A DNA stretch of 64,000 bases from Scyliorhinus canicula (lineage: Eukaryota). The notes under the pieces were generated by a model. That model saw nothing but the letters and a program-made list of their open reading frames with translations, searched no databases and was not told the origin of the DNA. The stretch covers positions 44,293,159 through 44,357,158 of the forward strand of contig NC_052158.1 in NCBI RefSeq assembly GCF_902713615.1, given 5' to 3'. The translations under genes and the position numbers were made by a program. This document shows, in pieces, positions 1 to 64,000 of this stretch (positions are counted from its first letter, which is position 1; every line of letters begins with the position of its first letter).

Positions 1-470
1 GTCCCCTTACTTGAGGAGGGAAGTAGTTACATTGGAGGCAGTTCAGAGAAGATTCACTGGGTTGATTCCAGAGATGAAGGCTTTGCCTTATGAAGAGAAA
101 TTGAGCAATTTAGGTCTGTGCTCTCTCGAGTTTAGAAGAATAAGAGGAGATTAACTTGAGCTGGACAAGATGATTAAATGAATTGACAAAGTAGATGTCG
201 ACAGGATGTTTCCTTTCGTGCGGCAAAATGAAATAAGGATAAATGATTTCCCTCAAAGGGCTGTGAATCTGTGGAATTCGCGACCGCAGAGTGTGGTGGA
301 TTTTGCGACATTGAGTAAATTTAAGGAGGAGATGGAGAGATATGTAATTAGTTCTGGGTTGAAGAGTTTCAGAGAAATGGCAGGCAAGAAGAGTTGATGC
401 CGAGATGAGAGCCGGGATGATTGTGTTGAATGGTGGAGCAGCCTCAAAGGGCCGAATTGTTCTTATGTCC
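1..470 (+). mobile_element. CR1/HER1-type LINE 3' fragment (decayed)
   Basis: SPYLRR...LEAVQRRFT-like and QRAVNLWNS motifs typical of the CR1 ORF2 C-terminus, broken by stops and indels. Confidence 0.85.
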
Positions 471-584
471 ACACACAGTGCTGTAAGTGAGGGAGTTCCC
501 GGATTTTAGCACAGGAACGGGGAGACAGGACGGTGCGAATCTGAGGAAGTGGAATGAGCAAGTAGATTCCTGTTTTTTTTTTCC

Positions 585-720
585 TTTTAAAAAATAAATC
601 TTGAGTACCCTATTTTGTTTTCCAATTTAGCGTGGACAATGCACCTAACCTGCACATCTTTTGGGTTAATGGGTGAGGCCCACACAGACGCGGGGGGAAC
701 GTGCAAACTCCACACAGTGC
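585..720 (-). mobile_element. HE1-type SINE 3' part
   Basis: Reverse complement matches the SINE body repeated throughout the window (gtggagtttgcac...aaagatgtgcaggttagg...ctaaattg...gggtactc). Confidence 0.8.
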
Positions 721-805
721 TGAATTTTTCCGTGTGTCTGCTCCTCTCCTGCTTCCAGGTGAGAGATTCCGCAGGTTTGCATGGTGTCACGAGGAGGAAA
801 ATCAA

Positions 806-862
806 TGGCAGGAGTGCGATTTGAACACACGCCTCCAGAGAAGCCTGAGTGGTCATTCTGAC
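806..862 (-). pseudogene. tRNA-Leu(CAG)-derived pseudogene with internal deletion
   Basis: Minus strand reads GTCAGAATGACC...CTGGAGGCGTGTGTTCAAATCGCACTCCTGCCA, matching the 5' and 3' ends of vertebrate tRNA-Leu-CAG. Confidence 0.6.
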
Positions 863-1467
863 TAGCTGCAAGTAGAAGCAAGCTACCTGCACAAAGCGAT
901 TTAGATTGCATATTTATTGTCATTATACTGTAGTTAGAACTCAACGGAAATGTGTTTTTCCGTTTTTCAACACCAGCCAGAGTCGTGTATCTTCAGTTCC
1001 TTCCGTCCCCAAGCCGCTGGCGGGTGAGGAGATCCTCATAGCTGCATTGATCTGTTTGCTCAAATCAACAGACCGAATTCCCGCCCTGCCTGTTCTTCAC
1101 ACGAAGGTGTTGGGAGGATAACATCTGGTCAACTCGGAATTCACAAGGCCAATAGGATCACAGTGTCTGTGAGGTAATATAAGGGCTTAATCCTGTTTTT
1201 ATTCATTTTGGGAATGTGGGCATGGCAGGTTAGGCGAGCATTTAATGCCCATCCCGAGTCACCCTTCAGACAGGACTGGTGAGTTGCTTTCTTCAACCTC
1301 TGCAGTCCTTCGGGTGTACGTACATCCACTGTGCTGTTGGGAAGGGAGTTCCAGGATTTTGCCCCAGCGACAGTGAAGGGACGGCAATATATTTCCAAGT
1401 CAGGGTGGTGGGCGACATGGAAGGGAACCTCCAGGTGGTTGGGTTCCCAGGTATATTCTGCTCTTTT

Positions 1468-1945
1468 GATTTGATTTGATCTATTATCACGTGCACTTGG
1501 GTACAGTGAAAGGTATTCTGCATACACTTAAGACAGATCATTCCAGACCTGAAAAAACATAGGACACACGATAAATACACAGACAGCAGCACCGGAGTGT
1601 AGTACCACTCGGTGGGAAGATGTGAAAGGAGATCAGTGTAGACCATAAGATGGCCAATCAGCAGTCTGGTAACAACGGTGAAGTAGTTGTTTTGAACCTG
1701 TTAGTCCCTGTTCTCAGACTTTTGTCAGTCCTCCCCGATGGAAGAGATAATAACCCGGGTGGGAGGGGTTTTTGATAAAGCTGCCCGCTTTCCCAAGGCA
1801 ACGGGAGGTGTAGACAGAGTCAATGGATGGAAGGCAGGTTTGCATGATGGACTGGGCGGTCTACATTACTATAGTTTTTACGGTCTTGGGCCGAACAGAT
1901 CCCGCACCAGGCTGTGATGCAGCGAGCTAGAATGCTTTCTATGGT
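1468..1945 (-). mobile_element. Rex1/Babar-type LINE 3' fragment
   Basis: (caaat)n tail on the minus strand and IESILARCITAW-like motif, similar to the copy at 51.7 kb. Confidence 0.65.
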
Positions 1946-2476
1946 CCTGGGTTTGGAAGCTGGTGTCTAACAAACCTTCCGAATTTACTGTAGTGTATCT
2001 TGAAGATGCTACACACGGTTGTCACTTTTGGTCGGTGGTGGAGGGTTTGGATGTTACACTTACACTAGTGAAAATGTGGAGATACACGAACTCACTTACA
2101 ATACCAGAGACTGACAAATACAGAATTACTTTCAATCTAATTCACCGTTCCGGAAACCGACTGTCGGAACAAATCGCTTGTTCACGCACAATCCCACCGA
2201 CACAATCAGAAAGGGACCCAACGCTCACACAGCAGCAGAAAATGCTAAACACAGTCTGAATATGACACAGATATATTGTGCCAGTGAATGACAGATACAG
2301 AATGATTAATTTATACTCACACAAAGTAGAAGAAGTGGGTCTGAGAGAGAAACCTCCCTCTGTCCGTCTATTTCTACTGATAGGTTCAGAACGTGTCCAC
2401 TTAACTTGTTAATGGCACATGAATGGTTGGACTGAAATACAACACAGATATACTGTACCAGAAACTAGCACGCAGC

Positions 2477-2558
2477 GACGAGGTGGCCGAGTGGTTAAGG
2501 CGATGGACTGCTAATCCATTGTGCTCTGCACGCGTGGGTTCGAATCCCATCCTCGTCG
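2477..2558 (+). tRNA. tRNA-Ser(GCT)
   Basis: 82-nt GACGAGGTGGCCGAGTGGTTAAGGCGATGGACTGCTAATCCATTGTGCTCTGCACGCGTGGGTTCGAATCCCATCCTCGTCG; canonical cloverleaf with long variable arm; TTTT ~16 nt downstream. Confidence 0.97.
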
Positions 2559-3019
2559 ATCTTTCATCCACCATTTTCTCAGAAGTAAATCACTTTTGCC
2601 ATAAGGTGGAGAAACTGATGTGACAATCCAGTCCAAGTTATGAGGCCACATTGTATCGAGTTGATTTCGGAAGCGCCCGAATTCAAAGACTGAGTTGAAC
2701 AGATTGAATACTAAGAGAGGAACTACTTTGTCTATTGGGGAATGTCAAAGTCAAGCCATATTTCTTTGTTCAGGGGAATGCGAGTTTAACAAATATTCAC
2801 ATTAAGCCAACAGAAATCTGCTAAACTGAGGAAAGAGTGGATTCACTAAATGAATTGATTACTTTAATGTAGCGGCGGCAGCGCATATTCACCTGAATGA
2901 TACAGGTATAGAAGGTTTCAATTATGAGGACAGCCTGGAATCATAGAATGGTTATAGCAGAAGGTGAGGCCATTCTGCCCGCTTGTCCGTGTCAGTCGCC
3001 AGTAGTTGTCTCGTATTCC

Positions 3020-3195
3020 CGTGATAAAAACAGAAAATGCTGGAAAATCTCAGCGGGTCTGGCAGGATTTGTGGAGAGGGAAACAGAGAATCGGAAGAAG
3101 GGACATACTGGACTCGAAACGGTAACTCTGTTTATATCGTCACAGATGCTACCAGACCAGCCGGGTTTTCCCAACATTTTCTATTTGTATTCCAG
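3020..3195 (+). mobile_element. Short Penelope-derived-like repeat with imperfect terminal inverted repeats and a degenerate hammerhead-like core
   Basis: aaaatgctggaaaatctcagc ... ccgggttttcccaacatttt inverted ends; central (c)ggaagaagggaca...gactcgaaacg. Confidence 0.45.
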
Positions 3196-3858
3196 GTTTT
3201 TATGAAGAATCTCCATGGCGACCTTGCCTTTGTACTCGACGCTTCTATTTATAAAGCCAGGTTCCAAACGCCTTTTGTTCTGTTCCCTGTGGAGACCAAC
3301 GAACCCAAAAGAACCAAATTAACCCAATGATCCCAATGAGAAAAGCAAGAGACAACTGTTTATTTCTTTTGATTTTACTTCAGCAATCAAACAAAATTCA
3401 ACCTCAATTAAACATGAAGGAAGAAACAAATTGCAGTTGATACAATCCACACGTTGTGCATTATTTTTGGTCCCAACGCTAGGTGAGGTTGCTGGGATAG
3501 AATGGCGGTGCGGGCTTGGGAAGGGTGCTCTTTCAGGCTCTGGTGTAGACTCGATGTGCCGAATAGCCTCCTTGTATATAGCACTTGTATATATAGAATA
3601 AGCCCGACACTGACAGCGTACCACACTCACGTATGGTGAGCAAGACTGGCATGTTCAGAATGTCTCTCACACTCTCACATATTACCAGTGAGTGACAGAT
3701 ACAGAATGAATCCCACATTCACAAACTGGAACTAAGGAAACATCATCTCCACATTTTAATTTTTCTAAATCCCGCCGTCCCAAGTTCAATATACTGTGAA
3801 CAATTCTTGTCTCTTCCCTCTCTCTCTCTGAACTGTGAACTTCGCTCTACCAGAGTGT

Positions 3859-3876
3859 GCTGCCATCTACTGGCCA
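3859..3876 (-). promoter_or_regulatory. CTCF-like motif
   Basis: Minus strand TGGCCAGTAGATGGCAGC closely matches the vertebrate CTCF core consensus. Confidence 0.55.
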
Positions 3877-4339
3877 CAACACAGAACCGCAAGAGAGCGG
3901 GAGAAATTCACATGAATTGGCGGCGTTGCAGAAACAGGTCAATGTGAGGAATCAGTAATGAAATGAAATGAAAATGAAAATCACTTATTGCCACGAGTAG
4001 GCTTCAAATGAAGTTACTGGGATGTGACTGGGGGGGGGGGGGGGGGTGTTAGTAGTAAATAACAACAAATAAATTGATATTCTTGTATTTCCCCATGGAC
4101 TTGGTCAATTTGGAAATATTTATCTTAAGGAGCAGAAATGTTTTTAAGTGAACGCTGGATGAGAGGAGTGAGAATGGATTTCAATGACAACCAAATAATG
4201 TTGCATCAAGTAGACCATAGAATCCACCGATCCTTTAGTCTGGGTGGGCATCTCCTGGGCCACTGTAACAATTGGAGAATAATCTGGTTTTAATAAGTCC
4301 ATTGTGGATTGGATGAATGAAGATTTGCAAATTGTTTTC

Positions 4340-4740
4340 GGACACTAAACGATGCAATCACACACTCACAGAGAGTTACAGAGGCTGACAAATGGAATCA
4401 CACACTCACAGACAGTAATAATCACACAAGGTACAATCACACTCACAAAGAGTAACAGACGCTGACAGATACAGTCACACTCTCACAGACAGTGGTATGT
4501 TTTGACAGATACAATCAAACACTCACAGACACTGACAGACAATGATAGATACAATCATGAACTCACCAGGAAGTATCGGGCACTGATGAATACAGTGACA
4601 CGCTCACGGATAGGAAGGGACTGACAAATTCAACCACATACTCATAGACAATAACAACGTATGGGAGCTCCAATCAAACGGTAAATGTCTGCCTCGCAGA
4701 TGGAATCATGCACTCAGACAGTAACAGAGACTAACAGGCA
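4340..4740. repeat. Degenerate ~38-bp minisatellite (gactgacagatacaatcacacactcacagacagtaaca-like)
   Basis: About 10 imperfect units; related units at ~2080-2320 and ~3605-3720. Confidence 0.7.
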
Positions 4741-6473
4741 CATCCCTGGTGTGAAGCAGGAGTACTAACCACTTTGCCACCGTCATGCTAATGTCACCTT
4801 CTCAGAAAAATAATCAGGGCAAAAATACAAACTTTGAAAGGTTCTGACCAGAGTCAGTCTGCTCACTCCTCAGGAAGATTGCTAACTGGACATATCCATC
4901 AGCGGGAAATGTCCAGTCAACTTTCGAGACAGTTTCTGACAGAGCTCCAAACAAGGATGATGTGAATCTACACCACAATGCTCACAAAAACACGTTCATC
5001 ACAGCTGTAATGAACAGCTCATGTTGCAGCTTTAGTTCAGACAGTGGAGGATTATCACAGGCGCTCTGTCACACTGCATGTTCCTTCAAACAGGTTTCTG
5101 ACTGGGCACATGGAATGAGCGGTTGTGTGAACATTAGTGATTCAGGGGGAGATTTCTAATTTACCAGCCTGGAGTTAGGATTCCATTCCCAGACATTTCC
5201 CTTTCTCTTTCTGAATCCATCTCTGTCCTCTTGCTCATTTACACTTTTCATTATTCCGCCAATGGCGAGCACGTTTTCAGCTGTCTGAACCTTTAGCTCT
5301 GCAATTCATTCCAGAAACATCTCCAACTACTCCTCCACCGTCCAACTGCAAAGTGAAGGAATGCAATAAGATTCAATAACGTATTCAACTCGATGTTGTG
5401 TCCAGAAACCTGTGGCGCGCTGAGTTAAAAGGAGAGGTGATCATCCTCTTGTTTACGTTAATCTGCATTGCAGCACTGTAGCAGACCAAGGACATAAAGG
5501 TCAGGGCGGGAACAAAATGGATATTGGAAATGACAAGTGGCAGGATGTTCAGTCAGCCTTGCGGATTGAACTCTGATTTCTCAAAGCGGCCACCCAGTCT
5601 GCGATTTGGTGTGCTGAAGTAGATAGAAAATTGTGGCAGCACATGCAGTAGTTTAAACTGAAAAATAACTTGTGTATCGCTGTTTCACCTGGAAAGAATG
5701 GTTGTGGCCTTGGATATTGAGAAGAGAGGAGGTAAAATACATGTTTTCCGTCTCACAGAATAACAGAATATTTTACACAACCTGAATCACCTTTACTGAA
5801 CAGAGAAAGGTTCTCCTTAAGACGGTTCTGATCGAAATATTTACTCCGCTCCATAAACAAAGCACTAACTACACAAATGGCCGGGACACCCTTTGTCTTT
5901 CATTGAAGGTTATCACCCAATTTGGCTGTTTGGGGGATGAACGTAAAACTTTATCGTGTACGATAATTATCATTTTAAATAAAATGCATTAAATATATGA
6001 AAGAATAGTTAATAAATGATAATTAGTCAATATTAAGGAAAAGCCCATCCGATCAGGTCAGGGAATTTTGGGAATGGACCGGTGTGAGACATTCCCAGAC
6101 CATATCCAACATTCTCCTCAGCATAAAGCCTAACCCCGAAAAGACTGAAACAGACACTCGTTTGATCACATCACGATCAACATCAGTAACACCTTAACCA
6201 TGAGGCTACTGGTGAAGTCATGATGACTTCGAATTTCTCCTACAATGCCAACTGACCCCATTGACTGACAGAATTACATTGCCCACGTGATTGGCGATGT
6301 TCAACTTGGCGAGTGATGGAAACTAATATCGCTGCTTCTAATCTTCACCAAAACAGAGATAAATGTTACATTGTTCATTTACATTTCTGATTTATAATTG
6401 TGTGGGGAATCGTTGGCCGTGAGGCTTTGGAAGCCAATGAAAAGTTGCTTTGAGTGAGATGAAAACAGCGGTT

Positions 6474-6562
6474 GGCTCATTGGTCGGGGTGTGTGATTCA
6501 CCTTTCGGGAGTTTCATGAACCATAAAAGGTGAAAGATCCCGTGTTCAAATTTCGGACGTTT
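6474..6562 (+). pseudogene. tRNA-Pro(CGG)-like pseudogene with a 17-nt insert at the canonical intron position
   Basis: GGCTCATTGGTC...CACCT-TT-CGG-G-[agtttcatgaaccataa]-A-AGGTG...GTTCAAAT; acceptor and T stems damaged. Confidence 0.55.
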
Positions 6563-6965
6563 TTAAATGTCTGTACGATCGAGATTGACTTGACTGAGTT
6601 GGGAGCAGGTTTCGGTTCCAGAGAAATTATTGCAGAGAACATATCAAGAAGAAACGAACACAATTTAAAGATTGTTTGACCGTGTTGTGTGACTCTGAAT
6701 TTACAAAATAAATCAACCTTAAATTCACAGAGAGCATCAGGCTAGGATTCAAAGAAGGAGACAACACAGCCACACGCAGCAACAGAAGTGGGAACAACAC
6801 AGCTTCCAAAAGCGGGAACACATTTACAAAGAGGGAAGAATTTGACGCATCCACAGTAAAGTCGGCGGAGCCCCAGATGACTAGAGGCTGCTTCCCCCGT
6901 TGAGCGGTAGAGCTCATTGTTGGTGATGCAACCACAGGGTGACCACTCCTCAGGCGAAATGCAAG

Positions 6966-6995
6966 GTTAGACGCACTACCGTTACGCCACAAGCC
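6966..6995 (-). pseudogene. tRNA-Trp-like 5' half relic
   Basis: Minus strand GGCTTGTGGCGTAACGGTAGTGCGTCTAAC resembles GGCCTCGTGGCGCAACGGTAGCGCGTCTGAC; no 3' half. Confidence 0.4.
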
Positions 6996-7147
6996 GAAGA
7001 ATGGTTGATTGCGCATTTCTCCGCGTAGATTTTTTTATTTACACTTTGAGGACATTTTGTACAAGGAAAACGAAACGGGAATAATGATGGAAACAGGATA
7101 TTTGCTCCCTCCTTCCTTTTCCTCTTTACTTTCTGTGGATAAAACAC

Positions 7148-7512
7148 CATAAGTCATAGGAGGAGAATTTGGCCACACAGCCCTTCGCGCCTGCTTTACC
7201 ATTCAATCATGCCTAATATATTTCTCATCCCCATTTTCGTGCCTTCTCCCTATACCTTTACTTATCAAGAACCTATCTATGTCTGTCTTAAAGACACTCA
7301 GTGACTTGGCTGCCACAGCCTCCGGCGGCAGAGAGTTCCACAGATTCACCACCCTCTGGCTGAAGATATTCCTCTTCATCTCAGTTGACAATGATTGTCC
7401 TTTCAGTCTGAAGCTGTGGCCTTGTGTTCTAGTTTGTCCTACTAGTGGAAACATGCTCCCACGTCCACTCTATCTTGGCTACTCAATATTTGTAAGTTTC
7501 AATAAGATCCCC
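7148..7512 (-). mobile_element. CR1 LINE 3' end (host element split by the provirus)
   Basis: FPLVGQTRTQGHS...FSQRVVNLWNSLP motifs; the element continues at 19404-20760 on the same strand. Confidence 0.85.
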
Positions 7513-8447
7513 TGTTGCTCGTTCTGGGTGAGTGTGCTTAACACTCGATTTGGCTCTGTTTTGTTACTTAGCTTTGGAGTCACCAGGTATCGTTAAGATA
7601 CCGCCACAAGTTTCAAGGTCAAGTTCAAAGCAATAAAACCATACACCAATTAGTAAGTTCAAACAAATGAGTTTATTATAATACAATTATAAACTACTCA
7701 TGCACACGCTAAGATGACTAAACTATTCCCACCACTAAATAGACCAATACTTATCTGAATAAGGACCTGCCGGAGCAGGGGACAAGGCCTCTTGCTCTGC
7801 ACTGGGTCCGCAGACTTCAGGTTGGTACGGGTTAAAAGGGGTCAGGAGTGTCTATCTCTGGTAGCAATCGTTGTGAGACACTTACTTGCTGGCAGCTGCT
7901 GTCCGAACCTCTCCTCTCTCTCGGTCAAGGTCTTCTTCGGTAAAGGCTGGTTGAGAGGGCTGGTCAAGAGAGGAGGGCTGGTCAAGAAGAACAAACTGAA
8001 TTTGGGACCTGTCTTTTATAGGTCCCAGGGCTTCGCGTCCTTTTTGGCAGACCCTCTATCTGCTGGGGATCGATTGGGTCTCTTCCCAATCGATTTGTTT
8101 GAATCCGTCCATTACTAAGGTTGTCCCTCAGCTACTGGGCGGGCCTTCAGGTGCTTTGTCTTCGAACCCCGCTGGTGCCGGGGTGTCTGGCTTCCCATAC
8201 AATGTTGCAATAACTTCCCTATTTGTGTCCTTTGTCCCTGGGATCGTTCCATTACTATGCTAACTGTCCCGGAGATTGCCTCATTAGTATGCGGAATGTT
8301 TGTTTCAGTGCTGTCTGCTCTCTTAGCAGACATAATACACAGTGGCTTGTTGCAGCCTGCTTGTGCTGCAAACTTTGTCCATTGTACCCTGCAAGCTTTG
8401 CGTTCCTCCATTTTGTATTAAGGGAATGGCCAACTTCAGTGGCTACA
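7513..8447 (-). repeat. 3' LTR (935 bp)
   Basis: Minus strand TGTAGCCAC...AACGAGCAACA (TG..CA); TATAAAA at 8014-8020 and AATAAA at 7672-7677; near-identical to 18584-19403. Confidence 0.93.
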
Positions 8448-8457
8448 CTTCCTCCTT
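8448..8457 (-). promoter_or_regulatory. Polypurine tract
   Basis: AAGGAGGAAG immediately precedes the 3' LTR on the minus strand. Confidence 0.75.
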
Positions 8458-8611
8458 GTGATCCTCATGAGAAATCATGAAGGATCACCCGAGTTCGGTG
8501 TCTTTGGGTTCCCTGACCTCAGCGAGTTCCATGGCCTCTGCACTTTCCTCAATTATGCCAAAAAACTTTATCTAACAATTTCTGATTGGCGCTATGTCAA
8601 AGGGGACATGC

Positions 8612-9684
8612 ATAAGAACATAAGAACATAAGAACATAAGAACTAGGAGCAGGAGTAGGCCATCTGGCCCCTCGAGCCTGCTCCGCCATTCAATTAGATC
8701 ATGGCTGATCTTTTGTGGACTCAGCTCCACTTTCCGGCCCGAACACCATAACCCTTAATCCCTTTATTCTTCAATAAACTATCTATCTTTACCTTAAAAA
8801 CATGTAATGAAGGAGCCTCAACTGCTTCACTGGGCAAGGAATTCCATAGATTCACAACCCTTTGGGTGAAGAAGTTCCTCCTAAACTCAGTCCTAAATCT
8901 ACTTCCCCTTATTTTGAGGCTATGTCCCCTAGTTCTGCTGTCACCCGCCAGTGGAAACAACCTGCCCGCATCTATCCTATCTATTCCCTTCATAATTTTA
9001 AATGTTTCTATAAGATCCCCCCTCATCCTTCTATATTCCAACGAGTACAGTCCCAGTCTACTCAACCTCTCCTCATAATCCAACCCCTTCAGCTCTGGGA
9101 TTAACCTAGTGAATCTCCTCTGCACACCCTCCAGCGCCAGTACGTCCTTTCTCAAGTAAGGAGACCAAAACTGAACACAATACTCCAGGTGTGGCCGCAC
9201 CAACACCTTATACAATTGCAACATAACCTCCCTAGTCTTAAACTCCATCCCTCTAGCAATGAAGGACAAAATTCCATTTGCCTTCTTAATCACCTGTTGC
9301 ACTTGTAAACCAACCTTCTGTGACTCATGCACTAGCACACCCAAGTCTCTCTGAACAGCGGCATGCTTTAATATTTTATCGTTTAAATAATAATCCCGTT
9401 TGCTGTTATTCCTACCAAAATGGATAACCTCACATTTGTCAACATTGTATTCCATCTGCCAGACCCGAGCCCATTCACTTAACCTATCCAAATCCCTCTG
9501 CAGACTTCCAGTATCCTCTGCACTTTTCGCTTTACCACTCATCTTAGTGTCATCTGCAAACTTGGACACATTGCCCTTGGTCCCCAACTCCAAATCATCA
9601 ATGTAAATTGTGAACAATTGTGGGCCCAACACGGATCCCTGAGGGACACCACTAGCTACTGATTGCCAACCAGAGAAACACCCT
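8612..9684 (-). mobile_element. Young 5'-truncated CR1 LINE nested in the provirus; RT C-terminal ORF uninterrupted
   Basis: ORF 8721-9725 with [31 protein letters not shown]; (aagaacat)n tail at 8612-8643. Confidence 0.93.
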
Positions 9685-9958
9685 GGCATTATCAATTGAA
9701 ATCGGGAACCTCTAACTATCCTCAATAAACTACTGTCATCTCATATTTAAACATTCTACAACATTCTAAACCCTTAATCATTCACACAGCAGCATCATTA
9801 CATTTCATTCTCTCTGACTCGGCAGTCGAGGGCAGAGGTACATAATTAATAGAAAGAATCTCTTTATTTTACAAAGGCATTGAGTATAAAAATAAATACT
9901 TGGTTACATTTCCAGGGGTTCGGGGGACTGGTGGAATCCAAAAATAGGGGATCTCACT

Positions 9959-10261
9959 CTATACACTGTTGAGGCACGAGAGCGGTAAAACTCTCCTTCT
10001 CCATTTCCTCATCCTGAGGGTTTGGACTATAATACAGATGATCGCCATTGCTAAAAGTGATTCTATAACGTACAACAAGGAGTACCATGTCAGAAATCTG
10101 GTACACCAGGTCGAGGTACTGTTACCATTGACTGGGCTGGGGGTGGTCTGGGTTTGGGAGAAGTTAGCAAACGTTGTACTGTGGGAAAGGGGGTTTGCGT
10201 CCACGCGCAACCACGCAGATGCCACAAAAGCTAAAAACATTGCAATTGGAGTGCTTTTCAT
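9959..10261 (-). CDS. Provirus accessory ORF: ~100-aa predicted type I membrane glycoprotein in the env position
   Basis: MKSTPIAMFLAFVASAWLRVDA signal-like N-terminus; S/T-rich ectodomain with NFS and NST sequons; WYSLLYVIESLLAMAIICIIV TM; RMRKWRRR basic stop-transfer; same strand as gag-pol. Confidence 0.6.
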   Translation of the reverse strand: MKSTPIAMFLAFVASAWLRVDANPLSHSTTFANFSQTQTTPSPVNGNSTSTWCTRFLTWYSLLYVIESLLAMAIICIIVQTLRMRKWRRRVLPLSCLNSV

Positions 10262-11186
10262 CTTCTCTCTCTCTTTTGTCCTCTCTTCCCTTCCTGGGAT
10301 CTTGCTGTGCTGTTGCTTCGGTTCCTCTATCGAACGTCCAAAAGCTATGGAATCAAGCATTTTATCTGTTAGTGTTCAGCTTAATATCTTGACTTTAAGT
10401 ATATCTGTCCTCTTGTTCCAAATTTCCCTTTATGATGGTCACCTCCATGTTACTCACTCATTTGTTTTTTCAAAAGCAGATTTAGGACCAGACATATACT
10501 TAACTACTAAACCAGTGCGAGCCGTCTCGCAGAGTGTTGCAATTTACCATCCCAAAATGTTCCTGGATGTAAATAGCATGAGGGGTGCAACCAAAGGGCT
10601 GCATTAAACAAAACCAGAGGAAAACAAACTTTTAGAAATAAGACAGTCGAAATGGGGTGCGAATGGGCCGCGACGGGAAAGATTTGGGTGGAATCCCTGG
10701 GTACGGCGTGCTGTGCTCTACCCGAGCTTAGCTGACCAAAGGGGTGGTCCTCAGACAGGGTGGGTCCTCAATGCCGTTTCTCCACTGCCTGAACGACCTG
10801 GAACGAACGGGCATGAACGTAATAATTGTTGAATTGCAGCCTCCATTCCCGGAATGGAGGGGTACCTAAAAAAAGGGGGAGCCAAGATGCTCCTAGTGGG
10901 ATGAAGAGCCTTAAGTTGGGCTCCAGATATTGCAGTTGAGTCAAGTTCTCAGAAATGTCGGCGGACAAACTAACGTGCATGTGAGGTGGTCACAAGCTTT
11001 TTGGCTGAAAAGCGAGTGGCCAATCTCCATGTCAAACACTTAACATACAAACAAACGTCTAAACATGCGTACAGGTTCCATCAGAAAGGACACCGTTTAT
11101 CTCTCAAGCGGTTCCTCTTTTTACATCATCTGGACACCTCACTTCTCTACATTCTCTGCGAACAGGGTCGCAAAGGGGTTGCCGTG

Positions 11187-12790
11187 TCAGGAGTCAGACT
11201 CAGAGTCATCCTCTTCTCCTGGATCCCATACCCTTGTATGGATCAGGCAAGAAATTTTAGCATTGTGTGACCGGGGGTCACTCTCGTCATTGCGGATAAG
11301 TCTCCATGAATTGTCCCTGTGCCAAATCGTGGGGTCTAACTGTGAATGAACGTTGTCGGGGTCATCATAGTTGGGCGGTGGGTTTGGGTGTGGGTCTGGA
11401 GTTTTTAGGTAAGTGATCTCCATGGGGTCAGTGGAGTCGGGGTCGAAGTCGCTGAAGTGGGGGCTGTAGGGTGGCGTGCTGTGGCTGTCCTCAGTCTCAC
11501 AGTCACTGTCACTGTCTCTGCTGTGGTAGCTTGTGGGCGTTTCGGGGCGTGGTCTGGAGTCAATGGGCGGAGTCGAGGTCGAGTCCGATGAGGAACTGGT
11601 CTGTGAGGGGGAGGGTGGAAATGTGTCTCGTGTGGGCGGGGTGAGGTGTTCTGCTGCGTCTAGCAGGACATGGTGGGAGTGGTTTGACTGTGTTCCATAA
11701 GCCTTTAACTGGTTAATATGGAACCACGCAGTCTTACCGTTGGGGTACTTTATCCGATATACTGACGGGCTGATTTTGTCCGAAATTGAGTACGGGCCGG
11801 AAAAGTTTGAGGCCAAAAACGTGCTGGGGTTATACACAGATAACATAACCTGTTGCCCAACCTGAAACTCTCTGGTATGGACATTTTTGTTGAAACAGGC
11901 CTTGCTCTGTTTCCGCCTTTTAACCTTTCATAGGGCGTCGGTCATGAGTGTGTGTGGGGTGACACCTGTTGATGCTGAAACAGTGTTTCGTATAAACATA
12001 AGTGCGAATGGGAGCACTGAATCCCAAGTTAAATTGTTCTCCTGTACCATCTTTCTAAGGGTCGATTTTAGAGTCCGATTCATGCGTTCCACTATCCCGC
12101 TTGACTGGGGGTGGTACGCAATGTGTAAATTTTGTTTGATTCCGATTATGGTCAGGACGTTCTTCATGACCGTCCTGTAAAATGAGATCCCTGATCTGAT
12201 TCTATACTTTTGGGGAGTCCCCATCTAGTAAAAATGTGGTGGGTCAGGATCTTTGCGGCTGTCTTTGCAGTGTTTGTATGAGATTGGAATGCCTCTACCC
12301 ATTTCGTAAACGTGCCTATGACCACCAGAACATATTTATAGCCATTCCTGCAAGGGGGCAATGGACCTATAAAATCGATCTCGAGGTTAGTCCAGGGACC
12401 ATTAACGGGGCGAGTGTGGCTGAGTTGTGCCTTCTTAGAATACCTTTCTGGGTTATTCTGTGCACAAATTAAACAGTTCTCGATGTAGTGTGTTAAATTG
12501 TCTCTTAAATTGGGCCACCAACAGAGTTGTCTAAGGTGGGCTGTGGTAGGGTCGATCCCTTGGTGTCCATGACCATCATGCAATAAGGCAATCATTTGAT
12601 TCCTGTCTTTCTCAGGAACCACATACAACTGGTCTTTTATAATCACACCCTCATGTGTGGTCAAATCGTGTTTGAATTTGTCGTACTGGGCCACAAACTT
12701 TCCTTTTAAAATCTCCCGGAGATTTTCGTCCTGCTTCTGTGCCTGTACTAAATCCTCTACGTCTGCCTGTGAGACCTGAACTGAACTCAC
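11187..12790 (-). pseudogene. Retroviral integrase (frameshifted) with long S/D/P-rich C-terminal tail
   Basis: HDGHGH...CLIC zinc motif; IDFIGP, SDQGSHF and GIVERMN catalytic triad; GPY motif; split across ORFs 12164-12790, 11928-12224 and 11187-11846. Confidence 0.92.
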
Positions 12791-12835
12791 AGGGGCTCTA
12801 GCTGGTGCGCTAGCTGGGGGTGTCCAAAAATGACC

Positions 12836-13275
12836 TCACCTGGAACCTGCTTTAGCCAGTGCGTCGGCTTTCACATTACCAGGGGGGGATGATCGATGGT
12901 GGCTTCTAACCTTCATAATGCCATACGTCTTGTCCTTTGCCTTCTCTACGATATGGTGGAGTAATGGGGCTGATGGAAGGGGCTTGCCGTCCGCGGAGAC
13001 AAAACCTCTTCTTCTCCACAGGGGTAGAAAATCTGTGAGGCTGTTACAGACATATACACTGTCCGAATATATATCTGCTTGGCTGGAGAACGAATCTGGG
13101 TGGTTCACTATGTATGCAATGGCCGTGAGCTCTGCTGCCTGCGAGCCTAAGTGACCGGGTAACTTTAGTGCTATCTCCTCTAGTGCATGTCCCTGCACAT
13201 CTTCCACATAAATACCGCACCCTGTAATGCGTTCGTCATCTAAAACTGTGGATGAACCGTCCACATAAATCCGTA
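12836..13275 (-). pseudogene. Second (retroviral-type) RNase H
   Basis: YVDGS, SQAAEL, YSDS, KVRSH and GNVKADALA: all catalytic residues present. Confidence 0.92.
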
Positions 13276-13340
13276 GGGGTGCACACGTGCCCGTGGGCTG
13301 GGGGCTCTGGCTTGAATTCCCTATCTTCCTGGGGGGTGTC

Positions 13341-14680
13341 TTAGCAATGAAGGGTCCTGTGTTGTGTAGGGGTGGCTACTATTTCGCATTCATGGGGTAG
13401 TCCTGGATACTGTAGGTTGTCTGCTAAAAATGTGTGTGTCTTGGTCCGTTTAACTGTTACGTCCCGTCCCTGTAACAGAAGTGTCCATCTAGCTGCTCTT
13501 ATCTGGCTCACTGAACCATCCTTCAGTCGTCCGTCTAAAAGTAACTGTGTGGGCGTGTTTTCGGTCAAAATGGTGATGGGGTTGAGTCCGATAATGTAGG
13601 AAAAATATTGTACTGCCCAGAATACCGCGAGCAGATGTCTTTCGCAGGCTGAGAAACCTTGCTCCACGGGGTCTAATAGTTGTGAGGCATAAGCCACTTG
13701 TCGTAGCTGCTCGTGCCATTCCTGAAGGAGCACGGCCGAGAGGGTCAGATCTGTGCTAGCTACCTCAATTGCATAGGGGGAGAGTTGGTCTGGAACTTGT
13801 AGCGCGGGTGCTGCGCTAAGGGCTTTCTTTAACTCTTCCCCAGCCTCTGTATGCTGCGGAAGACATTCCCAAGGTGCTCCTTTCTTAAGGAGGTCTGAAA
13901 GTGGGGCTGCCTTGGTCGCAAAACCATCGATATGGTTCCGACAATACCCAACCAGTCCTAAAAATGACCGGAGTGCTGAAACATTTTGGGAAAGGGGCAA
14001 TTTGACGATCGAGTCAATTCTTTTGAACTCGATCTCGCGTTTGCCGTGTGTGATGACTGTACCCAATTACATCACTTGATTATCCAATATTTGGGCCTTT
14101 CTGGGGTTAACCTTACATCCGATTGAGTTCAGAAGTTCCAGGAGTTCAGACAGAAGCGTGATGTGCTCTGCCTTGGTGTCTGTCTGCAGCAATAGGTCGT
14201 CCACATACTGTACCAAACATTCAGGTCGGGAAAATTTTGCTAGTCCATTTGCCAGCTGTCGGTGGAAAATGGAGGGGGAATTGTGGAATCCTTGTAGGAG
14301 GCATGTCCACGTGTACTGCTGTCCTTTGAATGTGAAGGCAAATTTGTACTGGCACGCCTTTGCCAATGGGATTGACCAAAAAACCGTTGCTAATGTCCAA
14401 TACCGTGAAATATTTGGAGTGGAGTCCCTGCTTGAGCATGGTCTCGGGACTTCTTGCTACCGTGGGGGCTACTGCTGGGGTTACTTTGTTGAGTTCCCGA
14501 TAATCAATGGTCAGACGCCATGATCCGTCGGGCTTCCTCACTGGCCAAATAGGGGCATTATTAGTCGAGGCTACTGTCCTAAGTACACCCTGCTCTAATA
14601 AGGTCTCTATAACTTTTCCAATTTCTCCCTCTGCTTCGAGGGGAAATCGGTATTGTCTCTGTGGTCTCGGGTTAGGTGAC
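13341..14680 (-). pseudogene. Reverse transcriptase plus degenerate RNase H tether
   Basis: PRPQRQY, KPDGSWRLTIDYRELN, LDISNGF, QGFHNSPSIF, YVDDLL, LRSFLGLVGY; the tether has EVAS and TEN instead of TDAS and TDH. Confidence 0.92.
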
Positions 14681-14720
14681 TGGCAAATGCTGTCCTGTGC
14701 TTATTCAAAAATAACCTTAT

Positions 14721-15227
14721 TCAAAATGCCCTAACCTGTTTGGCCGTGCTAAGTGTGGTCGGGTCAAAACAATAGTCGCCTACTGCGCTTATCCTGTTCG
14801 CATACTCTCCTACTGTGAGCGTTGCGGGTGCTCTGTCTGATTTTGCCATTCGCCAGACACACTGATTTACTGGATCGAACGACAGGCTGTGGGCATTCAT
14901 AAAGTCAATGCCCAATATGTGTTCTGCTGTGCGGGACAGATTAACTAAAACAACGGGGTGTCTGGTGGAGATGTTCCCTCGCCGGATTGATACAGGGGTT
15001 GTAATGTGTCCCTGCTGTGAGTGACCTGTAAAGCCGCTGAGGGTTATTGAAGCTGTAGTGGGCCACGTGTCTGCCTGTGGTGTGGTGGAGGAATTAATGG
15101 TTGTGCGGGATCCTCCTGTGTCCCAAAGTAATTCTATGGGCTCTCCCCGAATTTTCGCCGTGACCACCGGTCTTCCGGATTGGTCCCAAAGGGTGTCACA
15201 GACCCAAGTGGGGGAGCCCGAACACCG
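14721..15227 (-). pseudogene. Retroviral aspartic protease
   Basis: LWDTGG active site and ILGIDF motif; in frame with the gag end across one TGA. Confidence 0.88.
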
Positions 15228-16878
15228 TCAGTCCGTTCCATCCACATTGGTCTGTCCTGACTGCATCCCTATACTGTGGCTAGGCTTTGCTTTGTTCCTG
15301 GTCAGAGTGCCTGTCTGCTGGCCTCTCTGAGATTTCTGCCGGGCATTGCATTTCCGAGCAAAATGCCCTAACTGTCCGCAGTTATAACATTCTTGTGATT
15401 TCGGTGGGGGGGTTGTCCTTTCCCTCATTTACCCATGCGGGGTTTTGGTGTGCTCTGACTGCCTGAATATATGCTGCAGCCTGAGCTTCTTCGGGGTTCT
15501 GTACTTTTATCTTGCCTTGGACAGATTGCTCCCAAGCACGGGACAGTCTTTTCAATACCCAGTTTTCACTATGGGCTGCTTCTGAGGGGTCATAATTGCT
15601 GCAGACATTCTGACCTGCATCTGTGGCCTGGGAGATTATTGTGTGGGCCCATTTAACCATATTTCTGCCTACACTTATTTAGGCCTTCGACTGGGTCTCC
15701 TCTGTTGTACCCTATCGCGTCTAAAATAGTTGTATGCATCTCTTCGAGGGTGCCTCTTCCAACGTTCTGTGGGTCGGGGAGGGTTGCTACTACCGATGAG
15801 TCTAAACTCAAAACTGTGAGCTTCACCTGCTCTTGCTCATCAAGGCCGTACATGGTCGCCTGCTGTTTCACTCGTGCGAAGAATTGGTGGGGGTCTGCAG
15901 TGGGGAGGAACCGGGTGATTTTCTCACACATGTCCCTTAGTTGGGTTACAGTTAAGGGGGTCGTGTATGTGACCTCGGGTGCGCCTTCTGCGGTTGCTTT
16001 TCTTTGGGTGGTGACTGGGTTCATTTTTGCAGGTGCTATCTGATCTGTGGGGGGTTGGGGGGCTTTCCTTTTCTGCTGCGCTGCTAGCGCACATGTTCCC
16101 TGAACATATAGCTGCACTGTTTCACTTAATCCCTGCCAATCTGGGGCATTTTCTTCATCTAACTGTGTCCCAAATGTCTCTTGGAACCCATTCTGTACAG
16201 AAAGCAGAGATTGCAGCTGCGCAATCTGCTTCCTACATTTCGCATGATCCACTGTACTTTGCCTTTGCTCAGTGGTGGCAGCATGGAGTGCCTTTAAAGC
16301 TGCCTTTCAGTCGCTACACTGCTTCTTCAGTGTCTCTACCTGCTTTTCTGCTTCTTCTTTTACCAAGACTGCACGCTGCACATCTTGATAGGCCTTTTCA
16401 TATTGAACTTGGGAACTGCTCAGATGGGCTAGACAAGACTGATGTGCCCTCTTGGAATCATCCACTTCTCTATCCTTATCTACCAGTCGTTGCCTTAAAC
16501 CTAGATTCTCCTTTTCGATGTCCCTGACATCCACTTTGCTCATTCTGTTCTTCTCCTCTAACTCTGCTCGGAGCTTCCTGACAACCTCCTCTGTGCCTCG
16601 CAATTGTGCCAAGCAGGACACAATTGCCATCGGCTTACGTGCTTTACCTATACTTTTCTTATGAATTTGAGATAGGTTCTCCCACCAAGTATGTCCTATA
16701 CACCCGGGACTTGTCTCCTCATTCACACGAAACTCATCCAAAGGGGCCATCCTTTCTCTTTGAGGTACTTCCTGAGTTCCAGCTCCCACACGGGACACTG
16801 GCCTACTCTGCTGCTATTGGTCGCTGCGACAATGAACTGCTCTGGGTTCATGAGGTGTTCCATTGCCTGCATGGCCAT
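15228..16878 (-). pseudogene. gag (frameshifted, probable internal deletion) with N-terminal coiled coil and single CCHC knuckle
   Basis: ATG at 16878 ([15 protein letters not shown]...); heptad-like EEVVRKLRAELEEK...VETLKKQ; CYNCGQLGHFARKC. Confidence 0.85.
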
Positions 16879-16885
16879 CTCTTTT

Positions 16886-18279
16886 TCTCCTAGCTGGTAA
16901 CTATAGGCCGGTGAGCCTCACGTCTGTTGTGGGTAAAGTCTTGGAGAGGATTATAAGAGATACGATTTATAATCATCTAGATAGGAATAATATGATCAGG
17001 TATAGTCAGCATGGTTTTGTGAAGGGGAGGTCATGCCTCACAAACCTTATCGAGTTCTTTGAGAAGGTGACTGAACAGGTAGACGAGGGTAGAGCAGTTG
17101 ATGTGGTGTATATGGATTTCAGTAAAGCGTTTGATAAGGTTCCCCACGGTCGTCTATTGCAGAAAATACGGAGGCTGGGGATTGAGGGTGATTTAGAGAT
17201 GTGGATCAGAAATTGGCTAGTTGAAAGAAGACAGAGGGTGGTGGTTGATGGCAAATGTTCAGAATGGTGTTCAGTTACGAGTGGCGTACCACAAGGATCT
17301 GTTCTGGGGCCGTTGCTGTTTGTCATTTTTATAAATGACCTAGAGGAGGGCACAGAAGGTTGGGTGAGTAAATTTGCAGACGACACTAAAGACGGTGGAG
17401 TTGTAGACAGTGTGGAAGAATGTTGCAGGTTACAGAGGGACATAGATAAGCTGCAGAGCTGGGCTGAGGTGGCAAATTGAGTTTAATGTAGAGAAGTGTG
17501 AGGTGATTCACTTTGGAAAGAATAACAGAAATGCGGAATATTTGGCTAATGGTAAAATTCTTAGCAGTGTGGATGAGCAGAGGGATCTCGGTGTCCATGT
17601 ACATAGATCCCTGAAAGTTGCCACCCAGGTTGATAGGGTTGTGAAGAAGGCCTACGGTGTGTTGGCCTTTATTGGTAGAGGGATTGAGTTCCGGAGCCAT
17701 GAGGTCATGTTGCAGCTGTACAAAACTCTGGTACGGCCGCATTTGGAGTATTGCGTACAGTTCTGGTCGCCTCATTATAGGAAGGACGTGGAAGCTTTGG
17801 AACGGGTGCAGAGGGGATTAACCAGGATGTTGCCTGGTATGGAGGGAAAATCTTATGAGGAAAGGCTGATGGACTTGAGGTTGTTTTCGTTAGAGAGAAG
17901 AAGGTTAAGAGGTGACTTAATAGAGGCATACAAAATGATCAGAGGGTTAGATAGGGTGGACAGTGAGAGCCTTCTCCCGCGGATGGAGGTGGCTAGCATG
18001 AGGGGATATAGCCTTAAATTGAGGGGTAATAGATATAGGACAGACGTCAGAGGTAGGTTTTTTACGCAAAGAGTGGTGAGGCCGTGGAATGCCCTACCTG
18101 CAACAGTAGTGAACTCGCCAACATTGAGGGCATTTAAAAGTTTATTTGATAAGCATATGGATGATAATGGAATAGTGTAGGTTAGATGGCCTTTAGTTTT
18201 TGACTTCCCATGTCGGTGCAACATCATGGGCCAAAGGGCCAGTACTGCGCTGTATCATTCTATGTTCTATGTTCTATGC
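16886..18279 (+). mobile_element. Young CR1 LINE inserted just upstream of the gag ATG
   Basis: [33 protein letters not shown]; (ttctatg)n tail; tctctttt duplicated on both sides. Confidence 0.93.
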
Positions 18280-18560
18280 TCTCTTTTAATTTGGAACGAG
18301 GGATATTAAGGCAATGCTTATAAAATACGGGTACGGCTTTCGCTATGTTCCGAATTATAAAACTCCTGACAGTTTGTCGCCACAATAATCTCTCGGTTTT
18401 ACCTTACAACCCTGTTAGTTACGCATGCAAAAAACACACTTCCGAATTAGGAGTATTGATTTGAACTACTTGAACACTCGTGGTTTTTCCTTTACCCAAT
18501 TGGATTTCAGATTCAAATTTCTGGGTTCTCTCGGGAGTGGGGGGGCCACTTCTAATCGAG

Positions 18561-18578
18561 TCCCGTCGGATGTTGCCA
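18561..18578 (-). promoter_or_regulatory. Primer binding site
   Basis: TGGCAACATCCGACGGGA begins 5 nt inside the 5' LTR; the complement extends into a T-loop-like TCGAGTCCC. Confidence 0.75.
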
Positions 18579-18583
18579 CTAAA

Positions 18584-19403
18584 TGTTGCTCGTTTTGGGT
18601 GAGTGTGCTTAACACTCGATTTGGCTCTGTTTTGTTGCTTAGCTTTGGAGTCGCCAGGTATCGTTAAGATACAGCCACAAGTTTCAAGGTCAAGTTCAAA
18701 GCAATAAAACCATACACCAATTAGTAAGTTCAAACAAATGAGTTTATTATAATACAATTATAAACTACTCATGCACACGCTAAGATGACTAAACTATTCC
18801 TACCACTAAATAGACCAATACTTACCTGAATAAGGAACTGCCGGATCAGGGGACAATAGCCTCTTGCTCTGCACTGGGTGCGCAGACTTCAGGTTGGTAC
18901 GGGTTAAAAAGGGGTCAGGAGTGTCTATCTCTGGTAGCGATCGTTGTGAGACACTTACTTGCTGGCAGCTGCTGTCCGAACCTCCCCTCTCTCTCGGTCA
19001 AGGTCTTCTTCGGTAAAGGCTGGTCGAGAGGGCTGGTCAAGAGAGGAGGGCTGGTCAAGAAGAACAAACCGAGTTTGGGACCTGTCTTTTATAGGTCCCA
19101 GGGCTTTGCACCCTTTTGGGCCGATCCTCTATCTGCAGGGGATCGATTGGGTCTGTTCCCAATCGATTTGTTTGAATCTCCCCAATACTGAGGCTGTCCC
19201 GCAGCTACTGGGCGGGCCTTCAGGTGCTTTGTCTTCGAACCCCGCTGGTACCGGGGTGTCTGGCTTCCCATACAATGTTGCAATCACTTCCCTATTTGTG
19301 TCCTTTGTCCCTGGGATCGTTCCATTACTATGCTGACTGTCCTGGAGATTGCCTCATTAGTATGCGGAATGTTCGTTCCGGTGCTGTCTGCTCTCTTAGC
19401 AGA
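18584..19403 (-). repeat. 5' LTR, outer ~117 bp deleted
   Basis: Colinear with 7513-8330 with a few percent mismatches; lacks the TGTAGCCAC terminus. Confidence 0.9.
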
Positions 19404-20760
19404 AGTTCCTCTGGATCCTTTCCATGGACAGAACATCCTTCCTTAGATATAGGGCCATCCCTGCTCTTGTATTCTAGCCCTCTCGACATAAATGCTTCCA
19501 TAATTTGCCTTCCTAACTGCCGACTGAACCTGCATGTTACCATGAGGAGAATTTTGTACAAGGACTCCAAAGTCCCTCTGTGCTTCTGATTTCTTCAGAC
19601 ATTACCCATTTGGAAAATTGTGTATGCCTCCATTCTTCCTACCAAAGTGCACAATCTCACACTTTTCCACATTGTATTCAATCAGCCCACTCTCCTAGCC
19701 TGTCCAGGCCCTTCTGTAGCCCCCTTGCATCCTCAATACTGCCTATCCATCTCCATATTTTTGTATCATTTGCAAACATAGCACCAGTACCCTCAGTTCC
19801 TTCCTCCAGATCGTTAATGTATATTGTGCAAAGTTGTGGTCCGAACACCGACCCCTGAGGCACACCACTAGTCACAACCTGACGCCCTGAAAAATACCCC
19901 TTTAGGCCCGTTCTCTACCTTCTGCCAGTTAGCCAATCTTCTAGCCATGCTAGTAACTTACCCTTAGCACCATGGGCTCTTAACCTATTTTACATCTTCC
20001 TATATGGTACCTTGTCAAAGGCGTTCTGGAAATTAAATATATCAAGTCCACTGGTTCTCCTTTATCTATCTTCCTTGTTAAATCCTCAAATAATTCCAGC
20101 AGATTTGTCAGTCATGATCTCCCCTTGACGAAGCCATGCTGATTCAGTCCTATTTTTTCATGCACTCCCAGGTACTCCGTAGTCTCATGTTTAATAATGG
20201 ACTCTAAAATCTTGCCAATGACCAAAGCCAGGCCAACCTGTCTTTTGCCTCCCTCCCCTCCTAAACAGGGGTGTTGCATTAGCCATTCTCCAGTCCTCTG
20301 GGACTGTTCCTGCCTCCAGTGATTCCTGAAAGATCACCGCCAATGCCTCCACAATCTCCTCATCTATCTCTCTCTGAATCCCGGGGTGTAGTCCACCCGG
20401 TCCAGGGGTTGCGTCCACCTTCAGACCTTGCAGTTTCCCAGAACCTTCTCCTTAGTGGTGGCTACAACACTCTCCTCTGCCCCCTAATTTTCATGAAGTT
20501 CTGGTATCCCACTGGTGTCTTACACCGTGAAGACTTATGCAATGTAACTATCCAGTTCCTTTGCCATTCCTTTGTTTCCCATTACTACTTCTCCAGCCTC
20601 ATTTTCCAGTGGTACGTTGTCTATTCCTGCCTCTCTCTGACCTTGTATATATTGAAAAAATACTCTTCCTCTTTTCTTTCATATTAATAACTAGCTTACA
20701 CTCATAGTTCATCTTCTCCCCCTTATTGCTTTTCTAATTGTTCTCTGCTCGTCTGAAAAG
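19404..20760 (-). mobile_element. Old CR1 LINE body (continuation of 7148-7512)
   Basis: [18 protein letters not shown] and PEDWRMANATPLF motifs, decayed. Confidence 0.85.
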
Positions 20761-23124
20761 GCGTCCCAATCCTCAGCAACTTGCATGCCTTTTCTTTTGC
20801 TTTTATGCTGTCCCTGAATTGCCTTGTCATCCATGGATGCCTCGATAACGACTGCATTTCTACTCTGTGCTGTTTCGTCCTGTGTAGTTTCGTGCCCATT
20901 GATGCCATGGTCTGGACTGCAATCCTTCTGTGTATCACCATTGCCAGCCGTCGCCAATGCTGAGTACCGGTTTGACAGTGGCACACTTCCTGCCTCTTCC
21001 TGCTATTCTAGATGGCCCCACATCTACTGTCATTTTTTTTAATAAGTACCAATTCATTTTTCCAATTTTCCAATTCAGGGGCAGTTTAGCATGGCCAATC
21101 CACTTACTCGGCACATCTTTAGGATGTGGGGGTGAAACCCAAGCCAACACGGGGAGAATGCGCAATCTCCCCACATCTTCAATCATGAAGTCTCCCATTC
21201 CCTTTGGGCTCTCCACCTCCTGGAATGTACACATCCTCCTGGATTCTCCACAGTGATTCCAGCTGCCCCTCAATCTTCGAAAACCTAATCACGAGCTCAA
21301 GTAGTTAGGGCCACTGCCTACACATGTGTCCCCCAAAACACATTAAGTGGCAGAGATTTTCCAACATGTGGCAGGATCTGCACGGATCAGTTGCTCATCA
21401 TTGAACAAAAAAGGAACCTCTATTCTCTCTTTTATAATCTAATCATTACCTTGTTTAAACTATTAATTTTATGAATGCCTCTTGACCTGCTCTGCAGGAA
21501 CACTCGTACTGTATTACACATACACTTACTGTTCTGTCTGTGAGGAGTATGCACGTTCACCCATGTCTGTGTGGGTTTCCTCCGGGTGCTCCGCTTTCCT
21601 CCCACAGTCCGAAGACGTCCAGCTGAGATGGATTGGCCATGATAAATTGCCCTTAGTGGCCAAAAAAGTGAGGATATGTTGTTGAGTGACGGGGATAGGG
21701 TGGAAGTGAGAGCTTAAGTGGGTCGCTTGCGGAGATAGGGTGGCCGTGAGGTCATAAGTGGGTCGTACAGACTCGATGAGCCGAATGGCTTCCTTCTGTA
21801 CTTTATGTTCTTTGTTCCTACGTACTCACCCTGATTAAAATGTTTTGTTTTCCAGCTCGAGTTGAAATGAATGTCCTAATTTATAGAGAAATATGCCCAA
21901 ACCAACCAATTTCCTCCTTTCCTGTAATACCATGCTTTGAGCATTTATTTTAAATTTGGCTGGTTTGCTGCAGCCCCTCCCCCACTGTTCTTTAACAGCC
22001 CCCTCCCCTCCCCCCCCCCCCCCCCCCCCCCCCCCCCGCACCACACACACACACACACACAACGCTCTCACCCTCGTCCTCTCTCTCACTACTGCTCTCG
22101 GGTTTAGTGCCATCAGCAAACTGGATATAGGCTGGCAGTTATTAAATTTTAACAGAGCTCTGGGGATGGGAACAGAAATACCAGCTGACCTGACAGAGCA
22201 TCGGTTCTGTATAAATCCCTTCACTTTGAAAAACAACCACTCACCACTACTTTATCCTTTCTGCCCTTTATCCAATTTTGTATCCATGCACTCACTGCCC
22301 CTTTAATCCCATCTGCTTGAAAGTTGCTAGCAAGCCTATCACTGGGGACCTTTTCAAACCCCTTTTGAAGTCTTGACACCATCAATCTCACTCCCCGGCT
22401 CAATGTACTCTGTAACTTCATCATAGAACTTCATTAAGTATTTCAGTTATAATTTTCGGTAACCAATCTGTACTGTTTATCATTTATCAATCCACTTTCT
22501 ACCGCGTGACAGTGGATTATCTCTCAGATTATTGGCTCTAAAGGTTTCCCCACCAACAACATTGGACTAACTGCTCTGCAGTTACTGGGTTTATCCCTCC
22601 CCATTTTAAACACGGATGGCACATTACCAACCTGCAGTTCTCTGGCTTCACTCCCATATCCAAGGCGGATTGAAACATTGTGGCTGGAAGCTCCGCTATT
22701 TCCACCCTTCCTTTCCTCAGTGATCCAGGATGTGTCACATCCGGATTGGGTTACATTTCTACTGTGAACACTGCCAACCTTTTCATTGCCTCGTCTGTAT
22801 CTATTTTCATCCTGGCCAATTCCTCCACCAGCTCCGCCTTCAGTGCGTCATTAGCAGCTTCTGTGTTCTGCTTTGTTCCCTAAAGTATTGTGATTGAGAC
22901 AAATATCGTCATCCTGCTTTGGAGGTCCCACCGAGCACAGGATGTGGAGGCAACGGCTCTCAGCAGTCCCAATATTTCACTGAAATGAGCTGTCCATTTA
23001 AAGTTCTGTCTATTTAATGAAAGTTCCGCTCTTTGTCTCTTGTACTTTTTTCCTGTTGTCCCTCCGTTTAAATTATGCAGCAGCTCCTTCCCCCTCTGCA
23101 CCTAATCCCCACTAACAATACAGC

Positions 23125-23450
23125 CTCACGGTAGCATGGTGGTTAGCATCAATGCTTCACAGCTCCAGGGTCCCAGGTTCGATTCCCGGCTGGGTCACTG
23201 TCTGTGTGGAGTCTGCACGTCCTCCCCGTGTGTGCGTGGGTTTCCTCCGGGTGCTCCGGTTTCCTCCCACAGTCCAAAGATGTGCGGGTTAGGTGTATTG
23301 GCCATGCTAAATTGCCCGTAGTGTAAGGTTAATGGGGGGATTGTTGGGTTACAGGCATACGGGTTACGTGGGTTTAAGTAGGGTGATCATTGCTCGGCAC
23401 AACATTGAGGGCCGAAGGGCCTGTTCTGTGCTGTACTGTTCTATCTATTC
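23125..23450 (+). mobile_element. Full-length HE1-type SINE present only in the left palindrome arm
   Basis: tRNA-like head (A box tagcatggtgg, B box ggttcgattcc) and CR1-like tail; absent at the mirror site ~31260. Confidence 0.85.
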
Positions 23451-25343
23451 TAAACTCTTCACTCTTCAATTCACTCTCTCTCTGTTTCCGCTCGTAGGCA
23501 TCCCCTGTTATTATTTGTAATTTAATTGTTGCATTTCATGTATTAGAAAGTAAAATTTGTTTAGAATTATCAACTCATTTTCACAAATTATTGTTTATTT
23601 GAATTCAATGTCTTAAACTGTCCGCTTCAACAAAAAATACCTGATTACTTACTTGTTGTGTAATGATGTGTCAATTCTACTCAGTTCAATAAACCCTGTT
23701 GTAAACAGAAGGCTTGATCCAGAGAATGTGTCTACTTGATTAACTGAAGCTCTCAGATTTTACTCATTGATCTTCACAAGAGTTGATGTAGTTTTGACCT
23801 TGACGTGTTATCTAATATTCATTTACTCGGATTCTTCACCTGATTTCTCTGTTGTCCAATGACGTTCTCTCAGTAGGGTTCTCAATAATAACCTGACATT
23901 TCCCCACGGTATTTCAATCTCAATGTTTTTTTTCCAACTGTTTTGTCAAAGGATTTAGTTTTGTAAATATCGCTCTAGACCTCTTCATGGTCAAGCGGGA
24001 CGTTTAACTATTGTATTTTCAAGCAGCTGACAGCTTTATTTGAAAAGTCATTGTGACAGGATCTGGGTTTGAATCCAGTCACAAATCTGATTGTGATGCC
24101 TTGTGGCTCCAACTGTCATGTGACCTACCAGGATATGACCTCATAATTTCCCCAGTCATGTATCTGTGGATTGGATGATTTCGGAAACACTTTCACTGGG
24201 GCTGACTTGGTCGTTGTCACCTTTGAAACACAAGGTGTGTCTTCAAGTCCCATTGCAGAATTTGTGCCTAATAAGGAACGCAATCACTCCAGTACAGTAC
24301 TGAGGGAGAGCTGCACTATTGGAGATGTTAAACCGAGGCCATGTCCATCCTATCATTCTGTTTTAGGTGATGCCAGGTGAAAGGTATTAACCTCTGCTCG
24401 GAATCTGCTCACCGCCACAACACCAACATTCAGATTTGTGGGCAGACATGACAACTTCCTTCCCAGCAGCGACCATCCCCCTGATCGAACCCCCGGGCTC
24501 GGCATTCCGAGTTCCTCTGCAGACAGCCGGTTGCTGCGAATGGACCAAAAGAGTCCTGAAACCTGAAACAATAAACTCTCTCACAGCCCTGTGAGTATGT
24601 CTCCATTAGACGGTGCAGTGAATACCGACAGAATAGATAACAATGGGGAGAAGTGCGAGCAGTTTCAATGTCACAATTTTGTGGAAATAGAGGAACTTAA
24701 AAAAAACGTCGAAAATACTGAACAGATCCTCTGGAAGCAGGACTCAAATCAAAGGCGAAAAGCACAAATGAAAGCTGAAAATACTTTGCGGATCTGTAAC
24801 ATCTGTGAAACGAGAAATAGTTCCTGACCTTTCATTGGAACGACCTGTTTCTCCAAGGATGCATTTTCTGTCTTCGTTTCAGTTTTATAGCATCTGCAGT
24901 ATTTTACTTTTATGTCAAACGACAGAGTTGTCTTTCCTACACTGAGGGTTATTGCAGGTCTGTCTGGCTGTGAGCAGCAGATACCAGAGAACCCACCACT
25001 TGGAGATCCCCTTCGAAGTCCAGCAGTACCCGATTTGGAAATATATTGCTGTTCCATCAATGGCGCTGGGCAAAATCGTGAAACTGCTCAAGAAGGCAAC
25101 TTACCACAACCTTCTCAAGGGTAACTAGGGATGGACAATAAATGCTGCCGTCATCAGCGACTCCAACGCCCTGTAAATAATAAATAAACAAATAGACGGC
25201 TATTAAAACCTAATTTTACCTTCGAAAAAGAGTTGATGCCAAAGTTCCTCATTTCACAACCAGTCCTAATTTCGCATGAATTCTGCGTTCGAACTGTTTC
25301 TTATCTTCAGTTTTAAACTCAGGGTTAGGTGCTTGAAAGTCAC

Positions 25344-25412
25344 TGCGCTGGTCGGGAATCGAACCCAGATTCGCTACTTGGGAAGCAGCTATGCTCACCA
25401 ACGTACCACCAA
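25344..25412 (-). pseudogene. tRNA-Gly(CCC) pseudogene
   Basis: Mirror of 28672-28743 with 5' end deleted and several stem mutations. Confidence 0.8.
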
Positions 25413-25905
25413 AACCATGCAATGCTTCCTTTGTAATTTGGGGCATGGTTTTGTTCAATTGGCTGGAGAGCTGGTTTGAGATGCAGAGCGAGGCCAATGG
25501 CGTGGACCGGCTGAGATTATTCATGAAGCACAATGCAGCCCTGTCCCTCTTCTGAGGTGTTGTCATCCTCAGGTCAAATCACCATCACTGACATCTTCTC
25601 CTCAAAGGGGAAAGCAGTCTGTGGTCACCTGGTGCATCGGCGACTTTAGCTCTACCTTTTATTTTGTGTATTGAATTTTCTTTAACGCAATTTAATATGC
25701 TCATGAATGAAAGTGTCCTTGTACTTCTTCCGTTTAGCCAGGAGATGGCGCCATTCCGCAATAAATGTGTGGATGCAATTTATTTCTGATGTTCTGGGTG
25801 TCATTACATCGGGCTCTTACTCTGACCCGAGACCTCACCTTGTCCTTGTGTCCTGATGCTGCCGTTTGCACACTGTTTAAGTTATCTTTATTAGTAGACA
25901 TCATT

Positions 25906-26250
25906 AGGGCAGCACGGTAGCATTGTGGATAGCACAATCGCTTCACAGCTCCAGGGTCCCAGGTTCGATTTCGGCTTGGGTCACTGTCTGTGCGGAGTCT
26001 GCACATCCTCCCCGTGTGGGTTTCCTCCGGGTGCTCCGGTTTCCTCCCACAGTCCAAAGATGTGCAGGTTAGGTGGATTGGCCATGATAAATTGCCCTTA
26101 GAGTCCAAAATTGCCCTTAGTGTTGGGGGGGGGTTACTGAGTTATGGGGATAGGGTGGAAGTGTTAACCTTCGGTAGGGTGCTCTTTCCAGGAGCCGGTG
26201 CAGACTCGATGGGCCGAATGGCCTCCTTCTGTATGATCTATGATCTTACT
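25906..26250 (+). mobile_element. HE1-type SINE present only in the left arm
   Basis: gggcagcacggtagc head, B box, body and tail; absent at the mirror position ~28125. Confidence 0.85.
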
Positions 26251-26431
26251 GTTTAGTTGCTCATTTCATCAGGCACCAGGAGTGTCCACAGCACCCTTTA
26301 TACGGAGCTTTGCTTCTCTCATTGTCTCTGACTGAGAACTCATTTGTTAATTTTGATCATTCATTCATCACACTGAAGGGACAATCTCCTTCGTCACCAC
26401 AGCTCCGTCTCCAATTACCCTCCCTTTCTAA

Positions 26432-26488
26432 CTGCGGTTCAGATCGCAGTTTCTTCTGGAAACTCGGGTTCGAATCCCATTCCTGACA
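26432..26488 (+). pseudogene. tRNA-Leu(CAG) 3'-half relic
   Basis: CTGCGGTTCAGATCGCAGT...GGGTTCGAATCCCATTCCTGACA; downstream flank is the inverted homolog of ~690-806. Confidence 0.65.
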
Positions 26489-27792
26489 TTGATTTTCCTC
26501 CGTGAGGCACCATCTAAACCTGCGAAATCTTTCACCCGGAGGCGCAAGGGGAGCAGGTAGAGAGAAAAATACAGGCGTGTGTGGAGTTTGCACATTCTCC
26601 CCGTGTCTGAGTGGGTCTCATCCTGTTACTGATTTCTTCAAACTTTATCGAAACTTCAACTCCACAATATGAACCCATAAATGTGAATGCTTCACGGACA
26701 GGCTACCCGCTGTAGCACAGAGCCAGATGCGCGTGTTCCCCATTCCCACGAGGGAATTTCTGAACTTGTCCAACAGGCAGTCCAGAAATGCAGTAATTTG
26801 CACAGTGACTACTGTTGAAAAGTATTTTATTGTCTGTTAATTATTTGGGGCGTCCTATGGCTGTGAAAAGAACGACAGAAACTGCAGCCGAGCTCAGAAA
26901 GGACGCAGACAGATTGGATGAATGGGAGGACATGAGGCAGATGAAGAATGAAGTGATTCATTGTATTAAGAAGAAGAGCTGTAAGGTGGTTCTGAGATAA
27001 AGGGATCGAGAGAGAACGAGAGGACTGCAGCCTGACTCTTACTCTGAAAACCAGTTAGTGCGCCCTTGTAGATAGTGGATGTGTCTGAGAACAGGAGAAA
27101 AGCAGATCAGGGGCCTGTGATTTGTTTTATTTAGCCGGACCCTGATAAGTGAAGCAAACTTATATCCACTCAGTGTCTGTCTGAGAGCTGGCAAGCAATT
27201 GCGGCCGACATTGAAGCGGTTCCGAGTGAATTCGTTACAACAAATCAATTCGTTAAGAGGAGCTGGAATTGTGTTTTCAGAGACACGGTCATTGTTTCTT
27301 AAAAGATCAGTCACGCTTGTTTTTGTTTAGTTCAGTGATTTTGCGGAATCTATTTGGAGAGGCTGCAGTTGGTCAGTATCTGTATCTCTAACCTGCCCAG
27401 TTCCCCGGGCAGCGGAGCTCCATTTCTCTCCAGATGTGCGCACACAAGCGGCAAATCCAAATTATTGTGCATTGCTCCCATCTCCTGGCTGGACGCGAGT
27501 TGTGCAACAAGGTAACTATCCATACGTAACCCTTTAGAATTGGAGCCAAACAATATCAACATTGTGTTTAAAGATAAAAATTATTGCACCCATTAGAAGA
27601 ACACATATAATGCCCCATAGATCTACTTTCTGACTGAGCCACCCTGCTCCTCACGATCTATCAGGAAAGTTTAGATGTCCATGACAGCCATACTTGTAGC
27701 AAGATTATCTAGTGTCTGATTTAATACATTGTCTCGCTTCGTTGCTTGTGTATTTGTTCTATTAACACAGAGAGGGTGATATAGCCCGGTGA

Positions 27793-27856
27793 GCGATGGT
27801 GGTATAGCGGTGACTGTCTGAGCATTTGACCCAGGTTCAGTCCCGGGCTATCAGAG
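27793..27856 (+). pseudogene. Highly degenerate tRNA-Gly relic (paralog at 35834-35896)
   Basis: GCGATGGTGGTATAGCGGTGA...TTGACCCAGGTTCAGTCCCGG; anticodon arm partly deleted. Confidence 0.5.
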
Positions 27857-28019
27857 TGGTGAATTATTTAATTAGATATCGCAGTCAGGACAGAAAAGAA
27901 GGGGCCCTCCTCAAATAAAATTCACAAACATTCTCACCTCCATGTGTTACTAATGTAAAATCCAGCTTCGATTTCTTGTCAGTGGAAACTTTGTTTCAAT
28001 AAAAGCCGGACTTCAACAT

Positions 28020-31000
28020 TAACAAATGATTTCTCAGTCAGAGACAATGAGAGAAGCGAAGCTCAGCATAAACGGTGCTGTGGACACTCCAGGTGCCTGA
28101 TGAAATTAGCAACTAAAACAGTGAGATAATGATGTCCAATAATAAAGATAACTTAAACAGTGTGAGAACGGCAGCATCAGGACACAAGGACAAGGTGAGG
28201 TCACAGGCCAGAGTAAGAGTCCGATGTAATGACACCCAGAACATCAGAAATAAATTGCATCCACACATTTATTGCGGAATGGTGCCATCTCCTGGCTAAA
28301 CGGAAGTAGTACAGGACACTTTCATTCATGAGCATATCAAATTGGAGTGAAATAACATAAACAAAGTAAGAATTCTTACAAAATATTTTCAAGAAAATTC
28401 AATGCACAAAATGAAAGGTAAAGCTAAAGTCGCCGCAGCCCCGGGCGACCACAGGCTACTTTCCCCTTTGAGGGGAAGATCTGAGTAGTGGTGATTTGAT
28501 TTGAGGATTACCACACCTCAGAAGAGGGACAGGGCTGCATTGTGCTTCATGAATAATCCCAGCCGGTTCACGCCATTGGCCTCGCTCTGCATCTCAAACC
28601 AGCTCTCCAGCCAATTGAACAAAACCATGCCCCATGCCACAAAGGAAGCATTGCTGGGTGCTGAGTTGTATGCGTTGGTGGTATAGTGGTGAGCATAGCT
28701 GCTTCCCAAGCAGTGGACCCGGGTTCGATTCCCGGCCAGCACAATGACTTTTAAGCGTCTAACCCTGAGTTTAAAATTGAAGACAAGAAACAGTTCGAAC
28801 GTAAAATTCATGCGAAATTAGGACTGGTTGTGAAATAAAGAACTTTGGCCTCAAACCTTTTTCGAAGGTAAAATTAGGTTTTAATAGTCGTCGATTTGTT
28901 TATTTATTATTTACAGGGCGTTGGAGTCGCTGATGACGGCAGCATTTATTGTCCATCCCTAGTTACCCTTGAGAAGGTTGTGGTGAGTTGCCTTCTTGAG
29001 CAGTTTCACGATTTTGCCCAGCGCCATTGATGGAACAGCAATATATTTCCAAGTCGGGTACTGCTGGACTTCGAAGGGGACCTCCAGGTGGTGGGGTTCT
29101 CTGGTATCTGCTGCTCACAGCCAGACAGACCTGCAATAACCCTCAGTGTAGGAAAGACAACTCTGTCGTTTGACATAAAAGTAAAATACTTGCTGTAAAA
29201 CTGAAACGAAGACAGAAAATGCATCCTTGGTGAAACAGGTTGTTCCAATGAAAGGTCAGGAACTATTTCTCGTTTCACAGATGTTACAGATCCGTAAAGT
29301 ATTTTCATTTGTGCTTTTCCCTTTTGACTTGAGTCCTGCTTCCAGAGGATTTGTTCAGTATTTTCGACGTGTTTTTTTTTAATCCTCTATTTCCACAAAA
29401 TTGTGACATTGAAACTGCTATCACTTCTCCCCATTGTTATCTATTCTGTCGGTATTCACTGCACCGTCTAATGGAGACATACTCACAGGGCAGTGAGAGA
29501 GTTTATTGTTTCAGGTTTCAGGACTCTTTTGGTCCATTCGCAGCAACCGGCTCTCTGCAGAGGAACTCGGAATGCCGAGCCCCTCTTCCAGGAATCAGGG
29601 GACAAAATGTTGGTTGAAGAGTGAATAAAAGGTCTGAGGATTTGGGCTGAGATTCTCAGAGTTCTGGGGACAGAACAAGCTGGTGGAAAAATGAGGCAAT
29701 AGCTGGATACGAGTTTGGGATATTATCCAGTCTGTGCTGGAGCTGGGGGGGGGGGGGGGGGGGAGGATCAGTCGGGGGGCGGTGGAGCGGCGCTGCTGGG
29801 AAGGAAGTTCTCATGTCTGCCCACAAAGCTCAACGTTGGGGTTGAGGCGGTGATCAGGTTCCGAGCAGAGGTTAAAGCCTTTCACTGACTTTCGAGGTAC
29901 ATGTAACCTGTTAAAGTTAATTCCTCCATCCCCTCTTCATAAAGAAAAACTAAATCTGGAGGGAGTTAAAATGAGGTCTCATTCTTTTGTTGAGATCATT
30001 ATTCTCGCACTCTTGAAATGAAATGAAAATCGCTTATTGTGACGAGTAGGCTTTAATGAAGTTACTGTGAAAGTCCCTAGTCGCCACATTCCGGCGCCTG
30101 GCACGGGAATCGAACCGTGCTGCTGGCCTGCTTGAAAAGCCAGCGATTTAGCTGAGTGAGCTAAACCAGCCCCTCTTGACCATAGTCCTGAACTAGAGTT
30201 CCACACAACACTCAGCTCCCACTAAATCCAGGAATAAATACAGTATCCTATTCAAGCGGCAAATCTCGGATAAATATCAGCCAGTAACCGGGGTGATAAC
30301 CCCTCTGCTCCTGTGTCTTCGGCACAGCGTCCTGGCACCACTTAAAACAGAATGATAGGGTGGACATGGCCTCGGTTTAACAACTCCAATAGTGCAGCTC
30401 TCCTTCAATACTGTACTGGAGTGTTAGCCTTGCTCATTACGCACAAATTCTGCAATGGGATTTGAAGATACATCTTGTGTTTCAAAGGTGACAGCGACCA
30501 AGTCAGCCCCAGTGAAAGTGTTTAAGAAATCATCCAATCCACAGATACATGACTGGGGCAATTATGAGGTCATCTCCTGGCAGGTCACATGACAGCTGGA
30601 GCCACAAGGCATCACAATCAGATTTGTGACTGGATTCAAACCCAGATCCTGTCACAATGACTTTTCAAATAAAGCTGTCTGCTGCTTGAAAATACAATAG
30701 TTAAACGTCCCGCTTGACCATGAAGAGAGCTAGAGCGATATTTCCAAAACTAAATCCTTTGACAAAATAGTTGAAAAAAAAACATTGAGATTGAAATACT
30801 GTGAGGCAAAGTCAGGTTATTATTGAGAACTCTACTCAGAGAACGTCATTGGCTAACAGAGAAATCAGGTGAAGAATCCGAGTAAACCAACACCAGACAG
30901 CACGTCAACGTCAAAACTACATCAACTTTTGTGAAGATCAATGAGTAAAATCTGAGTGTTCCAGTTCATCAAGTAGACACATTCTCTGGATGAAGTATTC

Positions 31001-34000
31001 TGTTTACAACAGGGTTTATTGAACTGAGTGGAATTGACACATCATTACACAACAAGTAAGTAATCAGGTATTTTTTGTTGAAACGTACAGTTTAAGATAT
31101 TGAATTCAAATAAACAAGAATTCGTGAAAATAAGTTGATAATTCTAAACAAACTTTACCATCAAATACATGAAATGCAGCAATTAAATTACAAATAATAA
31201 CTGGGGATGCCTACGAGCGGAAACAGAGAGAGAGTGGATTGAAGAGTGAAGAGTTTAGAATGTGGATTTATTGTTAGTGGGGATTAGGTGCAGAGGGGGA
31301 AGGAGCTGCTTTATAATTTTAACGGAGGGACAACAGGAAAAAAGTACAAGAGACAAAGTGCGTTACTTTCATTAAATAGACAGAACTTTAAATAGACAGC
31401 TCATTTCAGTGAAATATTGGGACTGCTGAGAGCCGTTGTCTCCACACCCTGTGCTCGGTGGGACCTCCAAAGCAGGATAACGATATTTGTCTCAATCACA
31501 ATACTTTAGAACAAAGCAGAACGCAGAAGCTGCTAATGACGCACTGAAGGCGGAGCTGGTGGAGGAATTGGCCAGGATGAAAAAAGGTAAAAAGCAGGCA
31601 ATGACAAGATTGCAGAGCTCACACTAGAAAAGTCACCCAATCTGGATGTGACACATCCTGGATCACTGAGAGAAGAAACAGTGGAAATAGCGGAGCTTCC
31701 AGCCACAATCTTTCAATCCTCCGTGGATATGGAAGTGAAACCTGAGAACTGCAGGTTGTTAATGTGACATCCGTGTTTAAAATGGAGAGGGATAAACAGA
31801 AAGGATAAAGTTGTGGTCAGCGGTTGCTTTTCAGAGTAAAGGGATTTATGCAGAACCGATGCTCTGTCAGGTCATCCGGCAGTTCTGTTCCCATTCCCAG
31901 AGCTCTGTGACATTTTAAACTTCCAGCCTATCTCCAGTTTGCTGATGACACTGAGCCCCAGAGCAGCAATGAGAGAGAGGACGAGAGTGAGAGCGTTAGG
32001 GGTGGTGTGGGATGTGTGTGGTTGGGGTGGGGGCGGGGGTGGAGGGGTGGGGGGAGGGGGTAATAAAGAGTAGTGGGGGAGGGGCTGCAGCAAACCAGCC
32101 AAATTTAAAATAAATACTCAAAGCATTATATCACGGGAAAGGAGGGAAATGGTTGGTTTGCGCATATTTCTTTGTTTTTCTCTCCAAATTAGGACATTGA
32201 TTTAAACTGGGGCTGGAAAATTATACATTTCAATCAGGGTGAGTAGAACAGTGAGTGTAAGTGTAATAGACTATTAGTGCAGAGCAGGTCGAGAGGCATT
32301 AAATAAAATTATTAGTTTAAACCAGGTAATATTTAGATTCTAAAAGAGGGGATAGAGGTTTCTTTTTAGATAATGGATGGGCAACTGCTCCGTGCAGGTG
32401 CTGCCCCGTGAGGGAATATCTCGGCCACTTCATGTGTTTTGAGGGACACATGTGTAGGCAGTGGCCCCAACTACTTGAGCTCGAGTTTATCATTTCTAAG
32501 TTTGAGAGGCAGTTGGAGTCCCTTTGGAGCATCCAGGAGGCTGTTGTTCCAGGAGGTGAAGAGCCCAAAGGGAAAGGGAGAGTTCACGATTGTAGATGTG
32601 GGGAGTTTGCACATCCTGCCGTGTTTGCATGGGTTTCACCCCACACCCCAAGGATGCGCAGAGTAACTTGATTGGCCATGCTAAATTGACCTTAATTGGA
32701 AACATGAATTGGTGACTCTAAATTTATTTTTTGAATTGATAGTAGATGAAATGAAATGAAAATGAAAATATCTTATTGTCATAAGTAGGCTTCAATGAAG
32801 TTACTGTGAAAAGCCCCTAGTCGCCACATCCCGGCGCCTGTTCAGGGACCGGAACTGCAGGAAGAGGCAGGGAATGTGTCACTGTCAAACCGGTACTCAG
32901 CATGGGAGATGGCTGGCAATGGTCATACACTGAAGGATGACAGTCCAAACCATGGCATCAACGAACAAGAAACTACACAGGATGGAACAGCATAGAGTAG
33001 AAATGCAGTCGTTACCGAGGCATCCATGGCTGACAAGGGAAGTCAGGGATAGCATAAAAGCAAAAGAAAAGGCATACAAGTTGGCGAGGATTGTGACGTC
33101 TTTAAAGACGAGCAGTGAACAACTGGAATAGCAATAAGGGGGAGCAGAAGAAATATTAGTATAAGCTAGGTAGTGATATAAAAGAAAAGAGGAAATGTTT
33201 TTTTCAATACATAAAAGGTAAGAGAGAGACCAGAATAGACAATGTACCGCTGGAAAATGAGGCTGGAGAAGTAGTAATGGGAAACAAAAAAGGGCAGAGG
33301 AACTGAACAGTTACTTTGCATAAGTCTTCAGAAATGTGAACGAACAATGTTACATTTATCTCTCTGTTTTGGTGAAGATCGGAAGCAGCGATATCAGATT
33401 CCACCACTCGCCAAGTTGAACATCGCCAATCACGTGGGCAATGTCATTCTGTCAGTCAATGGGGTCAGTTGGCATTTTAGGAGAAATTCGAAGTCATCAT
33501 GACTTCACCAGTAGCCTCATGGTTAAGGTGTTACTGATGTTGATCGTGATGTGATCAAATGAGTGTCTGTTTCAGTCTTTCCGCGGTGGGTTTTTATGCT
33601 GAGGAGAAACATGTTGGATATGGTCTGGGAATGTCTCACACCGGTCCATTCCCAACATTCCCTGACCTGATCGGATGGGCTTTTCCTTCCAAACGTTGCA
33701 TGACACTTTATTCATATTGATTAATTATCATATGTTAACTATTCTTTCATATGTTTAATGCAGTTTATTTAAACTGCTAATTATCGTACGCGATAAATTC
33801 CCCCAAACAGGTAACTTGGGTCATAACCTTCAATGAAAGGCAAAGGGTGTCCCGGCCATTTGTGTAGTTAGTGCTTTGTTTATGGAGCTGAGTAAATAGT
33901 TCGGATCAGAGCCGCCTTAAGGAAAACCTTTCTCTGTTCAGTAAAGGTGTTTCCTGTTGTGACAAATATGCTGTTATTCTGTGAGACAGAATGTCTCACA

Positions 34001-34955
34001 CATGTCTTTTTACCTCCTCCCTTCTCAATACCAAAGGCCCCAAACGCTCTTTCCAGGTGAAACAGCGATACACAAGTTTTTTTCAGGTTAATCTACTGCA
34101 TGTGCTGCCACAATTTGCTATCTACTTCAGCACACCAAATCGCAGACTGGGTGGCCGCTTTGAGAAATCAGAGTTCAATCCGCAAGGCTGACTATGAACT
34201 TCCTGCCACTTGTCATTTCCAATATCCACTTTGTTCCCGCTCTGACGGTTCTGCCCTTGGTCTGCTACAGTGTCGCAATGCAGATTAACGTAAACACGAG
34301 GATGATCACCTCCCCTTTAACTCAGGGCGCCACAGATTTCTGGACACAACATCGAGTTCAATAATTTATTTAAATCTTATTACATTCCTTCACTATGCAG
34401 TTGGACGGCGGAGGAGTAGTTGGAGTTGTTTCTGGAATGAATTGCAGAGCTAAAGGCTCAGACAGCTGGAAACGTGGTCGCCATTGGCGGAATAATAACA
34501 AGTGTAAATGGGCAATAGGACAGAGATGGATTCAGAAAGAGAAAGGGAAATGTCTGGGAATGGACCCTAACTCCAGTCTGGTAAATGAGAAATCTCCCCC
34601 CGAACCACTGATGTTTACACAGCCGCTCATTCCATCTGTCCAGTCAGAAACCTATCTGAAGGAACATGCAGTGTGACAGAGCGCCTGTGATAATCCTCCA
34701 CTGTCTGAACTAAAGCTGCAACATGAGCTGTTCATTACAGCTGTGATAAACGTGTTGGTGTGAGCATTCAGTGGTGTAGATTCACATCATCCTTGTTTGG
34801 AGCTCTGTCAGAAACTGTCTGGAAAGTTGACTGAACAGTTGCCCGCTGATGGATATGTTTAGTTTGCAATCTGCCTGAGGAGTGAGCAGACTGACTCTGA
34901 TCAGAATCTTTCAAAGATTGTATTTTTGCCCTGAACGTTTTTTCTGAGAAGATGA
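28020..34955. repeat. Right arm of large inverted duplication
   Basis: 28020-33330 mirrors 20520-26350; 33330-34955 mirrors ~4790-6390. Confidence 0.9.
28672..28743 (+). tRNA. tRNA-Gly, anticodon CCC on a Gly-TCC scaffold (C2:A71 mismatch)
   Basis: GCGTTGGTGGTATAGTGGTGAGCATAGCTGC-TTCCCAA-GCAGTGGACCCGGGTTCGATTCCCGGCCAGCACA; TTTT downstream. Confidence 0.8.
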
Positions 34956-35349
34956 CATCAGAAGGTGGCACAGTGGTTAGCACTGCTGCCTCACAGCGCC
35001 AGGGACGCGGTTTCAATTGCGATCTTTGGTGACTGTGCGGAGTCTGCATGTTCTCCCTGTGTTATTAGTGGGTTTCATCCGGGTGCTCCGGTTTCCTCCC
35101 ACAGTCCAAGGGTATGCGGGGTTGGTGGATTGGCCATGCTTCATTGCCCCATAGTGTCCAATAGGTTAGGTGGGGTTACTGGGTTTATGGGGATAGGGTG
35201 GGGGGCATAGGGCCTCTTTCAGAGGGTCGGTGCAGAATGGCCTCCTTCTGCACTGTGGGAAATCTATGATTACTTCTGGTGCAAAAGGAAAGTCCTGCTG
35301 CTACCTTTATAGAAGGACGTTTGGATGCTCTGGAATAAAATGATCAGCC

Positions 35350-36960
35350 TGTTGCTGATTTCTTCAAACTTTACCTAAACGTCAGTTCCACAATTTGAAC
35401 CTACAAATTTGAATATTTCACGGGACACGCTACCCATTGCAGCACAGAGCCAGATGCGTAGGGCGTGTTCCTCTTTCCCAAGAGGGAATTTCTGAACTGT
35501 CCAACAGGCTGTCAAAAAGTTCAGTAATTTGCACAGTAACGATAGTTGAAAAGTACGTTATTGACTGTAAATTGTTTTGGGGCTTCCTGTGGCTGTCAGC
35601 GTGGTGTTTAAAGATAAAAATTATTGTAAACATTATATCATACACACACAATGCCCCATAGACCTACTTTCTGACTCAGCGACCCTGCTCATCACGATCT
35701 ATCAGAAAACCCTAGACGTCCATTACAGACATATTGGTAGCAAGATTATTCAATGTCCGATTTAAAACATTGTCCCACTTCGTTGCTTCTGTATTCGTTC
35801 TATTAATACAGAGGGGGTGATATACCACGGTATGCGATGGTGGTATAGTCGTGACTGCCTGATCATTTCACCCAGGTTCAGTTCCTGGCCATCAGAGTGG
35901 CGAATTATTTAATTAGATATCGCAGGTCAGGTCAGAAAAGGAGGGGCACTCCTCAAATAAAATTCACAAAATATTCTAACATCCATGTCTTACTAACGTA
36001 AAATCCAGCTCCCATTTGTTTTCAGTGGAAACTTTGTTTCAATAAAAGCCGGAAATTAATAAATGAGTTCTCAGTCAGAGACAATGAGATAAGCAAAGTT
36101 CAATATGGACACTCGTGGTGCCTGATGAAATTAGCAACTAAACAGTTAGATAAAGATGTCCACTAAAAAAGATAATTTAAACAGTGTGAGAACGGCAGCA
36201 TCAGGACACAAGGACAAGGTGAGGTCTCAGGCCAGAGTAAGAGTCCGATGTAATGACACCCAGAAGATCAGAAATAAATTGCATTCACACATTTATTGCG
36301 GAATGGTGCCATCTCCTGGCTGACGGAAGTCGTGTGACACGAACACTTTCATTCATGAGCATCCGAAGTTGGAGTGAAATAACATAAACAAAGTAAGAAT
36401 TCTTACAAAACATTTCCAAGTAAATGCAATGCAGAAAATTAAAGATAAAGTTAAAGTCGCCTTAACCCCAGATGACCACAGGCTGCTTTCCCCTTTGAGG
36501 GGGAGATCTGACTGGTGGTGATTTAACCTGAGGATCACCACACTTCAGAGGAACGGCAAGGCTGAGGAGGCGGGGCCTTCATGAGTAACTGCAGCCGGTC
36601 CTTGCTGTTGGTCTTATATGCGTTGGTGGTATAGTGGTGAGCATAGCTGCTTCCCAAGCAGTTGACCCGGGTTCGATTCCCGGCCATCGCAGTCATTTTT
36701 ATGCGCGAAATCGTGACTTTCAAACTGAAGGCCAAAAATAGTTCGAACGCAGAATTTATGCGAAATTAGGGCTGTTGTGAAATAAGCAAGTATATCATCA
36801 ATTTTTTTTTAAAGATGAAATTAGGTTTCAATCGTAGTCTATGTTTTTATTTATTATTTACAGGTTATTAGAGTGGCTGATGGCAGCATTTATTGCCCAT
36901 CCCGAGTTACCTTTAAGATGGTTAAGATGCCTTCTTAAACAGTTTCACGATTTTGCCCCA
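35350..36960 (+). repeat. Direct duplication of the tRNA-Gly unit (vs ~26620-26850 and 27560-29050)
   Basis: Colinear matches such as gtgtttaaagataaaaattattg, cctcaaataaaattcacaaa and ggacacaaggacaaggtgagg. Confidence 0.85.
36620..36691 (+). tRNA. tRNA-Gly, anticodon CCC on a Gly-TCC scaffold
   Basis: 72-nt cloverleaf with one acceptor mismatch (T4:T69); T5 terminator at 36696. Confidence 0.85.
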
Positions 36961-37593
36961 GCGCCAGTTATTGAATGGCAATATATTTCCAAGTTGGATA
37001 CTGACCGACTTAGAAAGGTACCTCCTGGTGCTGAGGTTCTCAGGTATCTGCTGCTCTTGCCCTTTGGGAAGGTGGTCATAGAGTCCATACTGTGCAGAAG
37101 GAGGCAATTCAGCTCATCGAGTCTGCTCGGCCCAATCCCCCAGCCTTTCACCTTACTCCCACCTCAGGGCAATTTCGCATAGCCAATCCACCTAACCTGC
37201 ACAGCTTTCAACTATGGAAGGAAACCGGAACACCGGGAGGAAACCCAGGCAGAACACGGGGAGAAAGCGCAAATTGAACACACACAGTCACCCAGGGTTG
37301 GAATCGAACCCGGGTCTCTGGCACTGGGAGACAGCGTGTAACCACCGTGATGCCCCCTTGACTTTGGAAGCTGCTGCCTGAGGAACCTTGGCGAGTTACT
37401 GCAGTGCATCTTGTAGAAGTTACAAATAGCTGCCACTGTTCCTCTGAGGTGGAGGGGGAGGGGGAGCAATCAGGCTGGCTGCGTTGTGCTGGATGGTTTC
37501 GAGCTTCTTGAGTGTCGTTGCAACTGCACTCATCCAGGCAAGTGGAGAGTATTTGATTACAATCCTGGGTTGTGCCTTATAGATGGTGGACAG

Positions 37594-38548
37594 TGTAGCC
37601 ACCTGAGTTGGCCACTTCCCCAAGTTAAAATGGAGAATCGCAAAGACAGCAGGAAAAATGGACAGTCTAACCAAACAAGCAGTTTTGCAGAGTTCCTGTG
37701 TATCTTGCCTATGTCTCTGTGGCGCAATCGGTTAGCGCGTTTGGCTGTTAACCGAAAGGTTGGTGGTTCAATCCCACCCAGAGACGAGTTGTTGTTCCAC
37801 CCCAGGAATATGTGTTTTTAGGGGCAGCACGTTACCTTGGTGGTTAGCATAAATGCTTCACAGCTCCAGGGTCCCAGGTTTGGTTCCCGGCTGAGTCACT
37901 GTCTGTGCGGAGTTTGCATGTCCTCCCCCCGTGTGTGCGTGGGTTTCTTCCGGGTGCTCCGGTTTCCCACAGTCCAAAGATGTGCGGGTTAGGTGGATTG
38001 GCCATGCTTGGTATGGGATCCAATTGATTGGAAGTAAGCTCGGGGTCGGCCCAAAAAGGCACAAAGCCCCTAGGACTATAAGATAGAGCCCCCAAGGTCA
38101 GTTCACTCTCTTAGCCGGCCCTCCCAGCAGAACATCTCGAAGAACTTGACTGTAAGAAGGAGAGGCCTGGCCAATTGCTGCACCATCAAGTTACTCCCAC
38201 CTCAGGTCAACGCACGCTACGAGATAGACGCTCCTGACCCCTTAGTCCATACCAGCTGGAAGCCTGCAGATTCAGGATTGAGCAAGAGACCATTGTTCCC
38301 TGATCCAGCGGGTTCCCTTATCCAGATAAGTACTGGCCTGTTAGTGGTAGGAATAGCCTAGTATTTTGCTTGTATGCACGAATAGCAATTAACTGTGTCT
38401 TGATTTGAACCTTACTAATTGGTGTATTGAGTCGTTGATCTGAACTTGAACCACGTGGTGGTATCATAAAAGATACCTGGCGACTCTAGAGCTAAGTAAT
38501 AAACCAGAGCCAAGTGGGTGTAAAGCGCACTCACCAGAACGAGCAACA
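37594..38548 (+). mobile_element. Solo LTR of the provirus family with internal tRNA-Asn and SINE cassette
   Basis: TGTAGCCAC...AACGAGCAACA termini; ACAG TSD at 37590-37593 and 38549-38552; flanks rejoin as ...atggtggACAGgctttggg. Confidence 0.88.
37713..37786 (+). tRNA. tRNA-Asn(GTT)
   Basis: GTCTCTGTGGCGCAATCGGTTAGCGCGTTTGGCTGTTAACCGAAAGGTTGGTGGTTCAATCCCACCCAGAGACG; all stems pair; TTTTT at ~37815. Confidence 0.92.
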
Positions 38549-38927
38549 ACAGGCTTTGGGGGGGTACGGAGGTGTGTTACTCACCATAGAATTCCTAGCC
38601 TTTGACCTGCTTTGGTAGCTACAGTATTAACATGGCCAGTTCAGTTTCTGGTCAATGCTAACATCCAGGAGGATGATTGTGGAGGATTTGGCAATGGTAA
38701 AGCCATTGAATGTCATTTCTCCTTCCTGAGCGAGGACTGGAGGAAGGAGAAAGTTGCATTTTCAGCATAGTTTGCAACATCAGGAAGATGGAAAACCTTC
38801 CAGCCAATAGGGGTGCGGCTGTCTAAGCAGATGAGATTCCGACTTTGATGTGCAAAGCAAGACTGCAGGGGCAAAAAAGCCGAAAAATGACTGGATAATC
38901 TGTTTCAGTGATTCTCGTTGATGTTCG

Positions 38928-40108
38928 GTGGCACGGTGGTGCAGTAGATGGCACTACTGTCTCACAGCACCAGGGTCCCAAGTTCAATTCTGGCCTCGGG
39001 TTGGGAGTTTGCACTTTCTCTCCGTGTCTGTGTGGGTTTCCTCCCGGTGCTCCGGTTTCCTCCCATAGTCCAAAGATGAGCAGTTTAGGTGGATTGGCCT
39101 TGCAAAACTGCCCCTCAGTGTCCAAAATGTTAGGTAGGGTTACTGAGTGAATTAATTGTGAGTTCTACATCTATCCTGAAAGAGTGGCATGGTGGTGCAG
39201 TGGTTAGCACTGTAGCCTCACGGCGCCGAGGACCCAGGTTTGATGCCGACCCCAGGTCACTGTCCATGTGAAGTTTTCACTTTCTCCCCGTATCTGCGTG
39301 GGCTTCCTCCCGGTGCTCCGGTTCCCTCCCATAATCTAAAGATGTGCAGTTTAGGTGGATTGACCTTTCAAAATTGCCCCATAGTGTCCAAAATGAGGGA
39401 TAGGAGGCGCGAGCTAAAGCATAAATCAGGTGCTCTTTCTTAGGGCCGGTGCAGACCCGATGGTCAAATAGCCTCCATCTGCACTGCAGAGATTCTATGA
39501 TTAATACTGATCTCAGGGGCAGCACGGTGGCGCAGTGGGTTAGCCCTGCAACCTCACAGCGCCGAGGTCCCAGGTTCGATCCCGGCTCTGGGTCACTGTC
39601 TGTGTGGGGTTTGCACATTCTCTCCGTGTTTACGTGGGTTTCTCCCCCACAACCCAAAGATGTGCAGGGTAGGTAGATTGGCCATGCTAAATTGCCCCTT
39701 AATTGGAAAAAATGAATTGGGTACTCTAAATCTATAAAAGAAAAAAAAAATACTGATCTCAGGACTCCGAGTACAACTCCTCTTCTCTTGCTGTAAATAG
39801 TTATTATTCATTGGTTTCAAAGTTTGTTCAACCTGAATACTGTGCTGCGGTTTGTCTGTTGTGTAATCAATCTTCTGTTTAATTTTTTTTTTAAATTTAG
39901 AGTACGCAATTATTTTTTTCCAATTAAGGGACAATTTAGCATGGCCAATTCACCTACCCTGCATATCTTTGGGTTGTGGGGGTGAGACCCACACAGACAC
40001 GGGTAGAATGTGTAAACTCCACATGGACAGTGACCCAGAGCCGGGACCGAACCTGGGACCTCGGCGCTGTGAGGCTGCAGTGCTAACCACTGCACCACCA
40101 TGCCGCCC
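38928..40108. mobile_element. Cluster of four HE1-type SINEs (three +, one -)
   Basis: Heads at ~38928, 39185 and 39516 (+); 39885-40108 (-). Confidence 0.85.
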
Positions 40109-40900
40109 TTTCTGGATACTTTTATAACTCACAATGAATTCACTTTTTTAACTCACTCCAAACTACCTGATTGGCCAGCATAGTGTGTTCCTATTCACTG
40201 GTCATTCAGAGAACTATTTACAAATATACAGTAGAGTCTAAGCTAGGATCTGTCTCCATGCTTGCTTCTGCACAAGGCTCAATCCAACACTACTGACCTC
40301 CAGATCCGGGTTGTGTGATCACTAAAATCATTGTAGGTGGTACTGTAATCAGTCCAACATTAGACCTAATGTGCTGGACCCACATATTACAATCTCCTTA
40401 CATTAAGAGACCCACAAACAGCCAATGAGATTTGACAGATGGGGAGAGTTTCAGGTCCTGTTGGTGGAGGACCAAGGAGACTCGAGATGGGGGTGGACCG
40501 AGAGCAGGAAGGAAGGAAGAAACAAACAGCCAGCGAGAATCACCTTTGCAAAGAGGAGCCAGAGGGACTCAAATTTGGATCTGCAGCATACCAAGCCACC
40601 TTTGAATTCTGGGTGTTTTTTGTGTATAGAGTGGGTAATTTATGTGTTAACTATATTAAATAAGGTGTGTTGCATTATACAAGTCTGCATGTTCTCCTCA
40701 TGTTTGCATGGGTTTCCTCCGTGTGGATCAGTTTCCTCCCACAAGTCCCAAAAGACGTGGTGTTAGGTGAATTGGACATTCTGAATTCTCCCTCCGTGTA
40801 CCCGAACAGGCGCCGCAGTGTGGCAACTAGGGGCTTTTCACAGTAACTTCATTGCAGTGTTAATGTATGTCTACTTGTGACAATAAAGATTATTATGAAA

Positions 40901-41006
40901 TAAAGGCACCTGAGTAAACTTTGATTAAGGAGCTGGTTGAAGTATCTGAATTGGACTGATACAACAACTCCCAGCTCCTTAATCAAAGTTTACCCAGGTA
41001 TCTTTA
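40901..41006. repeat. Hairpin with 36-bp inverted arms and 34-nt spacer
   Basis: taaaggcacctgagtaaactttgattaaggagctgg / ccagctccttaatcaaagtttacccaggtatcttta (3 differences). Confidence 0.85.
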
Positions 41007-41009
41007 CGG

Positions 41010-42459
41010 TCAGCGGGACCCGAGAAGGGGCCCCAGTAGTATTGGTAGATATATAAGCCCCAAACTGGGACGACGCAGACTTTGTCAAAAAAAAAACGAT
41101 GCCTGAAATCCCTAACCTAGAAACCCAATGACTTATCACAGGACGTGGACTTTAACTGCGTACAGGACACGACAATGGACAGATTCAACCCCAGGGCAGG
41201 AACCGTGTCATATACGGCACAATAATTGAATGCCTTTCTAGAGCAGATGGGGGTGGGGGGTCACGTGGAGATCTAGCCACCCGAGAGAAAAGGTATTCTC
41301 TTTCTTCTCCCACGTGCACAAGACTACTCACGTATAAACTTTTTTGTGATAGGAAAAAGGGTGCTTCCAGCGGTAACAAATTGCGGAATTCTCCATAATA
41401 ATAATCTCCAGCCACGTGCCTCATTATATGGATGTGAGGTTGGAGAGGGCCGGGTCCAACTCCCCCAATGGATGCTGGATGCAGCTCTCTTCGCTAATAA
41501 GGAATTCTGTACAAGATATCCCAAGCAATCGATGGATATGTAACCTGCAACCAGAACTGGGAAGCACTGAGGATAATGATCAGGGGTTAATTTCCAGCTT
41601 GTGGGGCCCTTATGGACAGGAAAGAAAGAACAGCAAAACAGCAGCTGATTGACTCCATACTGGAGGTGAATCGACGGTACAGCACGGCCCCAACTGTGGA
41701 ACTGCTGGCAGAGAGGAAAAAGGTGATTGTCTCCCTGGATGCTGTGAAAGCCTTCAAGTAGAATGGCGATACCTCATGGAGGTGTTTGAACAGTTTGGAT
41801 TTGGAGCAGGGTTCACTGCGTGGGTGAAGCTCCTGTGCAGTGCTCCTATGGCGAGCATATGGACGAACTTCACCAGCTCTGAATACTTTTTGCTGTATAA
41901 GGGAACGAGGCAGGGCTCATTATTTCATTATCCCCACTCCTGTTCACACTGGCAATGGAACCACTCGCCATCGCCATTCGCTTATAGGAGTAGTTGACGG
42001 CATTCGGAAAGGGGACAAAGAGCATAGAGTCTCGCTCTATGCAGATAACCTGCTCCTCTATGAGTCGAAAACCTTAACCACCACGGGAAACATAACAGGA
42101 CTCCTTAGGGAGTTCCTTCTCAGGTTGCAAACTCAACCTGGGAAAGAGCGAACAATTCCCGGTGAATCCCCGAGAGGGAATAGCGGAGCTGGAGCTGGAA
42201 GAACTACTATTTAAAGTAGTCGTTCCAAGTGGTCCACACCTGTACGTGACTCCACAAATGGAACCTATCCAACCTGGTGGAGGTGAAGAAAGATCATCAA
42301 AGTTGAGCCTCACTTCTTCTTTCGGGAACGGTATAGGCGGTCAAAATGAACATGCTACCTAGGTTCCTCTTCGTATTCAGATCACTCCCGATCTTCATCC
42401 CCAAAACCTTCTTTACCAGGGTCGACAAGTTAATCATGGCCTTTGTTTTGCGGGGGTGT

Positions 42460-42493
<34 letters not shown>

Positions 42494-43460
42494 ATGTCCC
42501 TGGGAGATGCAAAACCATCTTACAGTGTGGGCGACACGTGGGAGGCCTGGCCCTTCCGAAAATCCTATTCTACCACTGGGCGGCACACATGGAGAAGGTG
42601 GCTAAGGGAACGGGATGCAGACTGGGTCTGAGGCCTCCTGCATGGGGAAATCTCTCTGACTGTTGGCCACTGCCTCACTCTGGTCCCCCAACACACACAC
42701 TCCAGGAGCCAGGTGGTAGTGACCACAGTAAGGACATGGAATCCACATTTGGGATTATGGACAGAGGACAGAGGGACACTGAGAGTGAAGGACATGTACA
42801 TGAATGACAGAATGGCAACCCTGGGGGAACTCTCTGAGAAGCTCCAACTCCTGAAAGGGAACGAGCTCAGGTACCTGCAGCTGCGTGACTTTCTCCACAA
42901 GGAGTCAAAAACATTCCCCCAGGGGCGGCACGGTGGCACAGTGGTTAGCACTGCTGTCTCACAGTGCTATGGATCTGGGTATGATCCCGGCCCCAGGTCA
43001 CCTTCCGTGAGGAGTTTACACATCCTTGTCTGTGTGGGTCTCACCTCCTCAATGCAATGATGTGCAGGGCAAATGGAATGGCCACACTAAATTTCTCTTT
43101 AATTGGGAAAAACATTTTTTAAATTTACTTTCCCCCAGAGACCTAGACACACATTTCTGGGCACAATGGTAGGGCTGGACTGGTTAGGGGATGACAAGTG
43201 TGGCGACATCTATGGGTGGCTCATAGAAAAGATCAGGATTCCACTAAATGAGACCATACGGAAATGGGAGGAGAAGCTGGGCATGGAGATAGGGGAGGAC
43301 TCTGGATTGAGGCATTGCACAGGATTAACTTCGCCTCCTCTTACACGGGGCTGAGCCTGATGCAGCTCAAAGTGGTGCACATAGTGCATGCACGAGCGGG
43401 TTCTTCCCGGAGGTGGAGGATAAGTGCGAGCGGTGTCGGGGGGCCCGGCCAACCACGTCC
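41010..43460 (+). mobile_element. Decayed L1-clade LINE ORF2 (EN-RT), internally deleted, with a SINE at ~42921-43120
   Basis: Recognisable fragments VSLDAVKAF, GTRQG, RVSLYADNLLL, NMLPRFLFVFRSLPIFIP, GGLALP. Confidence 0.8.
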
Positions 43461-43469
43461 ACAATGTAG

Positions 43470-43760
43470 AACACCTGCAGAGTGAGGCTATATGTACTGG
43501 ATTGGGAAATCAAGCCACCACAGGCCAGTACTCCCACAGTGCTGGGCTGTATGTACTAGGGCGGGACATCAACCCACAATAGTGCAGCACTCCCGCAGTG
43601 GTGGGCTGTATGTCCTGGTGGGACATCAACCCACAACAGTGCAGCACCTCTGCAGTGCCGGGTTCTACGTACTGGAGTAGAACATCAACCCGCAACAATG
43701 CAGCATTCATACAGTGCTGGGCTCTATGCCCACAATTTGTTTAATTTATCAACCCACAAC
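43470..43760. repeat. ~59-bp tandem repeat, about 5 units
   Basis: acatcaacccacaacagtgcagcactccc...gtgctgggctgtatgtactgg recurs. Confidence 0.75.
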
Positions 43761-44990
43761 TTGTTCACTCAACACACAACTGAGACAAGGACTGACCCCT
43801 AGTTACTGACAATGAATCATTTCACCCCTTGTCACATCTACTATATCCATCTTCTCACATCCACTTCTCCATGAAAGCTGCAGTGTTGATCCATTTAAAT
43901 AAACCTGTTTGAAACCTTTTTACTCTTATTTCCCTCCTTCATGTAATGAAAAGTGACTCCTGTCTGGAGACTCCCAATTCCCCATTCCTCACATGGGAGA
44001 CTGAACAGTGAGGGTGGGGTGAAAGTGACTGAAGGAGCTCACGATCCTGTCCTCACACACAGTCTACACTCTCAGACTCTGCAGCAGGTAGCAGCAACTG
44101 TGATCGGAAGCAGCAACTGAAATAGGTACCAGGCCAATTACGGAGTCTCACATTTGGATCAATGCTGTGATTGAGATCCAGCAACTTGGACCGGCCCAGC
44201 AATTTGTCTTTTCATTGCTGGTCTGTTTGGATCAGCTCCCAACACCCACCATCCTCGCGACCACTTAGAGGGTGACTAAACCATCAGGAGATTTACCTGT
44301 GCAACTCTTTACATTAAATTCTCAAATCCTTCTTCTCATCTGACAATCACTCAACAAATCAAACCGTGACATTGAAAAAGAATAAAGAAGTTTAAAAATT
44401 AAATCACCTGATCAATGGCTGTTAAGAGATCAGAGATATTTAGAGTCATTTATCATTGGAGCTAGCAACTGACTGAGCCAGCACCAGAACAAACGGCATG
44501 AAGAGCAGTCCTTTCATTGCCTTCAGTGGTGTCTCTTTGAGTCAGGTTCAGAATGCTAGTGTATAAATATTCTGGGCTGGATTCTCCATTTTGGAGACTA
44601 AATCCCCACGCCAGCGTGAAAACAGTCTTTCATGCCAGAAAAACAGGTGTAAAAGGGCCACCAATTCCCTGTTTTGCTGGGGGCTAGCAGGGAGGCAGCG
44701 TAGAGCTCACAGCTCGAGCTGCCGATATGGCCCTCAGTACTTCAGGTTCTGAGGCCCCGTCGTCTCCATGGCGGACTCAGCTCGTGGTAACGATAATAAT
44801 AATAATAATAATCGCTTATTGTCACAAGTAGGCTTCAATGAAGTTACTGTGAAAAGCCTCTAGTCGCCACATTCTGGCACCTCTGAAACAAGAGAGAAGG
44901 AGAAGAAGGAAAAAGACAGACAGAAAGAGAGAATACAAGTAAATACCCCTGTTAAAGCAAAGCATAAAGAAGTAGAAACTGAAAAATTGA

Positions 44991-45966
<976 letters not shown>

Positions 45967-46952
45967 GCACAAAAAGCACAAAGAGTAGTGCCCCCTCCAA
46001 CCGCTCATGCACCCCAGACCGCCCACCCACAGTGCCCCCATCCCCGAATGAAGACCCCTTGTCCGCGGATCGGCCCTCCCCCGACTGTAGCTGCCTGGAC
46101 TGAGTCCGCAGCTGCCAATTGAGATTCCCGAACGGCTGAGACCATGAGAGTCCCACGCCGTTGGGAACTCATCCGGTTGGGGACGGAACATCGCAGAGTT
46201 GGCGAGCATCGGGAACAGGCTACCAGAGGCAGGTACAATATTGTCCTTTAAAAAGCAGTTCGACAGTTACATGGGCCGGTTGGGTATAGAGGGATATGGA
46301 CTAAATGCAGGCAAGTGGCGCTAGTTTAGTGATAAAAACTGGGTGGCATGGACCAGCTGGACCGATGGGCCTGTTTCCATGCTGTAAACCACCTGTGTGA
46401 AGGAATTTCCCCTCTGGTCTCTTTTGTATCTCTGTCCTCTCACCTTAAATCTATGCCCTCTAGTTCTAGACTCCTCTACCTTTGGGAAAAGATGTCCACT
46501 ATCTACCTTATCTATGCTGCTCATTATTTTATAGACCTCTATAAGATCATCCTTAAGCCTCCTATGCTCCATAAAAAAATGCCCCAGCCTATCCTGCCTC
46601 TCTTTATAAATCAGACCATCAAGTCCTGGTACACATCTTTTCCTATCCTAGAGCCTGTGTACATCCATTCCCATTTGTATTTGTCGCCTCCCATCCAGCC
46701 TGTTGATATTCAGCATCTCAATTCTCCTTTTCAGGCTCGCTTCCCACCCAAGTTTTCTCTCTATCTCCCATCAATCTTCATTCTCTGCATGCCAGCGATC
46801 CCCCTCCTCCCATAATACCATCCTGTCCCTCTGCCTTCCATCAATTCTCCTCCTCCTCTGCAATGCCGTCTGCCCCTCTCCTTCCATTGCTCACTCTCTC
46901 TGAAACCCCTTGTAATGCTTTCCTGCCTACTTTCCCCCATGTCCATTATTAA

Positions 46953-46991
<39 letters not shown>

Positions 46992-47462
46992 CAATACTCG
47001 TTTCTGTCTGAATGTTCAGGCCTGCCTGAGTACCGCTGGACAGTACTATCCTTGAGATGAAATAGGCACCCACTGGAGGCGGTTCAACCCTACACTACCA
47101 GCAGTGTGGCATTCCCCTGTTATTGCAATGGGACCAGCTCAGCACTGAGGCAGGGAGGCTGCGAATGTTGCACTCACCTCGTTGACGACAAAGCGCTGCG
47201 CGCTATCTTTTTCACACATGATTTCCTGCTGGCATGAGACACGATCATGCTGAGCAACAGATTTAATGAGCATTCCTGAGATGTTAATGAATACAAATGT
47301 TCACACCTCCAGCCAATGGGATACCCAACCCACTATTAACCCACCACCGGGAGAATTGCAAACTGTTTTCAAGCTGGCGGGGTTCCAATATGTTGACTCC
47401 ACTGGATTCTCCAATCTCGCCTGTCGTAAAACCCGATGTGAACATCATGGGAAAATTACACC

Positions 47463-48352
47463 CACAGTCACCCCAATCAGAGTTAATCTGCAAGTCACAG
47501 TCATTTCCCCAGTCACAGAGTCAGTCGCCGAGTCACAGTCACTCCCCCAGTCACAGAGTCAATCTCCGAGTCACAGTCACTCTCCCAGTCACAGAGTCAA
47601 TCTCCGAGTCACAGTCACCATTCACTCCCCCAGTCACAGAGTCAGTCTCCGAGTCACAGTCACTCTCCCAGTCACAGAGTCAATCTCCGAGTCACAGTCA
47701 CCATTCACTCCCCCAGTCACAGAGTCAATCTCCGAGTCACAGTCACTCCCCCAGTCACAGAGTCAATCTCCGAGTCACAGTCACTCTCCCAGTCACAGAG
47801 TCAATCTCCGAGTCACAGTCACCATTCACTCCCCCAGTCACAGAGTCAATCTCCGAGTCACAGTCACCCCCCCCAGTCACAGTCAGTCTCCGAGTCACAG
47901 TCACGCCCCCCAGTCACAGTCAGTCTTCGAGTCACAGTCACTCTCCAGTCAGTCAGTCTCCGAGTCACAGTCACTCCCCCAGTCACAGTCATTCCCAAGT
48001 CACAGTCACCCCCCAGTCACAGTTAGTCTCCCAGTCACAGTCACGCCCCAGTCACAGTCAGTCTCCGAGTCACAGTCACTGCCCCAGTCACAGTCAGTCT
48101 CCGAGTCACAGTCACTCTCCAGTCAGTCAGTCTCAGAGTCACAGTCACTCCCCCAGTCACAGTCAGTCTCCGAGTCACAGTCACTCGCCCAGTCACAGTC
48201 AGTCTCCGAGTCACAGGCACTCCACCAGTCACAGTCAGTCTCCAAGTCACAGTCACTCCCCCAGTCACAGAGTCAGTCTCCGAGTCACAGTCACTCCCCC
48301 AGTCACAGAGTCAATCTCCGAGTCACAGTCACAGAGTCAATCTCTGAGTCAC
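47463..48352. repeat. (CAGTCA)-based minisatellite with ~36-46-bp higher-order units
   Basis: cagtcacagagtcaatctccgagtcacagtcactcccc repeated about 20 times with variants. Confidence 0.95.
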
Positions 48353-49589
48353 TCCTATAGTTATTCTGAGATAGGCCATGTCCTTTGCCCTCTCTCCTGT
48401 GCCCATCAGGCAGTTCTGGCAGGTTCCCTTCCCTGAAGGACAATATTTGGGGTTTTCGGACAACCTTAGTGTTTTCATATTTTATTTTAATTCTATTGAG
48501 CAAATTTAATTATTTTTATTTTCAGGAAGTATTCACGTGAGTATTTGAGGTGAATAACATGGATGTCTTTAAGAGTAAACAAGATGAGCTCATGAGGGAG
48601 AAAGGAACAGAAGGATATGCTGATAGGGTGAGTGGAGACTTGACTGAAGCATCAACACCAGCAGGGAACAATCGGGCCGAATGGTCTGTTTCTGCTCTGT
48701 AATTCTATATAGATAACCTTCCCTGGTTGGATTTAAACTCAGCACCAGAGCAATTCAACTCCATGGAGACACATTTATTGAAATGCATTTTTGAGCCTCG
48801 TTGAGCCTCGTTTCTCTTTCTCTTTCAGCCTCTCGTTTCTCTTTCAGCCTTTTCAATTTTGCCATATTTCATATTTCAATTTTTTTCTGAAGCTCACTCC
48901 AGACAACTGGCCAGACCTTTGATCCTGACTGTCACTGGGCTGATTTAATTGGTTTTTAATTACTTCTTCCAGTTGATGCCATCTAGTTCAAAAGCAATGT
49001 ATCTCCCAAAAAGAACAACGGTTTCTTTGCCAGGTTTAATCTGATTTTGAACTTTTCATTGGGACTGGAGACCTCAGTGTCTCAGTGTTCCCGTCTCAGT
49101 GGGTTTTCATGCAATGTCCTCACACTTTAACTGAAAATGGCTCACATTTGTAAAATTGGGAGTTTAAAACTTGCATTACTCAAAATTAATGAATCTGTTT
49201 GATTATTATATGGAGAAATTAAAAATACATCAATCAAAAATCAATGATTAATTCTGTTGTTGATAACATAACTTATCGATTATATAATTCAATCAAAGCC
49301 TTGAATTAATATGGAACAAGAGAGTTCAATGGGATTTATCAAACATCCCCCTTTTGTTTACAAGTTACTCCACATAAATAATCTATAAACAAAATGATCA
49401 CACTTAAACAAAAAATCTGTCCATTTTAGTCTGTTACAACTTTGTCTGTCCCTACACACATTCATCTTTGGTGTTCAGGTCTTCACTTCCAAATGATATC
49501 TCTGCAAGTGAAGTAACGTCCTTTCCAAACACTTTGGAGCAGATAGAAGTGGTTTGAAAAAGTTGCTTGAAGTGGTTTGTGGTCAGGTT

Positions 49590-50390
49590 CTGCCATCACT
49601 TTCTCTCTCCCAAACAGGTTTGATGACCAGACGAATGATTTATCACAGACCTCACACGTGAACATCCTTTCCTGAGCGAGTGCGTTGATGTACATTTAGG
49701 CTCGATAATGGAGTAAAAGATTAATCACACACCTTACATGTTAATGGTTTCTCCCTGGTGTGAATGCGTTGGCATACACAGAGGGTCGATGACTGTGAAT
49801 GATTTGTCACAGATATCGCAGCTGAACAGTCTCTCTCCTATGTGAGTGCATTGGTGGACGCGGGGGTCCGATGATGGCAATCATGATTTGTTGCACACTT
49901 CACACATGAATGCTTTCTCGCCTGTGTGAATCCTCTGGTTTCTCAGGAGCTTGGAGGAATTGGTGAAAGCTACCTCACACCCAAAGGGTGTGTTAGGAGG
50001 CCTGATGATTTCACAAAAGCGTTATCGCAAACTTCGCACATGAATCGTTTTGCTTCCATTGTGCTGCCCTTGCCTTAACAGAGGTTATTACAGGTGCATC
50101 TTGTGCTTTAGAAGATCCTATGAGCCTGTGGAGTGCTCCTCACACTAGAACTGCCTCTGTAGGATTGAGTCAGTGGTTCATGAAACTCATGCAATAATTG
50201 AAGCTCTCACCCCACTTCGAGCGACTGACACTTCTTCCCAGTCTCACCCTGACCGCTCGCACACAGCCGAGCCTTTGGAAAGGTTGGTTCTGATAGAAGG
50301 TTCTACAACACTGACCAGTTTCTGATGCTATGTAAAGCCTCCCTGACCCGGCCGATTTCCAGCACATCAAACAGATAAAGAATAACAAAG
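49590..50390 (-). pseudogene. C2H2 zinc-finger pseudogene, paralog of 54442-55690
   Basis: Broken fingers (FTCEVCDKSF, HTGEKAF) and the same leader (gaaactggtcagtg...gagagcttcaat) as the other ZF copies. Confidence 0.8.
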
Positions 50391-50700
50391 CCTGTGGCCC
50401 CGATGAAATTTCAGCTGAGGGCTTCGGAATTGGTGGACTTGTGCTCACATCAAGACTACATTGAACTCATCCTATGGATTTGGGAGGAAAAAGAACTCCT
50501 CCCAACTGTCTTCAAGGAATAAAAATCAGGCTGTGGAAACGAGTGAGGTATTTCGCTCTTGTTCAGAACAGGGAAAATCCTGACACACATACTTCCTGTG
50601 GCTGAGGAAATCCTCCCAGAGACACAGTGACATCTGTGAATAAACAGCACCTTTGATACAGATTGAAATCTTCTGATCATGTTTGACGATCTTTCACAGG
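50385..50700 (+). mobile_element. RTE-like LINE fragment
   Basis: KACGPDEISAE and ISLL...GKIL...EILPETQ-like motifs. Confidence 0.5.
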
Positions 50701-50839
50701 TTAAATTGACCTTCTTGAAACAATTGGACTGATGTTGGGAGAGGTTGGAGACAGAGACTGCTGAGACAGACAGTGCTTTGGAAGCTCCAGTGTGTGAGCA
50801 CTGGAGAGTAAACAACACAGACACTGTCAGTATAAGGGA

Positions 50840-51555
50840 CGCAGGCGAGCTGGTTCTAAGTCTGTGTTAGGGGTAATTTATTGGCTTGGATAGAAGGCTG
50901 GCTGTTGGACAGAAGAGAGAGAGCTGGGATAAATGGGTCTTTTGTTCTGGATGGCAAGATATAACTAGTGGGGTGCCGTAGGTTTTAGCTCTTGGGCCCC
51001 AACTATTTACAATTTATATCAATGATTTGGATTCAGGGATAGAAGATTCTCTCGACAAATTTGCAGGTGACACTAAAATAGGTGGGACAGTAAGTTGCAG
51101 TGAAGAAATAAGAACCTTACAAATGGATATAGATAGGTTATGTGAGTGGGCCAAAATGTGACAGATGGAATTTAACATGGATAAGTGTGAGGTTATCCAT
51201 TTTGGTAAGAAAAATAGAAACGTAACTTATTATCTAAATGGAGGGTGACTTTGGTGTGCTCCGGTGCAGAGGGATCTAGGTGTCCTTGTGAATGAGACAC
51301 AGAAAACATGCAGGTACAGCAGGTAAATGGAATGTTGGCATTTATAGCTCAAGAAATAGAAGATAATGGTAAGGAAGTGTTCCTGCAACTGTACGAGGTA
51401 TTGGTGAGACCCCATCTGGAGTATTGTACACAGTTGTGGTCCCCTTATTTGAGGAGGGATGTAGTTAATTCTAGGCAGTTCAGAGGAGGTTCACTGAATT
51501 GATTCCAGAGATGAAGGGTTTGTCTTATGAAGAGAGATTGAGCAGGATAGGCCGG
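50840..51555 (+). mobile_element. CR1 LINE fragment
   Basis: TSGVP, KFAGDTK and VRPHLEYCTQLWSP, decayed. Confidence 0.85.
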
Positions 51556-51724
51556 TAAATCGCACCCTTGATTATTCTAATGTACTTCTGCCCAGCTTTC
51601 CCCATTATGCTCTCCATTAACTTGAAGTAATCGCGTATCTGCTCCCTGTGCCTTAACCTGCATCAAATTCTGTTCACTCATTATCCTGTGCTCACTGATT
51701 TACACTGGTTCTCTGGTCAAGCAT

Positions 51725-52492
51725 CCCGTCACTCCCGTCTGCATCAATGGCTCCAAAGTGGAGATGGTCGATAGCTTTAATTTCCAGGGGGTCACCATCA
51801 CCAACAGTCGTCCTGGTCCACTCACGATGATGCAACAGTCAAGACAGCCCAACGTCTCTACTTCCTACGGAAGCTAAAGAAATTTGGCATGTCTGCATTG
51901 ACGCTCACAAACATCGACAGATGTGTCATAGAGAGCATCCTGTCCGGCTGCATCACAGTATGGCAACTGCTCGGTCCAAGATCACAAGAAACTGCAGTGT
52001 GGTAAACCCAGCCCATCACACAAGCTTGCCACACCCACATTGATTTTGTATACACCTCCTGCTGCCTCATGACGGCAGACTGCATTATCAGAGATCCCTC
52101 TCATCCAGGTATTGCCTTCTTCCAGACCCTTCCATCAGGCAGAAGATACAGAAGTCTGATGACCCGCACATCCAGACAAGGGAACAGCTTCTTCCCCACA
52201 GCTACAAGACTCCTCAACGATTCCCCCTTGAACTGATCTGTTCCCTCTGAGAACACTATTCACAACACCCTATGCTGTTCTTGCTCATGTATTTGCTTTG
52301 TTTGGCCCCTTGTTCCGCACTGTAACCAATCACTGTTTGTCGATGTACCATTTGTCAATTTACTCAGTTGATTATTCTCTTTGTCTGCTATGTACATAGT
52401 GTGTACATTCCCTCTGCCCCAGAAAAATACTTTTCTCTGTACTTCGGTACATTTGACAATAAATCAAAATCAAAGCAATCAAATCAAATCAA
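51725..52492 (+). mobile_element. Rex1/Babar-type LINE 3' end
   Basis: QRLYFLRKLKKFGMS and IESILSGCIT motifs; (caaat)n tail. Confidence 0.8.
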
Positions 52493-52999
52493 GCAACACC
52501 TTGGTTTCAAAATTCTCATCCTTTTTTCCAAATCAATTCATGGCTTTTTTGTTCCCCTTCTTTGTAATCTCTTTCAGTTTGACAAACTTCCAAGATACCC
52601 TTAATTCTGGCCTCTTAAGCATTCCTAGTTTTAATCATTCCACCATTGGTGGCTGTGTCTTGGCCCTAAGTTCTGGAATATCCCCTCTCAACCTCTCTGG
52701 CTCTCCACCTTTCTTTCCTACTTTAAGAGATTCTTTGAAACCTACCTCTTTGAAGCTTTTGGTCATCTGATCAAAAATCTCCTTTTGTGGCCTTGTATCA
52801 TTTTAATAATGCCCTGACAAGGACCTTGGGACATTTTATTCTGTTAAAGGCACTATATAAATCCAAATAGTTTTTGTTATCAGATATTTAAACGAGTGAG
52901 CTAGAGACGCAATGGTCTCCTTAAACAGTCAGATTGAATGATACTGACATAGTCGAAATCAGGAAGTGTAAGTCAGTATAAGGTTGAGAAGGTGCGTAA

Positions 53000-54215
53000 A
53001 AGGACAATACAGGATCCTGAGCTCAGGTACAAAAGCAAGGAATTTATGAAGAATCTAAACACTGGTTTGGCGTTGGAATTTTTTCCATTTCTGGACACCC
53101 CATTTTAGGAAGGATGAACAGCCATTAGAGAGAGTGTGGAAAGGATTAATGAGAATGGGGGATGGCGGACTTCAGTTATGAACAAAGGTTGGGGAAGCTG
53201 GGGTTGTTTTCCTTTGAGCAGAGAAGGTTGAAAGGAGATTTGATTTTGTTCAAATTCATGAGAGTTGTAGATAGAGTAAAAATAGCTGTCACCTTTGGTG
53301 GAGCGGGTCAAGAACCAGAGGATACAGCTTTAAAGTGTTTTGCAAAACAAAAACAAAGGCAACATGATTAAATATTTTTTTATTCAGCGAGCAGTTAGGA
53401 TCTAGATTGCATTGCCTGATAGTATGGCGGAGGTAGATTCAATGGCTGCTTTCAAATGGAATTGGATAAGCAGCATAAGATTTAAAATGTGCAGGGTTAC
53501 AGGGAAATTGAATAGCTGAATTGCTTTTGCAGACAGCCAGCTCAGACTTGACGAGCTGAATGGTTTCCTGTGCTGTAACCATCCTGTGATTCCTATATTC
53601 TCAAGTTTAGAAGAATGAGGGAGATCAAATTGAGGTATATAAGATGATAAAAAGTATGAATAAAGTAGACGTGGAGCAGATGCCTCCTCTTGGGCAGTCT
53701 AGAACGAGAGGTCATAGTCTCAGGATAAGGGGTAGCAAATTTAAAACAGAGATGAGGAGAAACTACTTCTCCCAACGGGTCGTGAATCTGTGAAATTCAC
53801 TCCCCAGAGTGTGGTGGATGTTGGGACAGTGAGTAAATTTGAGGAGTTAGACAGATTTTCAATTGGTGAGAGATTGAGGGGTTACGGAGAATGGCAGGAC
53901 AGTCGAGTTGAGGCCATGATGAAATCATTCATGATCATATTGAACGTGGAACAGGCCCGAGAAGCCTTTTCCTGCTCCTAATTCTTATGTTCTAAGAAAT
54001 ATCTATTCTATCTAATTCCACCTTCCAGCTCTTGGTCTGTGGCCCTGCAGGTAACAGCACCTCAAGCACAAATCTGGTGTTCTTGCTTAATAAGGGGATT
54101 TCTGGATCAGGTATTATAGGGAGAAGGCAGGAGAATGGGGATGAGGAACATATCAGCCTTGAACGGAGCAAACGCCATAGGCCGAATGGCCTAATTCTGC
54201 TCCTACATCTTATGG
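53000..54215 (+). mobile_element. Stacked old CR1 3' fragments
   Basis: YEQRLGKLGLFS, RTRGHSLRI and VVNL motifs with CR1 tails. Confidence 0.75.
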
Positions 54216-54441
54216 AGATGTTGGTGTTTGGAGAGAGAGGAGCAGGTGAAACAATCCTGACACATGTCGCACTGCAACAGTTGTCTCTCGTGTGGGTTCA
54301 CTAATGTTCCAGGAAGTCCAACTGTGGGAAGATTTTATTACAGAACTCACATTGATAGGGTTTCTCCCATATGAATCTTCTGGTGTCACACGAGGGTCGG
54401 AGACATGGTGAAAGCTTTTGACAAACTTCACACCTGTAGGG

Positions 54442-55404
54442 TCACTCCCCAGTGTGGATCCTCTGATGGAGCAGGAGGTACGATGACCTTGAGAATGATT
54501 TGTTGCACACCTCACACTTGAATGGTTTCTCTCCAGTGTGAATGCGTTGGTGTACGCAGAGATTCGAAGAGCACGAGAAAGATTTGCCACACACCTCGCA
54601 TGTGAACAGCTTCTCCCCTGTGTGAATCTGTTGGTGCAGTCGGAGGGTTGACGAACACGAGAAAGATTTGTCACACACCTCGCAGGCAAATGGTTTCTCA
54701 CCTGTGTGAATGCGTTGATGTACGTGAAGGTTTGTTAATTGTGAGAATGATTTGTCACACAAGGCACACGTGAAGGGTTTCTCCCCTGTGTGAATGCGTT
54801 GGTGTAGACGGAGGGTCGATGACTGTGAGAATGATTTCTCACATATCTTGCATGTGAACGGTCGCTCCCCTGTGTGAACCCGTTGGTGTAGACGGAGATC
54901 TGATGACCAAAAGAATGATTTTCCACAGAACTCACATGTGAATGGTTTGTTCCCTGTGTGAAGGCGTTGGTGTACATGGAGATTTGATGACCTGGAAAAT
55001 GATTTCTTGCACACCTCACACTTGAATGGTTTCTCATCTGCATGAGTGCGTTGGTGTTTTAGGAGGTTCGATGACTGTGAGAACGATTTGTCACACACCT
55101 CGCATGTGAATGGTTTCTCCCCTGTGTGAATGCGTTGATGTACACGGAGGGACGATGATTGTGAGAATGATTTGTTGCAAACCTCACACATGAATGGTTT
55201 TTCCCCAGTGTGAACACGCCAGTGTGTCAGCAGGGCATATGATTCCGCAAATCCCTTGTTACACATTTCACATTTGAATGGCTTCTCTCCAGAGTGAAAG
55301 TGTTGATGTTTCACAATCATTGATGACCCTGCTTGATCATTCACCTCACACAAGAATGATTTATCTTCCATGTGGGTGTTTGTATGTTGCAACTGGGTCA
55401 ACAT
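54442..55404 (-). CDS. Tandem C2H2 zinc-finger protein (10 intact fingers, no effector domain seen)
   Basis: Repeated CxxC-x12-HxxxH with TGEKPF linkers; ends at TGE-TGA followed by decayed fingers; true start uncertain. Confidence 0.8.
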   Translation of the reverse strand: MLTQLQHTNTHMEDKSFLCEVNDQAGSSMIVKHQHFHSGEKPFKCEMCNKGFAESYALLTHWRVHTGEKPFMCEVCNKSFSQSSSLRVHQRIHTGEKPFTCEVCDKSFSQSSNLLKHQRTHADEKPFKCEVCKKSFSRSSNLHVHQRLHTGNKPFTCEFCGKSFFWSSDLRLHQRVHTGERPFTCKICEKSFSQSSTLRLHQRIHTGEKPFTCALCDKSFSQLTNLHVHQRIHTGEKPFACEVCDKSFSCSSTLRLHQQIHTGEKLFTCEVCGKSFSCSSNLCVHQRIHTGEKPFKCEVCNKSFSRSSYLLLHQRIHTGE

Positions 55405-56791
55405 ATGAATGTTCTATGCTTGGAGCTCTTCTAAGCCTTTGGAGCCCTCTTCTCATGAGAACAGCCTCTCACCTGGGGGAATGAGTCAGTAGTTCATGAG
55501 GTTCGATGAATGATTGAAGCTCTCACCACATTTGGAGCCCACTCACACTTCTTCCCAGCCTCACCCTGACCAAACACCCATAGCCGAACCTTCGGAAAGT
55601 TTGGTTCTAATGGAAGGTTCCACACCACTGACCAGTTTCAGATCTGATGATATGTCAAAGCTCCCCTGACCTGGCTGATTTCCAGATGATGGTTTCACTG
55701 CCCAACTTTCTCTGTGTTGAGCAATGCTGAGAATGTACTGGATGTCTTTGCACAGTTGTGCAGTTGTTTCTTGGCTGATGGTCAGGATCTGTGGTGTTGA
55801 TCCTCTCTATATTATCTGATGTAGTACGGTGCAATCCTTCTGTAAAGCAGAAAAAGAAAACATGATTTCCTCCAACTCCCTCTCCTCCTTTGCTGAAGGG
55901 ACTCAGTCCCATTTAGAGACTGTTCCTCAGTGAGTGCCAATCTGCTATTCCCCTGTATGGGGGAATCAGATAAAAGTCCGTTCTTTTTCCTCACTTGACT
56001 ATCACACACCGTCTGTTTCCTGCAGGGACACTGGATAGTGACCAGGAGCAGACAACATGGCTACATTCTTTCCTCTGCCCAGGCCCCATCTTCCCAAGCA
56101 CCATAATGGCAATGGAAAAGGCAGTCGAACGGAGTGTAACATGGGCTATAACTCACTATGAGTTTATATTGTGGAAACAAAAAGAGCTTGTGAAAGTATG
56201 TTGATAATATAAAAGACACGCAGAAATGTTAAATCCATGGAGGTTTTGAAATTTCTCCCCTTGTTTTACAAATTATTTGAGGAAATCATACTGGGCAGAA
56301 AGTATAGCTGATTGAAAGGTTTGAGTTTATCCTAGGAAATTAGATGCACTGCGCTCACTCAGACTGCACATCCCAAATTCAGCTCTCACACACAGCACTG
56401 GACAAAACTATCAAATCTAAATCCAGGCTTGGGAGAAAGACCGAGGCCTTCAGGTAAAATCTTTGAAGAAGACATTAAAAGACATTTCAATAAATGTCTA
56501 TCTGCCTTTCCCAGATATTTACACCTCACCTTCTCATATTCAGCAAAGACCCATCAACAAAACTCAGCCTGTAAATCAGAAGGGAAATGCTTCCAATAAA
56601 CACCCTCAATATCCAACACACAGCCAATCAAACAGCTCAGCACAAAGCACCGAGTAAAGAGGTGTCTGAGCCGGATCTTCTCACACAGCAAAAGGGGCAT
56701 TTCCACAGCTGATTGCCCACAGGATAGTCAGACTGCCTGAACATTAGTGTGGATATTGTGCAATGTAATGATTGTAAATTGTGCTCCTTCA

Positions 56792-56910
56792 CTCACCATC
56801 TCCTGACTTGGTTTTGAGTCCCTACAGGAAGTGAAGCAGCTGTGGTAGAGGAAGAGGAGAGAATGGGCAGAGTGGGTGGGCTCTCTGATTGACGTCTCTC
56901 ACAGCCAATC
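56792..56910 (-). promoter_or_regulatory. Promoter/exon-1 module for the minus ZF gene
   Basis: Inverted copy of 60233-60352: ATTGG box, GACGTCA CRE-like site, ETS-like ACTTCCTG, ATG|GTGAGT donor. Confidence 0.6.
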
Positions 56911-57060
56911 CAAATATTTCTGGAGTAACATGAGTTTCCTGAAGCTTGGGAAATTAACCAGTGAAACAGAGGCAACTTTGTGTTGCAGGTCAGATGGGAA
57001 TTTAAACTTCCCATCGGCCCAGTTGAATAAAACCTCACTTTTATTTAAATTTACATGGCC

Positions 57061-57450
57061 AGGCAGCACAGTGGCGCAGTGGGTTGGCCCTGCAGCCTCA
57101 TGGTGCTGAGGTTTCAATCCTGGTTCTGGGTCACTGTCCATGTGGAGTTTGCACATTCTCCCCGTGTTTGTGTGGGTTTTGCCCCCACAGCCCAAAGATG
57201 TGCAGACTAGGTGGATTGGCTACGCTAAATTGCCCCTTAATTGGAAAAAATGAATTGGGTACTCTAAATTTTTTTTTAAATATTCATGGCCAATTCTTTT
57301 TTTCAAATAAGGGGCAATTTAGAGTGGTTAATCTACCTACCCTGCACATCTTTCGGTTGTGGGGGTGAGACCCACAGAGACACGAGGAGAATGTGCAAAC
57401 TCCAACAGACAGTGATCCGGGACTGGGATCGAACCCCGGTCCTCGGCACA
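57061..57450. mobile_element. Tail-to-tail inverted pair of HE1-type SINEs
   Basis: + copy 57061-57280 and - copy ~57290-57450. Confidence 0.8.
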
Positions 57451-58361
57451 GTGAATAAAACCTCACTTATTGCAGCTGCTGTCTCAGTTCCCCCTGGTAA
57501 ATATTTAACAGATTTTCTCGTATGGGAGTCGCATTCTTCATCCTCAGAGGCTTTCAAATTAACACATCTGTGTGGGATATGTAGCCTCAGATATGTTTGA
57601 CAGAAGATCAGAAGAGAAAGACCCTCAGCATCCAAGGCAATGAAGACATGTAGTGGGATCAGCACATATACAGCAGCGAGGGACACAGGAGACAGGAAAA
57701 ATTGAGATCAGGCATGGGAGGAGGAACAGAGTAGGAGGGAAAACTGAACCAATTCTTGAGGAGTGAGTCTGTCACTCGATGATGGATTCTAATTTTGGCA
57801 GTGACTGTCACTCAGGGAATGACACTCACTCATGGTGTAACTTTGGGAGTGACCTTATGCTCAGGGAATAGCCTGGGTTTGTTTAGTTACTCTGTGCTTG
57901 TAGTGACTGGAGAGTGATCATTTCTGAGGAAATGAAATAAAAGACACATAGAGCATGCAACCTGATGTAAACGGTGCCTGTGGGCGTGAGGTTGCATTAT
58001 TAAATCTTGTGGGTGGCACAAAGAACCCTTAAAGTCCCGCAATTTTGCTATCTAAGGAACAAAAATTGTGTTTCGAGCCTCACAGCTGCAAGGAAAGAAG
58101 TTACTGAAGGGACAGTCCAAACTGGAGGAGGGAAACGTAATTTCAACTGATTTCTGTCTGAAGGACAGACCTATGATGTACCGGCCCAAGAGTGGATTAA
58201 TAATGTGGAATGAGATCATGATGATATTAGACTTGGTATTGTACGGCAGCATGCACACAGGGAAATCAGTAGTTTGAATTTAATTACTCTGCAGCATGGC
58301 AGCAGTGGACTCCAGATAACACAGCGCGCCAGCGCAGGGTAAATAATATAAGTAAATACAA

Positions 58362-59075
58362 ATCTGTGGTGTTGATCCTCTCTATATTATCTGGTGTAGT
58401 ACGGTGCAATCCTTCTGTAAAGCAGAAAAAGATAACATGATTTCCTCCAACTCCCTCTCCTCCTTTGCTGAAGGGACTCAGTCCCATTTAGAGACTGTTC
58501 CTCAGTGAGTGCCAATCTGCTATTCCCCTGTATGGGGGAATCAGATACAAGTCCCTTCTTTTTCCTCACTTGACTATCACACACCATCTGTTTCCTGCAG
58601 GGACACTGGATAGTGACCAGGAGCAGACAACGTGGCTACTATCTTTCCTCTGCCCAGGACCCATCTTCCCAAGCACCAAAATGGCAATGGAAAAGGCAGT
58701 CGTGCGAAGTGTAACATGGGCTATAACTCACTGTGAGTTTATATTGTGGAAACAAAAAGAGTTTGTGAAAGTATGTTTATAATATAACAGTCACGCAGAA
58801 ATGTTAAATCCATGGAGAATTTGAAATTTCTCCCCTTGTTTTACAAATTATTTGAGGAAAACATACTGGGCAGAAAGTATAGTTGATTGAAAGGTTTGGG
58901 TTTATCCTAGGAAATTAGATGCACTGCGCTCACTCAGACTGCACATCCCAAATTCAGCTCTCAGACACAGCACTGGGCAAAACTATCAAATCTAAATCCA
59001 GGCTTGGGAGAAAGACCGAGGCCTTCAGGTAAAATCTTTGAAGAAGACATTAAAAGACATTCCAATAAATGTCTT
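58362..59075. repeat. Direct duplication of 55783-56500 (ZF intron/acceptor region)
   Basis: Near-identical ~710 bp. Confidence 0.9.
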
Positions 59076-59779
59076 ATGTCAGAATTTATAATAATTGTTA
59101 CAAATAATAATCAAGCTCGATAACGTTTCACTGCAACTGAAGTTGCCAATGAGTAACGAACACCAGCGCAGGGTTGCTGGTGGGGTGATGTGCTGTGTGT
59201 TCAGGAGTGGAAGATACTTATATTTCTACTTGTAACACTACAAGATCCAGCGTGTCCCTGGAGAGGGGTATAAAGTTGAATCTCTTGAGGTGGTTGCTGA
59301 TGGGTTTGTGTATAGAACGGGAGCATATGGATATATGGTAAAGGGGCTGAGCATATGTTACTCCTGACCACAGGCAATTGCTGTACTGAATGACAATATT
59401 ATGCAGTGTTTACATATAATACATTAAGATCAGAGTGGCAACCCCTCAGTGACAGTCACAGGAGAGCCGGTGAAGAATTCTTTGGGTGGCCCAGTCTGGC
59501 TCGTGGTGCTTTCCTGATTGCTGAGAGTGGAGGACTGAGCTGGAGGAACACCAATGCATCCTGTCTTCAGCTTTCCGGCTCAGTCACCCGGGAAGATATC
59601 CACCTGGCAGGGAGAACAGGGGTGGTTTTCAACCCTCGGTAGGTTGATAAGTTGAATGAGAGGAAAAAGTCAGGAAAAGCTGCTGGAGGAACAGTTAAAA
59701 AGGCCCGACTGACAGCTAGAAGCTCTTTTCATCAGTCCAGCAGGTTAGAGTGAGGGGGAGCGTGTGAAGGGATTTGGCC

Positions 59780-60352
59780 AAAGGGAACGTCGCGCGTTAT
59801 GAAGGATATCTATCTGCTAGTGTCAGCTCTGCGGCAAACTGCGCATGTGCGGGAGAGAGGGTGGGTGGGAAGGGGTTAAACGGCTGCGATCCTGGTTCCC
59901 GCGACAAGGATTCACAGGTGCGCAACTCCAATTCCAACCTCGCCCACGTAATTGCCGCTTGGGCTCGAACGCAGGCATCAACTGCAGCTGCGCGCGGCGG
60001 AACTACAACCCCTATCAGGCACTGTCGGCTGGCTCCGCCCCCCTCATTCCATCTGCCGCTCCTCACTGCGTCCATGTGCAATCATGGGTAAAGCACTTGC
60101 GACCCGGTGAGAGTCTGCCTGGAAAGCGGCTGCGCAGAACTGGGCAGAGCTCGGAGTCAGGGAAGGCCCGCCCCCTCTACGTGACTGGCTGAGTGATTGA
60201 ATCTGTCGGACATGTCCGTAATCTGTGTACGTGATTGGCTATAAGAGACGTCAATCAGAGAACTCACCCACTCTGCCCATTCTCTCCTCTTCCTCTACCA
60301 CAGCTGCTTCACTTCCTGTAGGGACTCAAAACCAAGTCAGGAGATGGTGAGT
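59780..60352 (+). promoter_or_regulatory. CpG-rich promoter and first exon of the plus-strand ZF gene
   Basis: High CpG density; GCGCATGTGC NRF1-like site; GC boxes (ctccgccccc, cccgccccc); ATTGG; GACGTCA; donor at ~60347. Confidence 0.65.
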
Positions 60353-60964
60353 TAAGGAGCAGAATTTATAATAATTGTTACAAATAATAATCAAGCTCGA
60401 TAACATTTCACTGCGACTGAAGTTGCCAATGAGCAGCGAATGGCACGAGCAGTTATCAAATGTATAGACATTTTCTCCAACAAACCAACTAAAAATTTAC
60501 TGGCCAAACAAAGCCCAGTCGGCCATTGATTAACTGAACTCCAGTAAATATCCCCCCATTAACCTGACTGAACCACCCAACACCACAATTAGACTTTATG
60601 TTTCACTATTAGCAGATTCACAGTTTTTACGGGAGCCTGTCCAATCTCAGCCTCAACTTCCACCAATTTCCCTTCTCCCCCTTTGCCTGAATTGTAACAT
60701 TGACTAACCTGCCACAAAGTGTTTACCTCTGGGATTCCATAGAATTCTGAACCGGCAGACAACACCGAGGCCCCCTCAGTGATTATGCCCCTGTCCACAT
60801 CAGGCTGAATGTCCCTGGGGGTGTCTGTATATTGCCACTGGATGTGTCTCCTGAACACAGAAGCTGTGTTTACCCCTGAATTCTCCCCGAAAGCCCAAAG
60901 AAAGGATAGCCTCTCCCCTCTGATCACAGTGACTGGAGTTCTTGCTTGCTGCCCCTGTGAGAAC

Positions 60965-61185
60965 TTTGTCTATTTCTTCTCTCCCTCCTGTCTCTATCTC
61001 TCAATCTCTCTCTTTCCATCTCTTTGTCTCCATCCCTTTCTTATCTGTCTCTCTGTCCCTATCTTTCTCTCTCTCTCTTCATCTTTCTCTCACACTCATC
61101 CTATCCCCTCTCTGTCTCTCCCTCTCCATCTATCTCTGTCTCTCCCTCTCCTTCTATCTCTGTCTCTATCTCACTGTCTTTCTGT
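60965..61185. repeat. CT-rich low-complexity tract
   Basis: Degenerate (tc)n/(tctg)n. Confidence 0.85.
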
Positions 61186-61199
61186 CCCAAATATCAAAT

Positions 61200-61345
61200 G
61201 ATGTGGAGATGCCGGCGTGGACTGGGGTGAGCACAGTAAGAAGTCTTACAACACCAGGTTAAAGTCCAACAGGTTTGTTTCAAACACTAGCTTTCGGAGC
61301 ACTGCCTCTTCCTCAGGTGAACGTGTAAGACTTCGTACTCCAAAT
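61200..61345 (-). mobile_element. Penelope-like terminal repeat fragment with minimal hammerhead-like motif
   Basis: Minus strand CAC-CTGAGGA-agaggcagtgctcc-GAAA-gc-TA-GTG. Confidence 0.55.
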
Positions 61346-61649
61346 CTGAAAGACAGAAAGTCTGTCTAGTCAGCCCCAGCTGCTCCTGTCTTTGTTTTCA
61401 GGTGTGATTACTTTGCAAAATATTGAAGATGCTGGAAATCTGAATTACAAACAAAAAATTCTGGGAATACTCAGCAGATTTGCCAGCGTCTGTAGAAAAG
61501 AAAGTGAGAGAAAAAGGGTTTCTTTTACTCGATTACTTGAAGGCACTTTAACATTGTGTCTTGTACTCGTGTGCTGGTTTCCAACAATGTTGAGAATGGA
61601 GGTGTTCAGGCCATCTCCTGTTACTGGACAATTTACAGAATATAATTAT

Positions 61650-62450
61650 AGAAAATTTAGGACACAGAAAGAAGCCATTTGTCCCATTGTGTATGCGGCA
61701 GTTGAAAAAAGTTTAATCCCACTTCCCAACATTTGCTCCATAATTCTGCGGTTACAACACCTGAGGTGCAAATCCAGATACATTTCAAATGATTGGAGAA
61801 TTTTTCCCTCTCCTACCATTTCAAGCAATAGGTTTCAGACCCCCACAACCCCCACTTCTTCTCTCCCTTCTAATCTTTCCACAAATCACTTTAAATTCTT
61901 CCCCCTAGTCACTGACCTCTCTGCGAAAAGAAAAAGGCACCCACTCGATCCAAGACCCTCACAATTTTGTAATCAATTCTCCCCTCAGTCTCTTCTGTTC
62001 CAAGGAGAACAACCCAGCCTATCCAATCTTTCCGCACGGTTGCAATTTTCCAGGCCTGGCAATATCCTCTTAACACTCTCTGCCTCCCTCCCTCATCCCC
62101 CTCCAGTGTAACCAATCCTATCTGTAATAAGGTGATCAGAACTGCAAACAGTACTCAAGTCATGGCCTAACTAATGGTTTTGACTTTTCTATCATAACTC
62201 ACCCTGCTCTTATAATCCCTCCCTCGGCTAATGAATGAAAGGATTCCATTTGTCTTAACAAACTTATGAACCTGTACTCCCAACTTCAAGGATCTGTGTG
62301 CATTCTCTCAAGGCCCCATTACTTCCATTACACCTCTTCCATTATTCTCAATCATTGTGTAACACTTTGCCTTGTTTGACCTGCCCAACCAAATCATCTC
62401 CCACTTCTGAGTTCAATTGCATTTGCCACTTTTCTGCCCACCTGAGCACC
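61650..62450 (-). mobile_element. Old CR1 fragment
   Basis: LVRP*LEYCLQF*SPYY-like and ERLDRLG-like motifs. Confidence 0.7.
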
Positions 62451-63741
62451 TTCTTTTATTACATGACTGATTGTCCACAATTTTAGGCAAGATGTTCTAG
62501 GACCACAGACCTTTGCCCTGATCTGTTGAATATGGGGCTGTTTAACTCTGTTTATTGCTGCTGCCCTTGGTGTTTGGTCTGCCTGTAGTCCTGGGTGGTA
62601 TATTCACTTGGTTCAGACCTGGACTCTAAGGTTTACCCTGAACTTTTGACATGTCTATCTACTGGTTTGATGATAATCATGGAATGAAGGTGGTGCCAGG
62701 CTGTGAGACTGTGGATACAATCCTGCTGGTGATGGCTCACTACACCTCATGGCTACCCAGTTGTGAGGTTGTTCTTCATCTACTTCCGCAGTGATGATTG
62801 ATGTGGTGAAGTGCTCATTCCTCAGTTGGGAGAGGAATGGTATTTTTCCTTGACTTGTTCGACATGAAGCCATGCAGTCAATATTGAGGACTTCCCAAAC
62901 TGCCAGTTGGATGGAACGTACCCAGGGATGGGGAGGGAGGAGTCTGGGATGTTTCCAGATTGATACCATTTCAGTTATTTGAGCTCATAGTGAATTGATA
63001 ACCTGTGTTACTCAGCCCAACTGTCTCTTCTTCCATTGTTCCCACGGTGCCTGGGAAGATGGGGATCAGGTGGAGGAAAAGAAGTAGCCACATTTTCTGC
63101 TCCTGGTCATGATCAACTGTCCTTGATGGAAACAGAGGGTGTGTGACAGTCAAGTGAGGGGAAAAAAAAGGACTTGTATCTGATCTCCTACACATGGGAA
63201 TAGCAAACTGGCACTCACTGTGGAACTGTCTCTAAATGAGGAGTCAGTTCCTTCAGCAAAGCAGGAGAGGGAATTGGAAAAAATCATGTTTTCGTTTCCT
63301 GTTTTACAGAATGATTGCACCATGCGACACTGAAGAATACAGAGAAGGTAGACACCGCAGATTGATCCTGATTATCACCCAAGGAACAACTGCACAACTG
63401 TGGGAAGACATCCAGTCCCTTCACAGCATTGCTCAACACAAAAACGGTTGGGCAGTGAAACCATAATCTGAAAATCGGTCGGGTCAGGGGAGCTTTGACA
63501 TATCATCAGATCTGAAACTGGTCAGTGGTGTGGAACCTTCCATCAGAACCAACCTTCTGAAGGTTCCGCTGTGGGTGAACGGTCAGGGTGAGGCAGGGAA
63601 GTGGGCTCTAGTGTGGTGACAGCTTCAATCATTCATTGAGCTTCATGAACCACTGACTCATTGCTACGGGTGAAAGGTTGTTTGTGTGTGAGCTGTGTTC
63701 ATCAGGCTCAGTTGTATCACCTGTAACTCAGAGACAGGCAT

Positions 63742-64000
63742 ATGGAAGAGAAACTGTTGAAGTGTGAGTTGTGTGACAAATCATTCTCATGTTTATCCCA
63801 CTTGCGTATCCACCAACGCACTCATACTGGAGAGAAACCATTTACGTGTGAGGTTTGCAACAAATCATTCTCACAGTCATCACATCTCCACAGACACAAA
63901 CGAATTCACACCGGGGAGAAGCTGTTCCGCTGTGACGTGTGTGAGAAAGCTTTCACGCAGTTATCGAACCTCCAGGTCCATCAGACAATCCACACAGGGG
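63742..64000 (+). CDS. C2H2 zinc-finger gene, truncated by the window end
   Basis: [71 protein letters not shown]...; upstream 62980-63660 is the inverted homolog of 55480-56165 with acceptor ttttacag at ~63308. Confidence 0.8.

Follow-up and report, generated by a model that had tools for sequence, protein, structure and literature searches.

A retrovirus family without a detectable env in the catshark genome, represented by a decayed provirus and carrying a small predicted membrane-protein ORF in the env position

To which retroviral lineage does a provirus on contig NC_052158.1 of the catshark Scyliorhinus canicula belong, and how has its family multiplied? The stretch of DNA analysed here (the window, 64,000 nucleotides, positions 44,293,159 to 44,357,158) had given rise to the original prediction of a lokiretrovirus-like or basal spuma-like provirus whose presence in a shark would be new. 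The element in the window is one dead copy of a catshark endogenous retrovirus (ERV), a provirus that has decayed and lies on the minus strand (Table 1), and the RT, Gag and RNase H motifs named in the prediction all lie on that strand where they had been placed. By Pfam its domain order is aspartyl protease, RVT_1, RT_RNaseH (the tether), RNase_H, Integrase_H2C2/rve and an SH3-like C-terminus; no dUTPase domain was found in the element. The predicted location stands, with the corrections that the 3' LTR reaches 8447 and that about 2.4 kb of the provirus consist of two LINE insertions, the one in the leader being presumably CR1-like. The LTRs (7513-8330 versus 18584-19403) are the same at 781 of 818 aligned positions, about 95% (K2P 0.047). 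The primer-binding site in sister copies reads TGGCGACTCCGCCGGGAC, and its complement is found inside a host tRNA-Arg(tct) gene (one of four loci called by ARAGORN); reverse transcription would be primed by tRNA-Arg. Target duplications of 4 bp flank 18 of 19 solo LTRs. As argued below, the element probably represents an env-less family of canonical retroviruses, likely of the clade Huo, that likely copies itself by germ-line retrotransposition and encodes a small membrane protein, either an accessory protein or an Env remnant.

Table 1. Features of the provirus in the window
Feature	Position	Strand	Remarks
5' LTR	18584..19403	-	~117 bp absent at its start; TATA box, GTAAGT donor-like sites, AATAAA; ends ...CAACA
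Primer-binding site, tRNA-Arg(TCT)-like	18561..18578	-	5 nt past LTR
LINE insertion, leader	16896..18274	+	directly upstream of gag ATG
gag	15228..16878	-	broken by frameshifts, a stop and a deletion; N-terminal half coiled-coil, middle capsid-like, one CCHC
gag stop TGA, then CGG-TGT and predicted long stem-loop from +9	15140..15230	-	likely readthrough signal
Aspartyl protease (DTG)	14892..15227	-
Reverse transcriptase (YVDD)	13850..14690	-	broken
Tether (degenerate Gypsy-type RNase H)	13470..13859	-	PF17919, PF17917
Second RNase H, D-E-D-D	12842..13273	-	PF00075 E=1.6e-16
Integrase (HHCC, core, SH3-like domain) and low-complexity Pol tail	11142..12619	-	broken
Small membrane-protein ORF (predicted), env position	9959..10261	-	tail frameshifted in window copy
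Second LINE insertion	8614..9685	-
Polypurine tract	8448..8458	-
3' LTR	7513..8447	-	935 bp, TG...CA

The prediction correctly recognized a retrovirus-type provirus with dual RNase H in a shark, distinct from ordinary Gypsy elements and from standard foamy viruses; the closest proteins with a name come from Scyliorhinus. Its description of a dead tether followed by an intact second RNase H holds: the tether is degenerate and, as we read its sequence, is without the Ty3-type acidic catalytic residues, and the second RNase H retains D-E-D-D (YVDGS, AELTA, YSDS, ADALA), but the frame of the latter is broken at both ends in the window copy. Because a tether and a second RNase H are common to all retroviruses and Odin, they are not diagnostic of lokiretroviruses. 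Nesting within Ty3/Gypsy was not seen and is rejected by the AU test (p 0.00018) as well as by the dual RNase H. Class I membership is rejected too (AU p 0.00053), and a standard foamy virus is at odds with a CCHC knuckle, gag-stop-pol in one frame and an RT outside the foamy clade.

The element RT is that of a canonical retrovirus, outside class I, class II and the foamy viruses. Trees of RT and of RT plus tether place the element within canonical retroviruses (support 100/96, 100/99 and 100/100), with lokiretroviruses, represented by stand-ins picked by motifs matching published Loki rows, as a separate clade. RT identity is 48-58% to frog and coelacanth ERVs, 48% to SnRV (reference L031, assigned from its 10,688-nt length and RT motifs), 33-41% to loki-like sequences and 35-39% to foamy viruses. 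The favoured interpretation of the prediction, a lokiretrovirus and the first from a shark, can appeal to the dual RNase H, to a tether 37-44% identical to loki-like tethers versus 26% to that of SnRV, and to the integrase, which is about 45% identical to loki-like integrases (45-53% to its nearest relatives from frog, coelacanth and eel) and joins them in a tree without a CGIN1 row (94/91, without starred support), a lokiretroviral integrase being expected close to the CGIN1/NYNRIN type. Yet the AU test rejects a grouping of the element with lokiretroviruses (p 0.00037 and 0.00065), the RNase H tree places it outside a loki-plus-foamy group (98/97), its RT lacks the loki motifs NRCPFGY and EFNIFLHKA, no F-like Env accompanies it, and in a strict first search the best catshark matches to a loki-like Pol query came only from the element's own family, at 34-35%. 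We consider a lokiretrovirus very improbable, and refuted by where RT and RT plus tether are placed.

The basal spuma-like half of the prediction fares better. The AU p values for the element with foamy viruses (0.08 and 0.15) and with SnRV (0.083) are above rejection, a mixture tree gives a basal polytomy in which SnRV is apart from the element (85/96), and the best PDB match is foamy Pol. Together with the loki-like tether and integrase, this would suit a deeply branching lineage whose sister is either the foamy viruses or the whole of the other canonical retroviruses, 'Huo' then being a grade and not a clade. Such a placement is possible, if not likely: the foamy hallmarks fail, since Gag has a CCHC and gag, stop and pol share one frame, foamy RTs make up a 100/100 clade that does not include the element, and the lineage is a published one either way. 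One exact pattern for fish-foamy RT had no match in the catshark genome, which does not amount to a sign of absence. In trees without Odin, fish foamy-like ERVs, lenti-, alpha- and deltaretroviruses and named ERV-L/S, the element is closest to ERVs of frog and coelacanth, the grouping being supported at 93/97 and 86/97; a broad 'near+SnRV' set as a single clade is rejected (AU p 0.0098). The element likely belongs to the snakehead-related clade Huo. A probable homologue from a shark had already been catalogued in 2018: the whale-shark Rh_ty_ERV2 stands beside SnRV under clade Huo in Xu et al. (PMC6001957), the clade following from the text order of the PDF, and resembles the element by eye. 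Shark ERVs of this lineage are already published, and the claims of a shark lokiretrovirus and of a novel shark member both fall, the latter at the level of the lineage.

The predicted N-terminal coiled coil and single CCHC knuckle of Gag are borne out: the N-terminal half is rich in heptads, and a single CX2CX4HX4C lies at 15389-15348. The capsid region of a sister copy resembles Retrotrans_gag/Ty3 capsid clusters; modelled from one sequence, the capsid gave no usable structure (pLDDT 43). Gag and protease do share a frame, as had been claimed, but in the window copy solely across a TGA at 15230-15228. Because this stop is kept, as TGA-CGG, in 2,314 of 2,346 junction matches genome-wide, Gag-Pol is likely made via type II readthrough at UGA-CGG and a stem-loop. 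The stem-loop has z scores of -2.4 to -3.1 in only three of eight copies, and no two-sided covariation was found. UGA-CGG is the type II context of alphaviruses and coltiviruses, and passages of a 2026 review give other contexts for retroviruses; a retroviral gag-pol junction in this context is one of the useful points that remain.

The family comprises more than 2,300 copies in the catshark genome and includes a young subfamily with open genes. In these young copies, a selection made by score and so weighted towards intact ones, gag is open in 20 of 20, pol in 19 of 20 and the small ORF in 20 of 20, and LTR pairs are identical over their covered length in 8 of 19. Both gag and pol are under purifying selection (core genes dN/dS 0.02-0.17). 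Forty Env queries, a set that included no F protein, matched none of 101 family stretches while controls worked; these stretches are a sample of thousands of copies, the 3' part is missing from some of them, and an Env that has diverged strongly could escape. At the env position, 39 of 40 measurable copies have no ORF longer than 265 aa, the remaining case being the window's LINE, and ORFs there stay below 200 aa in those 18 young copies for which both the end of pol and the 3' LTR were placed. We found no printed account of the env-less state, of the young subfamily with identical LTRs or of the small ORF of about 114 aa.

These copies likely spread by retrotransposition within germ-line cells. 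Alternatively, the family could be non-autonomous and reinfect with the Env of another ERV, with the small ORF blocking superinfection or immunity. Other catshark ERVs do exist (class I takes in P0016 and P0017), one of them, ERV-Spuma.0-Sca, is annotated with env, and membrane proteins that are small and glycosylated can act as immunomodulators. We nevertheless judge a borrowed Env quite unlikely: because Gag and Pol are complete and strongly selected, retrotransposition in cis would be sufficiently served, and an SnRV Env query gave no matches in the catshark genome (one query, no positive control).

The small ORF in the env position encodes about 114 aa (range 111-118). Its product is predicted, from hydropathy and a low-depth model with signal cleavage assumed, to comprise a signal-like N-terminus, an S/T/P stub with a sequon, a TM helix and a polybasic tail. 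The ectodomain is about 40 aa, an amphipathic-looking WCTKFMxWYS precedes the one TM helix, 6-8 K/R fall within 15 residues past it in 12 of 12 copies, and the N-glycan sequon is invariant; the N-myristoylation motif MGxxxS/T occurs in 0 of 12. The ORF is under purifying selection, weaker than that on the core genes: its dN/dS, a tally of variant types rather than events with CpG sites kept, is 0.34 for shared variants versus 0.81 for singletons (Fisher p 0.003), with 1.07 and 1.77 in its other frames and 0.67-1.59 in the flanks. A 68-aa ORF upstream was not treated as coding because its shared-variant dN/dS is 2.9. The small ORF is also present in an older subfamily, which is 64-83% like a homologue in S. 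torazame. The eight database matches are all gene models from Scyliorhinus; in them the ORF comes after N-terminal sequence that is unrelated to it and consists mostly of host exons. No homologue of near length and none outside Scyliorhinus was found (Atlas best 0.88), nor any Pfam family over cut-off or structural match; a metagenome scan gave one match of 28 residues. Because none of 42 ORFs located after pol in reference viruses is similar to it, descent from Env is unproven. A splice acceptor-like motif occurs in 30 of 60 copies, no splice joint was listed in four raw RNA runs, and none of the indexed runs containing the stretch is recorded as RNA; the ORF may be translated from a spliced mRNA in the manner of env. 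The product would be a glycosylated single-pass surface protein. Most likely it is an accessory protein without fusion activity, or else what is left of a shortened Env (signal peptide, membrane anchor and tail), and would help the element at the membrane.

The same features allow a bolder scenario, in which Env was given up for a tiny FAST/sORF2-like fusogen that passes capsids directly from soma to germ line without an envelope, and by which the lineage has kept invading catshark genomes since before two Scyliorhinus species split. Its position in an env-less element, its length, single TM, short ectodomain, basic residues and amphipathic-looking segment, its maintenance under selection and a Drosophila precedent would all accord with this. 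However, the myristoylation motif is missing, an ordinary secretory type I protein would better explain the signal-like N-terminus and the invariant sequon, searches gave neither a homologue nor a structural match, and selection on it is weaker than on the core genes. We regard fusion as unlikely. If it were true, the family would be the vertebrate counterpart of the MDG1 elements of Drosophila, and envelope-independent transmission would extend to vertebrate ERVs; if the protein does not fuse cells, the ORF would still be an undescribed retroviral accessory gene. Basal ERV lineages are little studied, and a recently active env-less family of thousands of copies is missed by surveys that require env.

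Comparison with known systems places the element among several partial relatives. By eye, Rh_ty_ERV2 shares the Gag blocks xTYTTP, RGDPVExLNKCRQ and WVLxxxxRAWE, one CCHC, a protease start W-x-C-D...WDTGGSxTTxN and a cartilaginous-fish host, whereas its protein as printed (PMC6001957) has no stop at the gag-protease junction. The frog and coelacanth ERV Pols P0001-P0010 ('NYNRIN-like') and the eel An_ro_ERV1, a strong match by eye, are nearest. SnRV likewise has a coiled-coil Gag, one CCHC and gag-stop-pol in one frame, and a UAG readthrough site is reported for it; unlike the element it uses UAG-GGC, carries a large Env and accessory ORFs, and has a Gag that does not align past the knuckle. 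Lokiretroviruses and Odin share the tether, second RNase H and a similar integrase (PMC7947760, PMC9040795), but their RT and RNase H fall in other clades; Odin is env-less, as the element is, and lokiretroviruses have a paramyxovirus-F-like Env that the element lacks. Class III XtERV-S/ERV-L resemble it in an in-frame gag/pol TGA and TGT...ACA ends, and env-less spread is known for ERV-L (PMC8278194); they differ in having no CCHC, a dUTPase, YIDD and 5-bp target duplications, against CCHC, YVDD and 4 bp in the element. In Spumaretrovirinae, Gag is without a Cys-His box and Pol has its own frame. ERV-Spuma.0-Sca (866-bp LTR, gag 1538-3796, env annotated; PMC10699275) is not the element, as the first 400 nt of the LTR and the layout differ by eye. 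Finally, sORF2 of the Drosophila MDG1 group, from an env-less LTR element, and the FAST proteins are single-pass proteins with polybasic tails (bioRxiv 10.1101/2025.03.14.642691). The small catshark protein departs from them, with no homology shown, in its signal-like N-terminus, glycan sequon and missing myristoylation motif, the last also absent from two of six Drosophila sORF2 proteins, and it agrees with their form of 60-210 aa, one TM, a short ectodomain and a polybasic tail.

The endogenous retrovirus has the anatomy observed in the original prediction, with Pfam domains for protease, reverse transcriptase (RT), tether, RNase H and integrase in that order, a dual RNase H and, by profile search, a single Gag zinc knuckle. 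Alignment of its LTRs (7513-8330 against 18584-19403) gave 781 matches and 37 mismatches (K2P 0.047), a divergence that roughly dates the insertion to ~47 Myr ago at the catshark rate assumed in PMC10699275, or to 11-107 Myr ago at rates from PMC7947760 and PMC4422223. Sister-copy comparison places a polypurine tract (PPT) directly before the full-length LTR, and the 5' LTR of the element is missing its first ~117 bp. Gag and pol of this copy are disrupted by several frameshifts, stops and deletions.

Features of the window, including repeats and zinc-finger arrays outside the element
Feature	Coordinates	Strand	Description
Element	7513-19403	minus	LTR pair and Pfam domains
3' LTR	8447 to 7513	minus	935 bp full length, TG...CA, by comparison with sister copies
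LINE fragment	8614-9685		interrupts element
Small ORF	9959-10261	minus	predicted membrane protein, env position
LINE fragment	16896-18274		interrupts element
Repeat pair	27601-28941 and 35642-36888		~1.3 kb, 77-96% alike, separated by ~8 kb; possibly two LINE copies or the LTR pair of another element
Solo-LTR-like fragment	~38100-38548	plus	diverged, 74% like element LTR, ends ...AGCAACA; probably an older relative
Tandem array	47460-48421		18-45-bp units
84-bp-related stretch	49671		further stretch related to the 84-bp repeats
C2H2 zinc-finger array	54416-55387	minus	10 fingers by regex, 84-bp repeats
Repeat pair	55787-56086 and 58362-58661		2,575 bp apart, 97% alike
C2H2 zinc-finger array	63763-63931	plus	3 fingers by regex, 84-bp repeats

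Phylogenetic placement was based on trees of 77 rows, 46 rows (mixture model) and 40 rows (RT plus tether), the two smaller sets thinned by hand from the 77. The snakehead retrovirus (SnRV), WDSV and MoMLV genomes were recognised by motifs, foamy and beta virus references were retrieved by motif, and lokiretroviruses were represented by stand-ins whose RT motifs match the Loki-Lca and Loki-Npa rows. The proposed lokiretroviral identity is not supported: all three trees recover lokiretroviruses as a separate clade (100/99-100) and place the element inside the canonical retroviruses (100/96-100), nearest to frog, coelacanth and further ERV Pols, and AU tests reject its grouping with lokiretroviruses (p 0.00037 and 0.00065). 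Groupings with Gypsy (p 0.00018) and class I (p 0.00053) were also rejected, as was the broad 'near+SnRV' set as a single clade (p 0.0098); those with foamy viruses (p 0.08 and 0.15) and SnRV (p 0.08) were not. The lokiretroviral impression arose in part because the element integrase groups with lokiretroviral integrases (94/91, unstarred), consistent with the reported closeness of the latter to CGIN1. The RNase H tree places the element outside the lokiretrovirus-foamy group. Related to the element lineage is a 15-member cluster of a 1,194-aa ERV-like Pol (P0011), one member named from hawk; it may represent co-option as a conserved gene, Ovex1 for example.

A catshark genome search for intact copies recovered young ones with open genes, some of them with identical LTR pairs. 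An RT piece gave at least 150 scored matches at >=92% identity, and a 30-nt gag/pro junction pattern gave 2,346 matches when the stop codon was left free to vary (2,314 with TGA; 0 for the reversed control), a lower bound on internal copies. Among the best 25 LTR matches, 19 were solo LTRs, 18 of these 19 with a 4-bp target duplication. We sampled the family in three age groups: LTR pairs are 87-96% alike in 20 old copies, where a pair was found; 89-100% alike in 61 copies near the window type (the window copy, 40 taken in the order listed, and 20 selected because their pol frames are long and open); and 99.0-100% alike in 20 young copies, with 8 of 19 pairs identical over the covered length. 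The young copies, top-scoring matches and hence biased to intact ones, have open frames for gag (20/20), pol (19/20) and the small ORF (20/20). Scyliorhinus canicula and S. torazame supply the nearest named database proteins, which makes the host a catshark.

In sister copies the PBS complements the end of a host tRNA-Arg(TCT). The gag frame closes with TGA-CGG-TGT in 19/19 young and 9/9 readable old copies, a 9-mer given as the type II readthrough context of Colorado tick fever virus. TGA occupies 46 of 48 readable junctions in the 61-copy set. Copies L019 and L158 carry AGA in its place, and a codon other than TGA stands there in 32 of the 2,346 genome-wide matches. A long stem is predicted from +9 after the TGA (z < -2 in 3/8 copies); among 64 copies most outer pairs are kept at 97-100%, two at 61-80% and four inner ones near 30%, the changes being one-sided U-A/U-G with no two-sided covariation. 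This conservation and the predicted stem make it likely that Gag-Pol is produced by putative TGA readthrough.

No Env match was obtained at E<0.01 with 40 queries against 101 copy stretches, in a screen whose positive control recovered cross-matches among reference viruses. The integrase-to-PPT gap is mostly ~2.4 kb in the 40 copies with both placed, has the same spacing in the old subfamily and, except for the window's LINE, contains no ORF >265 aa in any of the 40. Gag and pol alone have been reported to suffice for retrotransposition in cis.

The small ORF lies ~1 kb after pol, encodes 111-118 aa and is present in 45/61 copies, most of the others being without the 3' region. The predicted protein starts with a hydrophobic segment and keeps an invariant sequon; it has a modelled helix at residues 48-96 (pLDDT ~90 over 61-80), with 6-8 basic residues after the TM. 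Counting variant types rather than independent events, dN/dS is 0.81 for singletons and 0.34 for variants common to at least 4 copies, which comprise 47 N and 51 S without any stop (Fisher p 0.003); the same analysis gave 0.02-0.17 for gag/pol, and values were 1.07 and 1.77 in shifted frames and 0.67-1.59 in flanking DNA. We favour an accessory protein or Env remnant. A fusogen like sORF2 or the FAST proteins is improbable: the product satisfies the size, topology and polybasic criteria applied to such proteins (bioRxiv 2025.03.14.642691), but has no myristoylation motif and appears to carry a signal peptide.

Database homologues of the small ORF comprised eight gene models, all from Scyliorhinus; because these join it to unrelated N-terminal sequence, mostly host exons, they hint that a functional splice acceptor lies immediately upstream. 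Of 60 copies, 30 have an acceptor-like motif, and the LTR contains donor-like GTAAGT sites. In S. torazame the ORF is predicted to form the final exon of six isoforms (P0245-P0250), which come from five loci (KIAA1958, SUGCT, B3GAT1-like, HEPACAM2-like and a galectin-domain gene), for which ERV exon trapping is a possible explanation. In four raw poly(A) RNA runs, reads across the element numbered 824-4,080, with 42-66% continuing into unlike sequence and no splice joint; in the three bulk runs they lie mostly in the expected sense-RNA direction. We read these as low family-level transcription. At positions 1609-1646 of stretch L175, 56-150 reads per bulk run (three runs), almost all with the same orientation, match the small ORF tail over just ~37 nt and continue on both sides into uniform unlike sequence.

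A probable homologue from a shark has been in print since 2018: the Gag and protease blocks of whale-shark Rh_ty_ERV2, in the supplement of Xu 2018 (PMC6001957), closely match the catshark family by eye. In the text order of that PDF it stands beside SnRV under Clade Huo, and an SnRV-related lineage was reported in elephant shark (Han 2015). Judged by its layout and by how its LTR begins, catshark ERV-Spuma.0-Sca is a separate element. A literature search, with Repbase, Dfam and subscription papers outside its scope, found no account of env loss or of the small ORF in this family, which may nevertheless already have a library entry. The likeness to Rh_ty_ERV2 covers Gag and protease; whether the small ORF is new depends in part on the 3' end of that element. 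SnRV has UAG-GGC at its junction, whereas the catshark family has UGA-CGG. We regard the element as a variation on a known type: its shark ERV family, likely from the Huo/SnRV-related lineage, lacks a detectable env, has been active recently and carries a selected gene for a small, predicted membrane protein.

Follow-up and report, generated by a model that had tools for sequence, protein, structure and literature searches.

What stands in the env slot of a retrovirus-like element that has no env? The question is raised by an LTR element on the minus strand (7513-19403) of a stretch of 64,000 nucleotides from the catshark Scyliorhinus canicula (contig NC_052158.1), referred to here as the window. 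A preliminary description of this DNA had claimed that no env-sized ORF lies between integrase and the 3' LTR, and that the interval holds instead an ORF of about 100 codons with a leader, two sequons, one transmembrane (TM) segment, a Cys and an RMRKWRRR motif. Both observations hold for the window copy. The ORF is found at 9959-10261, with sequons at N33 and N47, and the pol stop and the polypurine tract lie ~1.6 kb apart once a CR1 insertion at 8614-9685 is removed, with no env-sized ORF between them. Here, we ask whether the small ORF is a gene of the family to which this copy belongs, what kind of protein it would encode, and what that protein might do.

The window copy and its family

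The window copy has decayed; it belongs to an env-less ERV lineage probably related to snakehead retrovirus (SnRV). Its features are collected in Table 1. The two LTRs are 95.2% identical across 820 nt. At 15221-15230 a TGA closes gag and pol continues in the same frame, an arrangement that would suit stop-codon readthrough. The spacer contains conserved non-coding blocks at 10600-11138, possibly an RNA export, packaging or splice-control element; the spacer of a young copy has no Rfam match. Elsewhere in the window are an array with an 84-nt period, or 28 codons (54416-55387 and 49671-49949), which we take to be probably a C2H2 zinc-finger exon, and a minisatellite with units of 18 to 20 nt (47460-48421).

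Table 1. Features of the window copy, in the order of transcription; positions are those of the window
Feature	Position	Strand	Description or basis
5' LTR	18584..19403	-	5'-truncated; TATA box, donor-like GTAAGT at 18958, AATAAA; followed by PBS-like sequence
Second CR1-type LINE fragment	16893-18272		in the leader of the window copy
gag	15228..16878	-	no N-terminal Gly, long charged helical region, zinc knuckle; broken in window copy
pol	11139..15227	-	PR, RT, tether RNase H, second RNase H, IN, SH3-like end, acidic tail; broken in window copy
Spacer, non-coding	10375..11138	-	pol stop to proximal acceptor; conserved blocks, no codon periodicity
Distal acceptor-like site, AG 10600-10599	10598..10630	-	counterpart in other subfamilies
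Proximal splice acceptor, AG 10346-10345	10344..10374	-	branch-point-like heptamer 10368-10374; ATG-free purine-rich leader; conserved in subfamily alignment
Small ORF, window copy	9959..10261	-	100 aa; tail frameshifted after polybasic motif
Predicted signal peptide, aa 1-22	10196..10261	-	V-D-A cleavage-type end; hydropathy and motif
Stalk, 29 aa, S/T/P-rich	10109..10195	-	two sequons, the N-x-S at N33 invariant and the other variable
Membrane-proximal W-C-x-x-F-x-T-W-Y-S (invariant) and TM helix with invariant Glu	10016..10108	-	alignment; AF2 continuous helix 51-100
Juxtamembrane polybasic RMRKWRRR	9992..10015	-	5-7 K/R per 15 residues in 14/14 alleles
Family-form tail Y-x-h-x-S-P-I-F-G-F-H-Q-x-P-x-P	9904..9991	-	out of frame in window copy
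CR1-type LINE fragment	8614..9685	-	insertion in the 3' region of the window copy, lacking in sister copies; RT-like ORFs
3' LTR	7513..8447	-	TG...CA ends; preceded by polypurine tract

A DNA search of the genome returned 1656 first-look candidates, of which the best 40 were scored (93-100% identity), and a protein search returned 5398, of which the best 150 were scored; both totals count candidates, not copies. We fetched 66 long stretches, 40 picked by the small ORF and 26 by RT. The integrase end and the polypurine tract could both be located in 43, which we call scorable, the other 23 being truncated or off-motif for the script. None of the 43, which are drawn from the best-scoring candidates so that a rare env-bearing member is possible, has an ATG ORF of more than 220 aa after pol. 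The interval from pol to the polypurine tract is 1.0-2.3 kb in these copies, with one exception of 7.0 kb, and the core motif of the small ORF is visible in 39. Full-length copies with a normal env would have reduced the small ORF to a deletion remnant; there are none among the copies examined, nor any env with the same TM or tail.

The copies chosen by RT give the same picture. Those of older and intermediate subfamilies carry the small ORF in 16 of 20 cases (E < 1e-27), the other four being truncated or deleted there. The six young ones all have open gag and pol, five have the small ORF (113-118 aa), and none has env. The small ORF is present in the env slot of every subfamily sampled. In the young subfamily, many of the best 150 scored RT matches lie in a 1408-codon open pol frame, and the LTRs of five of the six fetched copies are 99.8-100% identical; the lineage was active very recently. 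Two pol-less copies, L031 and L042, share one structure: after the LTR comes a gag that extends further at its C terminus (in L031 with a second zinc knuckle), then the spacer and a small ORF that is open. They are a non-autonomous branch retaining the small gene.

The genome also contains env-bearing ERVs of other lineages, with env frames of up to ~570 codons and integrases that match P0024, P0036 or P0019, not the small-ORF family. Compared with a profile of the small ORF, 30 env loci of this genome gave no match (best E 5.6), and compared with the DNA of the family the same loci share nothing beyond short matches in small stretches of two copies.

Relationship to known retroviruses

A natural 1157-aa pol stretch contains PR, RT, a tether RNase H, a second RNase H and integrase (Pfam PF17917/PF17919, then PF00075). 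The dual RNase H (tether and second RNase H in Pol) matches a feature reported as the mark of retroviruses (PMC7947760). The nearest database RTs are frog and coelacanth "NYNRIN-like" and unnamed proteins (52-57% identity), and the closest named virus in the RT search is SnRV, at 49% identity (its Pol, P0013, was identified by eye against the SnRV RT in the supplement of PMC7947760). In an RT tree of 37 rows, which has no labelled foamy, ERV-L or Loki rows, the element lies within a 100/100 clade of 29 that includes SnRV Pol and leaves the Gypsy-like rows outside; its own position is an open fork. Judged from these comparisons, and in the context of published class III and SnRV placements (PMC6001957, PMC4422223), the element is probably an SnRV-related class III retrovirus.

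As described for SnRV, class III and "clade Huo" ERVs, SnRV shares the dual RNase H with the catshark family and, close to its 3' end, carries small accessory ORFs that are found on spliced RNAs, and ERVs clustering with SnRV are known from the elephant shark (PMC12193657, PMC6001957, PMC4422223). Unlike the catshark family, SnRV has a full env, and the passages on its 3'ORF in these sources describe a Cys-rich, Tat-like product and mention no TM accessory protein. ERV-L and similar class III ERVs without env resemble the catshark family in env loss and high copy number; for these, the relevant passages of PMC8278194 describe no replacement membrane gene, whereas every catshark subfamily sampled has one. 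A Lokiretrovirus identity, suggested by the helical N terminus of Gag and the "NYNRIN-like" matches, was rejected on RT motifs and on env. Motifs common to Loki RTs around the IDYR and PFG positions (PMC7947760 supplement) are, by eye, absent from the RT of the element, and no paramyxo-F-like env is found in the 43 scorable copies. A PF00523 search of the genome, in which no control gave a signal either, had no match. Loki elements are reported from 0 of 6 chondrichthyan genomes in the survey of PMC7947760.

The small ORF is under purifying selection

Conservation of the ORF among family copies, on which the preliminary description had made its reading depend, is borne out across subfamilies. 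In comparisons of five natural alleles, each from another subfamily, the C-terminal half, which begins at the invariant WC, has a dN/dS of 0.09-0.18 in all ten pairs (Fisher p <= 2.6e-5), and in most of these pairs its dS equals or exceeds that of pol between two of the alleles (dS 0.83, dN 0.058). The N-terminal half gives 0.22-1.02 for the same alleles. At the youngest split omega is 0.16, indicating that selection is still acting. Among 50 close copies it is 0.86 for private and 0.44 for shared changes, values biased against amino-acid changes by the choice of 20 of these copies by protein score.

Frame-shifted controls point the same way. Over the 91 non-independent pairs of 14 alleles, the median pN/pS of the WC-to-end half is 0.27 (0.21 for the membrane-proximal and TM segment, 0.33 for the cytoplasmic tail), compared with 1.0 and 2.5 in the shifted frames and 0.97 in the antisense frame. 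A chance open frame over conserved RNA signals could draw on the conservation of the adjoining non-coding spacer (median 67% identity), but it is refuted by identities of 0.77/0.91/0.59 at codon positions 1/2/3 and by variable columns that fall 29/10/52 of 63 by phase inside the small ORF and are flat outside. The spacer itself has no codon periodicity, and its indels are mostly frame-breaking (11 copies). Purifying selection is specific to the frame of the small ORF, which is therefore not open by chance; the ORF is a working gene of a replicating element.

Predicted architecture of the protein

The frameshifted tail of the window copy is not typical of the family. The longer tail that the preliminary description obtained by a 1-nt shift is in fact the family form: among the 30 closest copies, the frame runs on to the common stop in 21 (117-118 aa; three without the first ATG), the stop has been lost in one, and eight, including the window copy, are broken. 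Lengths in the family range over 113-120 aa, and the family form of the window protein has 118.

The leader and TM assignments are predictions from hydropathy and motif conservation. An [AV]x[AT] motif ends the leader at residues 18-22 in all 14 alleles, one leader being weakly hydrophobic. The ectodomain, put at ~35 aa in the preliminary description, comes to 29 aa when measured from the predicted cleavage site to the invariant WC. This stalk has 27-31 residues (29 in 11 of the 14 alleles), 41-59% of them S/T/P, with one invariant N-x-S sequon, and acts as a fixed-length spacer. Leader and stalk differ in sequence between alleles, while their arrangement is retained. In the alignment, the invariant columns are W-C-x-x-F-x-T-W-Y-S-x-S-Y, the TM Glu, the basic patch and a tail motif around Y100 and I-F-x-F. 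The best 19-residue hydropathy window of the window protein (2.5) starts at residue 61, and its cysteines lie at position 53 and in the cytoplasmic half of the TM; across the alleles, a single late-TM or TM-edge Cys is present in 11 of 14 and none in three. Gly2 is found in 0 of 14 alleles, and with it no myristoylation motif. The best amphipathic moments of 11-residue ectodomain segments are 0.29-0.45 in the 14 alleles, the higher values in the tail being due to Arg runs. An AF2 model (pLDDT 62) consists of a leader helix, a disordered stalk, a single helix over residues 51-100 and a disordered end. Together, these features predict a type I cell-surface glycoprotein with its N terminus outside and its C terminus inside.

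Expression and splicing

The preliminary description had placed the splice acceptor of the ORF at 10599. That AG exists and has a counterpart in other subfamilies, but the site that serves the small ORF is most likely 10345. Several ATGs in variable frames come after 10599, whereas none precedes the start codon of the small ORF after 10345; we prefer the proximal site because it is ATG-free and conserved, has a branch-point-like heptamer and is where a host gene model joins. Two other arrangements were rejected. One is a start at the upstream ATG 10360, which lies ahead of the proximal acceptor and differs in frame from copy to copy. The other is a second small ORF, or a long extension of the N terminus, past the distal acceptor; it is open in one subfamily only and shows no codon periodicity. 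A GTAAGT donor-like site is found 109-153 nt past the TATA box of the LTR in all six loci where the script located the box (eight were tried; one was a 3' LTR without it).

We aligned reads from four runs (one raw RNA run sampled at about 1 in 100, and three contig sets presumed to be RNA) to one young copy. The reads cover all 30 bins of the copy, and 53 have a poly(A) tail ~23 nt past the AATAAA of the LTR. The lineage is transcribed and polyadenylated. No joint from the LTR donor to either acceptor is listed in these four runs for this copy; spliced reads to ~10599, which the preliminary description had proposed as a check, did not appear, and reads run unspliced across that site. Another AATAAA, followed by U/GU-rich sequence, lies at or just past the stop of the small ORF in most subfamilies, ~500 nt before the LTR (9860-9905 in the window). 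No pile-up of 3' ends was seen there among the reads aligned to the young copy.

Eleven database gene models (P0098-P0102, P0106-P0111), from two catshark species only, place the small ORF behind unrelated host sequence that runs into its leader. The chimeras include HEPACAM2-like, PTGER3, SUGCT, CFAP36, B3GAT1-like and KIAA1958 isoforms, and the HEPACAM2-like isoform terminates with the viral TM and basic patch. In P0099, the one junction compared with DNA, the protein leaves its genomic locus exactly at the proximal AG; five other models appear to enter with residues encoded just past the proximal AG of older subfamilies. Such database gene models rest on RNA evidence. Host transcripts likely use the proximal acceptor, and the small ORF is possibly exonised into them, which, via a strong acceptor, could give host proteins a TM tail.

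Homologues and earlier descriptions

Homologues of the small protein come from the two catshark species only, and none lies within an Env. A search for a longer viral protein with the same TM or tail found none: every match, five among 1.84 billion representatives and eight among 8000 longer candidates, is a catshark gene model that is either host-chimeric or uncharacterised. No homologue was found by a single-sequence search of 5.8 billion proteins, in the ESM Atlas (all scores <0.9), among PDB sequences, in viral and metagenome contigs, or by Foldseek with the two-helix model of pLDDT 62 as the query. None of the 14 alleles matches an env family in Pfam; two weak echoes stay below the cut-off, adenovirus E3A with a best E of 0.031 in 6 of 14 alleles and TMEM156 with a best E of 0.0019 in all 14. 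In the literature covered, which included few subscription papers and did not extend to Repbase or Dfam, we found neither this family nor any vertebrate retrovirus described as having a small TM gene instead of env. Whatever its role, the protein represents a retroviral accessory protein family with no relative detected outside two catsharks; an env-less element with a small membrane protein is already known as a kind.

Discussion

Our results point to a selected accessory gene that may stand in for Env: its product would hold capsids at the plasma membrane and help them cross into a cell in contact. We rank this role first, if tentatively, because of the env slot, the presence of the ORF wherever the 3' region is intact, the constraint on its membrane and tail segments, and the precedent of sORF2 in Drosophila. 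The protein would be translated from a subgenomic RNA in which the LTR donor is joined to the acceptor at 10345, its signal peptide would be cleaved and its stalk glycosylated, and the polybasic motif would deliver it to the surface. There, the W/C/F/W/Y segment and the TM would be membrane-active, the conserved tail would bind Gag or a host cytoskeletal partner, and capsids would pass directly into the touching cell, most likely a germ cell. Gag has no N-terminal Gly and so may need another membrane anchor. With constraint on the membrane-proximal segment, TM, basic patch and tail, and a stalk that keeps no more than its length and one sequon, the pattern is rather that of a membrane-active module than of a folded domain for receptor binding.

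The small ORF holds the position of an Env, between pol and the 3' LTR and behind an acceptor; in place of a large SU/TM precursor with a fusion ectodomain, it encodes a 29-aa stalk. By size (60-210 aa), predicted topology and at least three K/R within 15 residues after the TM, the protein falls within the bounds used to recognise sORF2 and FAST proteins, the K/R count being that of the sORF2 screen (10.1101/2025.03.14.642691). The sORF2 of the Drosophila MDG1 group likewise belongs to an env-less element and is a short single-TM, N-out protein with a juxtamembrane polybasic motif under purifying selection (10.1101/2025.03.14.642691; PMC13486581). It is reported to co-localise with capsids in soma-to-oocyte protrusions (10.1101/2025.03.14.642691) and never to co-occur with Env (PMC13486581). 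Unlike the catshark ORF, sORF2 lies upstream of gag on unspliced RNA, has 63-107 aa, is usually myristoylated and belongs to insect Metaviridae (10.1101/2025.03.14.642691; PMC13486581). The catshark ORF is found in a retrovirus with dual RNase H, at the position of env; its product is predicted to have a signal peptide and a glycosylated stalk, and our searches detected no similarity of sequence to sORF2.

The preliminary description had likened the protein to reovirus FAST fusogens or Vpu-like accessory proteins. A real small membrane gene does occupy the env slot, while the likeness in function is one of analogy. The FAST proteins p10, p14 and p15 are similarly of 100-200 aa, with one TM, a small ectodomain, a TM-adjacent polybasic motif and a disordered tail end (PMC7830690, PMC3979892, PMC12945298). 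However, FAST proteins are reported to use a reverse signal anchor and no cleavable signal peptide (PMC3979892), and an acylated or cystine-noose fusion peptide (PMC7830690, PMC12945298), neither of which is seen in the catshark protein; p14 is described as non-glycosylated, in contrast to the predicted glycosylated stalk (PMC7830690, PMC3979892, PMC12945298). With a predicted signal peptide and no myristoylation or dicysteine motif, the catshark protein is therefore not a member of the FAST family.

A bolder version of the transfer role strikes us as doubtful: that a vertebrate retrovirus lineage dropped Env and spread through shark genomes until very recently with its own 115-residue signal-peptide mini-fusogen passing capsids between cells. 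This would be the first module for Env-independent infectivity in Retroviridae, and its architecture would be new among small fusogens. Against any transfer role, the exposed N terminus is predicted to be a hydrophilic glycosylated stalk and not a fusion peptide, the amphipathic moments of the ectodomain are modest, and the TM-edge Cys is single where present. Proliferation of env-less ERVs is reported to be easier when they have no entry protein at all (PMC8278194), so high copy number needs no fusogen. For sORF2 itself, fusion is reported as not reproduced in cell culture and its requirement as unproven (10.1101/2025.03.14.642691).

The protein might instead work within the membrane on a host receptor, its TM Glu pairing with a basic TM residue as in zeta/FcR-gamma and its ITAM-less tail silencing or rerouting the receptor, whether for immune evasion or as a growth signal favouring carrier cells. 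We regard this as somewhat unlikely. Glu67 is invariant inside the TM, which suggests an intramembrane partner, and small type I modulators of viruses and hosts are built in this way, with a signal peptide followed by a short glycosylated stalk; the sub-threshold echoes of E3A and TMEM156 lean the same way. Like CD3-zeta and FcR-gamma, the protein has a short ectodomain, a Cys near the membrane, an early-TM acidic residue and basic residues after it. The two zeta-family TM exons of the genome align with it gap-free in the same Y-h-h-acidic...basic register, and one beats 488 of 500 shuffles. This comparison was post hoc and began from recall, though, and its statistics are marginal, making it a lead only: 12 of 500 shuffles reach the score of the first exon, and the second is not significant (43 of 500; core only, 63 of 500). 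The zeta family PF11628 matches 0 of 14 alleles at E <= 10. An ITAM consists of two YxxL/I motifs, and the tail of the catshark protein has one invariant Tyr, not in that context. Further, an element that never leaves the germ line has no evident need of immune evasion.

Two other readings fare worse. An intracellular assembly or trafficking cofactor, tethering non-myristoylated Gag for retrotransposition in the same cell or causing superinfection interference, with no transfer between cells, would suit a Gag without Gly2, a tail whose conserved short hydrophobic motif is fit for partner binding, and the two pol-less copies that retain gag and an open small ORF; release of foamy virus is reported to need a specific Gag-Env contact (PMC3667135). 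However, the luminal sequon and the outer Cys are invariant and the stalk has a fixed length, all of which suggests action on the outer face, and a basic patch near the membrane is reported as a Golgi-export signal in p14 (PMC3979892), leaving such a cofactor improbable. We consider it very improbable that the ORF is an env remnant, in which an internal deletion fused the signal peptide to the TM and tail, with a residual role or slow decay. The env position behind an env-like acceptor, the ~1.6-kb pol-to-LTR interval, which is near env size, and the combination of signal peptide, aromatic membrane-proximal segment, TM and basic tail, as at both ends of an Env, speak for it. Yet the searches turned up no longer viral protein with this TM or tail, none of the 30 env loci taken from the genome resembles the family beyond the short matches given above, the spacer has no codon periodicity and mostly frame-breaking indels, and the selection tests exclude decay. 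A very old origin from env is still conceivable.

Env-less ERVs are taken as confined to the cell that expresses them and as needing only gag and pol; here, a third gene is kept. In a high-copy, recently active lineage, selection on this gene is nearly of core-gene strength, across subfamilies whose synonymous sites are near saturation. If the protein binds a host receptor, it would point to an unrecognised restriction or immune pathway in cartilaginous fish. If, as we tentatively favor, it serves capsid transfer, screens that require myristoylation, a limit stated by the authors of the sORF2 screen (10.1101/2025.03.14.642691), would miss such proteins. The sORF2 strategy of flies would then have arisen independently in true retroviruses, a route that would be new for the retroviruses of vertebrates.

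Follow-up and report, generated by a model that had tools for sequence, protein, structure and literature searches.

How an apparently intact tRNA gene came to lie within the U3 region of a solo long terminal repeat (LTR) is the question raised by positions 37594-38548 of the window, by which we mean the whole stretch of 64,000 nucleotides that was analyzed (G000:C13:44293159-44357158, from an animal genome of 4.2 Gb). The LTR is 955 bp long, starts with TGT, ends with ACA, and carries the duplication ACAG on each side, and the initial annotation was right in describing an LTR with both termini and a target site duplication (TSD). The locus is composed of the following parts:

37590..37593, plus strand: left 4-bp TSD (ACAG); 4-bp TSDs are usual among sibling copies.
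37594..37710, plus strand: 5' U3 piece of the LTR (LTR positions 1-117), 94-96% to the closest siblings among the best 40 of 11708 and the best 40 of 2138 candidates.
37711..37712, plus strand: 2-nt junction, which may be decayed tRNA leader or LTR microhomology.
37713..37786, plus strand: body of tRNA-Asn(GTT), a pre-tRNA retrocopy that shows two CpG transitions relative to the nearest array gene.
37787..37819, plus strand: 28-nt 3' trailer and T5 Pol III terminator (T5 at 37815-37819), matching the tRNA-Asn genes of an Asn/His tandem array.
37820..38007, plus strand: a single A followed by a SINE that starts with its 5' end (SINE 37821-38007, about 187 nt), as delimited by comparison with the full-length composites L062-L065.
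38008..38548, plus strand: 3' part of the LTR with the rest of U3 (CCAAT, TATAA), R, and U5, and an AATAAA at 38498; 83-88% to 39 other loci (best 40 of 11708 candidates).
38549..38552, plus strand: right 4-bp TSD (ACAG).

The tRNA was called as tRNA-Asn(GTT) by ARAGORN and reached 66.7 bits with Rfam, every stem being paired, which confirms the description of an intact, well-paired tRNA followed by a T5 and the 5' part of a SINE. It keeps the cloverleaf, the A box, the B box, and the terminator, the T5 being located 28 nt downstream. Together with the trailer, the terminator, and the SINE part, it forms a cassette of 297 bp in the sense of the LTR, which takes the place of approximately 200-230 bp of U3. 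In 28 of the 29 close siblings the lost U3 stretch measures 197-232 bp; the 29th (L010) harbors an antisense SINE within the same stretch, an example that SINEs do land there. The replacement as such had been recognized correctly, but its left breakpoint lies at about 37710 and not at 37702. LTR sequence restarts at 38008 and thus, as had been stated, upstream of CCAAT (38020) and TATAA (38077), with a microhomology of just 1 nt (one shared T) at the SINE|LTR junction. The composite has lost its 3' end. About 160 nt of the 3' part of the SINE and its tail are missing, whereas L062-L065 continue into a (GTTCTAT)n-type tail, and the composite lacks a separate TSD here. We take the SINEs of the window to resemble families of cartilaginous fishes.

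Elsewhere in the window there are copies of tRNA-Ser(GCT) and of three tRNA-Gly(CCC) (2477-2558, 25344-25415, 28672-28743, and 36620-36691), the Gly copies being situated in duplicated or inverted blocks at differing stages of decay. Arrays with a period of 84 bp occupy 49671-55387 and 63748-64000, a spacing typical of C2H2 zinc-finger genes.

As the region is repeat-rich and the evidence comes from the assembly, an assembly chimera was considered. The TSD is intact, though, and the surrounding repeat is continuous, as had been noted before: over the empty LTR site, six host-repeat copies can be aligned at 67-78% identity. Moreover, cassette and LTR each carry private substitutions of similar depth, and neither matches another locus, so that an assembly error appears next to negligible as an explanation. 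A word-based listing of sequencing runs returned 24 runs, each with at most 0.20 of the words and none of them an RNA run, and has no bearing either way.

The initial annotation had suggested that an ERV subfamily captured the Pol III gene, spreading it or making use of TFIIIC, and had proposed a search of both cassette junctions for further loci with other TSDs. Of the two, the SINE|LTR junction was searched: a 27-mer across it, allowing up to two mismatches, yielded one match in the 4.2 Gb, the reversed control none. The solo LTR with its cassette is real in this assembly and, judged by this junction, single-copy. In a genome search with the whole LTR, for which the best 40 of 11708 candidates were scored, matches at the 39 other loci are confined to LTR positions 1-117 and 412/415-955 at the most, without any that spans the cassette. 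The search with the 5' piece, scored for the best 40 of 2138 candidates, added 29 further loci. Removal of three duplicates (L144=L028, L157=L013, and L158=L025) from the sibling set of 58 left 55 distinct LTRs from these best-scored candidates, and the cassette is present in none of the 55. Adoption and spread of the tRNA by the LTR family is therefore not supported. It is true that the tRNA in U3, upstream of CCAAT and TATA, retains its A and B boxes intact, and that families of the Helenus/TRIMp3 kind have been proposed to begin by insertion of a SINE into an LTR (Kojima, PMC10886601). Nevertheless, the single junction match in the genome, the 55 siblings without cassette, and two CpG-type changes in the tRNA, which fit methylated decay, make such a capture highly improbable.

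The LTR at 45117-45966, previously taken for a sister copy, turned out to be a second solo LTR of a distant subfamily, which lies on the minus strand, has a GCAC duplication of its own, and is not the partner of the focal LTR. A closer view of the family is given by L069 (G000:C5:46598500-46608400), a two-LTR copy with zf-CCHC, RT, RT_RNaseH, second RNase_H, and integrase pieces. Its gag-pol frames are broken, the family interior comprises about 7.5 kb with gag-pol pieces, and only short ORFs are listed after the integrase. Of the 18 positions of the primer binding site (PBS), 12 agree with tRNA-Asn but 17 with an Arg(TCT)-like end; hence, Asn is not the primer, and a primer link between the cassette tRNA and the LTR element was ruled out. 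The Arg label of the matching end is partly our assumption. Of the four Arg(TCT)-like loci retrieved, three terminate with CCA and resemble PBS-type copies rather than genes. A switch between subfamilies across the cassette was likewise rejected: the mosaic of 5'-type and 3'-type LTR sequence is also found in the native-U3 copies L138 and L164, and therefore marks no switch at the cassette and carries no weight. L138 is the best all-round sibling among the best-scored candidates and differs from the focal LTR by 1.9% in the 5' piece and by 4.7% in the 3' part.

The trailer leads to the source of the tRNA. Alternating tRNA-Asn and tRNA-His genes form a tandem array with units of about 1.6-2.1 kb at G000:C13:36.73-36.76 Mb (L070-L073), and the tRNA-Asn genes of this array carry the trailer of the cassette, the best match being 96% over 107 nt. 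The focal tRNA body differs from the nearest array gene at two positions, both of them CpG transitions, and the trailer at another two. All 18 matches of the cassette to the array stop at the T-run, and in all 15 array genes checked by coordinates the T-run is followed by gene flank and not by a SINE.

Such joins also occur outside of LTRs. At seven dispersed loci (L062-L065, L067, L075, and L105), tRNA-Asn with its trailer is joined to a SINE head. L062-L065 and L067 extend to the full SINE tail, and L105 is 5'-truncated. The seven differ in the length of the T-run, the junction letters, the trailer variant, and the SINE subfamily; no single junction is shared across the dispersed copies. In L062-L064 the sequence in common with the array comprises merely the last 3 bases of the leader and nothing past the T-run. 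The 5' partner was thus copied from RNA, without gene flank beyond the transcript. Around six of the Asn composites the shared flanking words are only 4-7 nt long. An eighth Asn composite includes a different SINE family, has a 7-nt shared word around it, and is located inside a repeat unit (shared length up to about 1.9 kb), with 26 of 28 pattern matches being copies of this unit on unplaced contigs. These amplified copies (L046-L060 and L077-L102) are in many cases still called tRNA-Asn by ARAGORN.

Joining to a SINE is not specific to Asn. A generic pattern consisting of a T-arm motif, 12-42 nt, TTTT, 0-4 nt, and the SINE head gave 69 matches, all of which were fetched, and none in the reversed control. 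They comprise 27 loci with an Rfam-level tRNA over the motif, 15 with a partial tRNA, 21 that are headed by a SINE cut at its T-run, and 6 unclear cases (among them L193, which is SINE-like at 31.8 bits; in L171 a tRNA-Ala does not overlap the motif). tRNA-type heads hence account for 42 of the 69 matches, which rules out an Asn-specific process. The isotypes called include Gly, Leu, Asp, Ser, Glu, Cys, Pro, and Arg, and an insertion at the intron position is kept in several Pro, Leu, and Tyr-like heads, the Tyr label being our assumption. The number of 69 is a lower bound, as one head motif with exact matches was used and the focal copy itself was missed, and since the pattern required the sense layout, it carries no test of orientation. 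A control pattern with an internal SINE 11-mer yielded 34 matches, all of them single SINE copies by eye; it is a weak control, its motif lying downstream of the SINE's own B box. Joins with the same U-run junction occur with U6 as well: among its 30 best copies, 3 run straight into a SINE head, these being full-length copies (L217, L220, and L237).

Several members of the collection deserve mention on their own. tRNA-Pro heads with an intron-like insertion after the anticodon occur in L169, L181, L186, L190, and L194, as well as in L129; intron-bearing tRNA-Pro is unusual in vertebrates. Two three-part composites, namely tRNA-Ala, the head of a second SINE, and a SINE in L171:436-650, and two tRNAs and a SINE in L114:1500-1701, may record two successive jumps each. 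In L209:1522-1665 (G000:C31), a tRNA-Gly(TCC) gene has the first approximately 70 nt of a SINE fused into its 5' end; this gene keeps its SINE-free gene flank, and its trailer is that of composite L118. The Gly(TCC) composites have common trailers and often an A-tailed SINE as partner, and it is possible that a few of them are master copies, i.e., a self-propagating dimeric SINE.

Alternatively, such pairs could have arisen sequentially, in that a tRNA gene or a tailless tRNA copy was present first and a SINE inserted later at its T-run, read-through transcripts possibly spreading the pair. The two orders of events were compared by means of TSDs in 25 of the 27 Rfam-level loci, namely those in which the tail motif was found (L114 and L115 were omitted, having none), with expected counts derived from mismatched flank pairs. 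Words of at least 8 nt are shared between the tRNA 5' flank and the flank of the SINE tail in 5 of the 25 loci (0.17 expected), words of 7 nt in 6 (0.83 expected), and words of 6 nt in 11 (3.71 expected). Between the 5' flank of the SINE head and the tail flank, by contrast, words of at least 8 nt occur in none of the 25 (0.38 expected), of 7 nt in 2 (1.25 expected), and of 6 nt in 4 (3.62 expected). Four of the five composites with long words are Gly-headed with the A-tailed SINE variant, so that the TSD result is strongest there, and the fifth is situated within a GA repeat. The sequential order draws some support from the 20 of 25 composites that lack a TSD of 8 nt or more, and from source genes having been traced for the Asn trailer and one Gly trailer only. 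Against it stand the long words, which surround whole composites and never the SINE alone, the lack of any T-run preference among unselected SINE heads (TTTT precedes 0 of 18), the array genes without SINE, and the variety of junctions and partners. Overall, we regard sequential insertion as very unlikely. The composites are derived from RNA, they arose repeatedly, as independent events with varied junctions and partners, and at least some of them entered the genome as one unit.

The cassette of the focal LTR is a pre-tRNA::SINE chimeric retrocopy, and it is fairly probable that it entered the LTR via non-LTR machinery, with later or simultaneous loss of the 3' half of the SINE and of part of U3. 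It contains an unprocessed tRNA-Asn, reaching approximately from the start site to the terminator U-run, and this Pol III RNA lies in sense and meets the SINE 5' end at its 3' U-tract. A LINE reverse transcriptase (RT) may have copied the SINE RNA to its 5' end and jumped from there onto the 3' U-tail of the nascent Pol III RNA; the second RNA would then have been copied as well and both would have entered the genome as a single insertion. For ligation, a SINE 5' end bearing a triphosphate and a U-tail with a 3'-OH would be expected to be poor substrates. Both ligation and template switching are discussed in the passages on U6/L1 of bioRxiv 10.1101/2025.02.02.635956. Of all loci found, the focal LTR alone brings the cassette together with this LTR family. 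Here, the composite presumably entered at about the time when the LTR itself inserted, and the 3' half of its SINE would have gone together with about 200-230 bp of U3. Whether this loss came about through a later deletion has, in our estimate, slightly less than an even chance; loss in one endonuclease-independent repair event with target deletion seems rather unlikely. With its SINE tail missing and no own TSD, the focal copy bears no direct mark of the proposed route.

The RT of the LTR element itself also comes into consideration. It could have patched a co-packaged chimeric RNA, or a SINE and then a pre-tRNA RNA, into U3 by template switching, the patch having been copied to both LTRs before a solo LTR was formed. 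The cassette lies in the LTR sense, replaces sequence instead of adding to it, and lacks the SINE tail, and retroviruses are described in PMC4997597 as packaging pre-tRNAs and patching in host RNA. Furthermore, the SINE part is 4.2-4.9% (non-CpG) away from its nearest copies, which average 1.7% from one another, and the LTR is about 2-5% away from its nearest siblings. Due to this similar divergence, the ages of the two cannot be put in order, and co-integration by the RT of the LTR element fits as well. However, two or three non-homologous switches would be required, the PBS is not of the Asn type, and the mosaic of LTR types is also present in the native copies L138 and L164. We therefore consider patching by the element's own RT unlikely, if worth keeping in mind. 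Returning to the chimeric retrocopy, the initial annotation had also put forward a local templated insertion after integration. A one-off event is closer to the findings, but the template was not local DNA: the cassette is a chimeric retrocopy of a class that is present at dozens of loci. The focal cassette is most likely a decaying passenger without function for the LTR; the two CpG transitions in the tRNA body are expected of a methylated passenger, even though A box, B box, and terminator remain.

The focal LTR is unique, and greater weight attaches to the class from which its cassette derives. With dozens of pre-tRNA::SINE joins that arose independently, this class would constitute a direct record of the template jump that has long been proposed for new SINE heads. 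The trailers and introns in the composites show that the acceptors are unprocessed, probably nuclear, transcripts, and by its trailer each copy can be assigned to the gene from which it came. A practical consequence is that many of these retrocopies will be annotated as genes by tRNA finders. In a much wider and rather doubtful extension, LINE RT might routinely switch, on reaching a SINE 5' end, to whichever nascent Pol III RNA offers a U-tail, be it a pre-tRNA, including unspliced ones, U6, or a prematurely ended SINE RNA. Promoter-intact tRNA copies would thereby be scattered, of which some might be transcribed, others be amplified afterwards (as with the Asn copies on unplaced contigs, at least 26 in number), and others again become masters of new dimeric SINEs. 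On this view, the focal LTR might have set out to become a Helenus-type element and halted after the first step, while Pol III would still be loaded within its U3.

Such elements offer one comparison with known systems. Helenus, Cassandra, Ajax, and TRIMp3, as presented in Kojima (2024, PMC10886601), have tRNA-derived sequence in the LTR and 4-bp TSDs, and an origin by insertion of a SINE into an LTR was proposed there. All of these are, according to the same account, multi-copy miniature non-autonomous families. The focal LTR shares the tRNA-like sequence with them, whereas it is one solo LTR of a gag-pol family for which no spread was found (one junction match, 0 of 55 siblings), and in place of a pair of LTRs that enclose a short interior, non-coding but for PBS and PPT, the family interior measures about 7.5 kb with gag-pol pieces. 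In its domains alone, the layout of L069 resembles that of lokiretroviruses/Odin, for which a dual RNase H like that seen in L069 is described in PMC9040795; the status of the family as ERV is not established by this. Endonuclease-independent (non-classical) L1 insertions (Sen et al., 2007, PMC1920257) are comparable with regard to the deletion of target DNA and the lack of TPRT signs at the site. They are described there for human L1, whereas here they represent one possible route for a SINE composite. Template switching in the origin of SINE heads is discussed in PMC4494074.

Chimeras of tRNA and LINE-1 in human (bioRxiv 10.1101/2025.02.02.635956) likewise consist of a tRNA and a retroposon that were co-inserted inside one TSD. 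Judged by passages of the main text, those 21 loci mostly contain antisense tRNA halves ascribed to twin priming, whereas whole sense pre-tRNAs are joined at the terminator here. Pre-tRNA retropseudogenes made by L1 without a SINE partner are mentioned in PMC4476161. A search by titles and the beginnings of abstracts, which covered few subscription journals and no repeat databases, returned no description of whole pre-tRNA::SINE chimeras, and absence from print is not established thereby. The closest relatives are the U6-SINE and U6-L2 chimeric retrocopies known from platypus (Mon-1) and anole (AnolisSINE2) (Doucet et al., 2015, PMC4476161). There, too, a small Pol III RNA is found in sense 5' of a SINE whose mobility depends on a LINE other than L1. 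The TSDs of these chimeras are short, and they have been ascribed to template switching; this genome likewise holds U6::SINE copies with that junction (3 of the 30 best copies). In contrast to U6-SINE, the 5' partner here is an unprocessed pre-tRNA with leader, trailer, and sometimes intron, which comes from many isotypes, is mostly full-length, and meets an intact SINE 5' end. Thus, U6-SINE chimeras are known, and what seems to be new here, as deduced from genomic sequence, is the use of whole unprocessed pre-tRNAs as SINE partners in a recurrent class.
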